Source of the DNA: a virus
Length of the DNA: 64,000 bases
IMG/VR virus record: IMGVR_UViG_3300021963_000086
Location: 15,270-79,269 of that record
Direction: 5' to 3' (one strand)
Shown: piece by piece, positions 1-64,000 of the stretch
Layout: each line of letters begins with the position of its first letter
Position numbering within the stretch: position 1 is the stretch's first letter
Translations under genes and position numbers: made by a program
Notes under the pieces: generated by a model
Seen by the model: the letters and a program-made list of their open reading frames with translations, nothing else
The model's database searches: none
Told to the model about the DNA's origin: nothing

Positions 1-1455
1 TCTCAAAATAAAAAAGTACAAACGTCAGATGGTAAGACGTTGCCGACGTTTCGTGAAGGCACTGGCATATTAGGATTGATTAATATTATTCTAGCAGGTA
101 CCAACGACTTTCAACAGTTCCGAAAGGAAAATAATAAATCAACACAAGCACCAAACAGCGATCTAAAAGATAAAAAGAAGGGCACCGATCCGTCTGTGGC
201 GGCTGACTTGTACAGTTTCTTTAGAGTACAAACTTGGTGTGACTTTACTGATTACGATTTCTTTACCCGTGACTGGGGTAGAAAAGTAACGTACTTTATT
301 TTTCCTAGTATTACACCACAAATCATGACTCCTAGCGATCAAGATGAATTTGCAGGTAAGGATGCTAAAGCTGTTACTAAAAAACGTATAGAGAATTTGA
401 GAAAAAAACGTGAAACAGAAAAAGAAAAAAATATACAGTTGTTAGCAAAACGTTATGATTATTTTTATACAGGACTTAATAATTCTGTAATGAACTTTTC
501 TATCAAGCTAAACAATGCTTACTTGTCTGCTATACCTCCTACCGATAGTGTTATGGATAATGCACAGTATGGAGATAAAATTAAGAACGACCCTAAGAAA
601 CCTAAACCTTTAAGTGAGCTAACTGCGGCCGAGGCAAGAACACGATGGGCCAGTAACGCACAAGAACTTAAAAAAGAAGAGCTTAAAGGCGAATCAGGTG
701 ATAAGTCTAAGATAGATAAACTGACAGCAGAAAACAAAGAATTAGGATCAGTGTTTACTCAAGAACAAGCAGATAAAAAGAAAAGACTAGGCCCTCTGGC
801 AAGAACGGGCATTACTCCACAAGGAGCAGACCCAACAAAACTTCGTATTGATCCAAGGATGAAATACACAGATAGTCAAGAAATTCTTAAAGACGACGCT
901 GTAGATCCTGGGTTCCTCCAAGTTAGATTCCACGAAGACGATTCAGGAAATGAAACACAGCAAGGTGTTGAAGGCCCTTTTAGTAAGAGCCGAGGTAGTT
1001 TTGGATACATTTTTAATCAGCTAAAACAAAGTGCAGACCTAGTAAACATTGATGTAGATATCATTGGAGATCCTTATTGGTTCGGAGTTCCTAATAGCAT
1101 TATTAAAGACAGGGTATTGAAAGCACAAAACGGCAATAATAGCTTAATGAAAACGGCCGCTAATTTTGAAGTTGGTGCAAACTATTTTTACATAACAGTA
1201 AACACACCGCAACCATATGATCCTGCTACGGGAGTAATGACGTTTGATCGAAATGATATGATTAGCGGATATTATGTTGTAAGAGAAGTGAAATCTAAAT
1301 TTACCAACAACGGACAGTTTTCGCAATCGCTAAACGGTATTAGAGATGTGGGTATTGTTACAGCATTTATTCCTAAGAGCGATGCACAGTTAGCAAAAGA
1401 AATTCGCGATGAAGACCGACGTCGAGAAGACGAAAAGAAAAGAGCAAAGAAGTAA
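1..1455 (+). CDS. Virion/baseplate hub-like protein (5' partial)
   Basis: Frame is open from base 1. C-terminal 'IDVDIIGDPYWFG...SGYYVVREVKSKF..GQFSQSL' resembles gp27/VgrG-like hub proteins. Lies directly upstream of the gp5-like gene. Confidence 0.6.
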   Translation, partial: SQNKKVQTSDGKTLPTFREGTGILGLINIILAGTNDFQQFRKENNKSTQAPNSDLKDKKKGTDPSVAADLYSFFRVQTWCDFTDYDFFTRDWGRKVTYFIFPSITPQIMTPSDQDEFAGKDAKAVTKKRIENLRKKRETEKEKNIQLLAKRYDYFYTGLNNSVMNFSIKLNNAYLSAIPPTDSVMDNAQYGDKIKNDPKKPKPLSELTAAEARTRWASNAQELKKEELKGESGDKSKIDKLTAENKELGSVFTQEQADKKKRLGPLARTGITPQGADPTKLRIDPRMKYTDSQEILKDDAVDPGFLQVRFHEDDSGNETQQGVEGPFSKSRGSFGYIFNQLKQSADLVNIDVDIIGDPYWFGVPNSIIKDRVLKAQNGNNSLMKTAANFEVGANYFYITVNTPQPYDPATGVMTFDRNDMISGYYVVREVKSKFTNNGQFSQSLNGIRDVGIVTAFIPKSDAQLAKEIRDEDRRREDEKKRAKK

Positions 1456-1458
1456 CCC

Positions 1459-3336
1459 ATGGCACTATCAGTAAGAGCAGGACAAGTTAGAAGTCATCTT
1501 AAAGACGATCCCGGTGGCAGAATTAATTCAGCCTCGGGCGTTTATATTGCTATTGTTAAAAACAATAAAGATGATTTAAACATGGGCCGCTTGCAAGTAT
1601 GGGTGCCCGAGATGAAAGGTAACCCAGACGATGCTTCTAATTGGATCTGGGTAAGCTATTGCAGTCCTTTTGCAGGAGCCACTAATCCAGAATCATTAGG
1701 TGGTGATGTTAAAACTAGTTCGCAACTTGCTTATGGATTTTGGGCTGTGCCCCCTGACTTAAACAATGAAGTCATAGTTGCATTTCCTAGCGGAGATACT
1801 GCAAAGGGTGTTTGGATAGGCGGGTTATTCCAGCAGGCAAATACTTATTCTGTTCCGGGGCTACCTAGGGGTAAGGTATATGCAGGAGATAATACAGGGG
1901 AATTGCCTAGTGCTGAAAAGAGCAAACGAGATTTAGATAATGATGCAAGTTTGCGCCCTAAGCATTCCACGCTAGCAGATGCACTACAACAACAAGGTTT
2001 AGATAAAGATTATATTAGAGGTTTAACTGATAGCGGAGCACATAGAGAAAGCCCGAGTCAGGTCGTAGGCTTATTAACACCAGGACAACATCAGTTTGTA
2101 ATGGATGATGCTGGCAACAATAATGGTATTAGATTACGTACAGCACACGGCGCACAGATTTTTATTAGTGATGCCTTTGGTATGGTTTATATCATTAATA
2201 GAGATGGTACTGCATGGTTTGAGTTGAGTGCCGACGGTCACATTGATGCTTACAGCGATAGCGGTATAAACTTTCACACTAACGGTGACTTTAATATACG
2301 TGCAGGCGGTAACGTTAACATCGAAGCAGGTGCAGGCATTAACATGGCCGCCGGCGGAGACTGGAAACTAAGTGCCGCAGGTACTGGTAACATTGGTGTT
2401 GCCCAAAAGTTAATTATAGCCGGCTCAGAAACACACATCAATGGAGAAGCTCCTGGTGTTCCTACAGTACACGGCCTAGCAGTTAACAGCGGTATTAGAA
2501 ATAGTGTTGCCAGTCGTGTGCCAGAACACGAACCATGGAGAGGACACGTTAACGTACCGCCTCCTGCCCTTGCAGGATCAAATGCGGCTATTACACCAAC
2601 TTCTGACCCTAACGCATCTAGCGAACCCCTTAACACAGATGACATTAATCCAAGCGAAAACGTTGACAATATCACTTGTAAGCCACTACAAGAACTACAC
2701 ATCAGCAAGCAAGGTGTAGATTTTATTTTAGGTCTCGAAAGTTATCGTCCTATCGACTACTGGGATTATAGATATAACAGTATTGGTTTTGGACATTTAC
2801 AACAACCTGGTATTGCTCATGACAAACCTGGGGAGTTCGACAACGGCTTAACATACGACGAAGCATACAATAAGTTCCTACAAGACATACAGGCATTTGA
2901 AAAGAGTGTTAAAAGTCGTTGGAGTAAAACAAAATGTATGACCCAGCCGCAATTTGATGCAATTATCAGTGGATGCTACAACATGGGTGTAGGTGGTTTT
3001 AGTGGTATACAATACAAAGGTAAAAGTATATCTGAGTGGGGCGCCGATGGTAACTGGGATGCCGTTGCACAAGGCATGACAGAATGTAAAGCTGAAAACG
3101 GTCGTAGATTAAAAGAAGTACAAGTATTAAAAGCTGGCAGTTATCCCCAAGGCATAACTAAAGCCGCATTAGAAAATACAGGCAAGACAGTTGTTAAACG
3201 TCAGATTGAAGGCGGTACAGGTGCACCTATTAAAGGACCAGAAGTGGGTCCTGGACGATATAAACCTATTATTGGAACGCCAACTGAAAGACAAAAACGT
3301 CAGTGGCAAGAAGCTAAGAAAAGAGCAGGCTGGTAA
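1459..3336 (+). CDS. gp5-like baseplate spike (OB-fold + beta-helix) with C-terminal GH24 lysozyme domain
   Basis: N-terminal 'D...MGRLQVWVPE...YGFWAVPPDLNNEVIVAF' OB-fold, Gly/Asn-rich beta-strand repeats, tip motif 'RVPEHEPWRGH', then 'ISKQGVDFILGLE...D...SIGFGH...TQPQFDAIIS..YNMG...RRLKE' lysozyme. Confidence 0.85.
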   Translation: MALSVRAGQVRSHLKDDPGGRINSASGVYIAIVKNNKDDLNMGRLQVWVPEMKGNPDDASNWIWVSYCSPFAGATNPESLGGDVKTSSQLAYGFWAVPPDLNNEVIVAFPSGDTAKGVWIGGLFQQANTYSVPGLPRGKVYAGDNTGELPSAEKSKRDLDNDASLRPKHSTLADALQQQGLDKDYIRGLTDSGAHRESPSQVVGLLTPGQHQFVMDDAGNNNGIRLRTAHGAQIFISDAFGMVYIINRDGTAWFELSADGHIDAYSDSGINFHTNGDFNIRAGGNVNIEAGAGINMAAGGDWKLSAAGTGNIGVAQKLIIAGSETHINGEAPGVPTVHGLAVNSGIRNSVASRVPEHEPWRGHVNVPPPALAGSNAAITPTSDPNASSEPLNTDDINPSENVDNITCKPLQELHISKQGVDFILGLESYRPIDYWDYRYNSIGFGHLQQPGIAHDKPGEFDNGLTYDEAYNKFLQDIQAFEKSVKSRWSKTKCMTQPQFDAIISGCYNMGVGGFSGIQYKGKSISEWGADGNWDAVAQGMTECKAENGRRLKEVQVLKAGSYPQGITKAALENTGKTVVKRQIEGGTGAPIKGPEVGPGRYKPIIGTPTERQKRQWQEAKKRAGW

Positions 3337-3573
3337 TTAGCCTTTTAGCTTTTCGATGAACATTTCTTTTGCTTTGTCTTTAACAAGTTCTTCTTCAGCT
3401 TCTAGTATGTCTAAGGTAATACTTGATAGTAATTCTTCTAGTTGTTTCCTACCATCATCGGTCCAATTACTATACTTAAGGCCAACACTACTTTTATAGA
3501 AGAATGATTTATTGTTCATCATCTCTACCATACTGCCGTAGAGTATATCTTTAATTGCTTGTTTCTTTTTCAT
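3337..3573 (-). CDS. Hypothetical protein
   Basis: Start re-assigned to ATG at 3573 (MKKKQAIK) to avoid a long overlap with the upstream ORF. Confidence 0.6.
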   Translation of the reverse strand: MKKKQAIKDILYGSMVEMMNNKSFFYKSSVGLKYSNWTDDGRKQLEELLSSITLDILEAEEELVKDKAKEMFIEKLKG

Positions 3574-3937
3574 CTTGTACTTTATCCTTAACTTTGTTAC
3601 GCGAAGAAATATTCCCGCTGTTGAGTGATTCCACATCGCTGACAGCTTCTTTAATGGTTGTTGCATAGTTTAGTGCGCTCTGTTTGTTAAGGATAATTGT
3701 AGTCTCAAAGTCAGTATAACCGCGAGTCAACAAACGCCAAATATGGAACCAGCGTGACTTGCTCCAGAAGTTTGTACGAGTGGTAGTATAGATGGTTACT
3801 GTGACTTGGTTGTCGGCTTCAATGTCAATAGTATGTGTACAGTCGTCATTGCCACACTCGCACACGGCCTTGTACATTTTACTGGTGCCCCAGTCATTGA
3901 CTAGGAGTACACCTTTAGCTGGCTTTTGTGGTTTCAT
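3551..3937 (-). CDS. Hypothetical protein with CxC...CxH motif
   Basis: 128-aa ORF tightly coupled to its neighbours. Confidence 0.65.
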   Translation of the reverse strand: MKPQKPAKGVLLVNDWGTSKMYKAVCECGNDDCTHTIDIEADNQVTVTIYTTTRTNFWSKSRWFHIWRLLTRGYTDFETTIILNKQSALNYATTIKEAVSDVESLNSGNISSRNKVKDKVQDEKETSN

Positions 3938-4155
3938 TGCATTACTGGTTGTTCAATTCTTTGAACTTTATCTTTCTTTTCTACAATGCCGTCTACTAAT
4001 TTGTCAAAATCAGAATCAGATAGAACAGTTTTATAAATGGTCATAGCCTGAGCTAGCATGACTCCTGCTAATACCGTAGGGTCATATTCATTTTTAGAAA
4101 GATGGGAAGTTAGTTCCCAGTATAGTTGATATGCGTTTTCTAAATTTTTGTCCAT
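3934..4155 (-). CDS. Hypothetical protein
   Basis: ORF from MDKNLEN; ATGA overlap with the next gene. Confidence 0.6.
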   Translation of the reverse strand: MDKNLENAYQLYWELTSHLSKNEYDPTVLAGVMLAQAMTIYKTVLSDSDFDKLVDGIVEKKDKVQRIEQPVMQ

Positions 4156-4156
4156 A

Positions 4157-4762
4157 TTAGCAACCATTATTGTTCAATGATCGAACTACATCGTCAAACG
4201 CAGGATTGTTTGCTAGTCTAATAGCAAATGCAACTCTGCAATTTTCATTAGTACGATTATCTATAGAATGCCAAAAATCTACTTTAAATGCAGTAGGACC
4301 ACTGGCATCACACTCGTCGATAATTTCCCAATCCTTAGGATCAGCTTGATTAGCTCCTTCAGGGAATCCTGCACGTGGCCCGTTACGATAATCAAAGAAA
4401 CCTAATTTATATTGATCGGCACGTACCCAAACCATTCTACTCCCGTTACATCCTCGTAAAGGTAAGTTAATGGTTGCATGACGAGGATCATGTGCTCTAT
4501 CAATATGCAATCCGCCCATGACTTTTTCTCGGCACACAAATATATTGATGTGATCAACACTCAAGCCTGCTGTATACAAGTCTCTAATAATTTCTAGATC
4601 CGTACCTAAATCTTCTAGGACTTCCATAGTAAAAGGATCCCAATAATGGTTTCTTTTTACAGTATCTCTTCGTTCAACCATTGCGTCGATGTCTTTGCTA
4701 AATTTAGCATTAATTTTTGCTATATCATCGGCGTATGATTTTTGTAAATGATAATAGTTCAT
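4157..4762 (-). CDS. 2OG-Fe(II) oxygenase / cupin-like protein
   Basis: HxD (LHID), distal H (FWHSIDN) and R (CRVAFAIR) in double-stranded beta-helix spacing. Confidence 0.65.
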   Translation of the reverse strand: MNYYHLQKSYADDIAKINAKFSKDIDAMVERRDTVKRNHYWDPFTMEVLEDLGTDLEIIRDLYTAGLSVDHINIFVCREKVMGGLHIDRAHDPRHATINLPLRGCNGSRMVWVRADQYKLGFFDYRNGPRAGFPEGANQADPKDWEIIDECDASGPTAFKVDFWHSIDNRTNENCRVAFAIRLANNPAFDDVVRSLNNNGC

Positions 4763-5214
4763 TACCCACCCCTTGGTAGCTCTTTATATGCTTTGTAGTA
4801 AAGCAGTTCCCTACCTGTTTCTTTTACGTTTTTAATGGCTACATCATTATTTACATGTACAAGGCTGGAGATTGATTTCTTCCCTCGTTCAACTTGAATA
4901 CTTTCAAATAATACATACATGGCTTTGTGCAAGCCCCTGCCTCTGTAACTAGGTACAACAGAAGTCAATGTAATCCATACTGTTTCGGCATCCCCGTCTT
5001 GATAACAAAGGTACCCTACACATTTATTTGATTCAGGATCTATAACGGCAACTACTTTAGATGTGCTCTGCCAGCCCTGAATAGGTTGGGCCCAACCTTT
5101 ATCTACCATTTCTGCCCATGCAATAAGATGCATACTATAGCACGGACTGTTATCTAACGGACCATGATATATTTTGTAATCTCTATTAAACTTGTCTTTG
5201 AGTCTGTATTTCAT
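4762..5214 (-). CDS. GNAT acetyltransferase
   Basis: 'VVPSYRGRGL' acetyl-CoA motif A and 'VHVNNDVAI' motif B. Confidence 0.8.
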   Translation of the reverse strand: MKYRLKDKFNRDYKIYHGPLDNSPCYSMHLIAWAEMVDKGWAQPIQGWQSTSKVVAVIDPESNKCVGYLCYQDGDAETVWITLTSVVPSYRGRGLHKAMYVLFESIQVERGKKSISSLVHVNNDVAIKNVKETGRELLYYKAYKELPRGG

Positions 5215-5368
5215 TCTTAGTTTGGAACCTGTATTCGCGTCTCAGCCACCACTTATACTTATCAAAGTATTCTTTCATGGAATACGGCAATTCGTTAAAA
5301 TTTTCGTGCTCGGCGCAGTTGTCAAGCCAAATGTTACGCAACCAATTTTGGAAATGACTATTTTTCAT
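5186..5368 (-). CDS. Small hypothetical protein
   Basis: 60-aa ORF in a tightly packed string. Confidence 0.55.
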   Translation of the reverse strand: MKNSHFQNWLRNIWLDNCAEHENFNELPYSMKEYFDKYKWWLRREYRFQTKNEIQTQRQV

Positions 5369-5442
5369 TTGTTAAGAAACTCGATAATATCTGGTGCAAA
5401 TACAAAGCACCAAAATCCGGCCCACACAATTACAACTACCAT
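5365..5442 (-). CDS. Small hydrophobic peptide (25 aa; not in ORF track)
   Basis: MVVVIVWAGFWCFVFAPDIIEFLNK; AGGAG RBS upstream; ATGA overlap with the next gene. Confidence 0.45.
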   Translation of the reverse strand: MVVVIVWAGFWCFVFAPDIIEFLNK

Positions 5443-5444
5443 AG

Positions 5445-5603
5445 TTAACTCCTAAGCTCAAATAATTCTGCGTATTCCTCGGCATCTGATTTGTCTCGAA
5501 ATGGCCGCATTTCTACTAAGTTATCGTCCTCATCAAAAATCATAACTTGCCATACAGTACGAACTTCGTCCATATCTAAACATACTTCTGCATATTTTGT
5601 CAT
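5445..5603 (-). CDS. Small acidic protein (52 aa; not in ORF track)
   Basis: MTKYAEVCLDMDEVRTVWQVM...; fills the gap and has an ATGA overlap with the upstream gene. Confidence 0.55.
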   Translation of the reverse strand: MTKYAEVCLDMDEVRTVWQVMIFDEDDNLVEMRPFRDKSDAEEYAELFELRS

Positions 5604-5827
5604 TCTTCAACTCCGAAATGTTCTTTAATCAAATCAAACGCTTGACCACGACTGACCATATCACGCAACATAGGACTCAAGGCTACACCACATTCCCTCA
5701 CAATCAACTCGGCGAACTTTTCAACTTCGGTGCCCAACAACACATTGGCAGACTTGTATTCGTCCTGTGAAGCCAATGCTTCTTTTGGACGACAGGATCT
5801 ATATAGTTCTGTTAATCGTTCGTTCAC
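5600..5827 (-). CDS. Small hypothetical phage protein
   Basis: 'EKFAELIVREC...IKEHFGVEE' pattern common in aquatic phages; coupled to the ligase. Confidence 0.6.
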   Translation of the reverse strand: MNERLTELYRSCRPKEALASQDEYKSANVLLGTEVEKFAELIVRECGVALSPMLRDMVSRGQAFDLIKEHFGVEE

Positions 5828-7137
5828 AGTTTTTCTCCTGCTTCAAAGCCACGGAATCGAAGGAAACGGGGGAAACGTAGACTGTAAGTGCCATCTTGAT
5901 TTTGTGTTACTGCATCAGCACGGACTTCAACAACCTGTCCAAACAGTTTATTACGGTTGCCCCAATATTGATCTCGATTGTCATCAGTAAAGCCCGAACC
6001 TACGTTAACAGTAATGTCCTTACCGTCATCATGACCTTCGCAAATAATTGCACCTAGCTTACCTACGTTCTTGCCTGTGCCTTCTTCAACACCAACAACA
6101 TTCAAACTAACTTCAATAAAAGGCTTGAGCTTGAGCCAGCTGGTAGTGCGTTTACATTCGTATTTGGCATTAGGATCTTTAATCATAATACCTTCATAGC
6201 CACCTTGAATAGCTTTGGCATTAATTTCTTTGAAACGCTTCTTACCTTCAGCTGTACCCAAATCTACTTCTTCGTGATCAAGGATAGCAACGTTAGGAGT
6301 TTCTGCGTCCCACAAGTCTTTCCATGCTCTGAGTTTAGCAGAGCGATCTACTTGTTTGCGGTCCCACTTGCCGATGTTAAAATCTTTCAGCGGAATAAAA
6401 TCAAATAAGTGCAGTACAGCATCACCGGCAGACACATCGCTTTTACGATGCACTTGCTTCATAAGATCCTGAAATGAGCTGGACATAACTTCGCCATCAA
6501 ACACTACAGGCTCAGTGATACCAGTTACAGTTTTTGCAAATTGCTTTTTGATATGCTCAAAGTTTACAAGTTCTTTGCCGTTGCGGCTGAATTGATCAAC
6601 ACGGCCATCAGGATATACAATAGTAAGGACACGCACTCCATCAAGTTTAACTTCGATGAGTTTTCTGCCGCCAACTTTGCTCTCATGATTAGCACTATCG
6701 TGAGCAAGCTGACAACTAAAAACAGGGACACTATAATTAGCATATTTTTTTCCTACTACATTATTGATAGTTTTTTCACTAACACCACAACGCAGATCTT
6801 TAATAAGAATGCGGCGATACCAATTATTCCATTCGTCTTGTTTAGCGGCACTTAGGCAAAGCTCAATGGCGTCCTTGGCCGCATGACCGGTTAGATTGCG
6901 ATTAGCAAGATCATCTGCTAGTGCTTTGAACGCAGACCAGGGTAAGCCTTGCCCATCAGGTCCACCGTGTGTAGGTACTTTCTTAACACCAAAAGTTACC
7001 ATGCAGTCAAGTGCCATACAAGCACCTTCAAAAAACTCTGTATTGCCAGCTTCGGCTTCTTGGGCAATAATTGCCTCTTTAACTAGGCGGCTGTTATCTG
7101 CTTCTAGGCTAGCAATAACTTCCCAAGGTTTACGCAT
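5824..7137 (-). CDS. lig: ATP-dependent DNA ligase
   Basis: Motif I 'EVKLDGVR', 'VFDGE', 'GYEGIMIK', 'WLKLK', OB-fold 'VGSGF...SLRFPRF'. Confidence 0.95.
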   Translation of the reverse strand: MRKPWEVIASLEADNSRLVKEAIIAQEAEAGNTEFFEGACMALDCMVTFGVKKVPTHGGPDGQGLPWSAFKALADDLANRNLTGHAAKDAIELCLSAAKQDEWNNWYRRILIKDLRCGVSEKTINNVVGKKYANYSVPVFSCQLAHDSANHESKVGGRKLIEVKLDGVRVLTIVYPDGRVDQFSRNGKELVNFEHIKKQFAKTVTGITEPVVFDGEVMSSSFQDLMKQVHRKSDVSAGDAVLHLFDFIPLKDFNIGKWDRKQVDRSAKLRAWKDLWDAETPNVAILDHEEVDLGTAEGKKRFKEINAKAIQGGYEGIMIKDPNAKYECKRTTSWLKLKPFIEVSLNVVGVEEGTGKNVGKLGAIICEGHDDGKDITVNVGSGFTDDNRDQYWGNRNKLFGQVVEVRADAVTQNQDGTYSLRFPRFLRFRGFEAGEKL

Positions 7138-7279
7138 ATTCTTTCTCCGGCCGGTAGCCTTGATGTTTATCTAGCCACTCATTATATTCTTTGCAGAACT
7201 CTGCATACTCTTCGGGAGTCATTTCATAAAGTGCAGGAATGCACTCGTCGCATTGAATTTCAGTATCAAAATTGTCCAT
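7130..7279 (-). CDS. Small acidic hypothetical protein
   Basis: Start at MDNFDTE. Confidence 0.5.
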   Translation of the reverse strand: MDNFDTEIQCDECIPALYEMTPEEYAEFCKEYNEWLDKHQGYRPEKEYA

Positions 7280-7289
7280 GATGGTTACC

Positions 7290-7610
7290 TTAAGCAAGAG
7301 CCAATTCTTTCGCACCAAAACGAATCACGCCTTCGTACTCTAACTGGCTCTTTTCGAACTCAGTGAGGTAGTCGTCGGCTACAACTTCCCAGTCGATAAT
7401 ATGCTCGCGGAAAGCATCATTGTCGGATTCAATCTGCGAACGCAGAGCCCTCACGACTTCAGTAACACGACCAAAATCCTTAAAGTTCTTAACCACATAG
7501 TCCGAACCGCCCTTGGCCTTCCAATAGGCGTTCTCGCCAGTGCCCAAGGAGCCGTCTTCCATCCAAGCATAGTTTTCGTAAACTTGGGTAGTAATCAGCA
7601 GTTTAGCCAT
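7290..7610 (-). CDS. Conserved early phage protein
   Basis: GGAG RBS and sigma70 promoter upstream; 'TQVYENY...YWKAKGG' motif. Confidence 0.7.
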   Translation of the reverse strand: MAKLLITTQVYENYAWMEDGSLGTGENAYWKAKGGSDYVVKNFKDFGRVTEVVRALRSQIESDNDAFREHIIDWEVVADDYLTEFEKSQLEYEGVIRFGAKELALA

Positions 7611-7641
7611 TTTCGAACTCCTTTTGCGTTACAATATCAAT

Positions 7642-7670
7642 ATTATACAACAAATTGGATTTATTGTCAA
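7642..7670 (-). promoter_or_regulatory. Early sigma70 promoter
   Basis: TTGACA-17 bp-TATAAT, perfect consensus. Confidence 0.85.
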
Positions 7671-8092
7671 GCCACGGTATAGGGCTTGTTCCAAGCGCCA
7701 ACACTCAGATGCGTATAAAATGCAGTATCAAAATAATCGGTCATTGCGTCCGAATTGTCGTAAAACTTTTTACCACCTGCACGGCCTGGAGCATTGTGCA
7801 TGATTTCGTTAATTTTGGTAAGAGCATCACAAGCCTTTTTATTGTGACCCCAATGATCTTTGATCCAGTACTGGTTGATTTGCAAGGAACGGTTTTTGCG
7901 AGCATACTCTGCTTCGCGGGCATCAACACCCTTGGCACAATATGCTTCAATAAAGTCAACATTGCCCTGTTGAACGGTTACATCAACTGACAGGCCACCC
8001 CCGGTCTTACGAACGCTGAACTTCCACTTAGGAAAGTGTTGCTTGAGTTCTGTACGAATTGCTTTGACATCTTCTGCGGAAATGTAAGCCAT
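7667..8092 (-). CDS. LPD29-like early protein
   Basis: 'IRTELKQHFP..KFSVR' and 'DNSDAMTDYFD..FY' motifs typical of LPD29-like domains. Confidence 0.6.
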   Translation of the reverse strand: MAYISAEDVKAIRTELKQHFPKWKFSVRKTGGGLSVDVTVQQGNVDFIEAYCAKGVDAREAEYARKNRSLQINQYWIKDHWGHNKKACDALTKINEIMHNAPGRAGGKKFYDNSDAMTDYFDTAFYTHLSVGAWNKPYTVA

Positions 8093-8124
8093 TTATGGAC
8101 TCCTGTTTGTTAACGTATGCCATA

Positions 8125-8153
8125 ATTATAGCAAAATACGAATATTTGGTCAA
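8125..8153 (-). promoter_or_regulatory. Early sigma70 promoter
   Basis: TTGACC-17 bp-TATAAT, followed by a GGAG RBS. Confidence 0.85.
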
Positions 8154-8163
8154 CCACTATTTT

Positions 8164-8181
8164 TGTGGCTTTTTTGCAACA
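8164..8181. promoter_or_regulatory. Palindromic operator-like site (TGTGG-N8-CAACA)
   Basis: TGTGGCTTTTTTGCAACA, 10 bp upstream of the -35; related copies at 43601, 43625 and 46407. Confidence 0.5.
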
Positions 8182-8193
8182 TTTTTAGCTGTA

Positions 8194-8409
8194 CTACTTA
8201 GGTATTACACCGCTTAAAGTTTGCAAAAACTCTTCTTCTTGTGGCAAATATGCAACAGGTTTAACCCAACCCTTGTTGACACATTGCACAAGAATCTGCT
8301 TATACATATCCGGGCAGGCTTCGTCGATTTCTATCGCGGCTCGTCTAAACAATACAGGTCCTTCGATCCAGGTCCATTCTTTGTCGCCTGCTTTAATTGT
8401 TTTTGCCAT
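8194..8409 (-). CDS. Hypothetical protein
   Basis: Likely start MAKTIKAG. Confidence 0.55.
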   Translation of the reverse strand: MAKTIKAGDKEWTWIEGPVLFRRAAIEIDEACPDMYKQILVQCVNKGWVKPVAYLPQEEEFLQTLSGVIPK

Positions 8410-8496
8410 ATTCATCCAATCGGTGTAGATGTTAAATATAGTTGATGCTACAATAAACACTTTACACTCACTTGCATCATTTGTAAAGAGATAATT

Positions 8497-9036
8497 ATGT
8501 CAGACACATTAGTTTTGAACGCAGACTACAGCCCACTATGCTTAGTACCATTAAGTGTAATTGATTGGCAAACCGCAGTAAAGGCGGTATTTTCCGACAA
8601 AGTCACAGTAATCAAAAATTACGATGATTGGGTAGTACATAGTCAGCATTTGGCATTTCCTGTGCCAAGCATTGTTGTGACTAACACATACATTAAACCA
8701 GAATATACTGTTGCGTTTAACCGCAAGATGGTATATCTGCGCGACCGTCATACTTGCCAATACTGTGGCGGGAAATTTGAACACAAGGATTTAACTTTTG
8801 ACCATGTAATGCCTCGCTCTAAAGGAGGAGAAACTACATGGGACAACGTTGTTACTGCTTGTGTTACCTGTAACTTCTTAAAAGGTACACAGCTTATCGA
8901 CCCGTTAAACGAGCCTCGAGCTCCTACATATTGGGAAATGGCGAAGTTAGTACGCAGAACCCATATTCATATCAAGGATCCGGCCTGGAATGAATACTTA
9001 AATTGGCCAGATGAGCTAATAAGAGCAGTAGGATAA
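8497..9036 (+). CDS. HNH endonuclease (McrA-like)
   Basis: 'RDRHTCQYCG...LTFDHVMPRSKGG.TTWDNVVTACVTCN..KG'. Confidence 0.9.
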   Translation: MSDTLVLNADYSPLCLVPLSVIDWQTAVKAVFSDKVTVIKNYDDWVVHSQHLAFPVPSIVVTNTYIKPEYTVAFNRKMVYLRDRHTCQYCGGKFEHKDLTFDHVMPRSKGGETTWDNVVTACVTCNFLKGTQLIDPLNEPRAPTYWEMAKLVRRTHIHIKDPAWNEYLNWPDELIRAVG

Positions 9037-9056
9037 AAAGCCCCTCGGGGCTTTTT
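9035..9056. terminator. Bidirectional intrinsic terminator
   Basis: AAAAAGCCCC-TC-GGGGCTTTTT between convergent genes. Confidence 0.85.
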
Positions 9057-9273
9057 ATTTGGCTCCGTTAAATTTTCTATCGTTGCCCCAAACAAGTGAC
9101 ATGATCAATTGATCATTCTTGTCGGCAAAGTACCATGTCATGACCTTTTCGTTCAATTCTGTGGTATACTTGTCTCCGGGTAACCCGAACTGTTCTATAA
9201 CCCAAATGCAGACTTCGTTCCAATGCTCCATGTGAGGGTTATTATCCCATTCTAACGATACTGGGTTATTCAT
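9055..9273 (-). CDS. Hypothetical protein
   Basis: 72-aa ORF with 'W..VC.WVIEQFGLPG..Y' pattern. Confidence 0.6.
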   Translation of the reverse strand: MNNPVSLEWDNNPHMEHWNEVCIWVIEQFGLPGDKYTTELNEKVMTWYFADKNDQLIMSLVWGNDRKFNGAK

Positions 9274-10123
9274 AGATCTCTTTGTTCTCTAAGGCAGACA
9301 CAAAGATCTTAAACACATTAACGGCATCAGCAGTAGCTAGTACTTTGTCGCCGTTAACGTATGCTCGAGATTTTTGGAATTTAGCATCTAGTCCGTTTTT
9401 AACACAAACATCAGTAAACGATTTTCTAAAGGTCGGCGTATCTGATTTACCAGCATGCCAAATGTCAACAAAGTAGCCTTCGGTTTTGTAAGGTACAATA
9501 CCAACGTTCATACCAGTATTGCCTACGTTATTTTTGCTACAGTATCGACCTGTTACGTTAGTAAATAATCCGCTGTTGTCATTAAACAACTGTTGTAGAT
9601 GATCTGCTTTGTTTTGGTCAATTTCATTTACAGTAGCACTCTTACGTACAACTTTCTTATCGGCAAGTTGAGTAGGACGAATAAGAGGGACAAATTCGCA
9701 ATGCAGATCTTTTGCCGTTTGGAAGATTAAAACACTTACTAATGTAACACGCAATGGTGTATTCTCGTTGACCCATTTAACATAACCTTTGATATGTTCG
9801 TCGGCATCTTCGCATATAAGGACTCCGTCGTCACATTTTTTATCATACATGTAATAGGTAATTTTACTAGCATGAACGGCATCTAGCCACCCAGATGCAT
9901 CTTGACTTTCAACGCATAATACTATTTCGTCATCGCTGTCACGAATAACAAGGTCTACTCGTTTACTGTGGCTTGTGTGTTCTTCTGGGGTGACTTTATA
10001 TCCGTCTTCGTAGGACAAATCAAGGGCATTAAGTAATCGAGTAGATGTTTCGGGATTGTTAGCGATAAACTTTGTAAATGCTACTTCGCCCCCAAAGCCA
10101 TCTTTAATGTTAGTACGTTTCAT
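9266..10123 (-). CDS. Putative PD-(D/E)xK-fold nuclease (NucS/DUF4268-associated-like)
   Basis: 'E..FT.FI...PEE...RVDLVI...VLCVESQ...DAVH..KI.YY' restriction-fold pattern. Confidence 0.55.
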   Translation of the reverse strand: MKRTNIKDGFGGEVAFTKFIANNPETSTRLLNALDLSYEDGYKVTPEEHTSHSKRVDLVIRDSDDEIVLCVESQDASGWLDAVHASKITYYMYDKKCDDGVLICEDADEHIKGYVKWVNENTPLRVTLVSVLIFQTAKDLHCEFVPLIRPTQLADKKVVRKSATVNEIDQNKADHLQQLFNDNSGLFTNVTGRYCSKNNVGNTGMNVGIVPYKTEGYFVDIWHAGKSDTPTFRKSFTDVCVKNGLDAKFQKSRAYVNGDKVLATADAVNVFKIFVSALENKEIYE

Positions 10124-10506
10124 GATTTACCTTTCATACGATTGAAGTCACCATTTAGCTGTCCTTTTAGTTTGTGACAAATAGGACATAGTTCTTCTAA
10201 ATTAGACGGGTCATTGTTATTTCTGTCTCGATCCTTATGATCGATTTCTGTCATCCCCTTGGCCCACTCTGGAATTTTAGAATAGTCAAGGGGGCATGGG
10301 AAATTTAGATGACCGTCGGTGTTACTACACTTACCGGTTTTAAAAGGAGTTACCCCTGCGGCATGGGGGTATTTTCCGTAGCTTGCGGCTTGACAATGCC
10401 CGCAATGAATGCGATAGCGTTTATTGCCTTGCTCGTCTTTACCGGAATATGTAACAGGTTTGTCACATCCGTAGTTGATACAAGTTGGACGAATTTCTGT
10501 TGTCAT
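10120..10506 (-). CDS. HNH endonuclease with Cys-rich N-terminus
   Basis: 'EIDHKDRDRNNNDPSNLEELCPICHKLK'; start re-assigned to MTTEIRP. Confidence 0.8.
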   Translation of the reverse strand: MTTEIRPTCINYGCDKPVTYSGKDEQGNKRYRIHCGHCQAASYGKYPHAAGVTPFKTGKCSNTDGHLNFPCPLDYSKIPEWAKGMTEIDHKDRDRNNNDPSNLEELCPICHKLKGQLNGDFNRMKGKS

Positions 10507-10507
10507 A

Positions 10508-10894
10508 TTATCTCCGCATACTTGAAATTTCCACGGCTTGCTCATCGGTAAAGATGGGTACAGCATTTGACTTGTGCATTGTACCGATACCTTTTATAGC
10601 AGTACCGGTATAGACTTTGTCTGGTGACTTGAGACAAGGGCTCATGTCTGCAGGATCTCGACTAGGGATTTTTGGTCCTGTATCACGAATGTATGTTTTG
10701 GGTGTAGACAGTAAAGGAGCAGTTAGGGCTTGCTTGCGCTTCTTTTCTTCTTTAATTCCGTGGGCGTTTTTAATGCGTTCCCATGACTCTGCAAGCTCGC
10801 GAGATTTACGTGCTTCTTCAGCATTTTTGAACTTTTTCTTACCTTTTTTCTTGCCCGTAGTACTGAGCCAAGGACCCTCTAAGTGCATAGACAT
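10508..10894 (-). CDS. Conserved basic phage protein
   Basis: 'KVYTGT..KGIGTMHKSNAVPIF...A.EISSMRR' motif seen in T4-like phages; GGAGG RBS. Confidence 0.75.
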   Translation of the reverse strand: MSMHLEGPWLSTTGKKKGKKKFKNAEEARKSRELAESWERIKNAHGIKEEKKRKQALTAPLLSTPKTYIRDTGPKIPSRDPADMSPCLKSPDKVYTGTAIKGIGTMHKSNAVPIFTDEQAVEISSMRR

Positions 10895-10930
10895 AGTGCA
10901 AAAACCTCCAAAATTAACACCAATAAATAT

Positions 10931-10959
10931 AGTATAACATCAAATTTTTAATTTGTCAA
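10931..10959 (-). promoter_or_regulatory. sigma70 promoter
   Basis: TTGACA-17 bp-TATACT; overlaps a divergent plus-strand TAAATA at 10924-10929. Confidence 0.7.
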
Positions 10960-10960
10960 G

Positions 10961-11191
10961 ATGGAAAATCCTCAAGGATATCAATGTGATGCAACAGACT
11001 GCGGCATTATTATTAAAGCCGACGGTCGGGTTGAACTGGTTTATCCTGTAGATTCTACAGGGACATCGGTGCCACAGCACGTAATGGTTTTTAAGAAAAT
11101 GGTAGAATTAGTAAACGAACATATTTTACACGAAGATGAAATAACTGAGTTAACAGATTCTATTAGATCTTCCGATCGAACTTTGCATTAA
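10961..11191 (+). CDS. Hypothetical protein
   Basis: 76-aa ORF downstream of TAAATA. Confidence 0.55.
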   Translation: MENPQGYQCDATDCGIIIKADGRVELVYPVDSTGTSVPQHVMVFKKMVELVNEHILHEDEITELTDSIRSSDRTLH

Positions 11192-11212
11192 AATATAAGA
11201 TAATTTTACTGG

Positions 11213-11218
11213 TAAATA
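11213..11218 (+). promoter_or_regulatory. Putative T4-type late promoter (TAAATA)
   Basis: GGTAAATA just upstream of gp25; same 8-mer precedes the gene at 23885. Confidence 0.5.
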
Positions 11219-11224
11219 TGGTAT

Positions 11225-11593
11225 ATGGCTAAGTTTAGATACAAAGGTTTTTCAACATTAACAGCAGGTAATAGACTGTATGATATTTCATTAGCAAAAC
11301 AAGACCTGTTGAATCAAATTATGACTAAAAAAGGCGAGCGTGTAATGGCTCCTGAATTTGGTTGTATCGTATGGGACTATTTGTTTGATCCGTTAACGCC
11401 TGCCATACAAAAAGTTATTAGGGATGACATAATTCGTATTGTTTCAGAAGATGTTAGATTTTCTACCATTAGTATTGACCTAACTGAACAAAACAGTGGA
11501 TTTACGTTAACTATTAACCTACTATATATTCCTGAGGATTTGACTGATATGTTAGTTGTAGAATTTGATAAAACAAGAAGTGAGGCTAGATAA
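11225..11593 (+). CDS. Baseplate wedge protein, gp25-like
   Basis: 'KQDLLNQIMTKKGERVMAPEFG..VWDYLFDP...DVRF'. Confidence 0.9.
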   Translation: MAKFRYKGFSTLTAGNRLYDISLAKQDLLNQIMTKKGERVMAPEFGCIVWDYLFDPLTPAIQKVIRDDIIRIVSEDVRFSTISIDLTEQNSGFTLTINLLYIPEDLTDMLVVEFDKTRSEAR

Positions 11594-14500
11594 TGGCACA
11601 GGCTCAAAGACAAGATAACCTGTTTGCGGCAGAGGACTGGAAAGCAGTTTATCAAAGTTTCCGTAATGCTGATTTTAAGGCATACGACTTTGATACTCTA
11701 CGTGACGCAATGATCTCCTATGTGAGATTAAACTATCCTGAAGATTTCAACGACTGGATCCAGTCCAGTGAATTCGTTGCGCTCATTGACTTGGTTGCAT
11801 TCCTAGGACAAAACTTAGCATTCCGTATTGATCTAAATAGCCGCGAAAACTTTATTGATACAGCAGAACGTAAAGAAAGTATTTTACGTCTAGCACGTTT
11901 CCTAAGCTACAACCCTAAACGTAACTTGGCCGCATCTGGCTTATTAAAAATTAAATCAATCAAAACAACAGAAAATATATTAGACAGTCAAGGTAACAAT
12001 CTAAGTAACAAGGTGATTCAATGGGGTGGTGCAAACGATCCTGAGAGTTTTGAAAAATTTGTTGCAGTAATCAATGCGGCATTACCTGTTAACCACTTAT
12101 TTGGTAGTCCTGTTAAGTCAGGTAATGTTTCGGGAGTAACAACGCAACTGTATAATTTAAATTCCGTACCGGGCAACCAAGTTACTGTTTCATTCAGTGC
12201 AACCGTTGGCGGTGCTGAGGATAACTTTGAAATCTGTAACAGCGACTTTGAAGATTTAGCTTACTATAAAGAAGCTAATCCAGATCCTTTTGCACCTTGG
12301 AATATTATCTATCGTAATGATGGTAGAGGTAATACTAGCGTTAATACCGGTTTCTTTGTACTGTTCAAACAAGGTACATTAAACAAAAAAGATTTTTATA
12401 TTACAGATTACGTTGAGAATCGTGTAGTAGATATTGACACCTCAATGATCAACGAAAATGATGTACATGTTCAAAAAATTAACGACAATGGTACATTAGT
12501 AGAAACATGGACCAAAGTTCCTAATCTAGTTGGTAACAACATTATCTATAATAACATTGAACAAGGTCAACGTAAAGTTTATTCTGTAATAACTAGAGAA
12601 AACGACCAAATAAGTATCAAGTTTGGCGATGGATTATTCAGTGACGTTCCACGCGGCATTTTCCGCGTATGGTCTCGTTCAAGCAACGGCCAAACGTATA
12701 TGATTCGCCCAGATGATATGAAAAATATCACTTGGGATATTCAGTATTTTGACAAGGGTGGCCGTCAGCAGAGTATTACATTTACTGCCGACTTAGAAAT
12801 CCCTGTCAACAATAGTACTCCTACAGAAAGTCTAACTAGTATCCGAGAAAATGCTCCTAATGTATATTACAGCCAAGATCGCATGGTTACTGCACAAGAC
12901 TATACAGTATATCCTGTTACACAAAACAGCAACGTCCTAAAGATTAAAGCAGTTAATAGAGTACACAGTGGATTTAGCAGGTATCAAAATATTGTTGATC
13001 CGACGGGCACTTATCAAAGTGTAGACATCTTTACTGATGATATGTATATCTATAAAGAGAACACATACAATACTACATTCAAAACTGTTAACCAAGGTTT
13101 CTTTGTTAGAGATTTAATAGTTCAAGCTATCGAAGGATTGTTAATTAACTCTGAAGTATTGAACTTGTACTACGACAATTACCCTGCTATAGATATTAGT
13201 ACTAATGACGCAAGTATCCCTGGACAAAATCTAGAATACGTTGAATGGAAGCGACAAACAGTTGGCTACGGAGTTTCTACCGGTTACTGGTCACGCAACG
13301 GAAAGCCTATCAAAGTTGGCAAAGCAACCACAGGCAAAGATAGACAACTACAACCTGGCGCAGTTGCTGAAGTAATTTATGCTCCGTACGACAATACAGC
13401 TAAAATCGAATGGGTTGGCATTAGTAGCGTATATGGCAACGGCCTAGGCTTAGATACTTCTGAAGGTCAAAGCACTGGTCTAAAAGCAGACGGTACAGGT
13501 GTTATTGCCCTTAATAAAACTATTACCAGTGGCGCCCGCATAAGACGATTAATTCCAACATTTAAACAACAGTTTGGACCTGCAGAATATGATGCAATTA
13601 AAAATAACTTAGACCAACGAAACACTTTTGCTATTCGTTATGACTATAACACTCAAACATATAAAGTTGTAAACGTTAATGACATTGGAGTTAATCAGTT
13701 TTTTGGATTAGCCAATGCTGGTAATGCAGAAGGATTATTCAAAGATAATAGTTGGATGATTAAGGTTGCATATCAAGACGGACAATACGTGTTGACCAGT
13801 AAGGTAGTGCGATACATTATAGGTAGCGAAGCAAAAATACGTTTCTTTAACGAAAACTTTAGAAAAACGTTTGATGCAAAAATGAAAAAGATAGAAAAAG
13901 ATACTATTAGTATTCTTAGCATTAATCCACCGCCTGGTTTGCAAGTACCGTTCTATTCAAAAGACTTTAAGTTTAAAACCGATAGATATTACAAATACAG
14001 CGACGGCTGGACAGATAACACTAAGATTGTTGTTGGCATTGCTGACGATAACAGTGATTATATGCCGGACGATCCTTACGCATTCAAGAAGCTAGTAGAA
14101 ACCGGAACCATTTATCTATCACCAGTTACAGTTAACGGCATTACTTATGCAACACCAAATAATACTAATACAGGAACTCAGTACAGTGGCCGTAAGGGAC
14201 TAAAAGCTCATTGGCACCACGTTGCAGAAACAGATCAGCGTATTGATCCTGCACAAGTAAACATTATTGATATTTTTGTGTTGACACAAAATTATGAAAC
14301 AGATTTCCGTAGATGGGTTAAGAACGGTGCAATAGAAGCAACAAGACCACAACCACCTACTCCGGCAACACTATATGCAGACTTTGCGGACTTAGAGCGA
14401 GTTAAAACTTCTAGTGATACAATCGTATTCCGTCCAGCAAAGTACAAGTTACTGTTTGGTCAAGGTGCAGATGCAAGTCTACAAGCTAAGTTTAAAGTAA

Positions 14501-14820
14501 TTAAGATGCCTGGTACTAGCAGAACAGACAATGAGATTCGTTCTAAGGTACTAGCCGCTGTTGAAAGCTTCTTTGATATTAAGAATTGGACATTTGGCGA
14601 GACATTTTATTTTACAGAATTAGCCGCATATATACATACACAGTTAGCTGGTGCAATTAGTTCTGTGGTATTAGTACCACAAGGTAGTTATTCTAGTTTT
14701 GGCGACTTATTTCAAGTAGGAGCCGCAGTTGATGAACTGTTTGCCAGTTGTGCAACAGTAGATGATATTCAAATTATCAGTCAAATTAGCGACATTGCAA
14801 TTAAGCAAATAAAGGCATAA
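11593..14820 (+). CDS. Baseplate wedge protein, gp6-like
   Basis: 'DFDTLR...FNDW..SSEFVALID...LAFRIDLNSRENFIDTAERKESILRLARFLSYNPKR', 'IKFGDG', 'QDRMVTAQDY'. Confidence 0.9.
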   Translation: MAQAQRQDNLFAAEDWKAVYQSFRNADFKAYDFDTLRDAMISYVRLNYPEDFNDWIQSSEFVALIDLVAFLGQNLAFRIDLNSRENFIDTAERKESILRLARFLSYNPKRNLAASGLLKIKSIKTTENILDSQGNNLSNKVIQWGGANDPESFEKFVAVINAALPVNHLFGSPVKSGNVSGVTTQLYNLNSVPGNQVTVSFSATVGGAEDNFEICNSDFEDLAYYKEANPDPFAPWNIIYRNDGRGNTSVNTGFFVLFKQGTLNKKDFYITDYVENRVVDIDTSMINENDVHVQKINDNGTLVETWTKVPNLVGNNIIYNNIEQGQRKVYSVITRENDQISIKFGDGLFSDVPRGIFRVWSRSSNGQTYMIRPDDMKNITWDIQYFDKGGRQQSITFTADLEIPVNNSTPTESLTSIRENAPNVYYSQDRMVTAQDYTVYPVTQNSNVLKIKAVNRVHSGFSRYQNIVDPTGTYQSVDIFTDDMYIYKENTYNTTFKTVNQGFFVRDLIVQAIEGLLINSEVLNLYYDNYPAIDISTNDASIPGQNLEYVEWKRQTVGYGVSTGYWSRNGKPIKVGKATTGKDRQLQPGAVAEVIYAPYDNTAKIEWVGISSVYGNGLGLDTSEGQSTGLKADGTGVIALNKTITSGARIRRLIPTFKQQFGPAEYDAIKNNLDQRNTFAIRYDYNTQTYKVVNVNDIGVNQFFGLANAGNAEGLFKDNSWMIKVAYQDGQYVLTSKVVRYIIGSEAKIRFFNENFRKTFDAKMKKIEKDTISILSINPPPGLQVPFYSKDFKFKTDRYYKYSDGWTDNTKIVVGIADDNSDYMPDDPYAFKKLVETGTIYLSPVTVNGITYATPNNTNTGTQYSGRKGLKAHWHHVAETDQRIDPAQVNIIDIFVLTQNYETDFRRWVKNGAIEATRPQPPTPATLYADFADLERVKTSSDTIVFRPAKYKLLFGQGADASLQAKFKVIKMPGTSRTDNEIRSKVLAAVESFFDIKNWTFGETFYFTELAAYIHTQLAGAISSVVLVPQGSYSSFGDLFQVGAAVDELFASCATVDDIQIISQISDIAIKQIKA

Positions 14821-14825
14821 GATAG

Positions 14826-17800
14826 ATGGACAACAATCGTTTTTCAGCTACTCCAGTAGTACCCGTTAATAATACAGTACCTGGGGAAGGCTCAGGTAAA
14901 GTTGTAGATACAGTATCTAGTAATTTCTTGCCTCAATACTATAAAACAGACGGAAATGTAAAATTTTTAAGAAACACTTTAGATCAGTTAATTAGTAAAG
15001 GTGCTCAAGAACAAGTTAACTTATATGTTGGTAAAAAAAGCGGAACAGTTTATAAACCGGCCACTGATTTTTATTTAAAAGAATCAAGACAAGACCGTTC
15101 TGACTATCAATTAGAAGTAGGTATAGTAACAAAGGATGCCGATGATAACATCACATCTACATTAACCTATGACGATATCATTCAAGAGCTTAAAGTAAAC
15201 TGGCCGCTAACTAAACCTGATCAATTTGATAGCGAATATTACAGCTATACTCCTCCTGTAGACTATGATAAATTTGTTAACTTTACTAGCTACAATTGGA
15301 TGAAATTAGGCCTTCCTGGCATTATGATCGAAGGCGACATTAATATTGAAACAGACATCATTGGCAAAATTAACTATACTACGCCGGTGCAACGCAACGG
15401 AAAAACTATAACGTTCCAGAACGGGATGAAAGTCTATTTTATTAACAATGGAGCAGATCCCCAAGGTTTAGTTATTCCAAATTGGTACGTAAGCGAAAAG
15501 AATCCTGTAATTACTAATGAAGACGGAAATCCGTTGCTGACCCAAGACGGTGCAGAACTAATGAGCACCAACGAAGATGCCGAGCCTACGTATTTTATTG
15601 TAGAGGGTGTTGGCGAATCTATTATGCTTATACCTGCAGAGTACATGGATGCACGTATCCCAGGTAGTTTAATGGCTCCAGTTCCATGGGATTCTGTACC
15701 ATGGGATCGCAAGAAATTTGATACTTCAGAGCCCGCGCCAGCAGAAAAAGAATATGTAGTAATACAAAGAGGTTCGGTCGACAAAAACGCATGGAGCCGA
15801 ATTAATAATTGGTATCATATTGATACAATTAAAGATGTATACAATTATTTAGGTCTTAACCACGCAGACTATGTTACCTTAGCTGATAGAGGTAATAGAC
15901 CTATTATTGAATTTAAGAAAGATACTCAACTATACAATGCAGGATCTTTCATGTCTGACATTCAAGCAGACTTTGTTTGGTACGGCGGAAAGATCAGCGA
16001 CTTTAGTTTAAAAACATCTGTTACAGTTGACGGCGTAGATGTATTCCCCGGCGCAAAAGTGTTATTCATTAATAGTCCTGAGCCGCAGTTAAACAATAAA
16101 TTAATTCGTTTGTATAAGATTACTGAAGGTACAGGTTTTTATTGGGAAGAAATCACAGAATCATGGCCTGCTCCAGAAGTAGGTCAAAAGTTGTTTATAC
16201 AAAATGGTACAGAGTACAAGTATCTAGAATTAACATGGAATGGTACTGACTGGTATGTTGGTCAAAATAAAATGACCAGAAATCAGCCACCGTTGTTTGT
16301 TATGTACGATGCAGAGGGTGTAAGATTAGACGACGAAATAAAATATCCAGACAACGATTTTAGAGGATCCTCGTTATTCCAATACACAGAAGGTAACTTC
16401 TACGACAAGGAACTTGGTCTAAATGTAATGTTAGAAAGCTCTAACTATGATATAGTATCAAACACTAGTCCTTTCTCTAAAACCTTTACTAACTTAACCT
16501 TTACAAATACTGCTTCTAATAGTAACTATTACAAAGGCAGTAAAGGTACTCGCGATGCTATACCGGGTAATTATTACTGGAAAACGGTAGATGGATTTAC
16601 TAATACTTCTAAGTACGAAAACGGTTGGGTACGTAATGCCGAACCTCCTAAAACATATCAACGTGTCGGCAAAATTGTAGAAGATGTAACTTCTCAAAAT
16701 AGTATTATTGTGCCGGCAGACTCTGGCGCATGGTATGTATTTGCGGCAACACTAAAAGAGGGAAAAATTAGATTCTATTCGTTAAGTAAAAACAATGAAT
16801 GGGAGTTGTTTGATTGGTCCACAAATACACTTACTCTTGCCGCAGGACAAGAATTCGTAATATACAATTATACAGGACAAGAATTCTTCAATGTAAAACT
16901 AAATGGATTGCTTCCACCTGGAGTTGCTAACGAAGGTAGTGTAGTATACGGTACACCGCAAGATGTAGGAATGTGGCAATACAGTACTGCCGGAATTTCT
17001 GGTTATATCAATATCATTGATCCTAAAACTGATACTAGAACATTTAAAGTTAGAGTCAATGGTAAGGACACTACTGATTACACAACTGAATTAGTTAACA
17101 ACTATACAGGATTACAAATTAATGTCACTGCTGATTTAGCAGTTAATGATTTAATTGAAGTATTGTTTGAATCAGCTACACCTGCAGGTTCATATGCTAT
17201 TCATAGCACCCTTGAGGCTAATCCTAATAATGAAAAAGTAGAACAGTTTACTTACAGTGATATACTAAGTCACTTTAAGAGTAAAATTACAAATCAGTCA
17301 AACTTTGAAGGAAGCGGCTACGGCTCAAATAACTATCACAAGTTATTTAGAGATACTGGTACTGGTTGGGTAGTTCAACAACAAGTACACCCAATGGTTA
17401 AGCTAGGTGTATTATTACGCAACAATGCAACATTACCTAATAACGTGTTACAATATGGCGCCGAACAAAATAAACTATTCCGTCAAAAGTTTATTAACAA
17501 ACTAACTAGCCTAGAGTCAACATTAGACGTTACTAGTAAAACTGCTAGAGAATTAGTGTACGAAAGTTTAATTGCTATTAATGTAGGTAAAAATAGAGAT
17601 TTTCCTTTTGCATTTAGCGATATGATCTACTATGTAGATTCTGATGCAAAGGTTATCAAGACATATACCGCAGAATCAGTATTAACATTTAGTTTAGGAA
17701 CAACCATTGACATTACTGATCCTTATAGAGATCATGTATATGTATATGCCAACGATGTTCAATTATTAATCGATAGAGATTACACATTAACCAACACTAG

Positions 17801-20800
17801 CGTTTCGATATTAACCAGTGTGCCTGTGGGAACATCAATTAAAATTATTGTTGCAAGTAATCTAGGAAATTGTTATGTTCCTGTTTCTACTGCTAAGTTG
17901 GGATTAACAGGAGTGTATACTCCTGAGTTATATTACGATGTTACCAATGATACAAACTTTATTATATGCCATGACGGTAGTATGATTGTTGCATTTGGTG
18001 ATTATAGAGACGATGTCATTTTAGAATTAGAAAAGAGTATCTATAACAATATATTCAGTAATTTTAGACATGAAAGAAATAAATGGCTAAAATATGAACC
18101 AGGGGCAATGAGAGTTACTAGATATAACAAGCAACAACGCTATAGTTATGTCGGCGACCGTTATAGATTATGGCGTTTACAAAATGGCGTAAACGATAAT
18201 AGTAATGCACAATTTTATAGAGAAGAAAATCCCTTTACCTGGAACTATCGTGCAGTAAGCGAGCACGGAAGTTGGAGAGACATGTATCGTTACATGTTTG
18301 ATACTGATCGCCCTCATACACATCCATGGGAAATGCTTGGCTTTACTAATAAACCTACATGGTGGGACACTTACTATGATTGGATCGATGGCGGCAAACG
18401 TGCGGCCTTATTAAATGCGTTAGCTATCGGTAACATTGCAGAGCCTCCTAGTATAAATGTTGATCTGCTTGTTCGTAGAGATATTACAAATATACCCGTA
18501 GACGAAAATGGAGAATTATTAGATCCAGTAACCGCAGGCATTTGTGAAGCTCCTAGTGCAGAGCAAGCTCAATATGATTGGGAATTTGGTGATATGGGCA
18601 ATCAGGAAATGACCTGGATTCGTAGCCCAGAATACGCATGGGCACAAAGTCAGTGGCATTATTCTGTACAGCCTAACGTCTGGGTAGAAGAATGCTGGGA
18701 GCCAGAGTCATCGGGCATTGACAGTTTTAACAGTCAACGCATTAATATTACCTTAAACCGTCGTACACGTAAAGAAGATTTATATTTCCATAGAGAATAC
18801 AATGACGGTACATTCCATGTACGTTATGGTTTCCAACATATTTTAGTTGAAAATCTATTGCAAGATAATATTGATTTGACTACTAATTTATATGATAAGA
18901 TTAGATATGCAACTCCTCAAGTAATGTTAAAACTAGGAGGGTTTGCAAACAAAACAAATCTAAGTTTCTTAGCCGATACATTAAAAGTACAACAAGGTAA
19001 TAACTTTATTCCTGAAGAAGATTATCACCTAAATTTACATAAAGGTTCTTCATATAGAGAATTCTTTTATAGTGGCGTTAAGGTTATATGGAACGGTGCA
19101 GGGTACGAAGTACAGGGATACAACTTAATTAATCCATTCTTCATTGTACAACAACCTAAGTCTACTACCAGATACAAAGAAATACTATATAACGGTATCA
19201 AAGTCAAGGAGGCAATAGATTGGGAAGCAACTCCTGCTATTGTCGAATATGGTACTGTTTTTGTAAGTAGACAAGCAGTATGGAATTTCTTGATAGGATA
19301 TGGCAATTGGTTAGCTGATCAAGGAATGGTATTCGAAGATTTAGATCCTGCACTTAACACCATTAGAGATTTCAACTTGGCCGCAAGACAGTTTTTATTC
19401 TGGAGCGAAAGTAAGTGGGATGCAGGTTATAGTATTATACTAAGCCCATGTGCTAATAAGATTATTGTTAAAAATGAAATAGGCTGGGCCGAAGATCTAA
19501 ACAGCACCATCAGAGGTTATTCAAACATCCTTGACAAAGATCAAGCAGTAATTCCTACATCTGCTATTAGATTTGAACGTACAGAAGATGGTAAGAATAT
19601 TATTTCTACTAGAGAAAACTATACAGGAATATATGGCTTACGTTTGCGTTTTAGTGAATTAGAACATGTTGTTGTTTTTGACAATCAAACTATATTCAAC
19701 GATGTGATCTTTGATCCTTTATATAGATTAAAACAATATCGCTTTAAGTTGATTGGAAGTCGTACCAGGGGCTGGACAGGAAGTCCTAAGGTTCCTGGTT
19801 ATATGGTTTATGGCAACAGTCTAATCAGTAACTTTGATAGAACTATCAGCGACATCAGCGATAGATATTTTAGTGTTGAAGGCTATACAGAAAACCAAAG
19901 TATAATTAATACAGCAAGACATAACATTGGCGTTCGTAATTTTGAATACTTAAACAACATTGTTCTTGACAAGACGGTTGCGTTTGAATTCCAACGAGGA
20001 ATGTTGCACCAAAAGGGTACTCCTAGTGCTTATGACAAACTGTTAAGAAGCAAAACTATTGATTCAAGTACATTAAGTAATACTAACTTAACTGTTAGTG
20101 AAGAATGGTTATTTAAGTTAGGCGACTTTGGTGGAACAGAAAACTGGCAAAGCTACGAACTTAAATTACGTCAGCGCGACATATTAGATTCTAATAAGCA
20201 ATTATTTAGACTAATTCCGTTGTACGATCCTGTTACAAAACTAACCAATAAAGATCTAGATACTGATAGAGTAATTGACATTGTACCTAGCGATACTCGT
20301 TGGGTCACCAAACCAGGGGTCAATAATCTAGCCTTTAGTACCAGACCAAAGAGTCAACTAACAGATACAATCACTGAAGTCATGTATGATGATTTGCCTA
20401 CTGTAGGATTTGTAAGATTAGATCAAGTTGATTATACAGTATCAACTGCATATGATTTATATACAGTTGATGTGTCGGCATTAACCGGTATTGCATACTG
20501 GGAACAAAATATAAACTACAAAGTAGGCGATACTATTCGTTATAATGGTTATGTGTATGTTGCAAGTCAAGATCATAATAGTAGTACATCTTTTGTCTTA
20601 TCTAATTGGACTATTAGTGTAGAACCTACTTTACCTTCTATATTGATTGGTAACTATACTAATGGATCTTGGCAAGTATTACGTGCTCAGGATCGTCGGT
20701 TATCTATTATAGGAATAGAAACATACACTGGTACTACATCAGGTAATACAGTATATCCTACAACGCCTAGTCTAGTTACATTTAACTATGATCATAACCT

Positions 20801-23800
20801 GCTAGCAGGTGATAACATTTTATTAGTTAATACTGACAACAGCCCTAGTGCTGATGGGTTTACTACAGTATTAGAAGTAATTGATGATACTAGTATCCTT
20901 ATCGAACAAGTTACAAATACAGCAGGAACACAAGGAAAAGCGATTGCATTTATGCCTGTACGTTTTGCTACAGAAACAGCAATGTTAGCTAGTCGAAATG
21001 ATTACAGATATAATTGGCAAGACGGACAATTAGCATTTGTTGACGATGCTTCGGCTATTCATGGATATGCAGTATTCAGTTGGGAAGTCGGAGTAGACGA
21101 ACAAACATTTGTTCCTTATCAACGATTTGATAAAGTTGAATCAGAACAAGAATTAATAGATCCTTCTAAGGTATATTCTGTTTCTATCTATGACAGAAAT
21201 AAAAATCGTGTACTACTAGATCTAGAAGTATGGGATCCGTACAAAGGATTAATTCCTAAGATTGCCGACGCAGAAATTGACATTAAGAGTCCGCTAGACC
21301 TTGCTAAGTATAACTCCAGCAGTGATCCTGACCAACCTTTAAATACCATGAACCCTTGGGGAGCTCAACAAGTTGGTACAGTATGGTGGGATCTAAGTAC
21401 AGTCAAATATACAAATTACGAATCTAGTAGTTTAGCATATCGCCAATCAAACTGGGGTAAATTATTCCCTGGTAGTACTATTGATGTTTATGAATGGACA
21501 GAAAGTTCTGTTGATCCTATTGCATATAACGATGCAGTAGAAAACGGAAAAGAAGTTGACGGCTCGATACCAACTGGAACTGCTAGAGTTATTAGCGATG
21601 CAAGTTTTAAATTGGCTAATTGGTCAACCGATCAGTATACTGATGAGTTAAATGTTACCAGTACAAAATATTACTTCTGGGTGAAAGGTAAAGATACAGT
21701 TCCTAATAATAGACCAGAAAGACAGTTAGCAGTAACAACAATAGCAAATATTATTGAAGATCCTGCGAACATAGGTCTTCCTTGGTTCGCTCCTATTTCA
21801 ACTGATGCCTTCATTATCAGTAATGTCAAACAACTATTAAATGATAGCTCTACAACATTACAAATTCAATTAAGAAACGATACAACACCAGTACATAGCC
21901 AATGGATGCTATTAAGAGAGTACGATAATAATACAGGAATTCCTGAATGGCTACACAAACGTCTAAAAGACAGTTTAGTAGGATTTAGTGGCATAACTTA
22001 TACATCAACATGGACCGACTATGAGTATGGTGTGCGTTATAATGTCGACGACATCGTCAAAGTAGGTAATGATTACTATAGAGTATTCCGTTACTTCCAA
22101 CCATATGAAGCTAGTGTTGTAACCCCTATTAATAAAAAGCCAATGTACAAGTTAGCAGATTATACGTTATTACCTGAGAATACTATACAGCTAACACAAA
22201 ACATAGAAGTACCTAATAGTAGGTTAAATGAATTTGATCGATTTGGTAATCGTATTCGCCCAACACAACAAACATGGATCAAGGACAGAGCAAATGCTCG
22301 TAAAAACTTAATTCAATCGTTGAATGTATTGTTATTAGAACTAGATCTAATTGCAGAAATTCCAGATTGGAATGTAGTACTGGGTACTACATTCACTAAA
22401 GGTAATATTGTTTATGATCTAACAAAGTTCTGGGATTATGTAGATTACGTAAGTCCTTACTATGATACTGATAAGGCAATAGAATATAGTGTTGCTAATG
22501 ATACGTTACTAGACAGTATTGCTAACCAGCTAGTCGACGGAGATTATGTGGGCGTTGGTGTACCATCTAACGGTCAATATCCTGTAGTTTACGAAAGAGC
22601 AGGTGATCAATTTGTCATTCTATATAGATTAAACGGAACTATCCAGTTTGACGAAACCTTGTTCGATAGCTTTATACAATTAGATATTTGGGACTTAGGT
22701 GGCTTTGACTTTAAGCCATGGGATAGCGAACCTACACAAGAGTTAGAAGCTATTCTAGAAACATTCCATTCAGACATATTTGTTGGTGAGTACCAAACAT
22801 ACTATAACAGACTATTCTTTGCTATGGTTAAGTTTATCTATAGCGAACAAAATAATATTGATTGGATTGGTAAGAGCACTTATTTGCACGTAGATAATCT
22901 AGAAGTTTCTGGGCTAAGCCAACTTCCTTATTACAAAGAAGATCAGGTTGAGTACTTTATTGATTATCTAAACGAAGTTAAGCCTTATCGTAGTAAACTA
23001 CGAGAAGTTTTTGATACACGTAAAATTTCTGAACTAACAGATGTTACAGTTGAAGACTTAGGAACTAAAGACGAGATCCATATTGCATTTAACCGTGTAG
23101 GAATTAACCCAATTGACCCGCCTGCAGGTGACGGTAGTTCTTTCCTAACACCTACCCCTGGCTGGGAAAACCAAGTTTGGGGTGCTGTTATCAACGGTTA
23201 TGAAATTCCATGGGACGCAACATTACCTGCAATGACGCCAGTAAACCGTTACTTGTTCTTAGGTAGCAACTTTGGAACACCTGCAAGCCTGATCGAAGCA
23301 GTTCTAGAAGGACAACATGATTATAGTGTAAACTTAGAGGGTTACGGCGATGAACTTGCTCCGTTATTTGTAGGCGACGCAGTAGAATTATGTGTTCAAA
23401 CTGATTACGACACCGGTGGAAGTTATGCCTATAGAATTTTTAAGACTCTAGATAATAACTACGAATTTAGTAGAATCGCTAATAGTGCAAAAACTTCGCT
23501 GGCCGCGCCATTAGGATTAGAAGATACAGTAATTGAGGTAGTTGACGGTACAGTATTTGGCGGAGTTGACTTTATACGCCAACGTCCTGGTGTAATTTTT
23601 ATCAACGGAGAACGCATTGAGTTTTACCGTCGTAGTGCAAACACCCTACAAGATATTGTACGAGGAACAAAAGGAACTAGTATTAAAACCCACCCAATAA
23701 ACAGCAGAGTATTTGATTCTTTACCAAGAGAAGAAATCCCCGTTGTTATTGCTACACCTGGAAATGTTGGCTTCAACGATCCAGGAAAAACGCTCAAAGA

Positions 23801-23855
23801 TAGCACAAATCCGCTGGCTGTGTTCATTACGGCAAAAGAGGGTAATTTAAACTAG
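14826..23855 (+). CDS. Very large baseplate/tail structural protein (3009 aa)
   Basis: Follows the gp6-like gene; 'FDTDRPHTHPWEMLGF', 'DYLNEVKPYRSKLRE', C-terminal 'GVIFINGERI...RGTKGT' typical of jumbo-phage giant baseplate proteins. Confidence 0.8.
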   Translation: MDNNRFSATPVVPVNNTVPGEGSGKVVDTVSSNFLPQYYKTDGNVKFLRNTLDQLISKGAQEQVNLYVGKKSGTVYKPATDFYLKESRQDRSDYQLEVGIVTKDADDNITSTLTYDDIIQELKVNWPLTKPDQFDSEYYSYTPPVDYDKFVNFTSYNWMKLGLPGIMIEGDINIETDIIGKINYTTPVQRNGKTITFQNGMKVYFINNGADPQGLVIPNWYVSEKNPVITNEDGNPLLTQDGAELMSTNEDAEPTYFIVEGVGESIMLIPAEYMDARIPGSLMAPVPWDSVPWDRKKFDTSEPAPAEKEYVVIQRGSVDKNAWSRINNWYHIDTIKDVYNYLGLNHADYVTLADRGNRPIIEFKKDTQLYNAGSFMSDIQADFVWYGGKISDFSLKTSVTVDGVDVFPGAKVLFINSPEPQLNNKLIRLYKITEGTGFYWEEITESWPAPEVGQKLFIQNGTEYKYLELTWNGTDWYVGQNKMTRNQPPLFVMYDAEGVRLDDEIKYPDNDFRGSSLFQYTEGNFYDKELGLNVMLESSNYDIVSNTSPFSKTFTNLTFTNTASNSNYYKGSKGTRDAIPGNYYWKTVDGFTNTSKYENGWVRNAEPPKTYQRVGKIVEDVTSQNSIIVPADSGAWYVFAATLKEGKIRFYSLSKNNEWELFDWSTNTLTLAAGQEFVIYNYTGQEFFNVKLNGLLPPGVANEGSVVYGTPQDVGMWQYSTAGISGYINIIDPKTDTRTFKVRVNGKDTTDYTTELVNNYTGLQINVTADLAVNDLIEVLFESATPAGSYAIHSTLEANPNNEKVEQFTYSDILSHFKSKITNQSNFEGSGYGSNNYHKLFRDTGTGWVVQQQVHPMVKLGVLLRNNATLPNNVLQYGAEQNKLFRQKFINKLTSLESTLDVTSKTARELVYESLIAINVGKNRDFPFAFSDMIYYVDSDAKVIKTYTAESVLTFSLGTTIDITDPYRDHVYVYANDVQLLIDRDYTLTNTSVSILTSVPVGTSIKIIVASNLGNCYVPVSTAKLGLTGVYTPELYYDVTNDTNFIICHDGSMIVAFGDYRDDVILELEKSIYNNIFSNFRHERNKWLKYEPGAMRVTRYNKQQRYSYVGDRYRLWRLQNGVNDNSNAQFYREENPFTWNYRAVSEHGSWRDMYRYMFDTDRPHTHPWEMLGFTNKPTWWDTYYDWIDGGKRAALLNALAIGNIAEPPSINVDLLVRRDITNIPVDENGELLDPVTAGICEAPSAEQAQYDWEFGDMGNQEMTWIRSPEYAWAQSQWHYSVQPNVWVEECWEPESSGIDSFNSQRINITLNRRTRKEDLYFHREYNDGTFHVRYGFQHILVENLLQDNIDLTTNLYDKIRYATPQVMLKLGGFANKTNLSFLADTLKVQQGNNFIPEEDYHLNLHKGSSYREFFYSGVKVIWNGAGYEVQGYNLINPFFIVQQPKSTTRYKEILYNGIKVKEAIDWEATPAIVEYGTVFVSRQAVWNFLIGYGNWLADQGMVFEDLDPALNTIRDFNLAARQFLFWSESKWDAGYSIILSPCANKIIVKNEIGWAEDLNSTIRGYSNILDKDQAVIPTSAIRFERTEDGKNIISTRENYTGIYGLRLRFSELEHVVVFDNQTIFNDVIFDPLYRLKQYRFKLIGSRTRGWTGSPKVPGYMVYGNSLISNFDRTISDISDRYFSVEGYTENQSIINTARHNIGVRNFEYLNNIVLDKTVAFEFQRGMLHQKGTPSAYDKLLRSKTIDSSTLSNTNLTVSEEWLFKLGDFGGTENWQSYELKLRQRDILDSNKQLFRLIPLYDPVTKLTNKDLDTDRVIDIVPSDTRWVTKPGVNNLAFSTRPKSQLTDTITEVMYDDLPTVGFVRLDQVDYTVSTAYDLYTVDVSALTGIAYWEQNINYKVGDTIRYNGYVYVASQDHNSSTSFVLSNWTISVEPTLPSILIGNYTNGSWQVLRAQDRRLSIIGIETYTGTTSGNTVYPTTPSLVTFNYDHNLLAGDNILLVNTDNSPSADGFTTVLEVIDDTSILIEQVTNTAGTQGKAIAFMPVRFATETAMLASRNDYRYNWQDGQLAFVDDASAIHGYAVFSWEVGVDEQTFVPYQRFDKVESEQELIDPSKVYSVSIYDRNKNRVLLDLEVWDPYKGLIPKIADAEIDIKSPLDLAKYNSSSDPDQPLNTMNPWGAQQVGTVWWDLSTVKYTNYESSSLAYRQSNWGKLFPGSTIDVYEWTESSVDPIAYNDAVENGKEVDGSIPTGTARVISDASFKLANWSTDQYTDELNVTSTKYYFWVKGKDTVPNNRPERQLAVTTIANIIEDPANIGLPWFAPISTDAFIISNVKQLLNDSSTTLQIQLRNDTTPVHSQWMLLREYDNNTGIPEWLHKRLKDSLVGFSGITYTSTWTDYEYGVRYNVDDIVKVGNDYYRVFRYFQPYEASVVTPINKKPMYKLADYTLLPENTIQLTQNIEVPNSRLNEFDRFGNRIRPTQQTWIKDRANARKNLIQSLNVLLLELDLIAEIPDWNVVLGTTFTKGNIVYDLTKFWDYVDYVSPYYDTDKAIEYSVANDTLLDSIANQLVDGDYVGVGVPSNGQYPVVYERAGDQFVILYRLNGTIQFDETLFDSFIQLDIWDLGGFDFKPWDSEPTQELEAILETFHSDIFVGEYQTYYNRLFFAMVKFIYSEQNNIDWIGKSTYLHVDNLEVSGLSQLPYYKEDQVEYFIDYLNEVKPYRSKLREVFDTRKISELTDVTVEDLGTKDEIHIAFNRVGINPIDPPAGDGSSFLTPTPGWENQVWGAVINGYEIPWDATLPAMTPVNRYLFLGSNFGTPASLIEAVLEGQHDYSVNLEGYGDELAPLFVGDAVELCVQTDYDTGGSYAYRIFKTLDNNYEFSRIANSAKTSLAAPLGLEDTVIEVVDGTVFGGVDFIRQRPGVIFINGERIEFYRRSANTLQDIVRGTKGTSIKTHPINSRVFDSLPREEIPVVIATPGNVGFNDPGKTLKDSTNPLAVFITAKEGNLN

Positions 23856-23884
23856 GTAAATAAAGTATATTAAGGATTAAGCAA

Positions 23885-24514
23885 ATGCTTTCGAATAAAG
23901 AGTCAGTAGGGTTAAAAGTAGAAGGACACCTAAAAATTTGGGACGCAAATACAGGTGAAGTTTTACTTAATAACCGCAATGCTATTAATGCAGAAAATTT
24001 CAGTATCGCCCTTGTAAATTGCTTGGGCGATAAAAATCAGCATTCAGCGTATGAAATGCACTTTGGTAATGGCGGAACTATTATTGATAACTTAGGTGTT
24101 ATCAGCTATAAAAGTCCTAACGTTAACGGCCAAAGCGAAGAGTTATACAATCCTACTTTCTTTAAAGTAATCAATGCTGATAGTCCAACAAATACAGATC
24201 CAAACAAGAACTACATGACTGTGGAACATGTCAATGGTGTAAACTATACTGACCTAGTTGTTAACTGTGTGTTAGATTATACTGAACCTAGTATATCCGA
24301 TACAGTATTCAATTTAGCAGGTGTTGCCCAAGCAGATCTAGACAATGCGGCCGATTTTAACGGTAGTTTTGTTTTTGATGAAATTGGTATCAAAAGCAAA
24401 GGTCTAGGACTAAATGAGGGTTTACTACTAACCCATGTTACCTTTCACCCTGTGCAAAAATCAGCAAATAGATTGCTACAGATTCGATACACAATCAGAG
24501 TTCGAGTAGGCTAA
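23885..24514 (+). CDS. Virion structural (baseplate/tail) protein
   Basis: 'VEGHLKIWD...NAIN.EN...MHFGNGG...FVFDEIG...LLTHVTFHPVQKSANR'; GGTAAATA upstream. Confidence 0.75.
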   Translation: MLSNKESVGLKVEGHLKIWDANTGEVLLNNRNAINAENFSIALVNCLGDKNQHSAYEMHFGNGGTIIDNLGVISYKSPNVNGQSEELYNPTFFKVINADSPTNTDPNKNYMTVEHVNGVNYTDLVVNCVLDYTEPSISDTVFNLAGVAQADLDNAADFNGSFVFDEIGIKSKGLGLNEGLLLTHVTFHPVQKSANRLLQIRYTIRVRVG

Positions 24515-24533
24515 AATTAAGAGGAAATAAGCA

Positions 24534-25538
24534 ATGGCATACGATGTCAATAAAACAAATGGTTCGTTATTAACAACTATCCCCGATGGTACACTAGATA
24601 TTAGTACTAGTCTTCGCTTGCTAGGTAAGAACTATGCAGGCTATGGCGAGATTATGGCCGAAAACTTAGTAGCAATGCTAGAGAATTTTAGTTCTGCGGC
24701 GGCCCCAGGTAACCCACTAGAAGGTCAGTTATGGTATAACAGCGAAACTAAACGTATTTCTGTTTACGATAATTTAGGCCAATGGAAAGAACTAGCACAA
24801 TTAGTCGTTCAAGAAACAGAGCCAACATATAGTGGCCGTAGAGAAGGCGACTTTTGGGTAGAATCAGATTCTAAACAACTATACATGTGGGACGGCACAC
24901 AGCACGTACCGATTGGATTTGCTGGCGCAACTACTACCATTCGTGCAGTTAAAATTCGCGACACAAGCAACAATGCTCACAATGCGCTTAAGGCAGTTGT
25001 AGGTAGTAGCGTAATAGCAATTATCAGCACCGATGCAGAATATACACCTAATGTTAGCGAGGGATTTGGTGCAGAATTTGTAACAATTGGTCCAGGTGTT
25101 AATTTACCTGCACGTACTAATGTTAAATTTCGTGGTATTGCTATGCAAGCTGAATTTGCTGACGTTGCTGAATTGTATGCCAGTGATGTAAATTATCAAC
25201 CAGGTACTGTTGTTAAGATTGGCGGAGACGCAGAAATAACACAAACAACTACAGCAGACGATACAGAAGTGTTTGGTGTCATTTCTGACAATCCAGCTTA
25301 CTTACTAAACAGTGGTCTTTCTCGTACAAAGTTAGCACTACCTGTTGCATTAGCAGGTCGAGTACCAGTTACAGTACATGGGCCAGTAAAGAAAGGTCAA
25401 CGTTTAGTTAGCAGTCATATTCCCGGCGTTGCTAAAGCCTCTACTAACCCAGATGCATTGGCAATTATTGGTAGAGCATTAGAGTCTTCCGACGTTGAAG
25501 GAATCAAGTCAATTGAGGCAGTAGTAGGAGTCAAATAA
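24534..25538 (+). CDS. Short tail-fibre-like protein with C-terminal intramolecular-chaperone (Peptidase_G2-like) domain
   Basis: N-terminal 'GKNYAGYGE..AENL..MLENF...P..GQLWY'; C-terminal 'ADVAELY...GTVV.IGG...GVISDNPAYLLN...VALAGRVPV'. Confidence 0.75.
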   Translation: MAYDVNKTNGSLLTTIPDGTLDISTSLRLLGKNYAGYGEIMAENLVAMLENFSSAAAPGNPLEGQLWYNSETKRISVYDNLGQWKELAQLVVQETEPTYSGRREGDFWVESDSKQLYMWDGTQHVPIGFAGATTTIRAVKIRDTSNNAHNALKAVVGSSVIAIISTDAEYTPNVSEGFGAEFVTIGPGVNLPARTNVKFRGIAMQAEFADVAELYASDVNYQPGTVVKIGGDAEITQTTTADDTEVFGVISDNPAYLLNSGLSRTKLALPVALAGRVPVTVHGPVKKGQRLVSSHIPGVAKASTNPDALAIIGRALESSDVEGIKSIEAVVGVK

Positions 25539-26572
25539 TGTCCTATGGTGATCAAGGCACAGTTGTTTCAGCAACCGGTTGGAACGCATTAACAACAAAA
25601 GTTAATAAAGTGTTTGGGGATTTTACTCCAAACTCAGCACCTTCAACTAATGCAGAAACACAAGAAGCATACAAGTATGGTTGGGGTAATACAGCTCAAG
25701 CAGACAATGTTTCACAAGGTGACTTGATTGAAGCCACAGTATTCAACAGCGCCATTGACGTAGTAAACGTTAGTGCTCATGTAACTGGTGACTTACCCAG
25801 TCAAGCATACTTTCAGCGTAGAGCCGAAGGCGAACTGATTAGCTTGTCCGACAGCGATTTAGGTCAAACATTACAATATTACACTAATCTAGTATACAAT
25901 CATAAAAACACATTAGCCACATATCACGGAAGCATCGTGACCCCGGCCGGCGGAATCATTAATCGTACCACACCTTGGAAACGTTACATGGCGGCCAGTT
26001 TCAAGGTAACATTTGACAGTTACGACAAACTACGTTATTTTTTTAATGCAGGTGGCCAAATTAAAATTACACCTACAGCGTCTGGCGGTACTACAGTTGG
26101 CTATACAGACTGGAAACATCTTGTAGATGCTTGCGGAGATATTATTGTAAATGTTAATGGTGCAAAAACTACAACTAATCTTGGTATATCTACCACGGTT
26201 GGAATGTACCAACTATCACAAACTTATCAATTAATGATGACTGCATCGTCTACATATTCTAGCTATGGCGGGTACGGTGGTTATGGCGGATATGGTGGTT
26301 ATGGTGGATACGGCGGTTATGGTGGTTATGGTTCCGGAATCCAAATCAAAATCTGGGGCAGACTAGTTGGTAACAATCAGCTCTTAATCAAAGTAATTTT
26401 TGATAACATGTACTTCCGTAGATGGATAAATGGTACTACTGGTTTCCATGTAACTTACTTAAAAGCAGATCCAGAAACCAATCCACAAAATGAAAACGTT
26501 GTGTTTGATGTAGATCCTCCGACCCAATTAGAAGTATTAACTACGTTTGATACTGGTGGCGACGATTCATAA
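25538..26572 (+). CDS. Structural protein with (YGG)7 tract
   Basis: 'RYFFNAGGQI' motif of jumbo-phage structural proteins; Tyr/Gly repeat. Confidence 0.7.
   Translation: MSYGDQGTVVSATGWNALTTKVNKVFGDFTPNSAPSTNAETQEAYKYGWGNTAQADNVSQGDLIEATVFNSAIDVVNVSAHVTGDLPSQAYFQRRAEGELISLSDSDLGQTLQYYTNLVYNHKNTLATYHGSIVTPAGGIINRTTPWKRYMAASFKVTFDSYDKLRYFFNAGGQIKITPTASGGTTVGYTDWKHLVDACGDIIVNVNGAKTTTNLGISTTVGMYQLSQTYQLMMTASSTYSSYGGYGGYGGYGGYGGYGGYGGYGSGIQIKIWGRLVGNNQLLIKVIFDNMYFRRWINGTTGFHVTYLKADPETNPQNENVVFDVDPPTQLEVLTTFDTGGDDS
26264..26332 (+). repeat. Coding tandem repeat (YGG)7-YG
   Basis: 9-bp unit TAYGGNGGN with variable synonymous positions. Confidence 0.9.
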
Positions 26573-26594
26573 ATAAACTACTAGTTTAATAAAG

Positions 26595-26632
26595 ATAACA
26601 GGTTGACTTTAACTAGCTCAACCTGTTATACT
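26595..26632 (+). terminator. Perfect 12-bp inverted repeat overlapping a TTGACT-18-TATACT promoter-like sequence
   Basis: ATAACAGGTTGA-N11-TCAACCTGTTAT followed by ACTTTT. Confidence 0.55.
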
Positions 26633-26657
26633 TTTAGACACAGACTCTGAGGTTATT

Positions 26658-27014
26658 ATGGATACAAGATTACAGGAAGCGTTAGACTTCAGTAACTATC
26701 GCTTAACTCTAAGCACCCAATTGGACAACTTAAAGATCAAATTAAAAAATGATCTATTGTTCACTTATCAAAATTCTATTTTTAGTGCTAATATCAATAC
26801 CATAATGTATTGTGCCCTTTTACTAAAAGAAACAACAGTAAAAGAATTTCCTTTCGAAGATACAAACGGAGCTCCGGTACTTATTACAGATATTTCAGAT
26901 TTCGCTAGAAAGATGAATTCTATGTACATGGCCGCAATGGTAACATATAACACAGAATACGAAAAAATTGCCAAGGCAAGAAATATCAAAAAGATAGTAG
27001 ACTACAATGGATAA
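26658..27014 (+). CDS. Conserved hypothetical protein (possibly fibre-assembly/DUF4376-like)
   Basis: GAGG RBS; helical C-terminus; first gene of the GT block. Confidence 0.6.
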   Translation: MDTRLQEALDFSNYRLTLSTQLDNLKIKLKNDLLFTYQNSIFSANINTIMYCALLLKETTVKEFPFEDTNGAPVLITDISDFARKMNSMYMAAMVTYNTEYEKIAKARNIKKIVDYNG

Positions 27015-27903
27015 TCTAGACCGAGGCGTTGTTATGTTTGCTTATAACAACGAGAAGATTAATTACGATAGACTGGCAACAGTTTGCGCTCTTACGGTTA
27101 AGGCCAACTTAAAAAACAACAACGTTACGTTACTAACAGATGGTGCAACTTACAAAGCCCTAGAACAAACCTGTCCTAAAGAAATTAGAGAATACTGTTT
27201 TGACCAAATTGTAGTTGACGACATTAGACATGAAAAAAATACTAGAGTACACAGGGACTCAATTGATGTAGAGTTTGCGGCGCAATTTAGTAACGCAAAC
27301 AAACATAACGTTTATAATCTTAGTCCATACAAGCAAAGTTTATTGATAGATGTTGACTATTTGTTGGGCAGTAATCGTCTAGATTTGTTATTTGAAACTA
27401 ATGATGAGCTAGCACTATTTCGAAATGCACACGGCCTTCGCGGGAATAATCCGCATCACGAAGAACAACGTTTACACCCGCTAGGTATAGACATGTGGTG
27501 GTCAACTGTAATATATTGGCGTAAAACTGATTATAGTAAAAAATTCTTTGATATGTGGCACCATGTTAAAGAGAACTATGATTACTACAGGTTTTTATAT
27601 AAGTTTCCTGGCAATATGTTTAGAACAGATTATGCGTCTAGCATTGCCATTCACATCCTTAACGGACAAGTGGATAATAACTTAACTGTTAGCATACCTC
27701 CGGGTAGTATGAGATACATGGATCAATTAGACGACTTGGTTGAAGTTAACAAAAAGAATGATATGTTATTTTTAGCTAATATGTTATCGGACAAACGTAA
27801 AAATATCTTAACACACATTAAAGGTGAAGACATCCACATGATGAACAAAATGGCTATCTTGCGGCACTACAATGATTTCCTAAACAAATATTACTATGAC
27901 TAA
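27007..27903 (+). CDS. GT-A fold glycosyltransferase-like protein
   Basis: 'GVVMFAYNN', 'SPYKQSLLIDVDY' (DxD), 'FRTDYA'. Confidence 0.7.
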   Translation: MDNLDRGVVMFAYNNEKINYDRLATVCALTVKANLKNNNVTLLTDGATYKALEQTCPKEIREYCFDQIVVDDIRHEKNTRVHRDSIDVEFAAQFSNANKHNVYNLSPYKQSLLIDVDYLLGSNRLDLLFETNDELALFRNAHGLRGNNPHHEEQRLHPLGIDMWWSTVIYWRKTDYSKKFFDMWHHVKENYDYYRFLYKFPGNMFRTDYASSIAIHILNGQVDNNLTVSIPPGSMRYMDQLDDLVEVNKKNDMLFLANMLSDKRKNILTHIKGEDIHMMNKMAILRHYNDFLNKYYYD

Positions 27904-28684
27904 AGGAATTATTACGATTGCAACCCCTGACTATTTAGAGTCGGCAAAGCTTCTGGCATTGACTGCTAAAAAATTTAGTAACCTACCTACCACCTTAATT
28001 ACAACAGACCCTGTTGAAGCAAGTGAGTTTGACAACATAATTGTAGTACCAGGAGATGTAACAAATGCTTTTGCTGTGGGACTATTATCGTCGCCCTATG
28101 ATTACACCGCATTCATTTATGCAGACAGTTTAGTACTAAGCGATATAAAAGAATATTTTAATTTGTTAGATAAGGTTAACCTAGTAACACCGGACGCATA
28201 TGATTTTAAAGGACAGAAATTAGATAGCCAGAAATTTATTGAAAGAAAGATTCTTACTAAGAACACTATGCCAGACGTTTGGACAAACTTTTTCTTATAT
28301 CGTACTGAAGCCATTAAAGAAATATCAAACACTACCTTAGACATTATTGCTGTTTGGCAAAATGTATTAAAAATGTCTTGTACAGAATACTCAGTAGATA
28401 CCGAACTTAAGAACAAAATAAATTCTGCATTTGCTATTGCTCTTAAGGCATGTGGTCTAAATAACAATGCACACGGAGTTAAGTTTACTAACCTAAGCAA
28501 ACAAACTAACAATACCGCATTAACACACCTGGCTAACAAAGACTGGCACCAACTATTAAGTTTTTGGGCGACTGATGATAATTTAGTTAAGATAGAAAAC
28601 TATGTTCAGTCTGGCGTAGTACATTATGGTAGTACTTGGCTTAATAGCCCTAGAAGTAACAGCATTAAACAAATATGCAATTAG
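27896..28684 (+). CDS. GT-A paralog with degenerate DxD
   Basis: 'KGIITIA...SPYDYTAFIYADSL...PDVWT...VVHY' aligns by eye with the upstream GT; DxD reads YAD. Confidence 0.55.
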   Translation: MTKGIITIATPDYLESAKLLALTAKKFSNLPTTLITTDPVEASEFDNIIVVPGDVTNAFAVGLLSSPYDYTAFIYADSLVLSDIKEYFNLLDKVNLVTPDAYDFKGQKLDSQKFIERKILTKNTMPDVWTNFFLYRTEAIKEISNTTLDIIAVWQNVLKMSCTEYSVDTELKNKINSAFAIALKACGLNNNAHGVKFTNLSKQTNNTALTHLANKDWHQLLSFWATDDNLVKIENYVQSGVVHYGSTWLNSPRSNSIKQICN

Positions 28685-29673
28685 ATCCAAAACTATTTGG
28701 TACAAGAGAATTAACTCAACAGTTCTATATCTTCTATGATAAAGAAACAGGCCAGACGTTACACATTCTTAGACAACCTACCAAAGAACAATTAACTGAT
28801 GATCATATAACTGTAGCTATAGATAACGATCTAGTTACAGCAGTAATGCAGGGTAATCTAAGTATAGGACAGTTAATAGTTGCATTCGATAAAGACTCAA
28901 ATAAAAGAAGTCTATTTAAAAAGGACCAGTATCTACGTAAGGTCCATGAAGAGAATTCTACATTACTTAAGATTGATGCTGTAAAAGAAGTAGACCCAAT
29001 TACTCAGCTTGTTGTGGCGTTATACGACCAAGGTCTATTAGAAGTCAGTGTAAACAAGTCTAGCTTAGATAATTTTATTTCTATTGTAGATAACAAAAAT
29101 GAAGCATATCAAGGATACGATCATCTTAACTTTTATTTTGTAAATGCAACTGATCCTGCAAAGTTATACAGTAAATTAGTAATTGATACAAATGAATTAA
29201 TCAATCAAGGACGTATTAAGATCAATGCTCCTTGGTACAATGCAAAGATATCTAAAAAAGTTATAACACTAACCAAACGAGTATTTTCTACTTACCAAAC
29301 AGTAAAAAGAAAAGAATACATAGACACACCTAACATACACGAAGACATGTCTATGCAATATTTGTCAGACGTTACCTCTAGCAATGATTGTCATATTAGT
29401 TTCGATATTAAAGCAGATACTGTAGAAGTTAAGAGCTTTATCATTGATCCAATGAAGTATAACATATTTGATGAAATACAATTACATGCTGTAAAGAAAA
29501 GTGATCCTAGCCAATATATAAGAACTATAAAACTTACAGCAGACCAACTTAAAAATAATGGCACAGTAGTTCTAGAAAAAGTATTAGATGACTCTATGGT
29601 CTTGATACATGACAATCCAATGATTAAAGTAAACCTTAGGAAATTAAATGAAAGTACCAATAACAGAATTTGA
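28675..29673 (+). CDS. Hypothetical protein
   Basis: 332-aa ORF inside the GT block. Confidence 0.7.
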   Translation: MQLDPKLFGTRELTQQFYIFYDKETGQTLHILRQPTKEQLTDDHITVAIDNDLVTAVMQGNLSIGQLIVAFDKDSNKRSLFKKDQYLRKVHEENSTLLKIDAVKEVDPITQLVVALYDQGLLEVSVNKSSLDNFISIVDNKNEAYQGYDHLNFYFVNATDPAKLYSKLVIDTNELINQGRIKINAPWYNAKISKKVITLTKRVFSTYQTVKRKEYIDTPNIHEDMSMQYLSDVTSSNDCHISFDIKADTVEVKSFIIDPMKYNIFDEIQLHAVKKSDPSQYIRTIKLTADQLKNNGTVVLEKVLDDSMVLIHDNPMIKVNLRKLNESTNNRI

Positions 29674-30592
29674 TATTGTATTCATGAGCTTTGACGAGCC
29701 TAATGCCGATTATAACTACGCAGATTTATTGCGTAAGGCCCCATGGGCCAAACGTAGTCACGGAGTTAAAGGATCGGATGCTTGCCATAAGGCCGCGGCC
29801 AAACTTGCAGAAACTAAACGTTTTATAACCATAGATGCAGACAATATTGTTCGCGAGGATTTCTTTAATGCAGAAGTAGATCTAAGTCTGGTAGGAGATA
29901 ATGATGTGATCAGTTGGGCGGGAAAAAATGTAGTTAATGGTTTAGTCTACGGCAACGGTGGTGTTAAGTGCTGGCCGAAGCACGTAGTAGAACAAATGAA
30001 AAGTCATGAAGCCGCAGTTAACGCTAGTAGTCAAGTAGATTTTTGTTGGGACATAAATTATATTCAGATGAATAACGTTTATAGCGATGTTATGAACAAT
30101 GCTAGTCCCTTGCAAGCATGGCGAGCAGGTTTTCGCGAAGGTGTTAAGATGAGTTTAATGGGCGGAGTTACAGTTGATCCGCGTAAACTCAAACATCTAA
30201 TCCATCCTAAGAATCATCAGCGTTTACTAGTTTGGTGTAGTGTAGGCGAAGATGTATTAAACGGCCTATGGGCAATGTACGGCGCACGTCTTGGATGTTA
30301 CTTAACAAACCTAAAGCGTGATACATTTAACTATGTTGATGTACGTGACTTTGATTGGTTAGTTAATTACTTTAACACAGAAGTAATCAATAAGTTTAAA
30401 GCCACAGAAGATCTTCGAGCAGAAACTTATAGACTAGGTACAATTCTACGACAAGAACTCGAGTTGGATATTGCCGACTTAGATTCTCAAGGCAGTAAGT
30501 TTTTCAAGAGTACGTATGTTAATCCTAATAGACTAGGACCTATGATTAGAGAAAGTCAAATTTTAACAGGAGTAGGTGACAATAATGAATAA
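29648..30592 (+). CDS. Glycosyltransferase-like protein (GT-A)
   Basis: 'DIVFMSFDEPNA...HGVKG..ACH.AAA...FITIDADN...NGLVYGNGGVK...AWRAGFREGVK'. Confidence 0.65.
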   Translation: MKVPITEFDIVFMSFDEPNADYNYADLLRKAPWAKRSHGVKGSDACHKAAAKLAETKRFITIDADNIVREDFFNAEVDLSLVGDNDVISWAGKNVVNGLVYGNGGVKCWPKHVVEQMKSHEAAVNASSQVDFCWDINYIQMNNVYSDVMNNASPLQAWRAGFREGVKMSLMGGVTVDPRKLKHLIHPKNHQRLLVWCSVGEDVLNGLWAMYGARLGCYLTNLKRDTFNYVDVRDFDWLVNYFNTEVINKFKATEDLRAETYRLGTILRQELELDIADLDSQGSKFFKSTYVNPNRLGPMIRESQILTGVGDNNE

Positions 30593-31154
30593 CATACCAG
30601 GATACTTAACTAACGGTGATTGTGAAGTTTTACATAAGCTAGCATCTAGCGTTAATAAAAAAGATGCAGTCATTGTAGAAATAGGCAGTTTACATGGAAA
30701 GAGTTCTAGCATTATTTCAAAAGCATGTCCGTTAGGTAAAATATTTTGCATTGACACATGGAGAGGTTTTGACAGTAGTGTTAAGGGTGTTACTAAAGAA
30801 AAAGCCAAGTCTCGAGGATGGCCACTTCCGGGAACAAAAAACACCTATGAATTCTTTGAACAAAATACTAAAGACTGTAAAAATATCACAGCCATGAGAA
30901 CACCTAGTCCGTATGGTCTAGAAGATTTTCATTTACCATGTGATATGGTATTTTTAGATGCCGCACATACTAATCCTAGTGACATTGATAATATTAATTT
31001 TTGGTTGCCTAAAGTCAAGAAGGGCGGCATCTTTGCTGGTCATGACTATAGTGATGAATGGCCTGACGTAAAAGAAAATGTAGAATATCTTAAGTCTAAG
31101 GGATTTAATATTATATTAACCCCCGGATCTTTAGTTTGGTACTTCTATGTATGA
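30585..31154 (+). CDS. Class I SAM methyltransferase (Methyltransf_24-like)
   Basis: 'IVEIGSLHGKS', 'CIDTW', 'DMVFLDAAH', 'KKGGIFAGHDY'. Confidence 0.85.
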   Translation: MNNIPGYLTNGDCEVLHKLASSVNKKDAVIVEIGSLHGKSSSIISKACPLGKIFCIDTWRGFDSSVKGVTKEKAKSRGWPLPGTKNTYEFFEQNTKDCKNITAMRTPSPYGLEDFHLPCDMVFLDAAHTNPSDIDNINFWLPKVKKGGIFAGHDYSDEWPDVKENVEYLKSKGFNIILTPGSLVWYFYV

Positions 31155-31806
31155 CATATTTTTTTTAACGATGGGTGAACGTGATTCTATGATTAACCTT
31201 CTTAGGTTACAAGAAAAATGCTCTCCTATTGTTATTAGAGAAGTTAAAGGTTTTTGGGAAGCACACAAAGCCTGTGCAGATGTTGCACGAACTGATTTCT
31301 TTTATGTTGTAGATGCTGATGCGTGGATAACAGATGAGTTTGAGTTTACTCACAATGTTAAAGAAGAACGTGTACATGTATTTCGTAGTATAAATCCAGT
31401 TAACGGATTAAGATATGGATATGGTGCAGTAAAATTGTTTCCGGTATCTGCATTTGATCTCCCTAAACCGGAAGTAGATATTACAACAAGTTTAGGCGGC
31501 ATAATTCCTATTAATGAAATTAGTAATGAAACAAGATTTAATACAACTGAATACAATACTTGGAGATCTGCTTTTAGAGAATGCGTTAAGTTGTCTGGTA
31601 AGGTAATTGACAATCAAATTGATATAGCTACAAATTATAGGTTAACAATATGGTGCAACATATTCAAACATGTACCATATTATGAACAATGTCTAGCTGG
31701 CGCAAAAAAAGGTAGAGCTTACGGTGAAGCTAATAAAAACAACATTGATGCTTTAAAATTAATAAATGACGAGCAATGGTTACTTGGTCAATATGAAAAA
31801 GTTTAA
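31147..31806 (+). CDS. Glycosyltransferase-like protein, paralog of 29648-30592
   Basis: 'YDIFF...VKG..EAHKACA...FYVVDADA...NGLRYGYGAVK...TWRSAFRECVK'. Confidence 0.65.
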   Translation: MYDIFFLTMGERDSMINLLRLQEKCSPIVIREVKGFWEAHKACADVARTDFFYVVDADAWITDEFEFTHNVKEERVHVFRSINPVNGLRYGYGAVKLFPVSAFDLPKPEVDITTSLGGIIPINEISNETRFNTTEYNTWRSAFRECVKLSGKVIDNQIDIATNYRLTIWCNIFKHVPYYEQCLAGAKKGRAYGEANKNNIDALKLINDEQWLLGQYEKV

Positions 31807-32560
31807 CGCATATCATCTCAGTTGGCTAGCTGAAGAACTACATAAAGCTAAGTTTATTGATGTAAGTAATAGACAGTTCTATAATTGGTATAACAGTATA
31901 AACGATGGCAATCATGATAAACCTCAACCAGAAGTTTATCTATTTGCGGCCTTTGACGAGCTAATGACTATTTGTCCAAATAACCTATTCGGAAGAGTAA
32001 TTAGTTTAGTAGAAGATTATCCTACAGTAAATTGGGTAGATGCTTTTAGTAGGTTTCAAATACGTAGTAAAATAACAGCGGCCAATACGTTGTTGGCAAC
32101 AGAAGCAGAGTTTGGCGACATTTGGATAATGGGGGGTTGGGTAGGAGTGTTACCTATGCTACTAACCGAAAAGTTATATCCTAATAGGTACAATACTATC
32201 GTAAGCTACGACCTAGACAATATCGCTAATCTAGCAGGCGAAAAACTAGTAAATTCTACTCGATACAGCGCAGAATTCAAGGATATCTATGCCTTAGACT
32301 ATACAAACTTTTCAGGTACTGTCGTGAATACTATCTGCGAACATTTAGACAGGTTTGATATTTGGCAAAACCAAATCCCTTCAAACACACTAATGTTACT
32401 CCAAAGCAACAACATGTTTGGAGTAGTTGATGATCATGTTAATTGTGTGAGCAATATGGACGACTTTGTTAGTCGTTTGGATTGTAAAGAAATTATACAT
32501 AAAGAAACAAGCACCTATAACGATCAATACGAACGCTATACGGTGCTTGCTATTAAGTAA
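31793..32560 (+). CDS. Putative SAM-dependent methyltransferase
   Basis: 'IMGGWVG' Gly motif, 'SYDLD', 'VNTICEH', 'LLQSNN'. Confidence 0.55.
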   Translation: MKKFNAYHLSWLAEELHKAKFIDVSNRQFYNWYNSINDGNHDKPQPEVYLFAAFDELMTICPNNLFGRVISLVEDYPTVNWVDAFSRFQIRSKITAANTLLATEAEFGDIWIMGGWVGVLPMLLTEKLYPNRYNTIVSYDLDNIANLAGEKLVNSTRYSAEFKDIYALDYTNFSGTVVNTICEHLDRFDIWQNQIPSNTLMLLQSNNMFGVVDDHVNCVSNMDDFVSRLDCKEIIHKETSTYNDQYERYTVLAIK

Positions 32561-33371
32561 TATCAGAAGTAATGATAATGTCTTGCTCTGGATATAATGC
32601 AACTAGTTCAGCACGTAATGCCTGATCTTCTTCTTGCACATTTTCAAAACCGTTGAACTTAACTCTAGGTGCAATGCCTAGATAGTGTTGATAGAAATCT
32701 GCCTTACGGTCTTTACTTGACTGCCCGTAGTTCATGGTAGGCCAAAACTCGTCATTGATCCACGCCTCAAAAACTGATTTGTCTAATTGGAAAGGTAGTG
32801 CATTACCGTCAATACCTCTGAGTCTGCGATAAATTTCTACGCTAAAGTGCATTGGTTTTTCAGTCAGTTCTACAATGTCACCTGCTTGACCTTTAAACTT
32901 TAGTTCCGGCTCACCAATACAAAGCATAGGATAACCAAACGGCAACATAGCCTCCATCATCTTCATGTATACAAGATATTGTGGACTTGTACAACGTGTC
33001 ATTTCGGCTATTTCTAAACTATGGTTTTTTTGTTCTACCCAAAGACCCACAGGATCAAAACTAATTACTCTAGGATAATATCCATGTGTCTCGCACCACT
33101 CAACTGCATGATGTGTATCGTGCTGGTTCTTACCTGCATAATCAAAGATTATCGGAGTAAAAGGTCTACCCATATTATGCAAAATTGTAGCAACTGCTTC
33201 GCTATCTATTCCGCCACTAAGTGCAAGAACAATATTAAAAGGAGTAACATTGCCTAGGTATGTTTCCATAGCCGTTATCCAATTGGGACTGTTGTTTGTG
33301 CGCTCTAAATTATACTCTAGAGTAGCACCAAAATCACTTACTTTAAGATGATCTAATTCAAAGTTAATCAT
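32553..33371 (-). CDS. PP-loop (adenine nucleotide alpha-hydrolase) enzyme
   Basis: 'LALSGGIDSE'; C-terminal 'PRVKFNGFE' parallels 'ARPKYHGYE' of 36439-37377. Confidence 0.75.
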   Translation of the reverse strand: MINFELDHLKVSDFGATLEYNLERTNNSPNWITAMETYLGNVTPFNIVLALSGGIDSEAVATILHNMGRPFTPIIFDYAGKNQHDTHHAVEWCETHGYYPRVISFDPVGLWVEQKNHSLEIAEMTRCTSPQYLVYMKMMEAMLPFGYPMLCIGEPELKFKGQAGDIVELTEKPMHFSVEIYRRLRGIDGNALPFQLDKSVFEAWINDEFWPTMNYGQSSKDRKADFYQHYLGIAPRVKFNGFENVQEEDQALRAELVALYPEQDIIITSDIT

Positions 33372-34437
33372 TTATTAAATTCTCCAAGTTCACTGTTTTG
33401 TGGAATTTAAAATCGTCTGTAATAAAATTACTAACATATTTAAACCTAACCATATCGGGTAAACTGGGGACTTTAGTTTTACTAGTGTAGTATGCGCGAT
33501 TACGATCAAACTCATAAATCAGCTCTTTTGCTACCCACTTGTAACTAGCCCAGTCTTTTGCAACTTTTTTATCAGGGTTGCTTACAGACCATTGTTGCCA
33601 AAGCCCAGTATTCCAGAAATGTATTAAACTACTATTTACCCATTCATGAGTCAGCTCAACGCCCGGACAAGCATGACTTAGGATACGGAATTCTACAGCT
33701 TGCCATTTCATAGTAAAGTTAATCCACCACATGTAATCGTGTAAACTCTTAATCCCGTTAGGGTTTAGCTTCATAACGGGCTCCATACGGGACATCATCA
33801 TTTCTGCTTCTTCCTTGCTACCTAATTTTTGTGTAAAAAACTCTAGTGCAGGATCCTTATAAGGTACGTGGACTAGATCTTTATTACCTAAGCGATCCAT
33901 GGCCATACCTAAAGTTAAACTGCCAAACACGTTGTCAGCCATTTCCCCCGTAAGTACAATATGATCTTCTGTTAAGTACTTTTCAAAACTGTTACTACTA
34001 GCCATGCGGAAGCGGGTAATATATTTTTTGTAGAACTCGGGGTTCTCTGCAATACTAGCTTCGTTTAAGATTACTAAGGTACGATCAAATAAGTCTTGAT
34101 TGCCTAACTGCATCAAAAGTACCATCAGTAAAGTACTGTCAATGCCTCCGCTATACATGACTACAAATTGTTTGTTAGGATTGTCTTTAACATAAGCAAT
34201 TATCTCTAGCATACGCTGATTGCAAATTTCTTCAAACGTTTTATCAGTCCATAAGCTAGCAGGCATAGGAAATAAATTCTTAATCTTAACAGGCCATTTG
34301 ATAGTACCAGTCCTGTCGTACAAGCTAATGCTAGGATTGAACATTCGTTTGAAAGGCTCAGTTGACTTTAACTGAGGATATTGTTCTAGATTGTCCTTGC
34401 TATAAAGGTCAATGGGATTATAATACAGCAGGCTCAT
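33364..34437 (-). CDS. Asparagine-synthetase C-terminal-like PP-loop enzyme, no glutaminase domain
   Basis: 'VMYSGGIDST' and 'LTGEMADNVFG' (cf. AsnB SGEGADELFG); 'K..AKELIY'. Confidence 0.75.
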   Translation of the reverse strand: MSLLYYNPIDLYSKDNLEQYPQLKSTEPFKRMFNPSISLYDRTGTIKWPVKIKNLFPMPASLWTDKTFEEICNQRMLEIIAYVKDNPNKQFVVMYSGGIDSTLLMVLLMQLGNQDLFDRTLVILNEASIAENPEFYKKYITRFRMASSNSFEKYLTEDHIVLTGEMADNVFGSLTLGMAMDRLGNKDLVHVPYKDPALEFFTQKLGSKEEAEMMMSRMEPVMKLNPNGIKSLHDYMWWINFTMKWQAVEFRILSHACPGVELTHEWVNSSLIHFWNTGLWQQWSVSNPDKKVAKDWASYKWVAKELIYEFDRNRAYYTSKTKVPSLPDMVRFKYVSNFITDDFKFHKTVNLENLIND

Positions 34438-35054
34438 AGTAATACGTTTAACCAGCTTTCTCTGTGCATACGATCTTTAATCTCTTTGATCTCTTCTAGA
34501 GAGGTACATTTACGCAAGTCACGTAAGTATTGCATACGAAGACGTTCGGTGTTAGCATAGGTATCTCTAGTTAATTCAGCTTTGAATAGAATTTGATCGG
34601 CGGCCTGAGTTAATGTACAAGATGCAAATTCTGCGTAGTCTTTTACCATTTGGCAGTCTTCAGTTGATCCATTACGAACTAATCGTGCTTGCCTTTCTTT
34701 TTCTAAGTAAACAAGATCTTGTTGATTAACAACTGGACTAATACGTACACGAGCATAGTTAATAATACTAAGAATATCATAATACGCCCATAGTTTGTTT
34801 TGCATTAATAAACTTCTATCTTTAACTGCATCGTTGTTGGCCTTAACAAGATTGTTTTGCATTAGGCTAGGCTTATAAGACCAATTCCACGGATGTGCTT
34901 TTAAGTCTGCAACATCTGCATCACTTAATTCGTGTACTCCGAGTACCAGCTGGCAATCGCATTCGCTCTCTACTAGCCAAAGTAAATGTTTACGTTCAGG
35001 TGTTACTGATAGTACTCTATACTCTGTGTCTACTATTAAAGGTTGATATTTCAT
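34434..35054 (-). CDS. Hypothetical protein; C-terminus resembles tail-fibre assembly chaperones
   Basis: 'Q..VY.EK..QA...YA....TL..AA..I...A...ER.R......TSLEEI' helical pattern. Confidence 0.45.
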   Translation of the reverse strand: MKYQPLIVDTEYRVLSVTPERKHLLWLVESECDCQLVLGVHELSDADVADLKAHPWNWSYKPSLMQNNLVKANNDAVKDRSLLMQNKLWAYYDILSIINYARVRISPVVNQQDLVYLEKERQARLVRNGSTEDCQMVKDYAEFASCTLTQAADQILFKAELTRDTYANTERLRMQYLRDLRKCTSLEEIKEIKDRMHRESWLNVLL

Positions 35055-35830
35055 TTTAGAAAAGGTTTAAAAATTTTACAAGGATCAAATTCCCACCACT
35101 TGCCACTTACACCTGTTCCAAAGTCAAACGAACGAGGTGCTTGATGATGATTGTTATGCCATCCTTGCCCCCACGCAAAGTAACCTAGTAAAGGAACATT
35201 TTGACTCCAATCTTTAGTTTCAAAGTTTCTATAACCTGCAGGTGTAGCCCAGTGCCCATACAAGTCTACTAGGTTTTCTTGATGCTGTGCCCAGGTCATG
35301 GACATAATAAAACCGTACAAGGCCAACTTCCAACTAAGCAATGCAACGACTACTAATGTACCCCAAATAATTTTATCATAATGTTTGTGACAGAACACTT
35401 GAAATTGATCTCGCAGTAGGTCAACAGAATATTTCATATTAACATCAGATGGTTTAAGTTTAGTCATCCATCCCATATAGGCATTCCACTTACCGTGATA
35501 GGGACTATGAAAGTCTTTTTCTGTATCAGCATGTGGATGATGATAACCTCTGTGCATTGCACACCAAAAGATAGCACTACCTTGGCAACCAAACATACCT
35601 AGTACAGTAAGTATCTTTTGTTTCCATAACGGAACTTCTAATGCTTTGTGACTTAGAACTCTATGATAGCCTATTGCTACACCTAAGCCACTGAACAAAG
35701 TCCAACAGATTAGTGTAGCCCATAACCATACATAGTCTCCTAAGCTGATCATTGTTATTAGTGCAACAACAAACAACACATGAACAGGTATGGTAATACG
35801 TTGTACGTGTTGCGGAATATTTTTAATCAT
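35051..35830 (-). CDS. Membrane fatty-acid desaturase (Delta-9/OLE1/DesC-like)
   Basis: Three His boxes (HRVLSH, HRGYHH, WHNNHH), 'D.EKDFHSP', TM segments, 'WWEFDP'. Confidence 0.9.
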   Translation of the reverse strand: MIKNIPQHVQRITIPVHVLFVVALITMISLGDYVWLWATLICWTLFSGLGVAIGYHRVLSHKALEVPLWKQKILTVLGMFGCQGSAIFWCAMHRGYHHPHADTEKDFHSPYHGKWNAYMGWMTKLKPSDVNMKYSVDLLRDQFQVFCHKHYDKIIWGTLVVVALLSWKLALYGFIMSMTWAQHQENLVDLYGHWATPAGYRNFETKDWSQNVPLLGYFAWGQGWHNNHHQAPRSFDFGTGVSGKWWEFDPCKIFKPFLK

Positions 35831-36446
35831 TCTTATATCCAGGTTTATATAATTGTTTTAAAACACTAACATCTGGTCTGTGTTCTTGACGCAAAATATG
35901 ATGACGAATCACCATATCAGTAGGCCATAATGTGCTTTTCATCATTACAACCCAAAATTCATCGTATGCTGGTCTTTTTAACGCAGGCACTACATGGTCA
36001 AAGTTAATGTCATACCGCTTGCGCTCAGGGACTAGCTTACCCCAAATTCTTTCATGTGCTTTTATGTACTGAGTAGGGATACTGCTATAATACTCAAATA
36101 GGTATTTACTCTCAGCAAAGTTAATAGCATGACTCATTAAGTCAGCAATACCCTTCATTGGCACACTCGACGAAACACCTGCATCGCTTACAACTTTTTG
36201 TAAGTACCATACAGGACGCATAGTACTTAACTGTATGTTCAGATAACTAATTAAGTTTCCGTTATCAAAATATCCCCAGCAAAGATATGTTGGATTGCTT
36301 TCTTCCAAATACAAATGACTAAAGTTGCTTTCGCTCCAAAAATGATCAGCGCCGGCCTGACTCGTAGTTACACCTGCGTGTTTATCATGACTGATAGTGA
36401 TACGCTTTAGGTCTTCTTTATATTCTTTGCCTAGTAATTTAATCAT
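35823..36446 (-). CDS. Divergent GNAT-fold-like protein
   Basis: 'CWGYFDNGNLISY...WYLQKVVS...GIADLMSHAINFAE' GNAT-like topology. Confidence 0.45.
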   Translation of the reverse strand: MIKLLGKEYKEDLKRITISHDKHAGVTTSQAGADHFWSESNFSHLYLEESNPTYLCWGYFDNGNLISYLNIQLSTMRPVWYLQKVVSDAGVSSSVPMKGIADLMSHAINFAESKYLFEYYSSIPTQYIKAHERIWGKLVPERKRYDINFDHVVPALKRPAYDEFWVVMMKSTLWPTDMVIRHHILRQEHRPDVSVLKQLYKPGYKND

Positions 36447-37377
36447 GTCTAAGTCTTTTAATCAATTCTGAATATTCTGTTTTTAGTATAACATCATGTT
36501 GTACGTCATTACAGTCACCTAAGTCTAGATAAACTTTGTTGTTTAAGTGCATTACGTTTTCATAACCGTGGTATTTTGGTCGTGCTTCAAAATTAAAATA
36601 CTTTGCATAAACATTTGGCTTAGTACTTAATAATCCGTATTTGTAGTCTATGCGATCGTTTACTAAATCTTGTACTAACGGGTCAATTAAGTAACTTAAC
36701 ATCAGCTCTGGAGTATAACTAAAGAACTCGCTAATAACTGTTTTGTTTGTTTTTAGCGAATATTTAAAATAACTCATATCGTTATCTTCTCTAACATAGT
36801 GATACCATTTATAATTGTAGGTAGAACTATTAGTTGCATAAAACTCTTTTATGTCTACTTCTCGACTCATGAAAATCTCACCGCCTAAAATGTAAATGTC
36901 ATCTTTAGGCAATGTGTCAAGTGCTTTCATGATGATCATCATTGCTAGTTGTTTGACTTGATACTCTCGATGGTAATAAAAATGTAGACCTTTGGCTACG
37001 AAGTCGGCCGGATCTATATAAAGAATTTGATATGGTATTTTATTAGCTTGACAGTATCGGTGTGCGTATTGTGTATCATGTTGGTTGACTCCCATGTCAA
37101 CAATAATACAATCAAAAGGAATACCTGCACGTTGAAAAGCCATGACAACGATTTCGCTGTCAATGCCGCCGCTGTATAGTATACGTATTCTTTGTCCTGG
37201 TCTAGTCTTACTGAAAATTAGTCTAGCCGCACGTTCACACTCGAAATCCCATGATCCTATCGGACCTGCACACCTACCCACTTTAAAGGAAAATATGTCG
37301 TTAGAAGATTTCCTATATGTAAAAGGTTGACCGTTATATAAAAATTGATAGTGGTTTTTGTAAGTGAGTTCTGTCAT
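36439..37377 (-). CDS. PP-loop enzyme, paralog of 32553-33371
   Basis: 'ILYSGGIDSE', 'NQHDTQYA..YC' (cf. NQHDTHHA..WC); start re-assigned to MTELTYK downstream of TAAATA. Confidence 0.75.
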   Translation of the reverse strand: MTELTYKNHYQFLYNGQPFTYRKSSNDIFSFKVGRCAGPIGSWDFECERAARLIFSKTRPGQRIRILYSGGIDSEIVVMAFQRAGIPFDCIIVDMGVNQHDTQYAHRYCQANKIPYQILYIDPADFVAKGLHFYYHREYQVKQLAMMIIMKALDTLPKDDIYILGGEIFMSREVDIKEFYATNSSTYNYKWYHYVREDNDMSYFKYSLKTNKTVISEFFSYTPELMLSYLIDPLVQDLVNDRIDYKYGLLSTKPNVYAKYFNFEARPKYHGYENVMHLNNKVYLDLGDCNDVQHDVILKTEYSELIKRLRHD

Positions 37378-37385
37378 TATGTAGG

Positions 37386-37391
37386 TATTTA
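37386..37391 (-). promoter_or_regulatory. Putative late promoter (TAAATA)
   Basis: TAAATA 8 bp upstream of the ATG at 37377; geometry similar to 11213. Confidence 0.45.
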
Positions 37392-37847
37392 TTTCAGCTT
37401 CATACTGGCATAACAATTAGGACCAAACTCCATGTCCTTGTCAAACCAATCTGATGTTTGTATAAATCCTACACTTTGATAAGCTGGCAAGGCAGATTGC
37501 CTTGGTACTGTCCATATATGGCTAGCATTCCAATCCTTTGCTTGAAAGATAGAATTTTCTAGCACGATTCTTGCATAACCTTTATTACGGTATAATGGAT
37601 CTACCCATAGGCCTCGACTTCTAGCAGAACCATCTGCACACATAACAACGCTATTAATTGCAACTATATCATTGTTATTACGTATAGAAAAGAAAGCAGG
37701 TACGAACTGCTGGTTTTGCATATCGTACCCGCCAAGATAACGCATTGCACTAGTAGGTTCAATCTTTGACTTGCGTCCTGGCCAAAGTTTGTCTTGCCAT
37801 ACACGGAATGTTTCTTCCCATGTAGCAGGTCCTACTAGTAAGTTCAT
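37389..37847 (-). CDS. GNAT acetyltransferase
   Basis: 'RSRGLWVDPLYRNKGYA', 'A..AYQSVGF'. Confidence 0.85.
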   Translation of the reverse strand: MNLLVGPATWEETFRVWQDKLWPGRKSKIEPTSAMRYLGGYDMQNQQFVPAFFSIRNNNDIVAINSVVMCADGSARSRGLWVDPLYRNKGYARIVLENSIFQAKDWNASHIWTVPRQSALPAYQSVGFIQTSDWFDKDMEFGPNCYASMKLK

Positions 37848-38725
37848 AGATCCAATTTAGACTTAAACTCTGTTAGTTCACGTTTGCTTAGGCCAAATAC
37901 CTTTGCTACGTTTTCTTCACTACGTTGGTCATTTACTAAATCATTCCATTTGTTTGCACTAATTAGTCGCTTAACAAGATCAATTTCCATACGACTTAAA
38001 CGCATACAGTTTTGTTGATAGTCTTCGAATGCCTGACATACTTCCGGGAATAAAGGCTTTGCCAATTCATACATAGCATTAGCGTACTCTTGGATTTCCC
38101 ATTGGGCATGGCTATCGGCACGTAGTCGAATCATGTGGAGGAAGTTTTTGAGGTTTGCTTTCCAGTAGAGTTCTGTATAGCCGCCCACTGGGAGTACGCT
38201 TCTGGACAGTTCGCGAGTAAGGCCAGTCCCATCCTTTCCCAAAAGCTCGGTGTATTCTTTATAAGCATTGAAAAAGCTTCGTTGGAATGCGTGTTGCACT
38301 CCTCTACGTTCTTCGAATCCCCAGTCATTATCCTCTCTCCCTTGTTTATTAGTAGAACTTTGCTGTTGAATTTGTTCTAGTTCGGGAATATAAAATTCAT
38401 CTGTCATAACAGAGTAACGAGCAGAGTATTCGTTCATACTAGCAGTACGATGACGGACTAACTGACGCATAACAAAGATAGGTAACTTAATGTGAAACTT
38501 TACTTCACACATTTCAATAGGAGTAGTATGTTCGTGGCGTACTAGGTAACGTATTAGATTGCGGTCATCTTGTACTTGTTTAGTACCTGCACCGTAACTA
38601 ACACGAGCGGCCTGCACAACCGCCGCATCACTACCCATATGATCAATGAGTCCAACGAACCCGTGATCTAATACAGGAACATAGTTCTTATCTTGTTCAA
38701 AATTAATTTCACTTCTTTTTGTCAT
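37844..38725 (-). CDS. thyX: Flavin-dependent thymidylate synthase
   Basis: 'AARVSY', 'RQLVRHRTASMNEYSARY', 'LR...HAQWEI'. Confidence 0.95.
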   Translation of the reverse strand: MTKRSEINFEQDKNYVPVLDHGFVGLIDHMGSDAAVVQAARVSYGAGTKQVQDDRNLIRYLVRHEHTTPIEMCEVKFHIKLPIFVMRQLVRHRTASMNEYSARYSVMTDEFYIPELEQIQQQSSTNKQGREDNDWGFEERRGVQHAFQRSFFNAYKEYTELLGKDGTGLTRELSRSVLPVGGYTELYWKANLKNFLHMIRLRADSHAQWEIQEYANAMYELAKPLFPEVCQAFEDYQQNCMRLSRMEIDLVKRLISANKWNDLVNDQRSEENVAKVFGLSKRELTEFKSKLDL

Positions 38726-39044
38726 TACGTTTGCCTTTTGTGGGTGTGTCGTTTAAGTGTTTTTCTAATAGGGCCGATACAAATCCTGCAACGTTTTCTT
38801 TTAGCTTTTTACTGTCCATAGTAATCTGTACGTCTGCAATCATTTTAGAATATTCTTCTAGCCCTTTACGTGCTAAAAGATTTTTAACATTGTCCATGTC
38901 TGTTATTTCTGTTGCTTCAAAAGTCAACGTTCTACCGTCGTGTAGCACTACTGTAATTTCGGAGATGTACTGCACAGGGACTTCGTTCATAATAACATCA
39001 TTAAGGATGTCGTCGAAGCTACGATCTTTTTTTCTTATTGGCAT
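38709..39044 (-). CDS. Conserved hypothetical protein
   Basis: 111-aa ORF overlapping the thyX start. Confidence 0.7.
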   Translation of the reverse strand: MPIRKKDRSFDDILNDVIMNEVPVQYISEITVVLHDGRTLTFEATEITDMDNVKNLLARKGLEEYSKMIADVQITMDSKKLKENVAGFVSALLEKHLNDTPTKGKRNDKKK

Positions 39045-39131
39045 GATTTTATCTTTATGTTATATCGAAGATCTTTTCGTACAAGTACTTAGTACAATTG
39101 GTAACCATAACTTCATATTATCTGATGTGAC

Positions 39132-39162
39132 AAAAAATGACAGCAACATCGTCACTGTCATT
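39132..39162 (-). terminator. Intrinsic terminator
   Basis: AATGACAGTGAC-GAT-GTTGCTGTCATT hairpin followed by a T-run on the minus strand. Confidence 0.7.
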
Positions 39163-39188
39163 ATATTTTAACTTCTTATAAAATTTTG

Positions 39189-39728
39189 TCAAGCATCAGC
39201 ATCTACTAAAGTGTCCTTACGTGGACGACCAACTGGACGTTTGGTAGGATCTAATTCTTCTGCTTGTTTGCGAAGATCTCTAGCTTGCAAATCGTATATA
39301 TCGGCTTGACGACGTAAGTCTGCCGCTAATGCTTTGTTGTCCATTGTGTCACCGCTACTAACAGGCTCATCGCCATTCATTGCGGCTAGTTGATTGTTTA
39401 GATCTTCTAATGAAATTTCCATTCCAGGACCTGGACGCATTATGATTTTCTTTGTAGGGAACTTACGTAGTAATCCCTTGTCATGTAAACCTTGTAACAT
39501 AGGCTCGCCAGTTGACAAAAACTGTCTGCTAGCATAATCAAAGAAATCAATAGTTTCTTGTGCAGTTACCGTTTCAACAGCATTCATCAAATCGGTATGA
39601 TAGCGATCAGGAAGGCTGTCACTTTCTACTACAAGACAACTAGTGGGTTCGTTTGGAACCTGTCTAAAAATAACTAAAACTCTGTGGCCGGTATCTTTGT
39701 GAACACCGACGTGTCTGAGGAATGCCAT
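39189..39728 (-). CDS. Conserved protein with C-terminal AT-hook-like motif
   Basis: Start MAFLRHVG after a GGAG RBS; 'KRPVGRPRK'. Confidence 0.7.
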   Translation of the reverse strand: MAFLRHVGVHKDTGHRVLVIFRQVPNEPTSCLVVESDSLPDRYHTDLMNAVETVTAQETIDFFDYASRQFLSTGEPMLQGLHDKGLLRKFPTKKIIMRPGPGMEISLEDLNNQLAAMNGDEPVSSGDTMDNKALAADLRRQADIYDLQARDLRKQAEELDPTKRPVGRPRKDTLVDADA

Positions 39729-39738
39729 AAGTATCTCC

Positions 39739-39978
39739 TTATTGGACAACTGCGTCAGCTGGTTTTTCTTCTGCTGTTGTCTCTGGTGCTACGCCTTCTG
39801 CGGCTTTAGCTTCGGCTTCTTGCTTTGCTTGTTGCTCTGCTACTGCCTGGATAAAACCTGTGATTTTATCATAAATTGTACCTACAGCCTTTGCTTCATT
39901 GGCCTTAAATGCGCCACGTTGTGTGGCAAGGTCAATTACGCTAGCGGCTAATTGTAGATCTTGAACATTGAGTTCCAT
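39739..39978 (-). CDS. Conserved small protein
   Basis: 'L.VQDL....VIDLATQRGAFKA.E...VG..Y.K'; GGAG RBS. Confidence 0.75.
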   Translation of the reverse strand: MELNVQDLQLAASVIDLATQRGAFKANEAKAVGTIYDKITGFIQAVAEQQAKQEAEAKAAEGVAPETTAEEKPADAVVQ

Positions 39979-40003
39979 GTGTTGTCTCCTATTAAAACAT
40001 GAG

Positions 40004-40234
40004 TTAATGTGTATTTTTATTTAGTCCAGTGGCCTTTTGTATCCTATCTGCCCATGCACTTAATTCAAATAAAAATGAATCCTCGGCAGAATCTAGCTCG
40101 ATCTGCACACTCGTTGAAGATTCCAAAATGCGAAAAGGCCCTGTGGCATTCAGGGCCAGGTAGTCTTTGACTACCCAACTAACTTTATCTAGCTCTTCTG
40201 AGTTTGTAACAGGTATTTCATACCTATATGCCAT
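40004..40234 (-). CDS. Hypothetical protein
   Basis: Coupled (TAATG) to the vWA gene. Confidence 0.6.
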   Translation of the reverse strand: MAYRYEIPVTNSEELDKVSWVVKDYLALNATGPFRILESSTSVQIELDSAEDSFLFELSAWADRIQKATGLNKNTH

Positions 40235-41478
40235 TATGTTTTGTGATCATAAAACGCCGTTACTCCGAACGGTGCTTCAATGTCCTCGCTAGAATTAATA
40301 ATCCAAAGTGTATCACAGTAATTCTCATCACCCCAACCACCGCATGGATATCCGTCAGTAAACACTACCAATTGTTTAGGAGTAATATCTTGTTCTTTCA
40401 TGTACTCCCAGTTAACCTCAAAATCGGTACCACCACCGCCACCTGGTTCGTAGTCTAAGATATCTCCTGAACCATCGCTAGTAAATTCTTCCTCTGCATG
40501 AATGCTGGTATCAAAGCACCAAACTTTAATAGTCCAGCTGTCATAATTGTCCATGATACCTTTTACTTCACTAAGGAAATCACGAATCATTTCTTCGCTG
40601 ATTGATCCTGACGTATCGATAGCAACACAAATATCTACATTTTCTGCTGGCAACATACCGGGCAATACAGCACCAGTATGCCAACTCTTACGACTAGGAC
40701 GACTAAAAGAGTAATCATTTTTAAGAGAACTCTCTAGTTGGATACGTAGCAGATCCTTCCAGTTCATCTTAGGTTGAGTGAACTGTTTGATTAGACGAGC
40801 TACTGCGGCAGGAGTCTTTCCAGCACCTGCGGCTTGTGCGGCTTGCAGTACAGCATTTTTAATTTCGTCTTGCAGAGCCTTACGTTCTTCTTCGCTGAGT
40901 TTCTTACCAATAGCGCCATCTTCGCTTTCGCCCTTACCTTCGCCGTCCTCACCTTCACCAGTCAAGTCCAAATGTACGTCCAGGGGAAGTTTGATAGTAA
41001 CAGCATTCTTCATTAGACTGTCGTAGACCTCATCAGTAGTCATGTCCTTGTATTTGTTGTCAAGGAGAATGTCTACTTGGCGAATAACTTGTCCGATACG
41101 ATCACGTTCGAGAATTAGATTAATAACATAGTCACCTGCCATGTTCCATACATCAGGTCGGCGTTCGCCTCGACGTACCATGTGTTCAAAAACACAATGC
41201 ATCACTTCGTGTGCAATAAGGAACATTAGTTCGTCATCATTGAGCTGGTTGACAAAGTTGACGTTAAGGAACATATTGCGGCCGTCAACCGCCGCTGTAG
41301 GAATACGGTCGGTAGCATCAACGATACGAAGACGAGTGGCAAGGTTGCCAAAGAAAGGATGCTGAAGCAACAAACGGACACGCACCTTGATGACACGCTC
41401 CTTAACTTTAGCAAACGCCTGAGGGTTAAGGGGTGCAATGGTGTTTTTTGGGTTTTTAGTTGCTGTTGCAGTAGTCAT
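40234..41478 (-). CDS. HEXXH metallopeptidase-like + vWA protein (DUF2201-like)
   Basis: 'TAAVDG', 'HEVMH', 'WNMAGDYVIN'; MIDAS 'DTSGS', 'GGGGTDF', 'FTDG'. Confidence 0.9.
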   Translation of the reverse strand: MTTATATKNPKNTIAPLNPQAFAKVKERVIKVRVRLLLQHPFFGNLATRLRIVDATDRIPTAAVDGRNMFLNVNFVNQLNDDELMFLIAHEVMHCVFEHMVRRGERRPDVWNMAGDYVINLILERDRIGQVIRQVDILLDNKYKDMTTDEVYDSLMKNAVTIKLPLDVHLDLTGEGEDGEGKGESEDGAIGKKLSEEERKALQDEIKNAVLQAAQAAGAGKTPAAVARLIKQFTQPKMNWKDLLRIQLESSLKNDYSFSRPSRKSWHTGAVLPGMLPAENVDICVAIDTSGSISEEMIRDFLSEVKGIMDNYDSWTIKVWCFDTSIHAEEEFTSDGSGDILDYEPGGGGGTDFEVNWEYMKEQDITPKQLVVFTDGYPCGGWGDENYCDTLWIINSSEDIEAPFGVTAFYDHKT

Positions 41479-41502
41479 TATTTGCTCCTATGTAATAACT
41501 AT

Positions 41503-41531
41503 ATTATACTATCAATTGAATAATATGTCAA
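41503..41531 (-). promoter_or_regulatory. Early sigma70 promoter
   Basis: TTGACA-17 bp-TATAAT. Confidence 0.85.
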
Positions 41532-41534
41532 TCT

Positions 41535-41575
41535 AAAAAAATGGGAGGAGGCAAACTGATGTTCACACTCCCCCC
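41535..41575 (-). terminator. Intrinsic terminator
   Basis: GGGGAG...CTCCTCCC hairpin followed by a T-run on the minus strand. Confidence 0.65.
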
Positions 41576-41587
41576 AGGAGCGCAATC

Positions 41588-42694
41588 TTACTTAGTATCA
41601 ATTTCAATTACCAAGTGAGCGTACTTCTTAAAGAACTCTGGGAAGTTCTTAAGCTTCTTATGCTCAAAAGGTAGAGCATAGTTCTTAAGTGCAGTATGGG
41701 CACCCATAATAACCATTTCGGGTTCAAAATTATCCATCATGTATTGGATAAAGAACTCGCACATTGGATGCCAATCTTCTAGCTTACCTGCCTTCTTGGC
41801 ATTGTCATAAGCGTCTTTCAGCTCATAACACATAGAAGTAGTAAGTGAGTACATAGCGGACACTTCTTTAATGTCCAACTTAGTAACTTTGCCCTTAAGG
41901 ATGTCTGACGGGTTAGGTAGTTTGCTAGCAATCTTACGGTGTGCCATAAACTTGATAGCAAGACCTTCGCCAACGCAACCTGAAACAATATCAGTTTGGG
42001 TAGCCTCAGGCATACCGTCTTCAATCAAATCACTAACGAAAGACCAGCTACGTGGAGTAGCAAAAGAACGGTCGTGTTGCGTAGGGTCAAAGTCGTACAG
42101 GTCGCCCTTGCTGAAAGAAAGGTAACCAACTACGTCTGAGTGTACGCGATTCTTAAGAGCCCAACGTTGCCAGTCTTCAAAGTCTACACGGAGTTCAATA
42201 TGAACGAAACGGTTTGCCAACGGACTAGGCATGCGGTAAGTAACGCCTTTGTCAGACATACGATTACCTGCGGCAACGATACCTACACCCTTAGGCAGTT
42301 TATAAGTACCAACACGGCGGTTCAGTACAAGTTGATATGCCGCGGCCTGTGTAGCAGGTGCCGCACTTACCAATTCGTCTAAGAATAGGATATCTTCTGC
42401 GGCCTCATCAGTAGGCAATTCTGCAGGAGGTGCCCACTTCATTGTATTTTCTTGTGCATTGTAATATGGGATACCTTTAACGTCGGTGGGTTCCCAAAGA
42501 TTAAGACGAACGTCAGTTACAGGACGATTATCTTCTTGTGCAATTTCTGCAATAAGATCTGACTTGCCAATGCCGGGAGGACCCCAGATCATAACAGGAC
42601 GACCTTTTGCAAGCGCCTTGCGGATAATGAATTTAGCCTCGCTGATTTTAACAGTACGGGCTTCTGAACTATGAGATTTTGATGCTTTTGCCAA
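41588..42694 (-). CDS. MoxR/dynein-related AAA+ ATPase
   Basis: Walker A 'GPPGIGKS', Walker B 'LFLDE', 'AAGN', 'LANRF', 'TPRSW'; TTG start with GGAG RBS. Confidence 0.92.
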   Translation of the reverse strand: MAKASKSHSSEARTVKISEAKFIIRKALAKGRPVMIWGPPGIGKSDLIAEIAQEDNRPVTDVRLNLWEPTDVKGIPYYNAQENTMKWAPPAELPTDEAAEDILFLDELVSAAPATQAAAYQLVLNRRVGTYKLPKGVGIVAAGNRMSDKGVTYRMPSPLANRFVHIELRVDFEDWQRWALKNRVHSDVVGYLSFSKGDLYDFDPTQHDRSFATPRSWSFVSDLIEDGMPEATQTDIVSGCVGEGLAIKFMAHRKIASKLPNPSDILKGKVTKLDIKEVSAMYSLTTSMCYELKDAYDNAKKAGKLEDWHPMCEFFIQYMMDNFEPEMVIMGAHTALKNYALPFEHKKLKNFPEFFKKYAHLVIEIDTK

Positions 42695-42725
42695 TTTGCG
42701 CTCCTAAAATTGCTACAGTAACTCT

Positions 42726-42754
42726 ATTATAACAAATTATGATTTTATGGTCAA
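42726..42754 (-). promoter_or_regulatory. Early sigma70 promoter
   Basis: TTGACC-17 bp-TATAAT. Confidence 0.85.
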
Positions 42755-42760
42755 CCACTT

Positions 42761-43117
42761 TTATTGTGGCATAACTACAACAGGGCGAGTGTTTGACCAT
42801 TGCTGGCAAATGACATACCCATTGTAAGGACATTGTAACCCATCGCGACCGTCGATATAGACACGGTGGTTGTTTTGATAGTATGTGCCTTGCCCTTGAT
42901 AGTATCCTTGATACTGGGGCTGTGGCACATACGTAGGTGTAGGGGCGGTAAGCCTATCGCCTATTACGGCTCCAACGGCGGCCATTGCGACACGCCCATT
43001 GCCTTGACCAAACTGAGAGCCTATTAGGCCGCCAGCAACTGCACCGAGAACATCGGCTTTAGCAGACATCGCAGAGGTTGCGATAAGAAGGGTAGCAAGG
43101 ACTTTAGAATATTTCAT
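42761..43117 (-). CDS. Exported glycine-zipper (2TM) protein
   Basis: Signal peptide ending 'AKA'; 'GAVAGGLIGSQFGQGNGRVAMAAVGAVIG'. Confidence 0.8.
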   Translation of the reverse strand: MKYSKVLATLLIATSAMSAKADVLGAVAGGLIGSQFGQGNGRVAMAAVGAVIGDRLTAPTPTYVPQPQYQGYYQGQGTYYQNNHRVYIDGRDGLQCPYNGYVICQQWSNTRPVVVMPQ

Positions 43118-43134
43118 GATAGGCTCACCATGTT

Positions 43135-43153
43135 AAAGGGCTTGCGCCCTTTT
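43135..43153. terminator. Intrinsic terminator
   Basis: AAAGGGC-TTGC-GCCCTTT. Confidence 0.7.
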
Positions 43154-43155
43154 GT

Positions 43156-43386
43156 TTAGGCTTCTGCAACTTTAGAAACATCGGTACCTTCGGGCAGTAC
43201 CTTTGCAAGAAAGCCTTCTGCGGCAATCTCAGCCTTAGTCATCGCACGGGGAAGCTCGACGAAGTTAACGTCGGTATGGCCGTTCTTCATGAGAATCTTA
43301 ATGCGAGTATTGTCGTTAGTATAACGAACTTTAGTTTTGCCCTTAAGGACAGAGGAACCGACAAAAGTGAAAGTCTTGTTAGACAT
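43156..43386 (-). CDS. Conserved small early protein
   Basis: GGAG RBS; 'G.S...G..KVRY.ND..RIK.L.KNGHTDV..VELP..MTK'. Confidence 0.75.
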   Translation of the reverse strand: MSNKTFTFVGSSVLKGKTKVRYTNDNTRIKILMKNGHTDVNFVELPRAMTKAEIAAEGFLAKVLPEGTDVSKVAEA

Positions 43387-43439
43387 AAAGTATCTCCTGA
43401 TACAAGTTAAAGAACACTAGCACCTTGCTAGTAACCATA

Positions 43440-43569
43440 ATGTTACAATCAATCCATTTATTTGTCAACCACTTTTTGAACCATTTTGGACAAAGTTGTT
43501 GTGGTGCTTTTACCTGGATCATTTGTATCATTATTTCATTATTATAGCAAAATTTGATTTTTTGGTCAA
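43440..43569 (-). promoter_or_regulatory. Tandem early promoters
   Basis: TTGACA-17-TAACAT (43440-43468) and TTGACC-17-TATAAT (43541-43569). Confidence 0.75.
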
Positions 43570-43600
43570 CCATTTTTTGCCATAATTTTAGCCAAAAAAG

Positions 43601-43642
43601 TGTTGTTTTTACGCAACAAAAATCTGTTGTTTTTTAGCAACA
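43601..43642. promoter_or_regulatory. Two tandem TGTTG-N8-CAACA palindromes
   Basis: TGTTGTTTTTACGCAACA (43601-43618) and TGTTGTTTTTTAGCAACA (43625-43642). Confidence 0.6.
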
Positions 43643-44067
43643 CTTAAACTGTCAATAATTTGAGCTGTGGGCACAGAGTTTAGCTCGTACCCTTCCATCA
43701 CATCATTCAGATATGAACTAGAAGGATCGGCGCAAGTGTTACCCGGTTGCATGAAGTAAACTATTGCGTCAACCAATTGATCTTTGTATCGAATTTTTAC
43801 TTCTTTTCGACCATAGTAAAAAGGATATCCTTCTACCATATCCAGTGACTTAAGATGTGTAGGATTAATGCGCCATAGGACTCCGTGAACTGCTGAGCCT
43901 TTTTGTTTATACACATCAGCGTGAACAGCAAATCTAAATTTATGATCACCTAATACAACATGCCCTAAATTTTCAGCACCCGGACATCTAGTGGCCATGC
44001 CTCTAATGTTAGTGTTCATGCCATAGGCAAAATAATAAATGTCATTAGTCAAGGAAGATCCTTTCAA
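43609..44067 (-). CDS. Gamma-glutamylcyclotransferase (AIG2-like)
   Basis: 'YFAYGMN.N...M..RCP', 'VHGVLW.I', 'LD..EGYP..Y', 'PS..Y'. Confidence 0.85.
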   Translation of the reverse strand: MKGSSLTNDIYYFAYGMNTNIRGMATRCPGAENLGHVVLGDHKFRFAVHADVYKQKGSAVHGVLWRINPTHLKSLDMVEGYPFYYGRKEVKIRYKDQLVDAIVYFMQPGNTCADPSSSYLNDVMEGYELNSVPTAQIIDSLSVAKKQQIFVA

Positions 44068-44482
44068 TCACTTGTTTTTTATAATCATTGTCTAACACAA
44101 TGATTTTGATTTCGTCTTGGTTTGTAGTTACCATTGATTGGTGAATAGAAAAATACAATCTGTTGAACCACTCGTAACAAGACTCAGGATTGTCTCTATG
44201 AACTAATTCTCGCTTGTGAAAGTTCCAATAGGCACCTTTGTCTCTGGGTCCGTTAACAAACTTTGTAGGTAGCTCGTTACAATGTTTAAGATAATCTTTA
44301 AGCAATATATCTTGCATACCCTGCGGTAACGGGCCTGAATGCAATTTAGTTAAAAACCCTAAGACCATTTTCTTTGTAATGACCGCGGTGTTCCATACTG
44401 CCCAGCGATCGTTTAATGGAACAGGAAACTTGCTTAACGAACTCATCAGCAAGGCTTGTTCAATATAAGCTTCGTCCATCAC
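44045..44482 (-). CDS. Hypothetical protein
   Basis: 145-aa ORF in an early operon. Confidence 0.6.
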   Translation of the reverse strand: MMDEAYIEQALLMSSLSKFPVPLNDRWAVWNTAVITKKMVLGFLTKLHSGPLPQGMQDILLKDYLKHCNELPTKFVNGPRDKGAYWNFHKRELVHRDNPESCYEWFNRLYFSIHQSMVTTNQDEIKIIVLDNDYKKQVIERIFLD

Positions 44483-45056
44483 CGAGGCTCCATACTAGTG
44501 TGTTGTCGTTTAAATTTTTACGTAAGTCTTCTTTAGACATATTAAAGCCGTACATTGTATATTTGGCCCAACGTTCTAAAAATCCTTCATTATTGAATCG
44601 TGATAGGCGGAGGTGACGAGTGTGCAAATCTTCGATTACTTGTTCTGTTGTATAAAATTTACCTTCGCCGTTAGTAGCTATCTGACATACAGTAAAGTCA
44701 AAGTCGTTGAACACAGATTCTAGATTAGGAAACTTTTTCCTAACAATAATTTGAAGCTTCCATTTATTGTTGTCGTTGCACCAACCATCATCACCTTTTA
44801 AAGGAAAGTAATCAAATGTAAGAGCGTTATCTGTGCTAAAGGTAATACCAACACCTAAGTGTTCGTGGAATCTATTAGTGAGGTCTAAGATTTGTGCAGG
44901 ATTTCCTACCCAGATATCAATGTCATTAATAGGTTCGTCTTGCCATAGACATCTAGCACAACCGCCAGCAATCCACGGACCTGTTTTATAATTAGGCTGT
45001 ATTGCTTTTACAATTTGCTTTGGTAATTTTTTTGGACCTTGAAAGGAATAAATCAT
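44460..45056 (-). CDS. Nucleotidyltransferase (CCA/poly(A)-polymerase head-like)
   Basis: 'WIAGGCAR...INDIDIW' (DxD) and 'FDFTVCQIA'. Confidence 0.75.
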   Translation of the reverse strand: MIYSFQGPKKLPKQIVKAIQPNYKTGPWIAGGCARCLWQDEPINDIDIWVGNPAQILDLTNRFHEHLGVGITFSTDNALTFDYFPLKGDDGWCNDNNKWKLQIIVRKKFPNLESVFNDFDFTVCQIATNGEGKFYTTEQVIEDLHTRHLRLSRFNNEGFLERWAKYTMYGFNMSKEDLRKNLNDNTLVWSLGDGRSLY

Positions 45057-45208
45057 TCCTCTGCTTTCTTAGGGTGTTTAGGTTTGCGTTTATATGCTTT
45101 CTTTTGTTCTTCTATACGGCCGCGAAAAGGCAACGTGTTATCAAATAATGCTTGATGAGCACGTACCTTAGGAGCCTTAATAACAAAAGAAAGGGCTTTG
45201 GTTTTCAT
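45053..45208 (-). CDS. ArfA-like small basic protein (51 aa; not in ORF track)
   Basis: MKTKALSFVIKAPKVRAHQALFDNTLPFRGRIEEQKKAYKRKPKHPKKAEE; ATGA-coupled to the NTase gene. Confidence 0.55.
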   Translation of the reverse strand: MKTKALSFVIKAPKVRAHQALFDNTLPFRGRIEEQKKAYKRKPKHPKKAEE

Positions 45209-45214
45209 GATAGT

Positions 45215-45397
45215 CTATTTACTCAGATCAAAAGAACTGAAGTCGTTTTCTCTAATTTTCTTTGCTTCTTGTTTAAGAATACCTGCCATAACTTCAAGTG
45301 TTTTGGCCTGCATTTCTGAAGTGGTATTTGGATCTCGCAAGACTTCAATACCATTGTCTAGGATGGTCTTAATACCTTCTATGCTCATATGATTCAT
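45215..45397 (-). CDS. Small hypothetical protein, probably leaderless
   Basis: ATG at 45397 lies 7 bp from the -10 box of TTGATT-17-TATAAT (45405-45433). Confidence 0.55.
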   Translation of the reverse strand: MNHMSIEGIKTILDNGIEVLRDPNTTSEMQAKTLEVMAGILKQEAKKIRENDFSSFDLSK

Positions 45398-45429
45398 GCT
45401 ATACATTATACTGCCTTTCTTATTAAAAA

Positions 45430-45744
45430 TCAAGTATGCTCGATGTAGTTAATACCGGCCATTTCGATAGCACGTTGGCAAACTGGGCAAGGTTTGGCTA
45501 ACAATGGCTCTCCGCTATTTCCGAACCTAGTAACTACTATCTTATGCGCCTTAGTCCAATCTCTGCACTTTACTAGTGCATCTATTTCTGCATGAAGATA
45601 AATCTTTTCGTGCAACCCAACTTGGCTTGCGATTCGAGCTTGCAACGGATGGGTCTTAATATAACTATTCTTACCCATACCAATGATACGACCTTTCTTG
45701 TCGTAAACAATAGCAGTGATGTTCTGCTTAACCCTAGTTTTCAT
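45430..45744 (-). CDS. Zn-dependent cytidine/dCMP-deaminase-fold protein
   Basis: 'LHAEIDAL' and 'KPCPVC'. Confidence 0.85.
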   Translation of the reverse strand: MKTRVKQNITAIVYDKKGRIIGMGKNSYIKTHPLQARIASQVGLHEKIYLHAEIDALVKCRDWTKAHKIVVTRFGNSGEPLLAKPCPVCQRAIEMAGINYIEHT

Positions 45745-46049
45745 ACCGACAAAGTAGCCCAGAATGCTAGTTGTTGCAAGTCAGTTTCAAACTCCGGATA
45801 GACCTTATCTAGGTCTTCTTTGAAGATTTTATTGTAACCTTTTTTGTGTTTAGAGTTTACAAGCTTCTCCATGTTCCACGTTGACGAATGATCGATGACT
45901 TTGTGTTGCAATTTCTTGCCCCGGCGCCCCCAGGCTGTGACAAAGGTACCACCCCACTTGTCGCCATTGAGTTGAATACAAACCCAGACCTTGTCGTGAT
46001 TGTCTTCCCGACACCAACCAATGAAATTGTATTCCATTAGGCGCTCCAA
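45741..46049 (-). CDS. WGR-domain-like protein
   Basis: 'HDKVW...VTAWGRRG...K.KKGY'. Confidence 0.65.
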   Translation of the reverse strand: MERLMEYNFIGWCREDNHDKVWVCIQLNGDKWGGTFVTAWGRRGKKLQHKVIDHSSTWNMEKLVNSKHKKGYNKIFKEDLDKVYPEFETDLQQLAFWATLSV

Positions 46050-46312
46050 TAAGTTTCACTGGAAGGACTAGCGAACCAAGGAGTGTCGTAACGCTCTTGG
46101 AACTCTACGCCAGTCATTACATTCTTACGGGTAACATAAGTTTCAACCACGTTAAAGATGTAACCGTCCTGCTTGCGATAGGTAGGATACAGAGCTTTGA
46201 TCTCACGTTCCATTGCTTCGCGATCTTTGCGATCGTAATCGTACTTGCCAACAAGGCGCTGGCCTTCTTTAGTACGGCGATCCATCTTGTAGATTTCTAG
46301 GGTGAACATCAT
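46037..46312 (-). CDS. Conserved early protein
   Basis: GGAG RBS and promoter upstream; 'YK.DRR.K.G', 'DTP...SPSSETYWS'. Confidence 0.7.
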   Translation of the reverse strand: MMFTLEIYKMDRRTKEGQRLVGKYDYDRKDREAMEREIKALYPTYRKQDGYIFNVVETYVTRKNVMTGVEFQERYDTPWFASPSSETYWSA

Positions 46313-46341
46313 AGCTCTCTCCTTTGCGTTACAATACAAGT

Positions 46342-46424
46342 ATTATAGCAGAATTGGAATTATTGGTCAACCAGTAGAAAAACCCTGTGGTTAGCAGGGT
46401 TTTTAGTGTTGTATTAATACAACA
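46342..46424 (-). promoter_or_regulatory. Early cassette: palindrome + stem-loop + sigma70 promoter
   Basis: TGTTGTATTAATACAACA (46407-46424); hairpin AAAAACCCTG...CAGGGTTTTT (46378-46404); TTGACC-17-TATAAT (46342-46370). Confidence 0.8.
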
Positions 46425-46427
46425 GTA

Positions 46428-47249
46428 TTACTCTTTGTTATGAGCGTCTAGTGCGGCTTTTACAGCGGCTTCTACGGCGATCTTGATAAGCTCGGCAGTA
46501 GCATCGTCGTGAACGGCATTTACTTGCACAGGAGCAATGAATGCGGCGTCTGCTTTTTCCTTGTCGATTTCACCGACAACTTCGTAGCGGCAAGCACGAC
46601 CTTTGCTATTGTCATAATCACTTGGAATGCTTACAACATCACGTGGGTTGATCTTAACAATCACCGTACGGTCACCACTGAAGTGTGCTAGATAGTCTTT
46701 GCTACAAAAGTGAAGACCAGTGGAGCAAGTACGGTCCTTGTTGTCGTCAACTTCGTTACGAACCATTTCAACAACCTTACCGACACTATTGTCCATAGTA
46801 CCAGAGTGGCAGTCTAGGTAATCTGCACGAACCCGCTTATAAGCAAGGAAGTGGCCATCTGGAGTAATAGGCAAGCTATTCTTTTCCAAGAAGCCGTAGA
46901 GTTCTTCAACTGCTCGCTTGCTTGGGTTCTCCATTAGGTTTTCCATGAACGCAACTAGCGGCTCAATTGGAAATCCGTCTTGCAACATTGCAATCATTCG
47001 CTTGGTCAGCGAAGTGTGCAATTCTTTCTCTTTCCAATACAAGGTTTCGCCTTGAATGGAAATGTTACCTTGGCCGTAGTTGAGAACAACTTTCTTAGGC
47101 TCAATAGTATCTTTTACAGTTTCCCAATCACCTGCTTTAATCGCATCAACTACTTTTTGGTATGTGATGTGAGTTTTGCTAATGGTATGAGGCTTGTTGT
47201 CAATTACGACAACAACGTTACTTCCTTGAATCAAAAATGGATAGCTCAT
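46428..47249 (-). CDS. rIIB: rIIB-like protein
   Basis: 'ENPS...ELYGFLE...PITPDGHFLAYK.V...CSTGLHFCS..Y...VKINPRDVVSIP.DY...KGRACRYEVV'. Confidence 0.9.
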   Translation of the reverse strand: MSYPFLIQGSNVVVVIDNKPHTISKTHITYQKVVDAIKAGDWETVKDTIEPKKVVLNYGQGNISIQGETLYWKEKELHTSLTKRMIAMLQDGFPIEPLVAFMENLMENPSKRAVEELYGFLEKNSLPITPDGHFLAYKRVRADYLDCHSGTMDNSVGKVVEMVRNEVDDNKDRTCSTGLHFCSKDYLAHFSGDRTVIVKINPRDVVSIPSDYDNSKGRACRYEVVGEIDKEKADAAFIAPVQVNAVHDDATAELIKIAVEAAVKAALDAHNKE

Positions 47250-47254
47250 TTTGC

Positions 47255-47689
47255 TTACTTTCCTGTGTGATAGGTTTGATGAAAAATATCTTTCTTAATT
47301 ACACCGTAGTCATTTGGACCATGCTTTACGATATAATCTTCTCCAGTGTTATATTGTAACTTCTCTCCCCAGCTTGTGTCAACCGTTCCGGAATGATCAG
47401 CTAGCTTTGCGACCTTCAAAATCTTTTTGGGTGTGCAAACACCGTTGCCCAAATCGTCTTTAAGTTCCGCAAACTTTTTTGGAGTGATTGGATACTTCTC
47501 TCCTTTTGGACCAGTCATGATGTAGAATCCTGCATCATATTTTACTGGCCCTTCAAGGGTTTCAATAGTACCCGGCTCCTTAGCAATCTCGTAATGTTCT
47601 TTGGCCGGCTTCTTATATGTTTCAAAGCCGTCATTGAACCAATCGTCGGTAAGAGTCTTACCTTCTACAATGTTAATATATTGTCTCAT
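47255..47689 (-). CDS. PGDYG-like protein (duplicated unit)
   Basis: 'IETLEG...YIMTGPKGEKYPI...F' and 'VDTSWGE...GEDYIV.HGPNDYGVIKKDIF..TY'. Confidence 0.7.
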   Translation of the reverse strand: MRQYINIVEGKTLTDDWFNDGFETYKKPAKEHYEIAKEPGTIETLEGPVKYDAGFYIMTGPKGEKYPITPKKFAELKDDLGNGVCTPKKILKVAKLADHSGTVDTSWGEKLQYNTGEDYIVKHGPNDYGVIKKDIFHQTYHTGK

Positions 47690-47987
47690 TCTTTAATCTC
47701 CATACAAATAGATCGAATTTTAGTACAGTATTCCGCCAAATCCAGTCGCGGAAGGTTTTACGCTCTGCTAACTTCCTATTCAAGTATTTTACAAATTCAG
47801 TATAAAACTTTGTTGCAAAATCAGGATTCCTTTCTAAGTCTTTGACCGTCTTATCTCGCAAGGCGATCATTTCTTTAGTTGACAACTCGGTATAAAACCG
47901 TTCTATGTCAAATGTTGGATGAGTCATACCGCCGGATTGAATATAGGTACGATACCTTTTCAATTCAGCTTCACGACTCATTTTCAT
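47673..47987 (-). CDS. Hypothetical protein
   Basis: 104-aa ORF between rIIA and the PGDYG gene. Confidence 0.6.
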   Translation of the reverse strand: MKMSREAELKRYRTYIQSGGMTHPTFDIERFYTELSTKEMIALRDKTVKDLERNPDFATKFYTEFVKYLNRKLAERKTFRDWIWRNTVLKFDLFVWRLKNETIY

Positions 47988-47989
47988 TC

Positions 47990-50164
47990 TTAGAAACCTT
48001 TCTTAGCATCAATTAGATTGATATACTCGGCAATGTCTTCACCTTTAACACGGTAGCTGTTCAATTTTGATAGCAAAGGATACCGAGCATTGACATTGGT
48101 AAGTTCAGCTTGATATTTAACGATCAAATCATCTGGACTCATGCTAGTGTCTTCACCTAGGAATCGCTTGCACAATTTTGAAATAGTGTACTTGTTAGCA
48201 GAAGTCTTTGGAACGTTCTTAAACACTTCCATAAACTTAGCATACGGACTCTTAGGATCAATCATGGCGCATACTTTTGCATTGTCAGTTAGCGTCATAA
48301 TGTCATTATCATCCAATGATGACTTAACAATACTCATTAATGTCTTTTGCAAAGATGCTTTAAGCACCCTAGCAATATGCACTTCCAAGTTAACCCAGTT
48401 CACTTGTTGCTTAACCCATTCGAGGTCTGTTTTACGAACTCCGTAAACGGAACCTTCAAACAAGTTATCCACTGACGTAATTTCATCTAGCAGTTCCTTG
48501 CCACTACTGTAACCTTTGTCACTGATCATATTAAAACCAGACAAAGGAACATAGTAGTAAGTGCGATTGGAATCAAATTCGTCAGCCTTGCCTGCATCAC
48601 GCCACACCATTTCACGACTGCGATGATAGTTTCGGCCACCACGTTCTTCAAGACGCATAATAGTAACGTCTTTGCCTAGGCTACTTGACTTACGTTCTTT
48701 TGCCAACAACGAGCTAGCAGGAAAGATACGAGCCTCTGGAGGATTTTGAATCTTGTCAAAGAACAAGTTCAATAGCATTGGCTTAGTCTTGTCAGCAGGC
48801 TCTAGCACATAAACATTACGGCAGTATACATCACACGGTGTTTCTCGATAGTGATGTTTGGCACGTTCTACAGCACCAGTCCTAAGATCATTGATAATAA
48901 AGTGACAGTCTTTTTCTACACGAATAGAAAAGGCATCCCATGTAATATAATGACCACTTTTCTTAGCACGGTTCTTACCGTACTCAGTAGTGTTTTTAAG
49001 ATTGGTAATAGTTTTCTGACCGCGATGCTTTTGAAGCCCACGAATAGAAATGTTGTACTTACGTGCGATACTATCTACACCAAGTTTGAATGTACGAGGA
49101 CCACCGTCATGCTTATCAGAATAAGTAGGCAACGGGTTTTGTGCAAGATATTGCACAATAGCGGCACGCCACAGAGCTTGACTTCTCTTTTCTGAGATAT
49201 AGACAGCACGTTCCCATAGATTATCAATCTTGTTTGCTTCGTCAGCAAATCGTATAGTTAGAACATTGTTAAGAGATTCTAGCTTGTTCTTAATAGCTTC
49301 GATGGTTTGTGGAATGTAAGACAAGCCTTCGCGTGATGCTTGGAAGTCCAATTCACCGATGGCGAATTCCATTACTAGACCACAGCCTAGCAAGTGATAC
49401 AGTTCAGACAGATCCTTGCGGTTAGCTTCTGGAAGCTCAATGCGATATGCAATATTTCCCATTACCGCATAAGATGCACTACCTTCAGCGGAATGAACAC
49501 CCGGAATAATATCCTTGTCAATGTATTCAACATCACTGAAGGTAAATGTAGCATACCCAGATACCACAGGTCGTTGTTTGAACCATTTGTAAACTGCACG
49601 GGCTTCGTCGCGGAACTTAGAAAAATCCCAACGATCATTGACAGAAAATTTAACCTCAACGCCGCTGGGGTCTGTAGTTTCTTCTTCCATCATCAAGGCA
49701 ATACTAGGAACACCTTGCTCGTTGATAAAGGCTGTATAGATACCTTTACGACCGTCCTTAATAGCGGTTACAGTAAAGTTATCAGTGTAAGAAAAAGGAG
49801 ACTTACTACCAAGCCCAAGAGCACCAATAAAGTCGTTTGAATCAGTCTTAGTAGATTCAAAGTATGTTGTATAGATGTTAGAAACTTGATCATGTGATAG
49901 CCCTGTGCCGTAGTCACGAATAGCGAACCACGGTTCTAGGTCATTAGGAAGGTGAACATCAAATGGAGTATCAATTCGTCCTGCGGCAACGTGACTGTCG
50001 ATAGCATTGCATGACAGTTCACGAATGATGGCTTTGATCTTGTTAGCATATAGACCAGAGCTTAGAATGTTAAATGCCTTAGCAGAGTTGCGAATGCGGA
50101 ACTCACCAATCTCACCGACATTACTCATGATGGCCTCGTTTTGAGGCGCCTTTGTAATAATCAT
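47990..50164 (-). CDS. rIIA: rIIA-like protein with N-terminal GHKL ATPase
   Basis: 'LYANKIKAIIRELSCNAIDSH', 'IRDYGTGL', 'STK..SND.IGALGLGSKSPF', 'SREGLSY'. Confidence 0.9.
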   Translation of the reverse strand: MIITKAPQNEAIMSNVGEIGEFRIRNSAKAFNILSSGLYANKIKAIIRELSCNAIDSHVAAGRIDTPFDVHLPNDLEPWFAIRDYGTGLSHDQVSNIYTTYFESTKTDSNDFIGALGLGSKSPFSYTDNFTVTAIKDGRKGIYTAFINEQGVPSIALMMEEETTDPSGVEVKFSVNDRWDFSKFRDEARAVYKWFKQRPVVSGYATFTFSDVEYIDKDIIPGVHSAEGSASYAVMGNIAYRIELPEANRKDLSELYHLLGCGLVMEFAIGELDFQASREGLSYIPQTIEAIKNKLESLNNVLTIRFADEANKIDNLWERAVYISEKRSQALWRAAIVQYLAQNPLPTYSDKHDGGPRTFKLGVDSIARKYNISIRGLQKHRGQKTITNLKNTTEYGKNRAKKSGHYITWDAFSIRVEKDCHFIINDLRTGAVERAKHHYRETPCDVYCRNVYVLEPADKTKPMLLNLFFDKIQNPPEARIFPASSLLAKERKSSSLGKDVTIMRLEERGGRNYHRSREMVWRDAGKADEFDSNRTYYYVPLSGFNMISDKGYSSGKELLDEITSVDNLFEGSVYGVRKTDLEWVKQQVNWVNLEVHIARVLKASLQKTLMSIVKSSLDDNDIMTLTDNAKVCAMIDPKSPYAKFMEVFKNVPKTSANKYTISKLCKRFLGEDTSMSPDDLIVKYQAELTNVNARYPLLSKLNSYRVKGEDIAEYINLIDAKKGF

Positions 50165-50172
50165 GTTTATCC

Positions 50173-50427
50173 TTAAATCAAATCAACTTGAACTGGAACC
50201 AGACTGGCATTGTTGTCTGTAGTGCCTTCGTAGTATTGATAGTTAAAACCAAAACCAGTGCCGCCACCGTATGCAAGATTCATTAGTGCGGTTTGAACTG
50301 CCATGCGATGCTTACGGGTCATAATGTCAGAAGTACCACCTACTGTAGTAAAAAAACCAACGCCATCTACAATGACACGAATTTTTTGGCTGTTATTAAG
50401 ACCGTCAATTAATCGTTGTGTACGCAT
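50173..50427 (-). CDS. Small early protein
   Basis: GGAG RBS and promoter upstream. Confidence 0.65.
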   Translation of the reverse strand: MRTQRLIDGLNNSQKIRVIVDGVGFFTTVGGTSDIMTRKHRMAVQTALMNLAYGGGTGFGFNYQYYEGTTDNNASLVPVQVDLI

Positions 50428-50458
50428 TTCAACTCCTGTTTTGTTAACCTATGCCATA

Positions 50459-50487
50459 ATTATAGCAGAATTGGAATTATTGGTCAA
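50459..50487 (-). promoter_or_regulatory. Early sigma70 promoter
   Basis: TTGACC-17-TATAAT; 31 bp identical to 46342-46372. Confidence 0.85.
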
Positions 50488-50492
50488 CCGTT

Positions 50493-50597
50493 TTATGCGC
50501 CAGCAATCACAACCATCAGCCACAAGAGTAGCAGTTGAAAGATGCCGTAGTGGAATCCTGCCCACAGCACAAAAAGTAGTACTAAAAGTTTAATCAT
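50493..50597 (-). CDS. Small membrane peptide (34 aa; not in ORF track)
   Basis: MIKLLVLLFVLWAGFHYGIFQLLLLWLMVVIAGA; fills the gap between genes. Confidence 0.5.
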   Translation of the reverse strand: MIKLLVLLFVLWAGFHYGIFQLLLLWLMVVIAGA

Positions 50598-50598
50598 T

Positions 50599-50793
50599 TT
50601 AGCTGTTCACCGTAGCAAAAGGACTGAGTTCTTCTTGTTGTGTTTTCGCCACATAAAGTTCTGCGGCTTCGACAACTTTTTGACTGTAAATCATTCGCCC
50701 GTGTCGCTTAACATCAGCTAAAACTTGGCCTACCCAAACGCCCTGAAATTTAGCTTCTTTTTGGAGGATACTAACAGCGGTTGAAAGTTTCAT
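50599..50793 (-). CDS. Small early protein
   Basis: Start re-assigned to MKLSTAV, because the longer ORF starts inside the promoter. Confidence 0.6.
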   Translation of the reverse strand: MKLSTAVSILQKEAKFQGVWVGQVLADVKRHGRMIYSQKVVEAAELYVAKTQQEELSPFATVNS

Positions 50794-50821
50794 GTTGAAC
50801 CTTTGTTGTTTCAATGCCCTA

Positions 50822-50850
50822 ATTATACAGGAAATTGGATTTATTGTCAA
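50822..50850 (-). promoter_or_regulatory. Early sigma70 promoter
   Basis: TTGACA-17-TATAAT; 27/29 identical to 7642-7670. Confidence 0.85.
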
Positions 50851-50866
50851 CCACTAAAAACTAGCA

Positions 50867-51229
50867 CTAAAGTACTACACCGTTGCTGTCTCCCCAGCGG
50901 TCTAGGTTTGAGCCGTTTAACTGTAGCAAGAAAGCGTCCTGTTCGCTGAATAAGTGAATGTAAGATTTTGTAAGGAAGTACGGAAACTTCATTGCCCGTT
51001 CTAGAATGATGTGATGCTTGGCAAGCAAATGAAATCCATCTTCAAACTTTACTTTGTAACAGGTAAAAACAGGCTTCATTAATTCGAAGCCTTTCTTAGT
51101 TAATTTTGATCCTTCTTTAGCAGGACCGTAATTTATGAAGATGTCGTAGGGGTTTAGTTTGTCTAGCTTATGATACTCTTTTAGTGCATTGAGTATTACT
51201 TCAGTCTGCTTCTGGGGTTGTGTCGTCAT
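50867..51229 (-). CDS. Conserved hypothetical protein
   Basis: 'LTKKGF...LER.MKFPYF...LF.EQDA..L.L'. Confidence 0.7.
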   Translation of the reverse strand: MTTQPQKQTEVILNALKEYHKLDKLNPYDIFINYGPAKEGSKLTKKGFELMKPVFTCYKVKFEDGFHLLAKHHIILERAMKFPYFLTKSYIHLFSEQDAFLLQLNGSNLDRWGDSNGVVL

Positions 51230-51521
51230 TATTTTTCTCTTTAATGACTTTACCAGCGGTTAGTTGTATAACTTCAAACTTGTCTGTTTTGAATAAAGTG
51301 TTAAGACGCTCTGCTAGGTTAAAAGCATGACCGCTATTACTAAACGATACTTTTTTATACTTTGGTCCGGGGTAGTTAACAAGACTATTTAAGGTACGAA
51401 GATTAATGGGGTTACCCTCGTAGAAAACGGCGTAGATAGCGTCAGCTTCTAAAATTTGCTCACTCTTGTATGTTCTGGGATTTGTATAATCCAGGATTAT
51501 TTGTGGTTTTGGTCTCGCCAT
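51201..51521 (-). CDS. Conserved jumbo-phage protein (putative DNA-binding)
   Basis: 'MARPKP...IYAVFY.G.PINL...PKYKKVSFSN.GHAFNLA.RLN..F'; GGAG RBS. Confidence 0.75.
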   Translation of the reverse strand: MARPKPQIILDYTNPRTYKSEQILEADAIYAVFYEGNPINLRTLNSLVNYPGPKYKKVSFSNSGHAFNLAERLNTLFKTDKFEVIQLTAGKVIKEKNNDDTTPEAD

Positions 51522-51578
51522 CTCTCCGTCCTCTTATAGTTTTATTTAGCTTTAATGACTAATAAAACTAGCTTTAAA

Positions 51579-51971
51579 CTAAATGATTAAACCGGAGTGT
51601 TTTTTGATGGCTTTATGATTGAAGTTAATGATCCATTCTTCGCCGATGCCCATAACACAAGTCATGCCTTCTGTAAAATGCTCTACAATAAGCCATTTTT
51701 TATCTTGTGTATATACCTCTACTAATGACCTAACTTGATTAGTATCATCGTCTCTATTAACACCGATCATTAAAGAAGTAAACGATTCTAGCTGTTCTTT
51801 TATGTCAGGTGTTTTACCACAAATTACTGTTCTATTAATAGTAACCAACGGGGTGTCCGCCGCATTAATGAACGAAGTTACTGCTCTAAGGTCTGTAGTT
51901 CCATTAGAGCTTAATGCAGATATTGCTAGTACGGCTAGCATACCAGCTAAAATAATTTTTACTAGATTCAA
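51579..51971 (-). CDS. Exported/membrane-anchored hypothetical protein
   Basis: N-terminal hydrophobic segment and a Cys pair. Confidence 0.6.
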   Translation of the reverse strand: MNLVKIILAGMLAVLAISALSSNGTTDLRAVTSFINAADTPLVTINRTVICGKTPDIKEQLESFTSLMIGVNRDDDTNQVRSLVEVYTQDKKWLIVEHFTEGMTCVMGIGEEWIINFNHKAIKKHSGLII

Positions 51972-52453
51972 GAAGATCTTTCATTCTTCTTACGTTGGAT
52001 AGCAACCGTCATTTCCATCTCAGTTTTGTATGGACCAATATACTCGTAAGAAGTAAGTGTATTTAGTCTTGGACAAAAGCTATGGGTCCATCCGTTTGGA
52101 AACTTAACACCATAGTAACCTGCTGAGTGATAACTTGTTGACTTTTCACTTTTAGTAAAGATTGGCAATGTTGCATGAACATCTTTGTTTAGTTTGTTAT
52201 ATACAACATTCCATTCGGTAGGAAAACCATCTACATTGTCTTTTGACATTGCGGCCGCGGCCTCGATAGCACTAGTACCTAGACTGACTTCTAGTTCTTG
52301 CTCTAGTTCTTTAATGTCAGTGTATCTACGCAAGCCACCTTTAAAGGTCAAAGTAAAAACATTGTCACCATTGTGGATGGTTCCAACCTTTTGACCTTTT
52401 TCTTCCAGGATCCAGAACTTACCTGGCATGATTGTTTTAGCGAACATTTCCAT
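51968..52453 (-). CDS. Conserved hypothetical protein
   Basis: 'KFWILE..GQKVG...LPIFTK..KS.S..SAGYY...FCP.L.TL..Y.Y.GP.KT'. Confidence 0.7.
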   Translation of the reverse strand: MEMFAKTIMPGKFWILEEKGQKVGTIHNGDNVFTLTFKGGLRRYTDIKELEQELEVSLGTSAIEAAAAMSKDNVDGFPTEWNVVYNKLNKDVHATLPIFTKSEKSTSYHSAGYYGVKFPNGWTHSFCPRLNTLTSYEYIGPYKTEMEMTVAIQRKKNERSS

Positions 52454-53432
52454 TGTACCTTGCATTCAAATATAAAACATGATCGTCGGGACGTTTAGCA
52501 ATTTCTTGCAAATCCCATTTACCGCAAAAACGTAGGAACTCTACTCCTACTTGCTTCTTAGGTTCTGTGGCAATAGATGACTTGATAGTTTCATCTAATG
52601 CTACTATAATATCTTCTGGTTGTTGTGTCAAGTCAATAAGTTTTTTATTGGCTTCATACCTATCTCTTACCCGATGCTCGACACCTTCGTGGTCGGCCCA
52701 ACGCTGAAGCATGAGATTGTTCCAATTATATCCTTTGTCATTTCGGTCGGCAAAGGCTTCACGGAGACCAACTTTATTCTTTGTGCCTTTCTCACGTACT
52801 CCCGGATAAGCACTAAAGATGTTGTCTGAGCTGTCTCCACGCATACACTTCTCAAATAGTAACCATTGTGGGTCAGGTGGGGTTTTGACTTGTTTAGTTT
52901 TCTTATCAATGATAGGTTTACCTTTGTCATCAAAGAATCCTTCTAGCGTTATAGTATGTTTTGCAATACCATTATAAATTTTAACGTTAGGAGCAAGCAA
53001 CTGATAAAAGTCAGAATCACTACTAACAATAACATGTTGATCCTCTGGATGCGTTTGAATCCAACGTGCAATGAAGTCATCTGCTTCGCAACGTTCATGT
53101 CGAACAGTAGAGCAGTTAGTCTTCTCTGTTAAGTAAACTTTGAACTGGTCAAATGCTTCCCAGAACATTTTATCTTCTTCTGCTTCTTTTTCAGTTAGTG
53201 CGGCACGAGCAACAGCGCGGTTGGCTTTATAAGTGTCTGATATTTCCTTACGCCAGCTACGACCTTCAAAACAGAATACTACATGACTACCTTTAAAGTC
53301 ACGCCATACTTTATTAATGCTAGCAAACATAATATGGTATGCCATACCAATCTTTGTTTCGGGATCGTCTCCGCGAACAACGTGACGGGCACGGAAGAAC
53401 ATATTACTGGCGTCAACTAAAATGTGTGTCAT
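52437..53432 (-). CDS. rnh: T4-type RNase H / 5'-3' exonuclease
   Basis: 'ILVD..N.FFR', 'SWRK', 'YKANR', 'EADD', 'SSDSDF.QL', 'GDSSDNI'. Confidence 0.9.
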   Translation of the reverse strand: MTHILVDASNMFFRARHVVRGDDPETKIGMAYHIMFASINKVWRDFKGSHVVFCFEGRSWRKEISDTYKANRAVARAALTEKEAEEDKMFWEAFDQFKVYLTEKTNCSTVRHERCEADDFIARWIQTHPEDQHVIVSSDSDFYQLLAPNVKIYNGIAKHTITLEGFFDDKGKPIIDKKTKQVKTPPDPQWLLFEKCMRGDSSDNIFSAYPGVREKGTKNKVGLREAFADRNDKGYNWNNLMLQRWADHEGVEHRVRDRYEANKKLIDLTQQPEDIIVALDETIKSSIATEPKKQVGVEFLRFCGKWDLQEIAKRPDDHVLYLNARYNGNVR

Positions 53433-53770
53433 TTCTTTTTAGCTCGTTTCTTGGGCAGGTAATCTGCATCAGCTACAAATTTATCTTCTTCAATTACTTG
53501 TCTTGCAATGCCATTGCACAAGTCATTAAACCATTGGTCTACAATTACATCTGCTGTAGCACCGCTATAACCGGCATTAACTAACATTGTAACAAAATGA
53601 TCGTTCCAGTCAAGTTCAAAATGTCCTTCAGTGGGGTTTGTAGGGTCAACTTCAACTTTAATAACCTTGACCCAGGGCTCGCCTTTTTTAGTGGCGGCAT
53701 CTTTTTCAATTTGAGATTCTTCTTTCTTTTTAAGAATTTTTGACAGTTTTTGTTTGAGTTTTTCTAGCAT
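53429..53770 (-). CDS. Conserved hypothetical protein
   Basis: Start MLEKLK; 'GEPWV.V...FELDWND.FV..L..AGY.G...IVDQWF'. Confidence 0.7.
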   Translation of the reverse strand: MLEKLKQKLSKILKKKEESQIEKDAATKKGEPWVKVIKVEVDPTNPTEGHFELDWNDHFVTMLVNAGYSGATADVIVDQWFNDLCNGIARQVIEEDKFVADADYLPKKRAKKK

Positions 53771-53789
53771 AGTATGTATTGTACACGAT

Positions 53790-54077
53790 TTAGATTTCTT
53801 CGTCAAGAACCAATTCAACCAACGGATCGTCTCCGCCTTCTGGATATCCAAATCCATAAGTAACATGGTATTCCTTTTCGCCCAAGAAAAAGACTTCAGT
53901 TAGTGTGCGCTGATTATTGGATGATTCTGCTGGCTCCATAAGAGCAAACATTAATAGTAAATGATCTCGTTCCTCGCCACCAATGTATTGCATTGTGGGC
54001 CCTACAACTTTACGTACAAAGGCTTTGGCTTGTTCCGGCGTCATGTCATTAACAAAACGCTTCATTTCTTGGGACAT
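53790..54077 (-). CDS. Hypothetical protein
   Basis: Start MSQEMKR, coupled to the queE stop. Confidence 0.6.
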   Translation of the reverse strand: MSQEMKRFVNDMTPEQAKAFVRKVVGPTMQYIGGEERDHLLLMFALMEPAESSNNQRTLTEVFFLGEKEYHVTYGFGYPEGGDDPLVELVLDEEI

Positions 54078-54925
54078 TAAGTTCCCCACTCGTTTTTAAA
54101 GAGTGGAACTTGTAGACGGTCACTGTAACGCCAGCCGCGTTTCATTGCTTCGAGTGCAACTGTACGGTTATTTAATACATAAACACTTTCTACGCCGCCT
54201 ACTGGCATTAAATAGACATGACCAGTAAATCCTGCATCACGATAAGCACCAACAGCACATTCGGCATCTGCGACATCTTGCTCGTTAGCAACTACAAACT
54301 TAAGGTAAGTAGTACCCCAGTTCTGATAGTCACATACAACATCGGGACAAATGGCATCTTCCCACTTCTCACCTGAGCAAGGTAATTTAGCACTAACACT
54401 AAATGTAATTTCTCTATCAAAGTCTAGTCTTGGCATCGTCCATTCTAACAAGTAGTCTTTAAAGTCTTCGGTTAGAGGTTGAGTCCCGTTAGTCTCAAAC
54501 GTAATTTCTTTTAAGTTTTCCATTTTAGGATGACGTAGTAAATCTGGATATTGTTTTTGCCAGCCTAGTAAAGGTTCACCTCCCGTAATTACGAGATGTT
54601 CGTCGCGCCACTCCTTGTGCGGTAGCGTATCCACAATAGCGTCGGCAATCGCACTAGAATCCAGAACGGGACTAAGATGCTTAAAGCGAGGATCCCAACT
54701 AGCGTAACTATCACAACCTGTAGACACCAAAGGAAGAGATTTGTACTCGGTGTACTTAGATGGGTCAATATTGTTTGCTTCTTCACTTAGTTCTCCACGT
54801 GGCATGCCAAAGCCTGCACATTTAAAGTTACAACCAAAGGTACGTAAGAACACAGATGGGACACCCATGTAACGACCTTCTCCCTGAATGCTGTAGAACA
54901 GCTCTGCAATTTTAATTTTACTCAT
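54077..54925 (-). CDS. queE: 7-carboxy-7-deazaguanine synthase (radical SAM)
   Basis: 'ELFYSIQGEG..MG.PSVFLRTFGCNFKC...CDS', 'ITGGEPLL', 'ETNGT', 'SDRLQV'. Confidence 0.88.
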   Translation of the reverse strand: MSKIKIAELFYSIQGEGRYMGVPSVFLRTFGCNFKCAGFGMPRGELSEEANNIDPSKYTEYKSLPLVSTGCDSYASWDPRFKHLSPVLDSSAIADAIVDTLPHKEWRDEHLVITGGEPLLGWQKQYPDLLRHPKMENLKEITFETNGTQPLTEDFKDYLLEWTMPRLDFDREITFSVSAKLPCSGEKWEDAICPDVVCDYQNWGTTYLKFVVANEQDVADAECAVGAYRDAGFTGHVYLMPVGGVESVYVLNNRTVALEAMKRGWRYSDRLQVPLFKNEWGT

Positions 54926-55193
54926 AATATAAATTTGACCATTTCTTTAGTTTTTCTTTTTTTGCTTCTTTAGCAAGTTCTAATGTAGCAGGATCTAATA
55001 AGCCTTGTTCAATTAAAATATCGATCATAGCTAATACGTCTCCTACCTCTGTCTCTAACATAGCAGAATGTCTAATGCCAGTTTTAAAATGTAAGGACGT
55101 TAAACCAAACCGTTTACATTTGCTAATCTCTACTATAACTTCTGCACATTCTTCTTGCAAGATACCTAGTGCTTCTTCATTTTTTGGTGTCAT
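54918..55193 (-). CDS. MazG-like NTP pyrophosphohydrolase
   Basis: 'LQEECAEV...SK..RFG...ETEVGDV'. Confidence 0.75.
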   Translation of the reverse strand: MTPKNEEALGILQEECAEVIVEISKCKRFGLTSLHFKTGIRHSAMLETEVGDVLAMIDILIEQGLLDPATLELAKEAKKEKLKKWSNLYYE

Positions 55194-55627
55194 ATTAGAT
55201 CCTTGTCATCGTACTTTTTCCAACGCCAACCAATTTTAGCAAAGTCGCTTTCTACTTCGCCTGACACATATCCTTCGCCAACATAGTCTTTTAACTTAAT
55301 ATATTCTTCTTGCTCTGCAGAAGTTAATGATTGAAACTGATCATCGTCCAACTGAGTATTGTCTCTAATTCCACTACAATACCAATCTATATAGTCCCCA
55401 CCTTGTCCTTCTAGTTCTGCAACAAAGCCGCCGGCCCAACGCCAACTACATGTCCATTCATTGTTACCTGATAGTACAGGTAAGAATTCTGTAGTTTTAT
55501 ACCATATGATATTACACAATGCCGCATATACATTTTGTGCATAAGATTTGTTAGAGCGAATCTTTTGTACAATATGCGGAGTATTGCGGATATCGGCCGC
55601 TAAGTCAACGTGATCTACTATTTCCAT
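55190..55627 (-). CDS. Conserved hypothetical protein
   Basis: 'YAQNVYAALCN...SWR.AGG.VA...GDYIDWYCSG'. Confidence 0.7.
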   Translation of the reverse strand: MEIVDHVDLAADIRNTPHIVQKIRSNKSYAQNVYAALCNIIWYKTTEFLPVLSGNNEWTCSWRWAGGFVAELEGQGGDYIDWYCSGIRDNTQLDDDQFQSLTSAEQEEYIKLKDYVGEGYVSGEVESDFAKIGWRWKKYDDKDLI

Positions 55628-56010
55628 TTTTTATAATTGCCTCGACCGGGGATAACATTACGAACACCACCGATTGGGTCTTCTACGTCTCCGGCCTTTC
55701 TGGGAATCAAATGAATATGCGGCCAATCAACAGTTTGGCCTGCAACTTTACCATAATTTAGTCCAACATTAAAACCTTCCCATATACCTGCATTAACTCT
55801 ATCACGGCCGAATCGGACTGCATCTTCGAATGCGTCTCTCAATACTCCCATGGTATTGTATTTAGGTACAAACAGTAAATGGCCTTCACTTACAGGATAC
55901 TTGTCTTGGTATACTGCAACGTGATAGTCTTCTTCTATTAGCTCTGTCCACGGAGCATTAGAATCTTCTATCTCATTGGGCAACTGATTAAAGACTGGAT
56001 CTACATTCAT
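55618..56010 (-). CDS. HIT family nucleotide hydrolase
   Basis: 'DKYPVSEGHLLFVPK', 'GFNVG.N.G..AGQTV.WPHIHLIPR'. Confidence 0.9.
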   Translation of the reverse strand: MNVDPVFNQLPNEIEDSNAPWTELIEEDYHVAVYQDKYPVSEGHLLFVPKYNTMGVLRDAFEDAVRFGRDRVNAGIWEGFNVGLNYGKVAGQTVDWPHIHLIPRKAGDVEDPIGGVRNVIPGRGNYKKWK

Positions 56011-56216
56011 TTGGTCATACTTTTTGGTAAATTTTCTTCTTTGATAAAAAATTCTAATCCTGCAAGCGAACCCACGTAAGCACTATTCTTATATCCTAAA
56101 GATATCTTAACATTTGCTACACTTACTTCTAAGTATTGTTTAGGTTTAAAATTAAGTACCCATGCTTCTACATCTTTATTTTTATCAGTGCAATGTAACT
56201 TGAGAGGTCTTTCCAT
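56007..56216 (-). CDS. Small hypothetical protein
   Basis: Start MERPLK, coupled to the PRTase stop. Confidence 0.55.
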   Translation of the reverse strand: MERPLKLHCTDKNKDVEAWVLNFKPKQYLEVSVANVKISLGYKNSAYVGSLAGLEFFIKEENLPKSMTK

Positions 56217-56773
56217 TATGATCTCCACCAGGTTTCGTACGGGAATTCAATCCATACATCTTTTTCTGCTTTATTAACAGTAGTGCCTACAAAATCCATA
56301 CATACATTACATTTGCTTGACAGGTTATCAACAATTACTGCAAATTTAACGTTTTGATTCCATACATAGTCCCAGCGGTCTGACGATGTCATACAACCAG
56401 AGGCCCAGTCATCCATAATCCAATTTATCGTTGCACCACTGTCGTTGATATCGTCGACAATAAGAATGTTTTTTGCTTTACTAACATCGTATGGAATATG
56501 TTCTTGTGCTCGTTCGTTTTTGTCTACATAGCCAAACGCATCTTCGGCCATCCAAAGATTACTTTCAGGTCCCATACCGGAGTCATCGCGCAAGCTGACA
56601 CTTAAGGCATACATAGGAATATCAAAGTAATGACTAAGCATTGTAGCAGGAATCAAGCCACCGCGAGTCAAACCTACAATATAGTCGGGGCGCCAATTAC
56701 TATTGGCAATTTGTCTAGCTAATTCGGCAACATGCCCATTAAAATCTTCCCAATTGATTACCTTCTTGTCCAT
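56216..56773 (-). CDS. Type I phosphoribosyltransferase (Gpt/xanthine-guanine PRT-like)
   Basis: 'IVGLTRGGLIPA', PRPP loop 'ILIVDDINDSGAT', 'WIEFPYE'. Confidence 0.9.
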   Translation of the reverse strand: MDKKVINWEDFNGHVAELARQIANSNWRPDYIVGLTRGGLIPATMLSHYFDIPMYALSVSLRDDSGMGPESNLWMAEDAFGYVDKNERAQEHIPYDVSKAKNILIVDDINDSGATINWIMDDWASGCMTSSDRWDYVWNQNVKFAVIVDNLSSKCNVCMDFVGTTVNKAEKDVWIEFPYETWWRS

Positions 56774-56774
56774 A

Positions 56775-57242
56775 TTAACCTTTCAATTTTTTGATTAACA
56801 AATCGTGAGCCATTTCTGCTATTGCCGGATTGCGTTTAGCAAATTCTTCATCTGATGCTACTGCTACTAGCAACGATTTTAACATTATAACAAATTCTGC
56901 TAATTCGTCAACATTAATTTTGTTCGTTGGTGTTTTGATTATGGCTTGGCCAGTGTCATCAATTTCCAAAGTCATTGTTGGTTTTGGTATTGATACGTTA
57001 CCCCATGTTCCATTTATTCCAACTGATGTACCTACTGCTCCGGCCATTGAGCCAATTGGATTTATTGTTACTGATCCAGAAATAGCGGTTGTAGCGGTTG
57101 TAGCAGTATTGTACGTCCACGAAGTTGAAGGGCAACTGGTTATTGTTGAATTGGCATAAGTATAACCAGACGTCATAGTAGAACCTGTAATAGTAATAGT
57201 ATCATCCATCACTGATGATTGGGGAATTGTAAACTCAGACAT
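56775..57242 (-). CDS. Thr/Ser-rich hypothetical protein
   Basis: Low-complexity N-terminus and helical C-terminus. Confidence 0.6.
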   Translation of the reverse strand: MSEFTIPQSSVMDDTITITGSTMTSGYTYANSTITSCPSTSWTYNTATTATTAISGSVTINPIGSMAGAVGTSVGINGTWGNVSIPKPTMTLEIDDTGQAIIKTPTNKINVDELAEFVIMLKSLLVAVASDEEFAKRNPAIAEMAHDLLIKKLKG

Positions 57243-57420
57243 CTTTGTTTTTATCCTTGTTATCTAGTGCATCTAGCACAACAGTATAAAACACACCTAA
57301 TCCAACAACTAGCATTATCAGCTTTACAGTAAACGATGCAACATCGAGTACTGAGCTAATACCAAATCCGGCAAACACTAATGTGCAGGTTGCCAACAAT
57401 GCTAATGTTTTATTTTTCAT
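57235..57420 (-). CDS. Small two-TM membrane protein
   Basis: Start MKNKTL; two hydrophobic stretches. Confidence 0.6.
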   Translation of the reverse strand: MKNKTLALLATCTLVFAGFGISSVLDVASFTVKLIMLVVGLGVFYTVVLDALDNKDKNKDV

Positions 57421-57838
57421 CTTTAATTTTTTCTGCGTCAACTACTCGTTGGCGTAATTCGGTTGTACTAAAACTATGCTTCCTTGCATTGAAATACAAC
57501 GCTATATTTTTTTCTATACATTCTGACCTGCCTGTAAAGATTTTATTTTGATACTCACTTCCTAGTATTCTAATATCTATAGGATAAGAAAGCAATATAT
57601 CAACTAGTTCTTTTTCTGTGGCATACACTACTATTTCGTCTACATACTTACAGGCTTCTAATTGTACAAACCTTTCAAATACGCTTTGTACTGGTTTATT
57701 TTTTTCCGGGCGATCGATAGTAGGGTCGGTTTGCAATCCTACAATCAAATGGTCACATTGTTGCTTTGCTTCTTTAAGCATCATAATATGACCTGCATGA
57801 AACAAGTCAAATGTCGAACAAGTAAAACCAATGGTCAT
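57410..57838 (-). CDS. Cytidylyltransferase (TagD/RfaE-II-like)
   Basis: 'TFDLFHAGH', 'LIVGLQTD', 'KYVDEI', 'FSTTELR'. Confidence 0.9.
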   Translation of the reverse strand: MTIGFTCSTFDLFHAGHIMMLKEAKQQCDHLIVGLQTDPTIDRPEKNKPVQSVFERFVQLEACKYVDEIVVYATEKELVDILLSYPIDIRILGSEYQNKIFTGRSECIEKNIALYFNARKHSFSTTELRQRVVDAEKIKDEK

Positions 57839-58020
57839 AGATGATTAATATGTTGAGTTACACGCCAAAGGGATATACCTTGTGAAATGTCTTTTTCTTT
57901 ACTTCCGTCAACGTATGAAATACGAACTTCAACACCGTGCGTTTCTAGTTCTTTCATAAGTTCGTTAACTTCTGCGACTTTTTGTTTTAGCTTTTCTACG
58001 GTTTTAGTTACGGTTGTCAT
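57835..58020 (-). CDS. Small hypothetical protein
   Basis: Coiled N-terminus; tightly packed. Confidence 0.55.
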   Translation of the reverse strand: MTTVTKTVEKLKQKVAEVNELMKELETHGVEVRISYVDGSKEKDISQGISLWRVTQHINHL

Positions 58021-58189
58021 CTGCATTATACCTATAAAAATCAGGAACCGCTCGCCACGGTCCCCATACTTTTGTTCTTACAAAATCTTTTGTTTTAGGA
58101 TCTATACTACCATAGTCTGATTGTTCGTGTTGAGTTCTATACTGTAATACTCTGTCGTCTTCGGATACATACCAACGCAACTCTATCAT
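58004..58189 (-). CDS. Small hypothetical protein
   Basis: 'MIELRW...VLQYR...W..W..VP'. Confidence 0.55.
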   Translation of the reverse strand: MIELRWYVSEDDRVLQYRTQHEQSDYGSIDPKTKDFVRTKVWGPWRAVPDFYRYNADDNRN

Positions 58190-58482
58190 TTTCTTAGACA
58201 CTCCATGAAAACAATCTTACCTAACGTATCACTGAAATCATCTTGATCGGTGATAATATGTAACGATTCTTCATGACGATCGTTTCTTTCGTCGTACATA
58301 TGGAATCTAACTATGTGCCCACCTGCGGCCTTATGAACAGTAAAGGTCAAACCATTTCTGTTTGTGTCAAGCCTGTTAACAGCAATACCACCTCTAGTAG
58401 CCTTTGCACTAGATAGTTGAGGTACATCAGCATAATGCTCATTATCGGCCCACTTAAGAACAATTTTTTTAAGCCAGTTCAT
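58186..58482 (-). CDS. Conserved hypothetical protein
   Basis: 'F.VH.A.GG.IV.F..YD...DR...LHII...DF...LGKI'. Confidence 0.65.
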   Translation of the reverse strand: MNWLKKIVLKWADNEHYADVPQLSSAKATRGGIAVNRLDTNRNGLTFTVHKAAGGHIVRFHMYDERNDRHEESLHIITDQDDFSDTLGKIVFMECLRK

Positions 58483-59186
58483 TAGTCACCCTTCTTATCG
58501 CCAAATAGTTGTAGTAAGTTTAAGAAGATGTTGATAAAGTCTAGATACAATGTTAACGCACCTACTACTTCAGTGGCAGGACTAGAATCTTGACTAACCA
58601 TTTCGCGAATTTGCTGTGTATCGTACGCAGTCAAACCTAGGAAGATGATAATGGCCAATGCTGAGATTACCATCTGCATTACAGTACTACCAATAAAGAT
58701 ATTGATAATGCTGGCAATTACAATAGCAATAAGTCCAACAAACATAAACTTGCCTAGACTATCTAGACTACGTTTAGTAAAGTAACCATAAAAGCTCATA
58801 GTACCAAACAATACTGCCGCACCCATAAAGGCATTAAAAATACTCATTGCGGTATAGACAGCAAAGATTATAGCAAAGCTCAGGCCCATAAGTGCCGCAA
58901 ATCCTGCTAGCAGAGCTAGTGCAATTTCTTTTGGTGGGTTTGCGTTAAGTGCAAAAGTAACACCAAATACAGCAACAAGGGGTGCAAAGATTACAACCCA
59001 GTGCATAATCCCTGTAAAGAAAAACTTTACAAGTTCTGGATTAGTTCCAATAAACATACTAACCAGCATACTCACAATTACAGCCAGGCCCATATAAGCA
59101 TAGACACGGCCCATGGCTTCATTGATTTGACTAGCAGAACGGTACGATAAAGTACCGTTATCATTTACATAGTTGTCATATGACAT
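58482..59186 (-). CDS. BAX inhibitor-1/YccA family membrane protein
   Basis: Seven hydrophobic segments; 'GLTAYDTQ.I', 'GAL.LYLDFINIF..LL'. Confidence 0.92.
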   Translation of the reverse strand: MSYDNYVNDNGTLSYRSASQINEAMGRVYAYMGLAVIVSMLVSMFIGTNPELVKFFFTGIMHWVVIFAPLVAVFGVTFALNANPPKEIALALLAGFAALMGLSFAIIFAVYTAMSIFNAFMGAAVLFGTMSFYGYFTKRSLDSLGKFMFVGLIAIVIASIINIFIGSTVMQMVISALAIIIFLGLTAYDTQQIREMVSQDSSPATEVVGALTLYLDFINIFLNLLQLFGDKKGD

Positions 59187-59423
59187 TTATTTCTCCTTGC
59201 GTTTACGTTTAGGTTTAGTTTCTACACTTGCGATTGCTTCTCTTACATCTCGCTCTAGTGCATCGTCGTCCCAGACCAATTCTGTACGACCATCTGAGTA
59301 AGTAGTTACTGTTAAGTGACTACCTTTTACTACCGTTGGTTCTGATGGAAATACTAACTTAGCACTTCCGGCAGTTCCTGGCATTTCTAATATAGTTGAA
59401 TCTTTCTTTTTACGTGTTGCCAT
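59187..59423 (-). CDS. Small hypothetical protein
   Basis: 78-aa ORF after folE. Confidence 0.6.
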   Translation of the reverse strand: MATRKKKDSTILEMPGTAGSAKLVFPSEPTVVKGSHLTVTTYSDGRTELVWDDDALERDVREAIASVETKPKRKRKEK

Positions 59424-59425
59424 AA

Positions 59426-60250
59426 TTACCTCGGAGCAAACTCTTGTTGCATTTTAATGTTATCAAAGAACTCTTTCTTTGTTCCAGGATCATCTTTAAA
59501 CGCACCCTTCAATACTGTAGTTTGCGTTAAAGAACTATGCGCCATAATACCACGATTCTCACAACATCCATGTGTGGCCTGAATGTATACGCCTAGATCT
59601 TTTGCTCCTGTGGCCTTTTCAATTTCCCTAGCAATGTCATTGGCTAGTTCTTCTTGTAAGGTACCGCGGCGAGCACACCACTGAGCAATACGAGTATACT
59701 TAGACAAACCAATAAGCTTCTGTGCGGCGATGATGCCAATGTAAGCGACACCAACAACAGGTTGGTGATGATGACTACACATACTACGCAGTTCGCTACG
59801 TACCACCAACATACCTTCGTAGCGATCTTCTGTGTCGTTGGGGAACGCTGTTGCCGAGGGCGCCGGGTCATATCTACCTGCCATAATTTCATTAAAGTAC
59901 ATTTTAGCAAGGCGACGGGCTGTGCCTTTACTGTTAGGATCGTTTTCACGATCAATAAGTAAACGATCAAGCACCGTTTCAAATGCTTCAGTTGCTTCAT
60001 TAATTAGTTTAGCTTTGTCTTCTTCGCTAACATAGTCGCTGATATTGTCGCCGGCCCAGAAACGTTTTTTATCACGTTTCATTTTACCGCGGATTGCATC
60101 TGCTAAGTAAGCTTCTTCGTAGCCTTTATCAGACATTGCATCTGCGGCTTTAACGAATACCTCTCTTTTTAAAGGAACATATTCGTCCGCTTTAAATTCT
60201 GATTGGACACCTGCACTAATTACAGGGTCTGGGGTAAATTCTCTTGTCAA
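59426..60250 (-). CDS. folE: GTP cyclohydrolase I
   Basis: 'TARRLAKMY', 'SMCSHHHQP', 'IGLSKYTR', 'LQEEL', 'HGCCENRG'; TTG start after GGAG. Confidence 0.95.
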   Translation of the reverse strand: MTREFTPDPVISAGVQSEFKADEYVPLKREVFVKAADAMSDKGYEEAYLADAIRGKMKRDKKRFWAGDNISDYVSEEDKAKLINEATEAFETVLDRLLIDRENDPNSKGTARRLAKMYFNEIMAGRYDPAPSATAFPNDTEDRYEGMLVVRSELRSMCSHHHQPVVGVAYIGIIAAQKLIGLSKYTRIAQWCARRGTLQEELANDIAREIEKATGAKDLGVYIQATHGCCENRGIMAHSSLTQTTVLKGAFKDDPGTKKEFFDNIKMQQEFAPR

Positions 60251-60309
60251 ATTGTTCTCCGATGTTAAGGCAGAGGATTGCCATACAGAACTATTCTGTA
60301 CAAATGTAT

Positions 60310-61089
60310 TTAGATCTTTTGTCTGATTTTGTCATTTTTTGCTACTACTTGATCTAGTACAGAAAGTTCAATGCCTTGCCCTTTAGCTAAGGATAGTATA
60401 GCATTAATATCCTTAGGAAAGCAACCCCCTCCGTAACCAAGATGTCCATCTGGGCCAGGTACCTGTGTGTGTCCTATACCAATTCTAGCATCAGAGTCGC
60501 ATAGCATCCTAATATCATTCCATTTTACACCCAATGAATCGGCAAGGTCTTTAAACTCGTTCATCCAAACAACCTTAGTTGCTAGGAATGAATTAGTTAG
60601 ATATTTGTACAATGCCGCAGTTTTAATGTCAGTAAAAATTGACTTAGACGGGCGGTACGTTCCTTGAGTTAAGGCTTTGCTAGCCTGACCAGCCCAATGT
60701 TGAGCTCCGCCGTATATTGCTATTTGAGTGCTAGTGTAATCGTCGGTGGCTGAGTTAGCCCGTAAGAATTCTGGCACATACACTAGATTAGGATACATGC
60801 TAAACATCTTTTCGTAGAAAGTTGGTGGTGCAGTAGACTTAGAAATAATTACACCTTTAAAAGATTCTAATTTCTCTAAGGTACTTAAGATTATAGAAGT
60901 GTTGCAACTACCATCATATCTTGTAGGAGTAGGGACACAAATTACCACAGCGTCACAATTCAACAGTTCATTAAAGTCTGTCGAATTGTAAGGCCTAACA
61001 ATAGGATCGTACTTAACAGTAAGGTTGTCTGGCAGTGAAGATGCAACAGCACTACCAACGTAGCCCATACCAATAATGCCTACTATCAT
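60310..61089 (-). CDS. ugd: UDP-glucose/GDP-mannose 6-dehydrogenase (short form)
   Basis: 'GIIGMGYVG', 'ICVPTP', 'KST', 'PEFLR', 'KY..N.FLATKV...NE', 'GYGGGCFPKD'. Confidence 0.88.
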   Translation of the reverse strand: MIVGIIGMGYVGSAVASSLPDNLTVKYDPIVRPYNSTDFNELLNCDAVVICVPTPTRYDGSCNTSIILSTLEKLESFKGVIISKSTAPPTFYEKMFSMYPNLVYVPEFLRANSATDDYTSTQIAIYGGAQHWAGQASKALTQGTYRPSKSIFTDIKTAALYKYLTNSFLATKVVWMNEFKDLADSLGVKWNDIRMLCDSDARIGIGHTQVPGPDGHLGYGGGCFPKDINAILSLAKGQGIELSVLDQVVAKNDKIRQKI

Positions 61090-62183
61090 TGTAAGATGTT
61101 TTCAATAAGTTTATTTGCACTAAAGAAGACGTGGCCCAAAACTGTTTCACCTGCTAGGATGTCTTTAGTCAGTTCACCTTCGTCAAATTTAAGCATCATC
61201 ATACGAATATGATTTACCAGTTTATCTTTATGATATAGATAGCTATCCCAATCACGTGTCCAATCACTAGGATACTTAAACACATCTGCATACATTTCTG
61301 AATAGCTTAATCTATCTGGAACTAGTGGCATCGCACCTACACACAATGCTTCGTAACAAGATATACCTAATGTTTCTTGTAAGTTAGCACTAAACACCAT
61401 CTTACTTTGATTTAACAAGTTATGATAATCTTTTTTAGTTAGTCTTTGGTCTTGACAAACAACCCATTCAAATTCTGGCATTTCTTTAGCCAGGTCTCTG
61501 AATATCTCTACTTGTTTCTCAGGAGCAATACGATGTGGGAACAAAATTAGATTACGTTTGGGCTTAGGTAAGTCCCAAGGCATGCCACTAACACAATCTG
61601 CTTTAATTGTGTCTTTAAGATATTCCATTGGCCAACCAGTTCGTACAATTTTTGTATCGTACAATGTTTCTGCTGGAGTGAACTTTAGTAAAGTTTCGCA
61701 AAACATCTTAATATGAAAGTCGGTAGCAAAGTAGTTATGGTCAATGGCGTGAAAGAAGCTTTGTTCAGCGTGACGAACCCACGGAGCATCTCCAATAAGC
61801 CTTCCTAAAAAGTCTTGAGGATCATAACTACCAGCATGCCAAAGAGCGTGAATCTTAACGGGTGTTTTAAGAAGACTACTCATGTACTTTAAGTTTATGA
61901 TACCAGGATGCCAAGCGTCAGTAAACAAAAAGTGATCACCGGCAGAAACGGATCCGTCACAAAATAGACGGCCCATCTGCTCAACTTGTACAGCTTTGTA
62001 TATATTGGTGCCACCAAAATTGAGAAAAGCGCCAGGCGTAGTGGCAGAAGGAATATTTTTAGGGCCAGAGATAACCTTGACATCAATTCCGTTCTCCTTT
62101 AAAAGTTTTGGCAGATGAGTCTGCCATTGACCTGTATAACGGGTGTCAACGGCCTCAAGGTCAACTAAAAAGACCTTAGGCAT
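61086..62183 (-). CDS. GT-B (GT4-like) glycosyltransferase
   Basis: 'FPHRIAPEKQ', 'QETLGIS.YEA...GA.PLVPDRLSY.E'; start re-assigned to MPKVFLV. Confidence 0.85.
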   Translation of the reverse strand: MPKVFLVDLEAVDTRYTGQWQTHLPKLLKENGIDVKVISGPKNIPSATTPGAFLNFGGTNIYKAVQVEQMGRLFCDGSVSAGDHFLFTDAWHPGIINLKYMSSLLKTPVKIHALWHAGSYDPQDFLGRLIGDAPWVRHAEQSFFHAIDHNYFATDFHIKMFCETLLKFTPAETLYDTKIVRTGWPMEYLKDTIKADCVSGMPWDLPKPKRNLILFPHRIAPEKQVEIFRDLAKEMPEFEWVVCQDQRLTKKDYHNLLNQSKMVFSANLQETLGISCYEALCVGAMPLVPDRLSYSEMYADVFKYPSDWTRDWDSYLYHKDKLVNHIRMMMLKFDEGELTKDILAGETVLGHVFFSANKLIENILQ

Positions 62184-62523
62184 TGAGCTTCTCCTTAATT
62201 TCTGGCCACTTGCTCTTATATACACCTACATGGATCTTTAGTTTCTTAGGACTACGATCCTCTGTTAACTGTACAATAACATCATATGTTACTGAATTTT
62301 CTTTGTACTGTTCTTCTGGAATACTCCAGCTATAAATGAGATGATCATCTTGCAAGTCATTTAGATAACTTGCAAAGAGGTCATTTACAAGGTAACCACT
62401 ACCTTCAAACATTACTCCATCATATGGTTCTGCAATTTTTAGCAGGTCATATTTAATATTATCCATGGAAATCATAGATTTGTTCATGGGCTTGTTGTTA
62501 TAGCCATTTGATGAATGTGCCAT
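62176..62523 (-). CDS. Hypothetical protein
   Basis: 115-aa ORF between the DpdL-like and GT genes. Confidence 0.6.
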   Translation of the reverse strand: MAHSSNGYNNKPMNKSMISMDNIKYDLLKIAEPYDGVMFEGSGYLVNDLFASYLNDLQDDHLIYSWSIPEEQYKENSVTYDVIVQLTEDRSPKKLKIHVGVYKSKWPEIKEKLNA

Positions 62524-62884
62524 TTTCGCCGTCCTCGCTTACTTCTATCCAGACACTACGTCCAGGATACTTTGTTGAAATTTGTTTATATAAATCTTCC
62601 GCCATCATCTCGCATGATTTGTAGTCGAGACTTAAAGTGGAACCTTGACCATTATACAGCGACTCAAGCCATCGTTTGAATTGGATGAACTCGATGTCCC
62701 TGTCATCGTGGAACACATTGATCCACACCCTGAAATGAAAGATGTGGCGATGAGGGTAACCCAAAAACGATACATCATATTCGTCTCCTGTTGCTAGTGC
62801 TGGATCAGTTAGTGCCGCTGGGTATTTATGAATCCCTTCTTTTTTAAAGGTGACCCATATCATTTTTTCTGTTGGTTCTGTCAT
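62498..62884 (-). CDS. QueD-like T-fold protein, DpdL (CDG decarboxylase)-type
   Basis: 'FLGYPHRHIFHF' (LxxxHRHxF instead of QueD CxxxHGH), 'DRDIEFI', 'SCEMMA', 'VSEDGENG'. Confidence 0.7.
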   Translation of the reverse strand: MTEPTEKMIWVTFKKEGIHKYPAALTDPALATGDEYDVSFLGYPHRHIFHFRVWINVFHDDRDIEFIQFKRWLESLYNGQGSTLSLDYKSCEMMAEDLYKQISTKYPGRSVWIEVSEDGENGTFIKWL

Positions 62885-63423
62885 TTGATAATCTCGTCGT
62901 TTTTATATTTGTCCCAAGATGTAAACTTAGAACGATCCATTAATGTATGTAGACTGTGAGACCATACACCGGGATTTGTTGCTTTAAAATCTTTGTCATC
63001 GATTTTAAGCATTGTATTATAATTCCATAATTTAATATAAGGAATAGGTACACGAATCTGAGGAATGAAGTTATCATATTCGCAATATCCACTTTCATGG
63101 AATTCTTCGACTTGGTTCATAGGGATATCTAAACTACACCAATAACCCTTGTCTAAATAATAAAAAATCATTTCTTCCCAAGCCTTATGTTCTGGATACC
63201 CATAAGGTGTAAAACTATGATTAGCACCAAAGAAAATATGACGAATATGTTTGCTTGTATCGTTATACGAATTATGATCGTTCAAGATGCTATCGATTGC
63301 ATCAGTAGGCTGTAAACCTGTAACAAACAGAGTTTTCATTCCGTAAGCAGGTGTATGTTCTATCTCTACCCCTGTAAAGAATGTAACATTGTCTGCGGTA
63401 CCAGTTGTATAATCTCTATCCAT
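62881..63423 (-). CDS. Conserved hypothetical protein of the deazaguanine locus
   Basis: 'FF.G.EIEHTPAYGMKTLFV', 'HIFFGANHSF', 'KIDD.DF.ATNPGVW.H'. Confidence 0.7.
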   Translation of the reverse strand: MDRDYTTGTADNVTFFTGVEIEHTPAYGMKTLFVTGLQPTDAIDSILNDHNSYNDTSKHIRHIFFGANHSFTPYGYPEHKAWEEMIFYYLDKGYWCSLDIPMNQVEEFHESGYCEYDNFIPQIRVPIPYIKLWNYNTMLKIDDKDFKATNPGVWSHSLHTLMDRSKFTSWDKYKNDEIIK

Positions 63424-63424
63424 A

Positions 63425-63760
63425 TTAGTAGCTCTTTCCACCAAACTTGGCTATTGCGGCTTCGTTTTCTAAATCTGTTACCCTATTATACAGCCTAGAC
63501 ATCTCTTCTGCAACAGGAAGTTCACCATACCATGGTTTAAACATACTAGTGAACTTTTCGTTACTCATGACGATCTTATTGCCGTCTTCTTCCGTTACAA
63601 TCCAATTACTAGGTAATATTTTGACATACTTGCCGGTATGTGAATTCATGAAAACATATCCGGTAGATATTCCCATATAAAAATCAAAGTCCGGCTGAAT
63701 ACCTTCGAAAGTAGGATCACCGTCCCATTGGACAGCATCTACAATACGAATGTATTTCAT
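63425..63760 (-). CDS. Hypothetical protein, distant 'AVQW...PGDWIV' (PGDYG-related) family
   Basis: 'MKY...DAVQWDG...V.ILPSNWIV...G...MS.EKF...F'. Confidence 0.5.
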   Translation of the reverse strand: MKYIRIVDAVQWDGDPTFEGIQPDFDFYMGISTGYVFMNSHTGKYVKILPSNWIVTEEDGNKIVMSNEKFTSMFKPWYGELPVAEEMSRLYNRVTDLENEAAIAKFGGKSY

Positions 63761-64000
63761 TTTAACATATCCTCTAGCATTTGTTCGCCTTCTTCGATCA
63801 TATCCTCAGTTAACTCAAATGTATCAGCATCGTTGTTATTGCCGGCACTTGGTTTTTCTTTTTCAAACATAGCATCGAAACCTGCAACAGTACTCTTAAG
63901 AGTTTTCTTACCATTAAAGTCGGCAAGTAAGCCTTGTGCTTTATCTAGTTCAGTGTATGGGGTTTGGCTGGTAAAGACCTTATCCACTAGCGCACACATA
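63757..64000 (-). CDS. C-terminal fragment of a larger protein (possibly TGT/DpdA-like)
   Basis: Open to the window edge; acidic tail; upstream of the deazaguanine genes. No catalytic motif is visible. Confidence 0.35.
   Translation of the reverse strand, partial: MCALVDKVFTSQTPYTELDKAQGLLADFNGKKTLKSTVAGFDAMFEKEKPSAGNNNDADTFELTEDMIEEGEQMLEDMLK

What the first reader, a model, noticed from the sequence alone, without database searches (positions are those of the whole stretch)
32553..37847. Candidate undescribed system: triple PP-loop + GNATs + desaturase + fibre-chaperone-like cluster
Seen: seven overlapping or adjacent minus-strand genes: GNAT, PP-loop A, GNAT-like, desaturase, helical protein, AsnB-C-like PP-loop (TGEMADNVFG, no glutaminase) and PP-loop B. 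A and B share SGGIDSE, NQHDT..A..C and R.K..G.E. A late-type TAAATA precedes the six downstream genes, and the cluster converges on the GT block. Known: PP-loop enzymes adenylate carboxyl/carbonyl groups, and glutaminase-less AsnB-like enzymes (lasso cyclases, beta-lactam synthetase) form amides with substrate amines. None of the three shows the QueC Cys motif. Inference: a late pathway installing amide or isopeptide-linked, possibly unsaturated acyl groups on a protein or glycan, with the chaperone-like protein targeting tail fibres. A small acyl-amide metabolite is the alternative.
Basis: partly seen in the sequence, partly recalled or inferred. Interest (0 to 1): 0.8.

Follow-up and report, generated by a model that had tools for sequence, protein, structure and literature searches.

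The report
Phage amide-ligase, acyltransferase, desaturase gene cluster
An uncultured giant T4-like phage carries a real, conserved seven-gene cluster of three ATP-driven amide-forming enzymes, a dedicated partner protein, two acyltransferase-like proteins and a membrane fatty-acid desaturase; no one has described the combination, its product is unknown, and nothing ties it to tail fibres or to late expression.

Summary
The seven minus-strand genes are real. They are tightly packed, under strong purifying selection, and fully syntenic in two related contigs.

All three PP-loop proteins are glutaminase-less relatives of the synthetase domain of asparagine synthetase B. They are too divergent to reach any curated family cutoff, and none is a canonical QueC, TilS, NadE or MnmA.

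Comparison with 77 viral and 52 bacterial loci splits the cluster into two sub-modules:
- **Ligase plus partner.** The AsnB-like ligase lies directly downstream of a roughly 200-250 aa helical partner in 65 of 77 viral loci and 9 of 10 candidate-phyla-radiation (CPR)-type bacterial loci. The partner family has about 1,700 clusters, and the match always ends at the protein's C-terminus.
- **Triad.** PP-loop A, a GNAT-like protein and a delta-9-type desaturase are consecutive in 37 of 48 loci.

Related phages add SDR, Asp/Asn beta-hydroxylase, TauD, radical SAM and cupin genes. GNAT-152 and PP-loop B occur only in close relatives.

My best reading, at about 30%, is that the cluster builds and tailors an amide-linked fatty-acyl product at the membrane. 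A protein- or partner-directed modification is nearly as likely.

The "late promoter" and "fibre chaperone" claims are not supported. The same scan noted this stretch and a sister operon in this genome before.

The parts
37389..37847 (-). GNAT N-acyltransferase, 152 aa. Lineage-specific accessory gene.
   Evidence: It scores 35.3 bits against Pfam Acetyltransf_1 (cutoff 20.7). tblastn found it only in L007 and L008, at 70-83% identity. dN/dS is 0.19-0.25.
36439..37377 (-). PP-loop ligase A, 312 aa from ATG 37377 (the ORF runs up to TTG 37416). Glutaminase-less, AsnB-class fold.
   Evidence: SGGIDSE, N.HD and RPK..G.E are invariant or nearly invariant in 28 homologues. The AF2 model has pLDDT 91.9. 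The best Foldseek PDB matches are beta-lactam synthetase and human ASNS, at E 1e-5 to 1e-4. Pfam Asn_synthase scores only 17.6 bits against a cutoff of 21. An HMM finds the family in 50 of 77 viral loci and 3 of 10 CPR loci.
35823..36446 (-). orf207, a GNAT-like protein of an unannotated family. Sits between PP-loop A and the desaturase.
   Evidence: It has no Pfam, PHROG or NCBIfam hit. A profile search of the PDB gives only weak acetyltransferase matches, E 0.07. ESM Atlas features point to Acetyltransf_1 clusters, score 0.96. It is fused to a C-terminal GNAT domain in L066 and L074. It is present in 49 of 77 viral loci. A homologue lies beside a desaturase in a Bdellovibrio metagenome-assembled genome (MAG), hhalign probability 98%.
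35051..35830 (-). Membrane delta-9-type (stearoyl-CoA / DesC-like) fatty-acid desaturase, 259 aa.
   Evidence: It scores 40.2 bits against Pfam FA_desaturase (cutoff 29.7). It is present in 53 of 77 viral loci.
34434..35054 (-). Helical partner protein, 206 aa. Translationally coupled (ATGA) to the ligase downstream.
   Evidence: It lies immediately upstream of the AsnB-like gene in 65 of 77 viral loci and 9 of 10 CPR loci. Its N-terminal half is variable and its C-terminal helical half is conserved, with E170 invariant. The family holds 1,709 clusters at 50% identity. The listed hits are 174-275 aa, and the match ends at the C-terminus. No family or PDB match was found.
33364..34437 (-). AsnB-class amide ligase without a glutaminase domain, 357 aa.
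   Evidence: The AF2 model has pLDDT 93.2. In the VIA-wide search the top five are TsnB9 (Z 12.5), beta-lactam synthetase (11.3), human ASNS (10.9), carbapenam synthetase (9.9) and E. coli AsnB (9.2); the next match is 6.6. SGGIDS, G164, D168, G172 and the N-terminal D41 and R42 of the DRTGT motif are invariant, and E165 is near-invariant. 214 homologue clusters were found. 229 viral stretches and 52 bacterial loci encode a relative.
32553..33371 (-). PP-loop ligase B, 272 aa. A shortened paralogue of ligase A and a lineage-specific accessory gene.
   Evidence: It aligns with the A family over its whole length and keeps SGGIDSE, NQHD and RVK..G.E. A full-length match occurs only in L007 and L008. 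QueC and NadE hits are below cutoff.
31766..32560 (+). orf264, an unannotated conserved neighbour that converges on the cluster.
   Evidence: Homologues are present in 51-52 of 77 viral loci, next to the triad or the pair. It has no Pfam or PDB match.
37844..38725 (-). ThyX thymidylate synthase. Co-directional, with a 4-nt overlap with GNAT-152. Context only; probably not part of the pathway.
   Evidence: Pfam Thy1 matches at 1.2e-56. It is adjacent to the cluster in 45-46 of 77 loci, but its position and orientation relative to the pair and the triad change between lineages.

Best explanation
The cluster is a composite tailoring module built around ATP-dependent amide ligases of the asparagine-synthetase-B class that have lost the glutaminase domain. 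Each ligase would adenylate a carboxylate, releasing PPi through the SGGIDS loop. The Glu and Asp of GE..D..FG would act as in AsnB. An amine would then attack, either free ammonia or a substrate amine.

The 357-aa ligase works as a fixed pair with the 206-aa helical protein encoded just upstream. PP-loop A works with the GNAT-like orf207 and the membrane delta-9-type desaturase. GNAT-152 and PP-loop B are extra, lineage-specific tailoring steps.

My committed reading is that the product is an amide-linked fatty-acyl compound. This would be a lipo-amino-acid or aminolipid-type molecule, or an acylated envelope component. It would be made and desaturated at the host inner membrane during infection, so the cluster would remodel the host envelope rather than decorate tail fibres.

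Shown: the gene families, the folds, the motifs, the co-occurrence and the selection. Inferred: the substrate, the order of steps, the product and the timing.
For: - **Fold and motifs of the ligases:**
- **Membrane enzyme:** only the desaturase is membrane-embedded, and it has intact His boxes. At least one substrate therefore carries an acyl chain at the membrane.
- **Triad:** PP-loop A, orf207 and the desaturase are consecutive and co-oriented in 37 of 48 loci that hold both A and the desaturase. These loci span several of 21 AsnB-like lineages defined at 60% identity, and their surrounding contexts are rearranged.
- **Acyltransferase link:** orf207 is fused to a GNAT domain in L066 and L074.
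- **Lipid-type tailoring in relatives:** related phage clusters add Asp/Arg beta-hydroxylase-family genes and short-chain dehydrogenases. From my own knowledge, this is the family of the lipid hydroxylases LpxO and OlsC.
- **Bacterial parallel:** a Bdellovibrio MAG operon combines an LpxO-family hydroxylase, three desaturase-family genes, an orf207 homologue, an AsnB-like ligase and a class I/II aminotransferase.
Against: - No substrate or product has been shown.
- The ligase-partner pair, sometimes with a PP-loop A relative, also occurs in CPR bacteria and in phage loci with no desaturase or orf207. The core chemistry therefore need not involve lipid.
- The orf207 family is rare in bacteria: 1 of 301 Bdellovibrionota genomes. 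The Bdellovibrio operon may be a transferred copy rather than independent evidence.
- Desaturases are known stand-alone auxiliary genes of aquatic myophages (PMC7029224), so adjacency could be synteny within a variable island.
- Relatives and the sister operon carry halogenase, radical SAM, TauD, PhyH and PPPDE-peptidase genes. That set looks more like peptide tailoring.
Confidence: 0.3

Rival explanations
1. Protein-directed chemistry. The AsnB-like ligase acts on a protein carboxylate, either on its own partner or on a phage or host protein recruited by the partner. It would amidate the carboxylate, cross-link it or extend it. The other enzymes would tailor the attached group. This resembles PP-loop enzymes that act on proteins (Dph6 on EF2, Cap9/QatC on protein N-termini) or lasso-type cyclases.
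For: - The non-enzymatic partner is translationally coupled and almost always directly upstream of the ligase.
- The partner family is stand-alone, and its match always runs to the C-terminus.
- E170 is invariant and R173 is nearly invariant.
- The pair exists without any lipid enzyme in CPR bacteria and in several phage lineages.
- The tailoring set in relatives and in the sister operon is typical of peptide natural products: halogenase, PhyH, TauD, B12-radical SAM and PPPDE peptidase.
- In Pseudomonas phage Cygsa01, two family members follow the baseplate genes and three large unannotated genes that may encode fibres.
- PP-loop enzyme plus protein-substrate pairs are known (PMC13376578).
Against: - The cluster contains no precursor-peptide ORF and no protease.
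- No fused forms were found.
- A membrane desaturase is hard to fit to a cytoplasmic protein substrate.
- The pair is not consistently near fibre genes; in L042 it lies beside a DNA polymerase gene.
- The fixed C-terminus may simply reflect the overlap with the ligase start codon.
Confidence: 0.25
2. Glycan tailoring. Together with the convergent glycosyltransferase-like and methyltransferase block, the ligases would amidate uronic or nonulosonic acids and the GNATs would N-acylate amino sugars. The target would be host LPS, capsule or a virion glycan.
For: - In most related phages the triad is co-oriented and contiguous with orf264 and the orf314/orf219 genes.
- orf314 and orf219 have a conserved DAD motif.
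- A Methyltransf_24 gene lies in the block.
- SDR/epimerase-like and cupin genes occur in relatives.
- Cupin_2 is the commonest neighbour of the ligase in non-CPR bacteria, in 16 neighbour proteins.
- UDP-glucose dehydrogenase and epimerase genes lie near the Bdellovibrio operon.
- Glycosyltransferase-rich host-recognition islands are described in pelagi- and cyanomyophages (PMC7029224).
Against: - The putative glycosyltransferases have no Pfam or PDB support.
- The ligase is far from the N-acetyl sugar amidotransferase fold (8wex, Z 3.5) and hits no NCBIfam sugar-amidotransferase model.
- CPR bacteria lack LPS (my own knowledge).
- The desaturase has no role in sugar chemistry.
Confidence: 0.15
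3. Not one pathway. The pair, the triad, ThyX and the accessory genes would be independent auxiliary genes that sit together only because they share a hypervariable island of aquatic T4-like genomes.
For: - The pair and the triad occur separately.
- ThyX sits between them in the commonest lineage, and their relative orientation flips.
- GNAT-152 and PP-loop B are confined to close relatives.
- All the viral loci share backbone synteny: cobS-like, DUF2201, orf186 and orf111.
Against: - The order within the triad and within the pair is kept across lineages below 60% identity and across rearrangements.
- There is an orf207-GNAT fusion.
- PP-loop A relatives lie near the pair in CPR genomes that share no phage backbone.
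Confidence: 0.15
4. Nucleic-acid modification. The PP-loop enzymes would modify tRNA or DNA bases, as TilS, MnmA or QueC do, in step with the adjacent ThyX.
For: ThyX is adjacent in 45-46 of 77 loci. Weak motif-level hits to TilS, MnmA and QueC exist. GenBank annotators named the Cygsa01 homologues MnmA.
Against: All such hits cover only the PP-loop and lie far below cutoff. The fold is of the AsnB class. No Cys motifs are present. The desaturase is membrane-bound.
Confidence: 0.05

Closest known systems
Class B asparagine synthetase synthetase domain and its glutamine-independent offshoots (E. coli AsnB 1ct9, human ASNS, beta-lactam synthetase 1jgt, carbapenam synthetase 1q15, TsnB9 7ylz)
   Same: Both share the PP-loop SGGxDS, the GE..D..FG motif with the same spacing, and the overall fold (Z 9.2-12.5, well separated from other PP-loop enzymes at 6.6 or below). 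The expected chemistry is the same: carboxylate adenylation followed by amide formation.
   Different: The phage proteins have no N-terminal Ntn glutaminase domain at all, whereas beta-lactam synthetase, carbapenam synthetase and lasso cyclases keep a degenerate one. They carry a new N-terminal DRTGT element. Sequence identity is 9-14%. They fall below the Pfam Asn_synthase cutoff. They are always paired with a dedicated helical protein.
PP-loop enzyme plus protein-partner pairs of defence systems (QatC-QatB; Cap9 with its CD-NTase)
   Same: A PP-loop ATPase forms a unit with a partner protein that lacks motifs and may be its substrate (PMC13376578).
   Different: Those enzymes are QueC-like and use a 7-deazaguanine carboxylate. 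The proteins here give only sub-threshold PADLOC QueC hits on PP-loop A and B. Their fold is of the AsnB class, and Cap9 aligns only at Z 3.9.
Host-recognition / hypervariable islands of pelagi- and cyanomyophages with glycosyltransferases, Asp/Asn beta-hydroxylase, stearoyl-CoA desaturase, cobS/cobT (PMC7029224)
   Same: The genome setting matches: T4-like aquatic myophages, with the cluster at the edge of the tail-fibre and glycosyltransferase-like region. Some related contigs are pelagimyophage-like, with VrlC 63% identical to that of Pelagibacter phage Mosig.
   Different: That work does not describe the AsnB-like ligases, the partner or the triad. No cultured pelagi- or cyanomyophage in the phage collection matched the ligase.
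Lasso-peptide and other RiPP clusters with an AsnB-like cyclase and variable tailoring enzymes
   Same: An AsnB-family enzyme forms a conserved core that is surrounded by a changing set of tailoring genes: GNAT, hydroxylases, halogenase and radical SAM.
   Different: No precursor peptide, RRE or transglutaminase-type protease lies in this cluster. The partner is 200-250 aa, and a membrane desaturase is present.

Membership tests
Asparagine synthetase B class, synthetase domain (Pfam PF00733) | PP-loop SGGxDS ATP pyrophosphatase motif | tested here: met
   SGGIDS is present in all three proteins, and S, G, G and D are invariant in both family alignments.
Asparagine synthetase B class, synthetase domain (Pfam PF00733) | GE..D..FG motif (the AsnB GEGSDEVFG with its catalytic Glu and Mg-binding Asp) | tested here: met
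   In the 357-aa ligase, G164, D168 and G172 are invariant and E165 is near-invariant. The mapping onto AsnB residues is from my own knowledge and was not made by structural superposition. PP-loop A and B lack an obvious copy of the motif.
Asparagine synthetase B class, synthetase domain (Pfam PF00733) | Fold closest to AsnB, beta-lactam synthetase and carbapenam synthetase rather than to other PP-loop enzymes | tested here: met
   For the 357-aa ligase, the VIA-wide top five are all of this class at Z 12.5-9.2, and the next match is 6.6. For PP-loop A, the Foldseek top eleven are beta-lactam synthetase or ASNS. PP-loop B was not modelled.
Asparagine synthetase B class, synthetase domain (Pfam PF00733) | Score above the curated Pfam / NCBIfam cutoff | tested here: not met
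   The 357-aa ligase has no Pfam hit at E 0.01. PP-loop A scores 17.6 bits against a cutoff of 21. The NCBIfam asn_synth_AEB model gives 13.7 bits against 267. Some 40%-identical homologues do carry a precomputed PF00733 hit.
Glutamine-dependent asparagine synthetase (AsnB proper) | N-terminal Ntn glutaminase domain with Cys at position 2 | tested here: not met
   The proteins are 272-357 aa and begin MSLLYY, MTELTY and MINFEL. The model aligns to TsnB9 only from residue 148 onward.
QueC / TilS / NadE / MnmA / LarE (canonical PP-loop enzymes) | Full-length match above the family cutoff, with family-specific Cys or substrate motifs | tested here: not met
   All hits cover only about 25-95 residues around the PP-loop, at 12-22 bits against cutoffs of 64-606. 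No CxxC motif is present.
Lasso peptide biosynthetic system | Precursor peptide, RRE and transglutaminase-like leader protease next to the cyclase | tested here: not met
   There are no unassigned gaps or small ORFs between the seven genes, and no protease or RRE family was hit. The sister operon does have a PPPDE/DUF3750 gene.
Membrane delta-9 acyl-CoA / acyl-lipid desaturase (PF00487) | Three His boxes, membrane segments and a Pfam score above cutoff | tested here: met
   It scores 40.2 bits against 29.7. Regiospecificity was not tested.
GNAT acyltransferases | Pfam Acetyltransf_1 above cutoff | tested here: met
   GNAT-152 scores 35.3 bits against 20.7. For orf207 the test is inconclusive: there is no Pfam hit, the PDB profile search gives E 0.07, and the Atlas feature score is 0.96.
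Phage tail-fibre chaperone / assembly proteins | Sequence or profile similarity to a known chaperone family, and linkage to fibre genes | tested here: inconclusive
   The partner has no Pfam, PHROG or PDB match. The pair also occurs beside a DNA polymerase gene and in CPR bacteria.
N-acetyl sugar amidotransferase (WbuX / PseA / LfnA) | Match to the NCBIfam model or to the solved fold (8wex) | tested here: inconclusive
   There is no NCBIfam hit. 8wex aligns at Z 3.5 only.

The most novel reading that the evidence does not exclude
The helical partner is a scaffold or carrier protein. Its positionally fixed C-terminal carboxylate would be adenylated by the glutaminase-less AsnB-like ligase and joined to an amine. 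That amine could be an amino acid that is then tailored and released, in the manner of the peptide-scaffolded pearlin natural products. Or it could be a lysine of a target protein, which would make this a ubiquitin-like tagging system run by a PP-loop enzyme. Either system would be shared by large aquatic phages and CPR bacteria.
Probability: 0.12. Interest if true: 0.9.

Novelty: new variant of a known kind. Interest (0 to 1): 0.6.

Why it matters
If the pair and the triad make one product, large aquatic phages would carry a natural-product-like pathway. The lineages concerned include relatives of SAR11 phages and of jumbo phages. The pathway would have a conserved amide-forming core and a lineage-specific set of tailoring enzymes. 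That would be a new class of phage-made molecule or envelope modification.

The partner family (about 1,700 clusters at 50% identity) and the stand-alone AsnB-like family (214 homologue clusters in the search) are both uncharacterised, and CPR bacteria share them. One biochemical result would therefore annotate many genes.

Pseudomonas phage Cygsa01 is cultured and carries two of the ligases, mis-annotated as MnmA. It offers a practical way to test them.

Tried and rejected
- **Nucleotide search:** blastn of the 5.3-kb cluster against 50,697 phage records found nothing.
- **Protein search in phages:** the AsnB-like ligase matched only Pseudomonas phage Cygsa01, and PP-loop A matched nothing.
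- **Partner:** Pfam, PHROGs and NCBIfam gave nothing, and PADLOC gave no match to any defence family. A PDB profile search gave only noise. The ESM Atlas gave one lead, a Campylobacterota cluster with PF27318 HI1402_helical at score 0.93, which I could not test. A search for longer, fused forms found none, which is weak evidence.
- **orf264 and orf314/orf219:** no Pfam or PDB match, so the 'glycosyltransferase' label is unverified.
- **Promoters:** the T4 late motif is absent. The best sigma-70-like site (39192-39165) lies in the remnant of a small ORF that is intact in L007 and L008, so its conservation does not show promoter function. Timing stays unknown.
- **Bdellovibrio MAG (L098):** the 415-aa and 323-aa neighbours are not partner or PP-loop A homologues. 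The orf207 family was found in only 1 of 301 Bdellovibrionota genomes.
- **Cygsa01:** neither the 278-aa nor the 90-aa neighbour is a partner homologue.
- **Literature:** searches for the gene combination found no description of it.
- **Tool limits:** An alignment for orf264 failed on a coordinate slip and was not repeated.

Full report
**Setting.** The window is bases 15270-79269 of a 79,269-bp IMG/VR contig that CheckV rates 22% complete. It is a T4-like myophage. It has a gp5-like baseplate hub with lysozyme, an ATP-dependent DNA ligase, a cobS-like MoxR ATPase, a DUF2201/VWA protein and ThyX. Its rIIA homologue is only about 31% identical to that of the nearest cultured phages, which are 253-kb Vibrio phages. 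Plus-strand genes 11593-32560 encode very large structural proteins (1,075 and 3,009 aa). These are followed by unannotated genes and one Methyltransf_24 gene. Everything from 32553 to the window end runs on the minus strand.

**Observation.** The seven genes exist as described and are packed with 4- or 8-nt overlaps. Two related contigs, L007 and L008, keep all seven in the same order at 65-95% amino-acid identity. Non-synonymous divergence is far below synonymous divergence for every gene, with dN/dS of 0.04-0.25 wherever it could be estimated. These are real, selected genes. GNAT-152 and the desaturase pass their Pfam cutoffs. The desaturase has the three His boxes of the delta-9 (stearoyl-CoA / DesC) type and is the only membrane protein of the seven. 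PP-loop A most likely starts at ATG 37377, where its homologues start.

**The three PP-loop proteins.** Pfam, NCBIfam, PHROGs and PADLOC hit them only across the SGGxDS motif and far below cutoff. Single-sequence PDB searches give E-values of 0.01 or worse.
- **357-aa protein.** A 20-sequence alignment shows a well-conserved family with invariant SGGIDS, G164, D168, G172 and D41-R42 of an N-terminal DRTGT element, and near-invariant E165. Its AlphaFold model is confident, at pLDDT 93. An exhaustive structural search puts five AsnB-class enzymes on top: TsnB9, beta-lactam synthetase, human ASNS, carbapenam synthetase and E. coli AsnB, at Z 12.5-9.2. All other PP-loop enzymes score 6.6 or below (Foldseek agrees).
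- **PP-loop A.** The model (pLDDT 92) also has beta-lactam synthetase and ASNS as its best matches.
- **PP-loop B.** It is a shorter paralogue of A and shares A's invariant motifs.
- **Relationship between the two families.** They are only distantly related to each other: hhalign gives 93% probability over 71 columns around the PP-loop.
- **What is missing.** None of the three has a glutaminase domain or a Cys motif.

The same contig holds a sister operon upstream of the window, with two more such ligases and a second partner.

**Conservation elsewhere.** The 357-aa family has 214 homologue clusters. Relatives are encoded in 229 viral stretches and 52 bacterial loci. I called ORFs in 77 viral and 52 bacterial loci and labelled them with family HMMs.
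- **Partner.** It lies immediately upstream of the ligase in 65 of 77 viral loci, and several of the remainder are cut at that edge. The same holds in 9 of 10 loci from Kaiserbacteria, Moranbacteria, Paceibacteria, Saccharibacteria and related genomes.
- **Other bacteria.** The partner is absent there, and a Cupin_2 protein is the commonest neighbour (16 neighbour proteins).
- **Triad.** PP-loop A, orf207 and the desaturase are present in 50, 49 and 53 of the 77 viral loci. They are consecutive and co-oriented in 37 of the 48 loci that have both A and the desaturase.
- **Lineages.** The ligases fall into 21 lineages at 60% identity. The triad recurs in at least seven of them, with changed surroundings. 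About ten lineages have the pair alone.
- **CPR bacteria.** A PP-loop A relative lies within a few kb of the pair in three or four loci.
- **Taxonomic spread.** Neighbouring marker genes place some loci with pelagimyophages (VrlC 63% identical to Pelagibacter phage Mosig), some with Atu_ph07-like jumbo phages (tail sheath), and one pair-only locus beside a T4-type DNA polymerase gene.

The cluster is therefore a composite of two conserved sub-modules plus accessories. GNAT-152 and PP-loop B were seen only in L007 and L008.

**Variable tailoring genes.** Related clusters carry, inside or next to the triad and the pair:
- a short-chain dehydrogenase;
- an Asp/Arg beta-hydroxylase-family protein;
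- a TauD dioxygenase;
- a B12-binding radical SAM enzyme, lying between the desaturase and the partner;
- a second radical SAM enzyme;
- a cupin.

orf207 is fused to a GNAT domain in two lineages, and language-model features place it with GNATs. The sister operon has two GNATs, PhyH, a PPPDE/DUF3750 protein and a tryptophan-type halogenase. A conserved core with a changing tailoring set is the pattern of a biosynthetic cluster.

**The partner.** Its N-terminal half varies. Its C-terminal half is helical, with an invariant Glu and several near-invariant positions. A profile search of 1.84 billion representatives finds 1,709 clusters. The listed hits are 174-275 aa. In nearly every hit the match runs to within a few residues of the C-terminus, while N-terminal extensions vary. 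No fusions were found. It has no detectable relation to fibre chaperones or to any annotated family.

**Mechanism.** The chemistry follows from the fold and motifs: carboxylate adenylation, then attack by ammonia or a substrate amine. The substrate does not follow from the data.
- **For an acyl/lipid reading.** The membrane desaturase is tightly linked to the GNAT-like gene and PP-loop A. Relatives add LpxO/OlsC-family hydroxylases and SDRs. One Bdellovibrio MAG operon joins an LpxO-family hydroxylase, three desaturase-family genes, an orf207 homologue (hhalign 98%), an AsnB-like ligase and a class I/II aminotransferase.
- **Against it.** The orf207 family is in only 1 of 301 Bdellovibrionota genomes, so that operon may be a transferred copy. 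The pair lives without any lipid gene in CPR bacteria. The halogenase, radical SAM and peptidase genes look like peptide tailoring.

I put an amide-linked fatty-acyl product made at the membrane at about 0.3. A protein- or partner-directed modification is at 0.25. Glycan tailoring with the neighbouring block is at 0.15. Independent genes sharing a variable island is at 0.15. Nucleic-acid modification is at 0.05.

The chemistry and the 'not canonical QueC/TilS/NadE' point hold.
- **'Late' does not hold.** TATAAATA is absent from the whole window, against 8.2 +/- 2.7 expected. TAAATA occurs 35 times. The cited site lies only 15 nt upstream of the ATG start of PP-loop A. The only strong sigma-70-like site upstream lies in the remnant of a small ORF that is intact in the relatives. 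In this window the cluster shares a strand with rIIA, cobS-like and ThyX genes. In the commonest related lineage the ThyX-triad segment is inverted and co-oriented with the orf264/orf314 block. Timing is open.
- **'Fibre-chaperone-like' has no support.** See the partner section above.

**Comparison with the literature.** Aquatic T4-like phages are known to have a hypervariable host-recognition island with glycosyltransferases, Asp/Asn beta-hydroxylase, cobS/cobT and, in freshwater forms, a stearoyl-CoA desaturase (PMC7029224). That work does not mention the ligases or the partner. PP-loop enzymes paired with a possible protein substrate are known from QatBC (PMC13376578), but those are QueC-like. 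I found no paper describing this gene combination. An earlier follow-up in this scan called the sister operon's ligase and partner virus-only. For the subfamily in this window, that does not hold.

**Limits.** No co-folding was possible.

Noticed in passing
whole window 1-64000: The T4 late-promoter consensus TATAAATA does not occur once on either strand, although dinucleotide-preserving shuffles give 8.2 +/- 2.7. Either this phage uses a different late motif or the word is avoided.
   Followed up: partly
window 39045-39190 (minus strand), versus L007:5133-5389 and L008:5134-5406: The relatives carry an ~80-aa ORF between orf186 and orf111. The window keeps only its first few codons, which include a perfect TTGACA-16-TAAAAT match followed by a 12-bp hairpin with a T run. 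This looks like a deletion remnant that may double as a promoter or terminator.
   Followed up: partly
L140 (Pseudomonas phage Cygsa01, PP179332.1) 5688-7837: A cultured 166-kb Pseudomonas syringae phage has two AsnB-like ligase genes annotated as 'tRNA-specific 2-thiouridylase MnmA'. A 90-aa ORF separates them. They lie directly after the baseplate wedge genes and three large hypothetical genes. The annotation is almost certainly wrong.
   Followed up: partly
L098 (Bdellovibrio sp. MAG, JABWCO010000023.1) 335-10499: This is a co-directional bacterial operon. It holds an Asp/Arg-hydroxylase-family gene, three fatty-acid-desaturase-family genes, an orf207 homologue, an AsnB-like ligase and a class I/II aminotransferase, followed by UDP-glucose dehydrogenase and an epimerase. 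It may be a lipid or glycolipid pathway, or an island derived from a phage.
   Followed up: partly
L091:5593-7245, L092:5544-7265, L096:5466-7322 (CPR genomes): Directly upstream of the partner-ligase pair, three CPR genomes encode fusions of a phosphoribosyltransferase domain to a PQQ-like beta-propeller. Two other CPR loci have a sodium:solute symporter in that position.
   Followed up: no
L033-type loci, e.g. L034:9045-9710: In the commonest related lineage, the ThyX-like gene beside the ligase is only about 221 aa and 28-31% identical to the window's 293-aa ThyX. Other lineages keep a 57-67% identical copy. It may be a divergent paralogue with another role.
   Followed up: no
L012-L017, e.g. 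L016:5819-7366: A 515-aa B12-binding radical SAM gene is inserted between the desaturase and the partner gene in one lineage. A second radical SAM gene (470 aa) lies among the orf219/orf314 genes.
   Followed up: no
window 27007-31806 and alignment A6: The orf314, orf219, orf298 and orf262 paralogues share FLS.DEPNAD and VDAD motifs, which suggest a GT-A fold. They have no Pfam or PDB sequence match, so their 'glycosyltransferase' label is still unverified.
   Followed up: partly

Follow-up and report, generated by a model that had tools for sequence, protein, structure and literature searches.

A 51-residue ArfA-like micro-protein encoded by a giant phage

Does a phage gene of only 51 codons encode a factor that rescues ribosomes stalled on broken mRNAs? 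The question is raised by a 64,000-nucleotide stretch of viral DNA, referred to here as the window (positions 15,270 to 79,269 of IMG/VR record IMGVR_UViG_3300021963_000086), in which a sequence-only reading had pointed to a small peptide resembling the ribosome-rescue factor ArfA. The release-factor-dependent peptides ArfA, BrfA, and ArfT are seen as bacterial back-up factors of narrow range, specific to particular lineages and turned on only when tmRNA fails, and bacterial ArfA is destroyed via tmRNA tagging. The source of the DNA is a giant T4-like phage. The IMG/VR record is 79 kb long and is estimated to be 22% complete, and among the products of the contig are a homologue of rIIA as well as a baseplate hub that is closest to PA5oct-type jumbo myoviruses of Proteobacteria.

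The peptide gene (Table 1) runs from an ATG start codon to a TGA stop codon. The earlier claim of a 51-aa ORF is borne out by its translation, and the string quoted from the product is exactly residues 20–45. At this length, the peptide falls under the 60-aa default of the ORF lister. The ORF is short, and there is no clear Shine–Dalgarno sequence upstream of its ATG, as might be expected of a chance ORF that is never translated. Against such a reading, comparison with the two nearest loci (L001 and L002) gave pN/pS values of 0.09–0.19 at a pS of 0.63–0.70, where synonymous sites are near saturation, and the ratio inside a second subgroup of the peptide family is 0.15. The gene is also tightly packed among same-strand coding genes that closely flank it, and its conserved homologues of equal length number in the hundreds. 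A chance ORF is therefore extremely improbable, and this explanation is close to refuted. The peptide ORF is a real gene, and it is under purifying selection.

Table 1. Positions within the window of the peptide gene, its parts, and the surrounding features.
Feature	Position	Strand	Evidence
51-aa ArfA-like micro-protein gene (P0001)	45053..45208, TGA stop included	(-)	ORF and translation
N-terminal module, residues 1-19 (M-K...S-F-x-I...K-x-R-x-H)	45152..45208	(-)	column statistics, hhalign
Residues 20-33, A-L-F-D-N-T-L-P-F-R-G-R-I-E	45110..45151	(-)	hhalign: aligns to ArfA A18-E30
Basic tail, residues 34-48, with Y39, R41, K42, and K44-H45 (KH motif)	45065..45109	(-)	aligns to ArfA tail
198-aa nucleotidyltransferase-like (NTase) gene, downstream	44460..45056	(-)	phrog_1614 nucleotidyltransferase, 4e-15
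72-aa upstream ORF, function unassigned	45215..45433	(-)	homologues in L001 and L002
Sigma-70-like promoter, TTGACC-17-TATAAT with TG	46342..46370	(-)	consensus scan, pattern match only
Terminator-like hairpin	43415..43433	(-)	consensus scan

The strong match to a sigma-70-like promoter and the terminator-like hairpin of Table 1 are likely to mark the start and the end, respectively, of the transcription unit that holds the peptide gene. The order of genes in this unit is a 100-aa ORF, a WGR-like ORF (sub-threshold, E 0.0035), a small cytidine/dCMP-deaminase-like ORF, the 72-aa ORF, the peptide gene, the NTase gene, a 145-aa ORF, and a GGACT-like cyclotransferase gene. The TAG stop codon of the 72-aa ORF lies 6 nt before the peptide ATG, so that coupling by re-initiation is likely. 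No tRNA or tmRNA gene was found in the window or in the contig, although this says little when the contig represents about 22% of the genome.

At its other end, the peptide gene overlaps the NTase gene by 4 nt, the TGA of the former and the ATG of the latter sharing the sequence ATGA. The same overlap is present in L002, and the whole block is syntenic in both L001 and L002. This arrangement could suggest that the peptide serves the NTase as an obligate partner or subunit, the two together forming a translation-repair cassette that combines tRNA 3'-end repair with ribosome rescue; a weak match of the NTase to the head of CCA/poly(A) polymerases points the same way. However, the family assignment of the NTase is itself weak (E 0.055 only against the Pfam PolyA_pol head). 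Moreover, the peptide gene is flanked by different genes at 35 more distant viral loci, and no NTase lies within the fetched flanks. A conserved NTase link was consequently rejected: the adjacency is kept only in near relatives, so the two genes do not make up a functional unit that is conserved. An obligate partnership is very unlikely. The ATGA coupling noted in the sequence-only reading is real at this locus, but it reflects how genes are packed here, not the conservation of a two-gene system.

The peptide belongs to a sizeable family. A word-indexed search returned six close homologues of 45–53 aa, and an exhaustive phmmer search of 1.84 billion representatives (at 50% identity) found 38 relatives at E<=0.001. 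With a profile built from 43 sequences, at least 267 related clusters at 90% identity were recovered from phage and metagenome data, on contigs of up to about 360 kb. Copies of the gene are present at 37 viral loci in IMG/VR, where the product name of many relatives is ‘stalled ribosome alternative rescue factor ArfA’. Among 50,697 phage records, there was no match to the locus by megablast or to the peptide by tblastn; tblastn with two other family members matched that of Pseudoalteromonas phage J2-1 alone, and weakly. No bacterial relative was confirmed when 185,579 species genomes were scanned for the single motif H[KQR]ALFD[NDQ][DTE]L. The family thus looks phage-restricted, with the proviso that one core motif was scanned and that bacterial copies with other variants are possible.

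Column statistics were computed on 148 cluster representatives, which have a median length of 52 aa. Three blocks of conservation can be discerned (percentages refer to these representatives). The first is a nearly invariant R-x-H, with R16 conserved in 98% and H18 in 99%. The second comprises L21 (100%), F22 (99%), D23 (>90%), L26 (89%), P27 (97%), and F28 (100%), followed by R/K31 (99%), V32 (78%), and E33 (78%); the window protein has isoleucine at position 32. The third lies in the basic tail, and includes Y39 (93%), R41 (100%), K44 (99%), and H45 (93%). Position 20 is more variable, being Ala in 80%, Val in 16%, and Met or Ile in ~3%; the window protein has Ala20. Termination shortly after the KH motif is also a constant feature. 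The TGA stop codon lies 6 residues past the motif in the window protein, the median across the representatives is 8, and a stop codon follows within a few residues at all 37 viral loci.

Direct searches place the peptide near ArfA without assigning it to that family. The Pfam ArfA model (PF03889) matches the peptide at 13.7 bits (E 0.042), below the 25.5-bit gathering threshold, and a six-frame search of the contig gave no PF03889 match. Nevertheless, ArfA is one of just two Pfam families that match the peptide at all, and one of two that recur across its relatives, with E<1 in 8 of 43 (best 0.0034). A search of PDB sequences by phmmer with the single peptide missed ArfA, its top match being a spurious protein A repeat. 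In contrast, when the family profile was run against 177,635 PDB sequences, it returned six matches, all of which were ArfA chains (E 0.05–0.7). Neither PHROGs nor NCBIfam has a family for the peptide. In a protein-language-model Atlas, an ArfA cluster and a DUF7230 cluster are among the nearest (0.93).

Comparison of alignments with alignments yields a stronger signal. By hhalign, the family matches ten enteric ArfAs with 86.9% probability (P 4.1e-6) over 37 columns, and adding three diverse gammaproteobacterial ArfAs gave a P of 5e-6. Peptides rich in Lys and Arg invite false matches, and the columns of the ArfA alignment were therefore shuffled as a control. Across 300 shuffles that kept composition, scores were 9.1 +/- 2.1 with a maximum of 16.8, and none reached the real score of 29.7–32.8. 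The reversed ArfA alignment scored 9.7. On this point, then, the profile search against the ArfA family proposed in the sequence-only reading gave a divided answer: the Pfam threshold is failed, while similarity is evident at the level of profiles.

Convergence easily produces similarity between short basic peptides, and the likeness to ArfA has to be treated with caution. The peptide could be a small basic nucleic-acid-binding protein with some other role (as an RNA chaperone, in DNA or RNA binding, or in packaging) whose Lys/Arg motifs have merely converged on those of ArfA. All direct HMM matches are sub-threshold and PHROGs and NCBIfam yield none, as such convergence would predict, and there is precedent for it: ArfA-like tails arose independently in BrfA and ArfT, and the three factors are thought to be independent inventions (PMC8012679). 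On the other hand, shuffles that preserve composition never come near the real profile score, the ArfA match also spans a hydrophobic core that is not basic, and a bridging sequence from phage J2-1 passes the curated ArfA threshold. Convergence is accordingly a rather improbable explanation. The peptide is very probably a distant homologue of ArfA, even though it stands outside Pfam's membership rule.

The bridging sequence is the protein ATN93434.1 of Pseudoalteromonas phage J2-1 (MF988720.1), a product of 51 aa that carries the GenBank name ‘alternative ribosome-rescue factor A’. It matches Pfam ArfA over the whole model at 41.3 bits (E 1.1e-10), passing the cut-off of 25.5. By hhalign, it is about equally close to the phage family (94.8%, P 5e-8) and to enteric ArfA (94.5%, P 7e-8). 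Like the window peptide, it is phage-borne, 51 aa long, and terminated by a real stop codon; G-K-G is missing from the same position in both, and their tails are the same. It differs from the window peptide in having an N-terminal half of the bacterial ArfA type and in passing the Pfam ArfA cut-off. By profile similarity, the J2-1 protein is thus a bridge between ArfA and the phage peptide family.

A second Pfam family, DUF7230 (PF23876), is the best Pfam match of the peptide, at 17.1 bits (E 0.006), below its 27-bit gathering threshold. E values below 1 were obtained for 15 of 43 relatives (best 1.9e-6), the match spanning the tail region, and PF23876 is listed in the precomputed annotation of three relatives (P0014, P0042, and P0209). 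There is an apparent overlap between DUF7230 and ArfA, because the J2-1 protein passes both models (28.6 bits against the DUF7230 cut-off of 27) and because the best match of the DUF7230 model in the whole E. coli genome is arfA. A bacterial DUF7230 member (L125) is different in form, being 76 aa long with a long C-terminal extension, and its hhalign match to the phage family is weak (P 0.02).

The alignment allows the parts of the peptide to be related to what is known of ArfA on the ribosome. In ArfA, a hydrophobic patch formed by L19, L24, and F25 contacts W319, V198, and F217 of RF2, and residues 31–48 occupy the mRNA tunnel (PMC5378476). With residues Q27–E30, ArfA adds a beta-strand to RF2, and its KH motif attaches to a pocket in the entry channel; ArfA/RF2 pairs are adapted to their species (PMC8012679). 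The RF2 patch aligns to L21, L26/P27, and F28 of the phage peptide. The other residue pairs are (ArfA first) A18 with A20, L19 with L21, F25 with F28, R26 with R29, and R28-V29-E30 with R31-I32-E33; in the tail, Y39, R41, K42, and K44-H45 carry the same numbers in both. The RF2-patch, beta-strand, and KH-tail features of ArfA thus appear to be kept in the peptide, and the predicted counterparts of ArfA's RF2- and tunnel-contact residues are the most conserved positions of the family. The sequence-only reading had quoted a stretch of E. coli ArfA and listed AL..., FR.R.E..KK, and Y.RK.KH as residues kept by the phage; the quotation agrees with arfA of NC_000913.3 and of a second E. coli genome (G001), and the listed residues are present in the translation and the alignment.

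Two parts of the peptide depart from ArfA. It had been claimed that GKGS is missing, and there is indeed a 3-residue gap in every ArfA alignment: the phage basic tail is 3 residues shorter than that of ArfA because the G-K-G of the KGKGS loop is missing. K-G-K-G-S is present in all bacterial ArfAs compared (the enteric sequences and the three diverse ones), whereas neither it nor the pattern GKG[ST][YF] occurs in any of the 148 phage family members. The N-terminal third is also unlike that of ArfA, and the nearly invariant R16 and H18 have no ArfA counterpart in the hhalign alignment. As this region differs and has an R-x-H of its own, the RF2-activating minidomain may form differently. In ArfA, A18 lies within the core of this minidomain, and in E. 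coli, the substitution A18T abolishes RF2 activation while binding is retained (PMC5378476).

The reading favoured here, with modest confidence, is that the peptide acts as a constitutive, release-factor-dependent ribosome-rescue factor, a minimal phage homologue of ArfA. The basic tail (residues 34–48, with Y39, R41, and K44-H45) would enter the vacant mRNA tunnel in the 30S subunit once a ribosome had run to the 3' end of a truncated mRNA. The segment containing L21, L26/P27, F28, and R31-I32-E33, with the core pattern L-x4-L-P-F-R-x-R-V-E, would dock a class-I release factor, most likely RF2, and hold it open via beta-strand addition and hydrophobic contacts. The nascent chain would then be hydrolysed and the ribosome recycled. 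Since the gene has its own stop codon and encodes no hydrophobic tail, and has no internal hairpin, synthesis would be constitutive from an early-type operon, independent of the host's tmRNA status, and the peptide would be present from early infection. It would probably benefit the phage by preserving a supply of usable ribosomes whenever infection, or host defences of the RNase type, flood the cell with cleaved mRNA. We infer from this resemblance to ArfA that the peptide binds ribosomes, which release factor it works with, and how the phage profits; that the peptide counters mRNA-cleaving defences is speculation. When E. coli RF2 was modelled together with the alignment of the family, the predicted complex scored 0.28 against a mark of 0.32, and it is given no weight in either direction.

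Several observations weigh against a rescue factor. The peptide and most of its relatives fail the Pfam ArfA gathering score, KGKGS is gone and the N-terminal third differs, and about 19% of the family carry Val, Met, or Ile at the A18-equivalent position. The earlier interpretation of the gene as an ArfA-like rescue factor is, on balance, partly supported.

Some of the same observations would fit a mimic of ArfA that blocks the vacant mRNA tunnel, and may also trap RF2 in a closed, inactive form, without peptide release. Such a mimic would block or divert host rescue by tmRNA–SmpB, ArfA, or ArfB, with gains such as the escape of phage proteins from tagging or the shutdown of ribosomes on cleaved host mRNA. 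The family keeps the tail and the KH motif while having lost the KGKGS loop in 148 of 148 members, a different R-x-H module replaces the N-terminal activating minidomain, and ~19% of members have Val, Met, or Ile at the very position where E. coli A18T binds but fails to activate RF2 (PMC5378476). However, the window protein has Ala at the A18 position, and the RF2-contact residues (L21, F28, and the R-V-E strand) are among the most conserved, which a plain channel plug would not need. Near-canonical ArfA in phages J2-1 and pf16 likewise argues for ordinary activity. A pure mimic is on these grounds unlikely.

A broader proposal can be made from the features that set the family apart. It might be a phage tool for hijacking stalled ribosomes, relying on a shortened decoding-centre loop together with the invariant R-x-H module peculiar to it. 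It could plug the tunnel and hold RF2 inactive, or exclude tmRNA–SmpB, so that host quality control is turned off in the course of infection; alternatively, it could recruit a release factor other than that used by ArfA. We consider this quite unlikely.

If the peptide is instead an active rescue factor, as favoured above, its significance would extend beyond this locus. The phage relatives of ArfA appear to form a large clade (at least 267 clusters) that has dropped both the KGKGS loop and the tmRNA-dependent switch while keeping the contacts to RF2 and the tunnel. Phages would then routinely bring a constitutive rescue factor with them, presumably since infection or defences of the RNase type give rise to non-stop ribosomes. 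A minimal ArfA would be represented by the 51-residue form, and the clade would provide a natural test of the roles of the KGKGS loop and the N-terminal minidomain.

The closest known system is ArfA (YhdL; PF03889) of beta- and gammaproteobacteria, including E. coli, for which several structures are available (PDB 5U4I, 5MDV, 5H5U, 5MGP, and 7OJ0). In E. coli, arfA and ssrA form a synthetic-lethal pair. The phage peptide shares with it the size of the active form, a core of the pattern A-L-(L/F) ... (L/P)-F-R-x-R-(V/I)-E, and a tail of the pattern K-K ... Y-x-R-K-x-K-H. E. coli expresses arfA from a non-stop mRNA that is cut short at a hairpin, and tmRNA keeps the gene off; the truncated active protein is missing the last 17–18 of 72 residues, and 46–48 residues are ordered on the ribosome (PMC8012679). 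The claim that the phage peptide ends at a true stop codon near this active length holds, at 51 aa compared with the 54–55 aa of truncated ArfA (PMC8012679). Unlike ArfA, it has no hydrophobic C-terminal extension. No terminator-like site was detected inside or just after the peptide gene, and the predicted fold of positions 45020–45230 is not significant (z = -1.8). A 9-bp hairpin across the stop/start junction was considered and dropped, as it is not conserved in L001 or L002. With its own stop codon, and with neither the hydrophobic extension nor an RNase III or terminator hairpin, the peptide gene would not be subject to tmRNA-controlled expression.

BrfA of Bacillus subtilis and ArfT of Francisella tularensis are likewise small, basic, release-factor-dependent rescue peptides with tails that enter the mRNA channel, and BrfA resembles ArfA in having a KH motif and in beta-strand addition to RF2 (PMC8012679). 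BrfA is produced from a non-stop mRNA, and ArfT works with either RF1 or RF2. No sequence relationship of either to the phage peptide was detectable among its Pfam and PDB matches.

Other phages carry ArfA-type genes, and phage-borne ArfA is already known at the level of annotation, from the IMG product names, the J2-1 record, and gp30 of pelagiphage HTVC027P. The last of these, known here by its published description, is an ArfA-type micro-gene with its own stop codon; gp30 has an ArfA domain and is transcribed both early and late in infection (PMC12753301). Pseudomonas phage pf16 has an unannotated 47-aa ORF that encodes a canonical ArfA, with K-K-G-K-G-S-Y, a PF03889 score of 72.5 bits, and its own stop codon; by hhalign, the phage family matches this ORF with a P of 0.0013. 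A full-text search of the literature returned no functional study of a phage ArfA and no paper on DUF7230. Set beside these systems, what is new in the family described here is a stop-bearing variant of ArfA that lacks GKG and has an R-x-H N-terminus, and that has so far been seen on phage and metagenome DNA only.

The 47-aa ORF of phage pf16 matches the Pfam ArfA family (PF03889) with 72.5 bits (E 1.9e-20) and contains K-K-G-K-G-S-Y; by sequence it is a canonical ArfA. GenBank records only a 72-aa hypothetical gene (gp199) at this site, which lies on the opposite strand and partially overlaps the ORF. The cultured T4-like P. putida phage pf16 thus carries a hidden ArfA gene, in the form of an unannotated ORF with a PF03889 match.

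Pfam ArfA and DUF7230 look like related families when their sequence matches are compared. The 51-aa protein of Pseudoalteromonas phage J2-1 scores above both curated cut-offs, with 41.3 bits for ArfA and 28.6 bits for DUF7230, and arfA is the top match of the DUF7230 model in an E. coli genome. The two families might be placed in one shared clan.

An rIIA homologue and a baseplate hub/tail lysozyme place the contig carrying the ArfA-like gene among the T4-related jumbo myoviruses of Proteobacteria. CheckV estimates the contig to be 22% complete, which implies a genome of approximately 360 kb.

Coordinates of features in the window and in loci from a bacterial genome (L125), phage J2-1 (L126), and phage pf16 (L127)
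Feature	Location	Strand	Remarks
Baseplate hub/tail lysozyme	window 1459-3336	+	42% identity to PA5oct-type jumbo phages
Hairpin, 9 bp	window 45028-45048	-	spans NTase Shine-Dalgarno-like GAGGA and ATGA junction
WGR-like protein, 102 aa	window 45741-46049	-	Pfam WGR, sub-threshold, E 0.0035
ORF, 144 aa	window 47255-47689	-	PGDYG domain (PF14083), 28.5 bits, barely over cut-off
rIIA homologue	window 47990-50164	-	31% identity to Vibrio schizo-T4 phages
DUF7230 member, 76 aa	L125:1480-1710	+	bacterial genome G465, same phylum as E. coli; 46.2 bits
J2-1 protein, 51 aa	L126:2438-2593	+	MF988720.1 63035-63190; ArfA and DUF7230 matches
pf16 ORF, 47 aa	L127:598-741	+	KU873925.1 about 131775-131918 (-); own stop; unannotated

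The association of the ArfA-like gene with the WGR-like gene is looser but wider than that with the nucleotidyltransferase-like (NTase) gene. In many viral loci that are otherwise dissimilar (L003-L025), a homologue of the WGR-like protein is encoded upstream of the ArfA-like gene, at a distance of 1.6-3.7 kb. At the NTase boundary, the junction hairpin could tie NTase translation to that of the peptide gene; this hairpin is not conserved in either of the two nearest related loci, L001 and L002.

DUF7230 also has a bacterial member, the gene for which has a Fic-like gene on one side and an Mrr-like restriction gene on the other. The front half of this protein is basic and its C-terminal extension is long and hydrophobic-rich, a layout that recalls full-length ArfA and BrfA.
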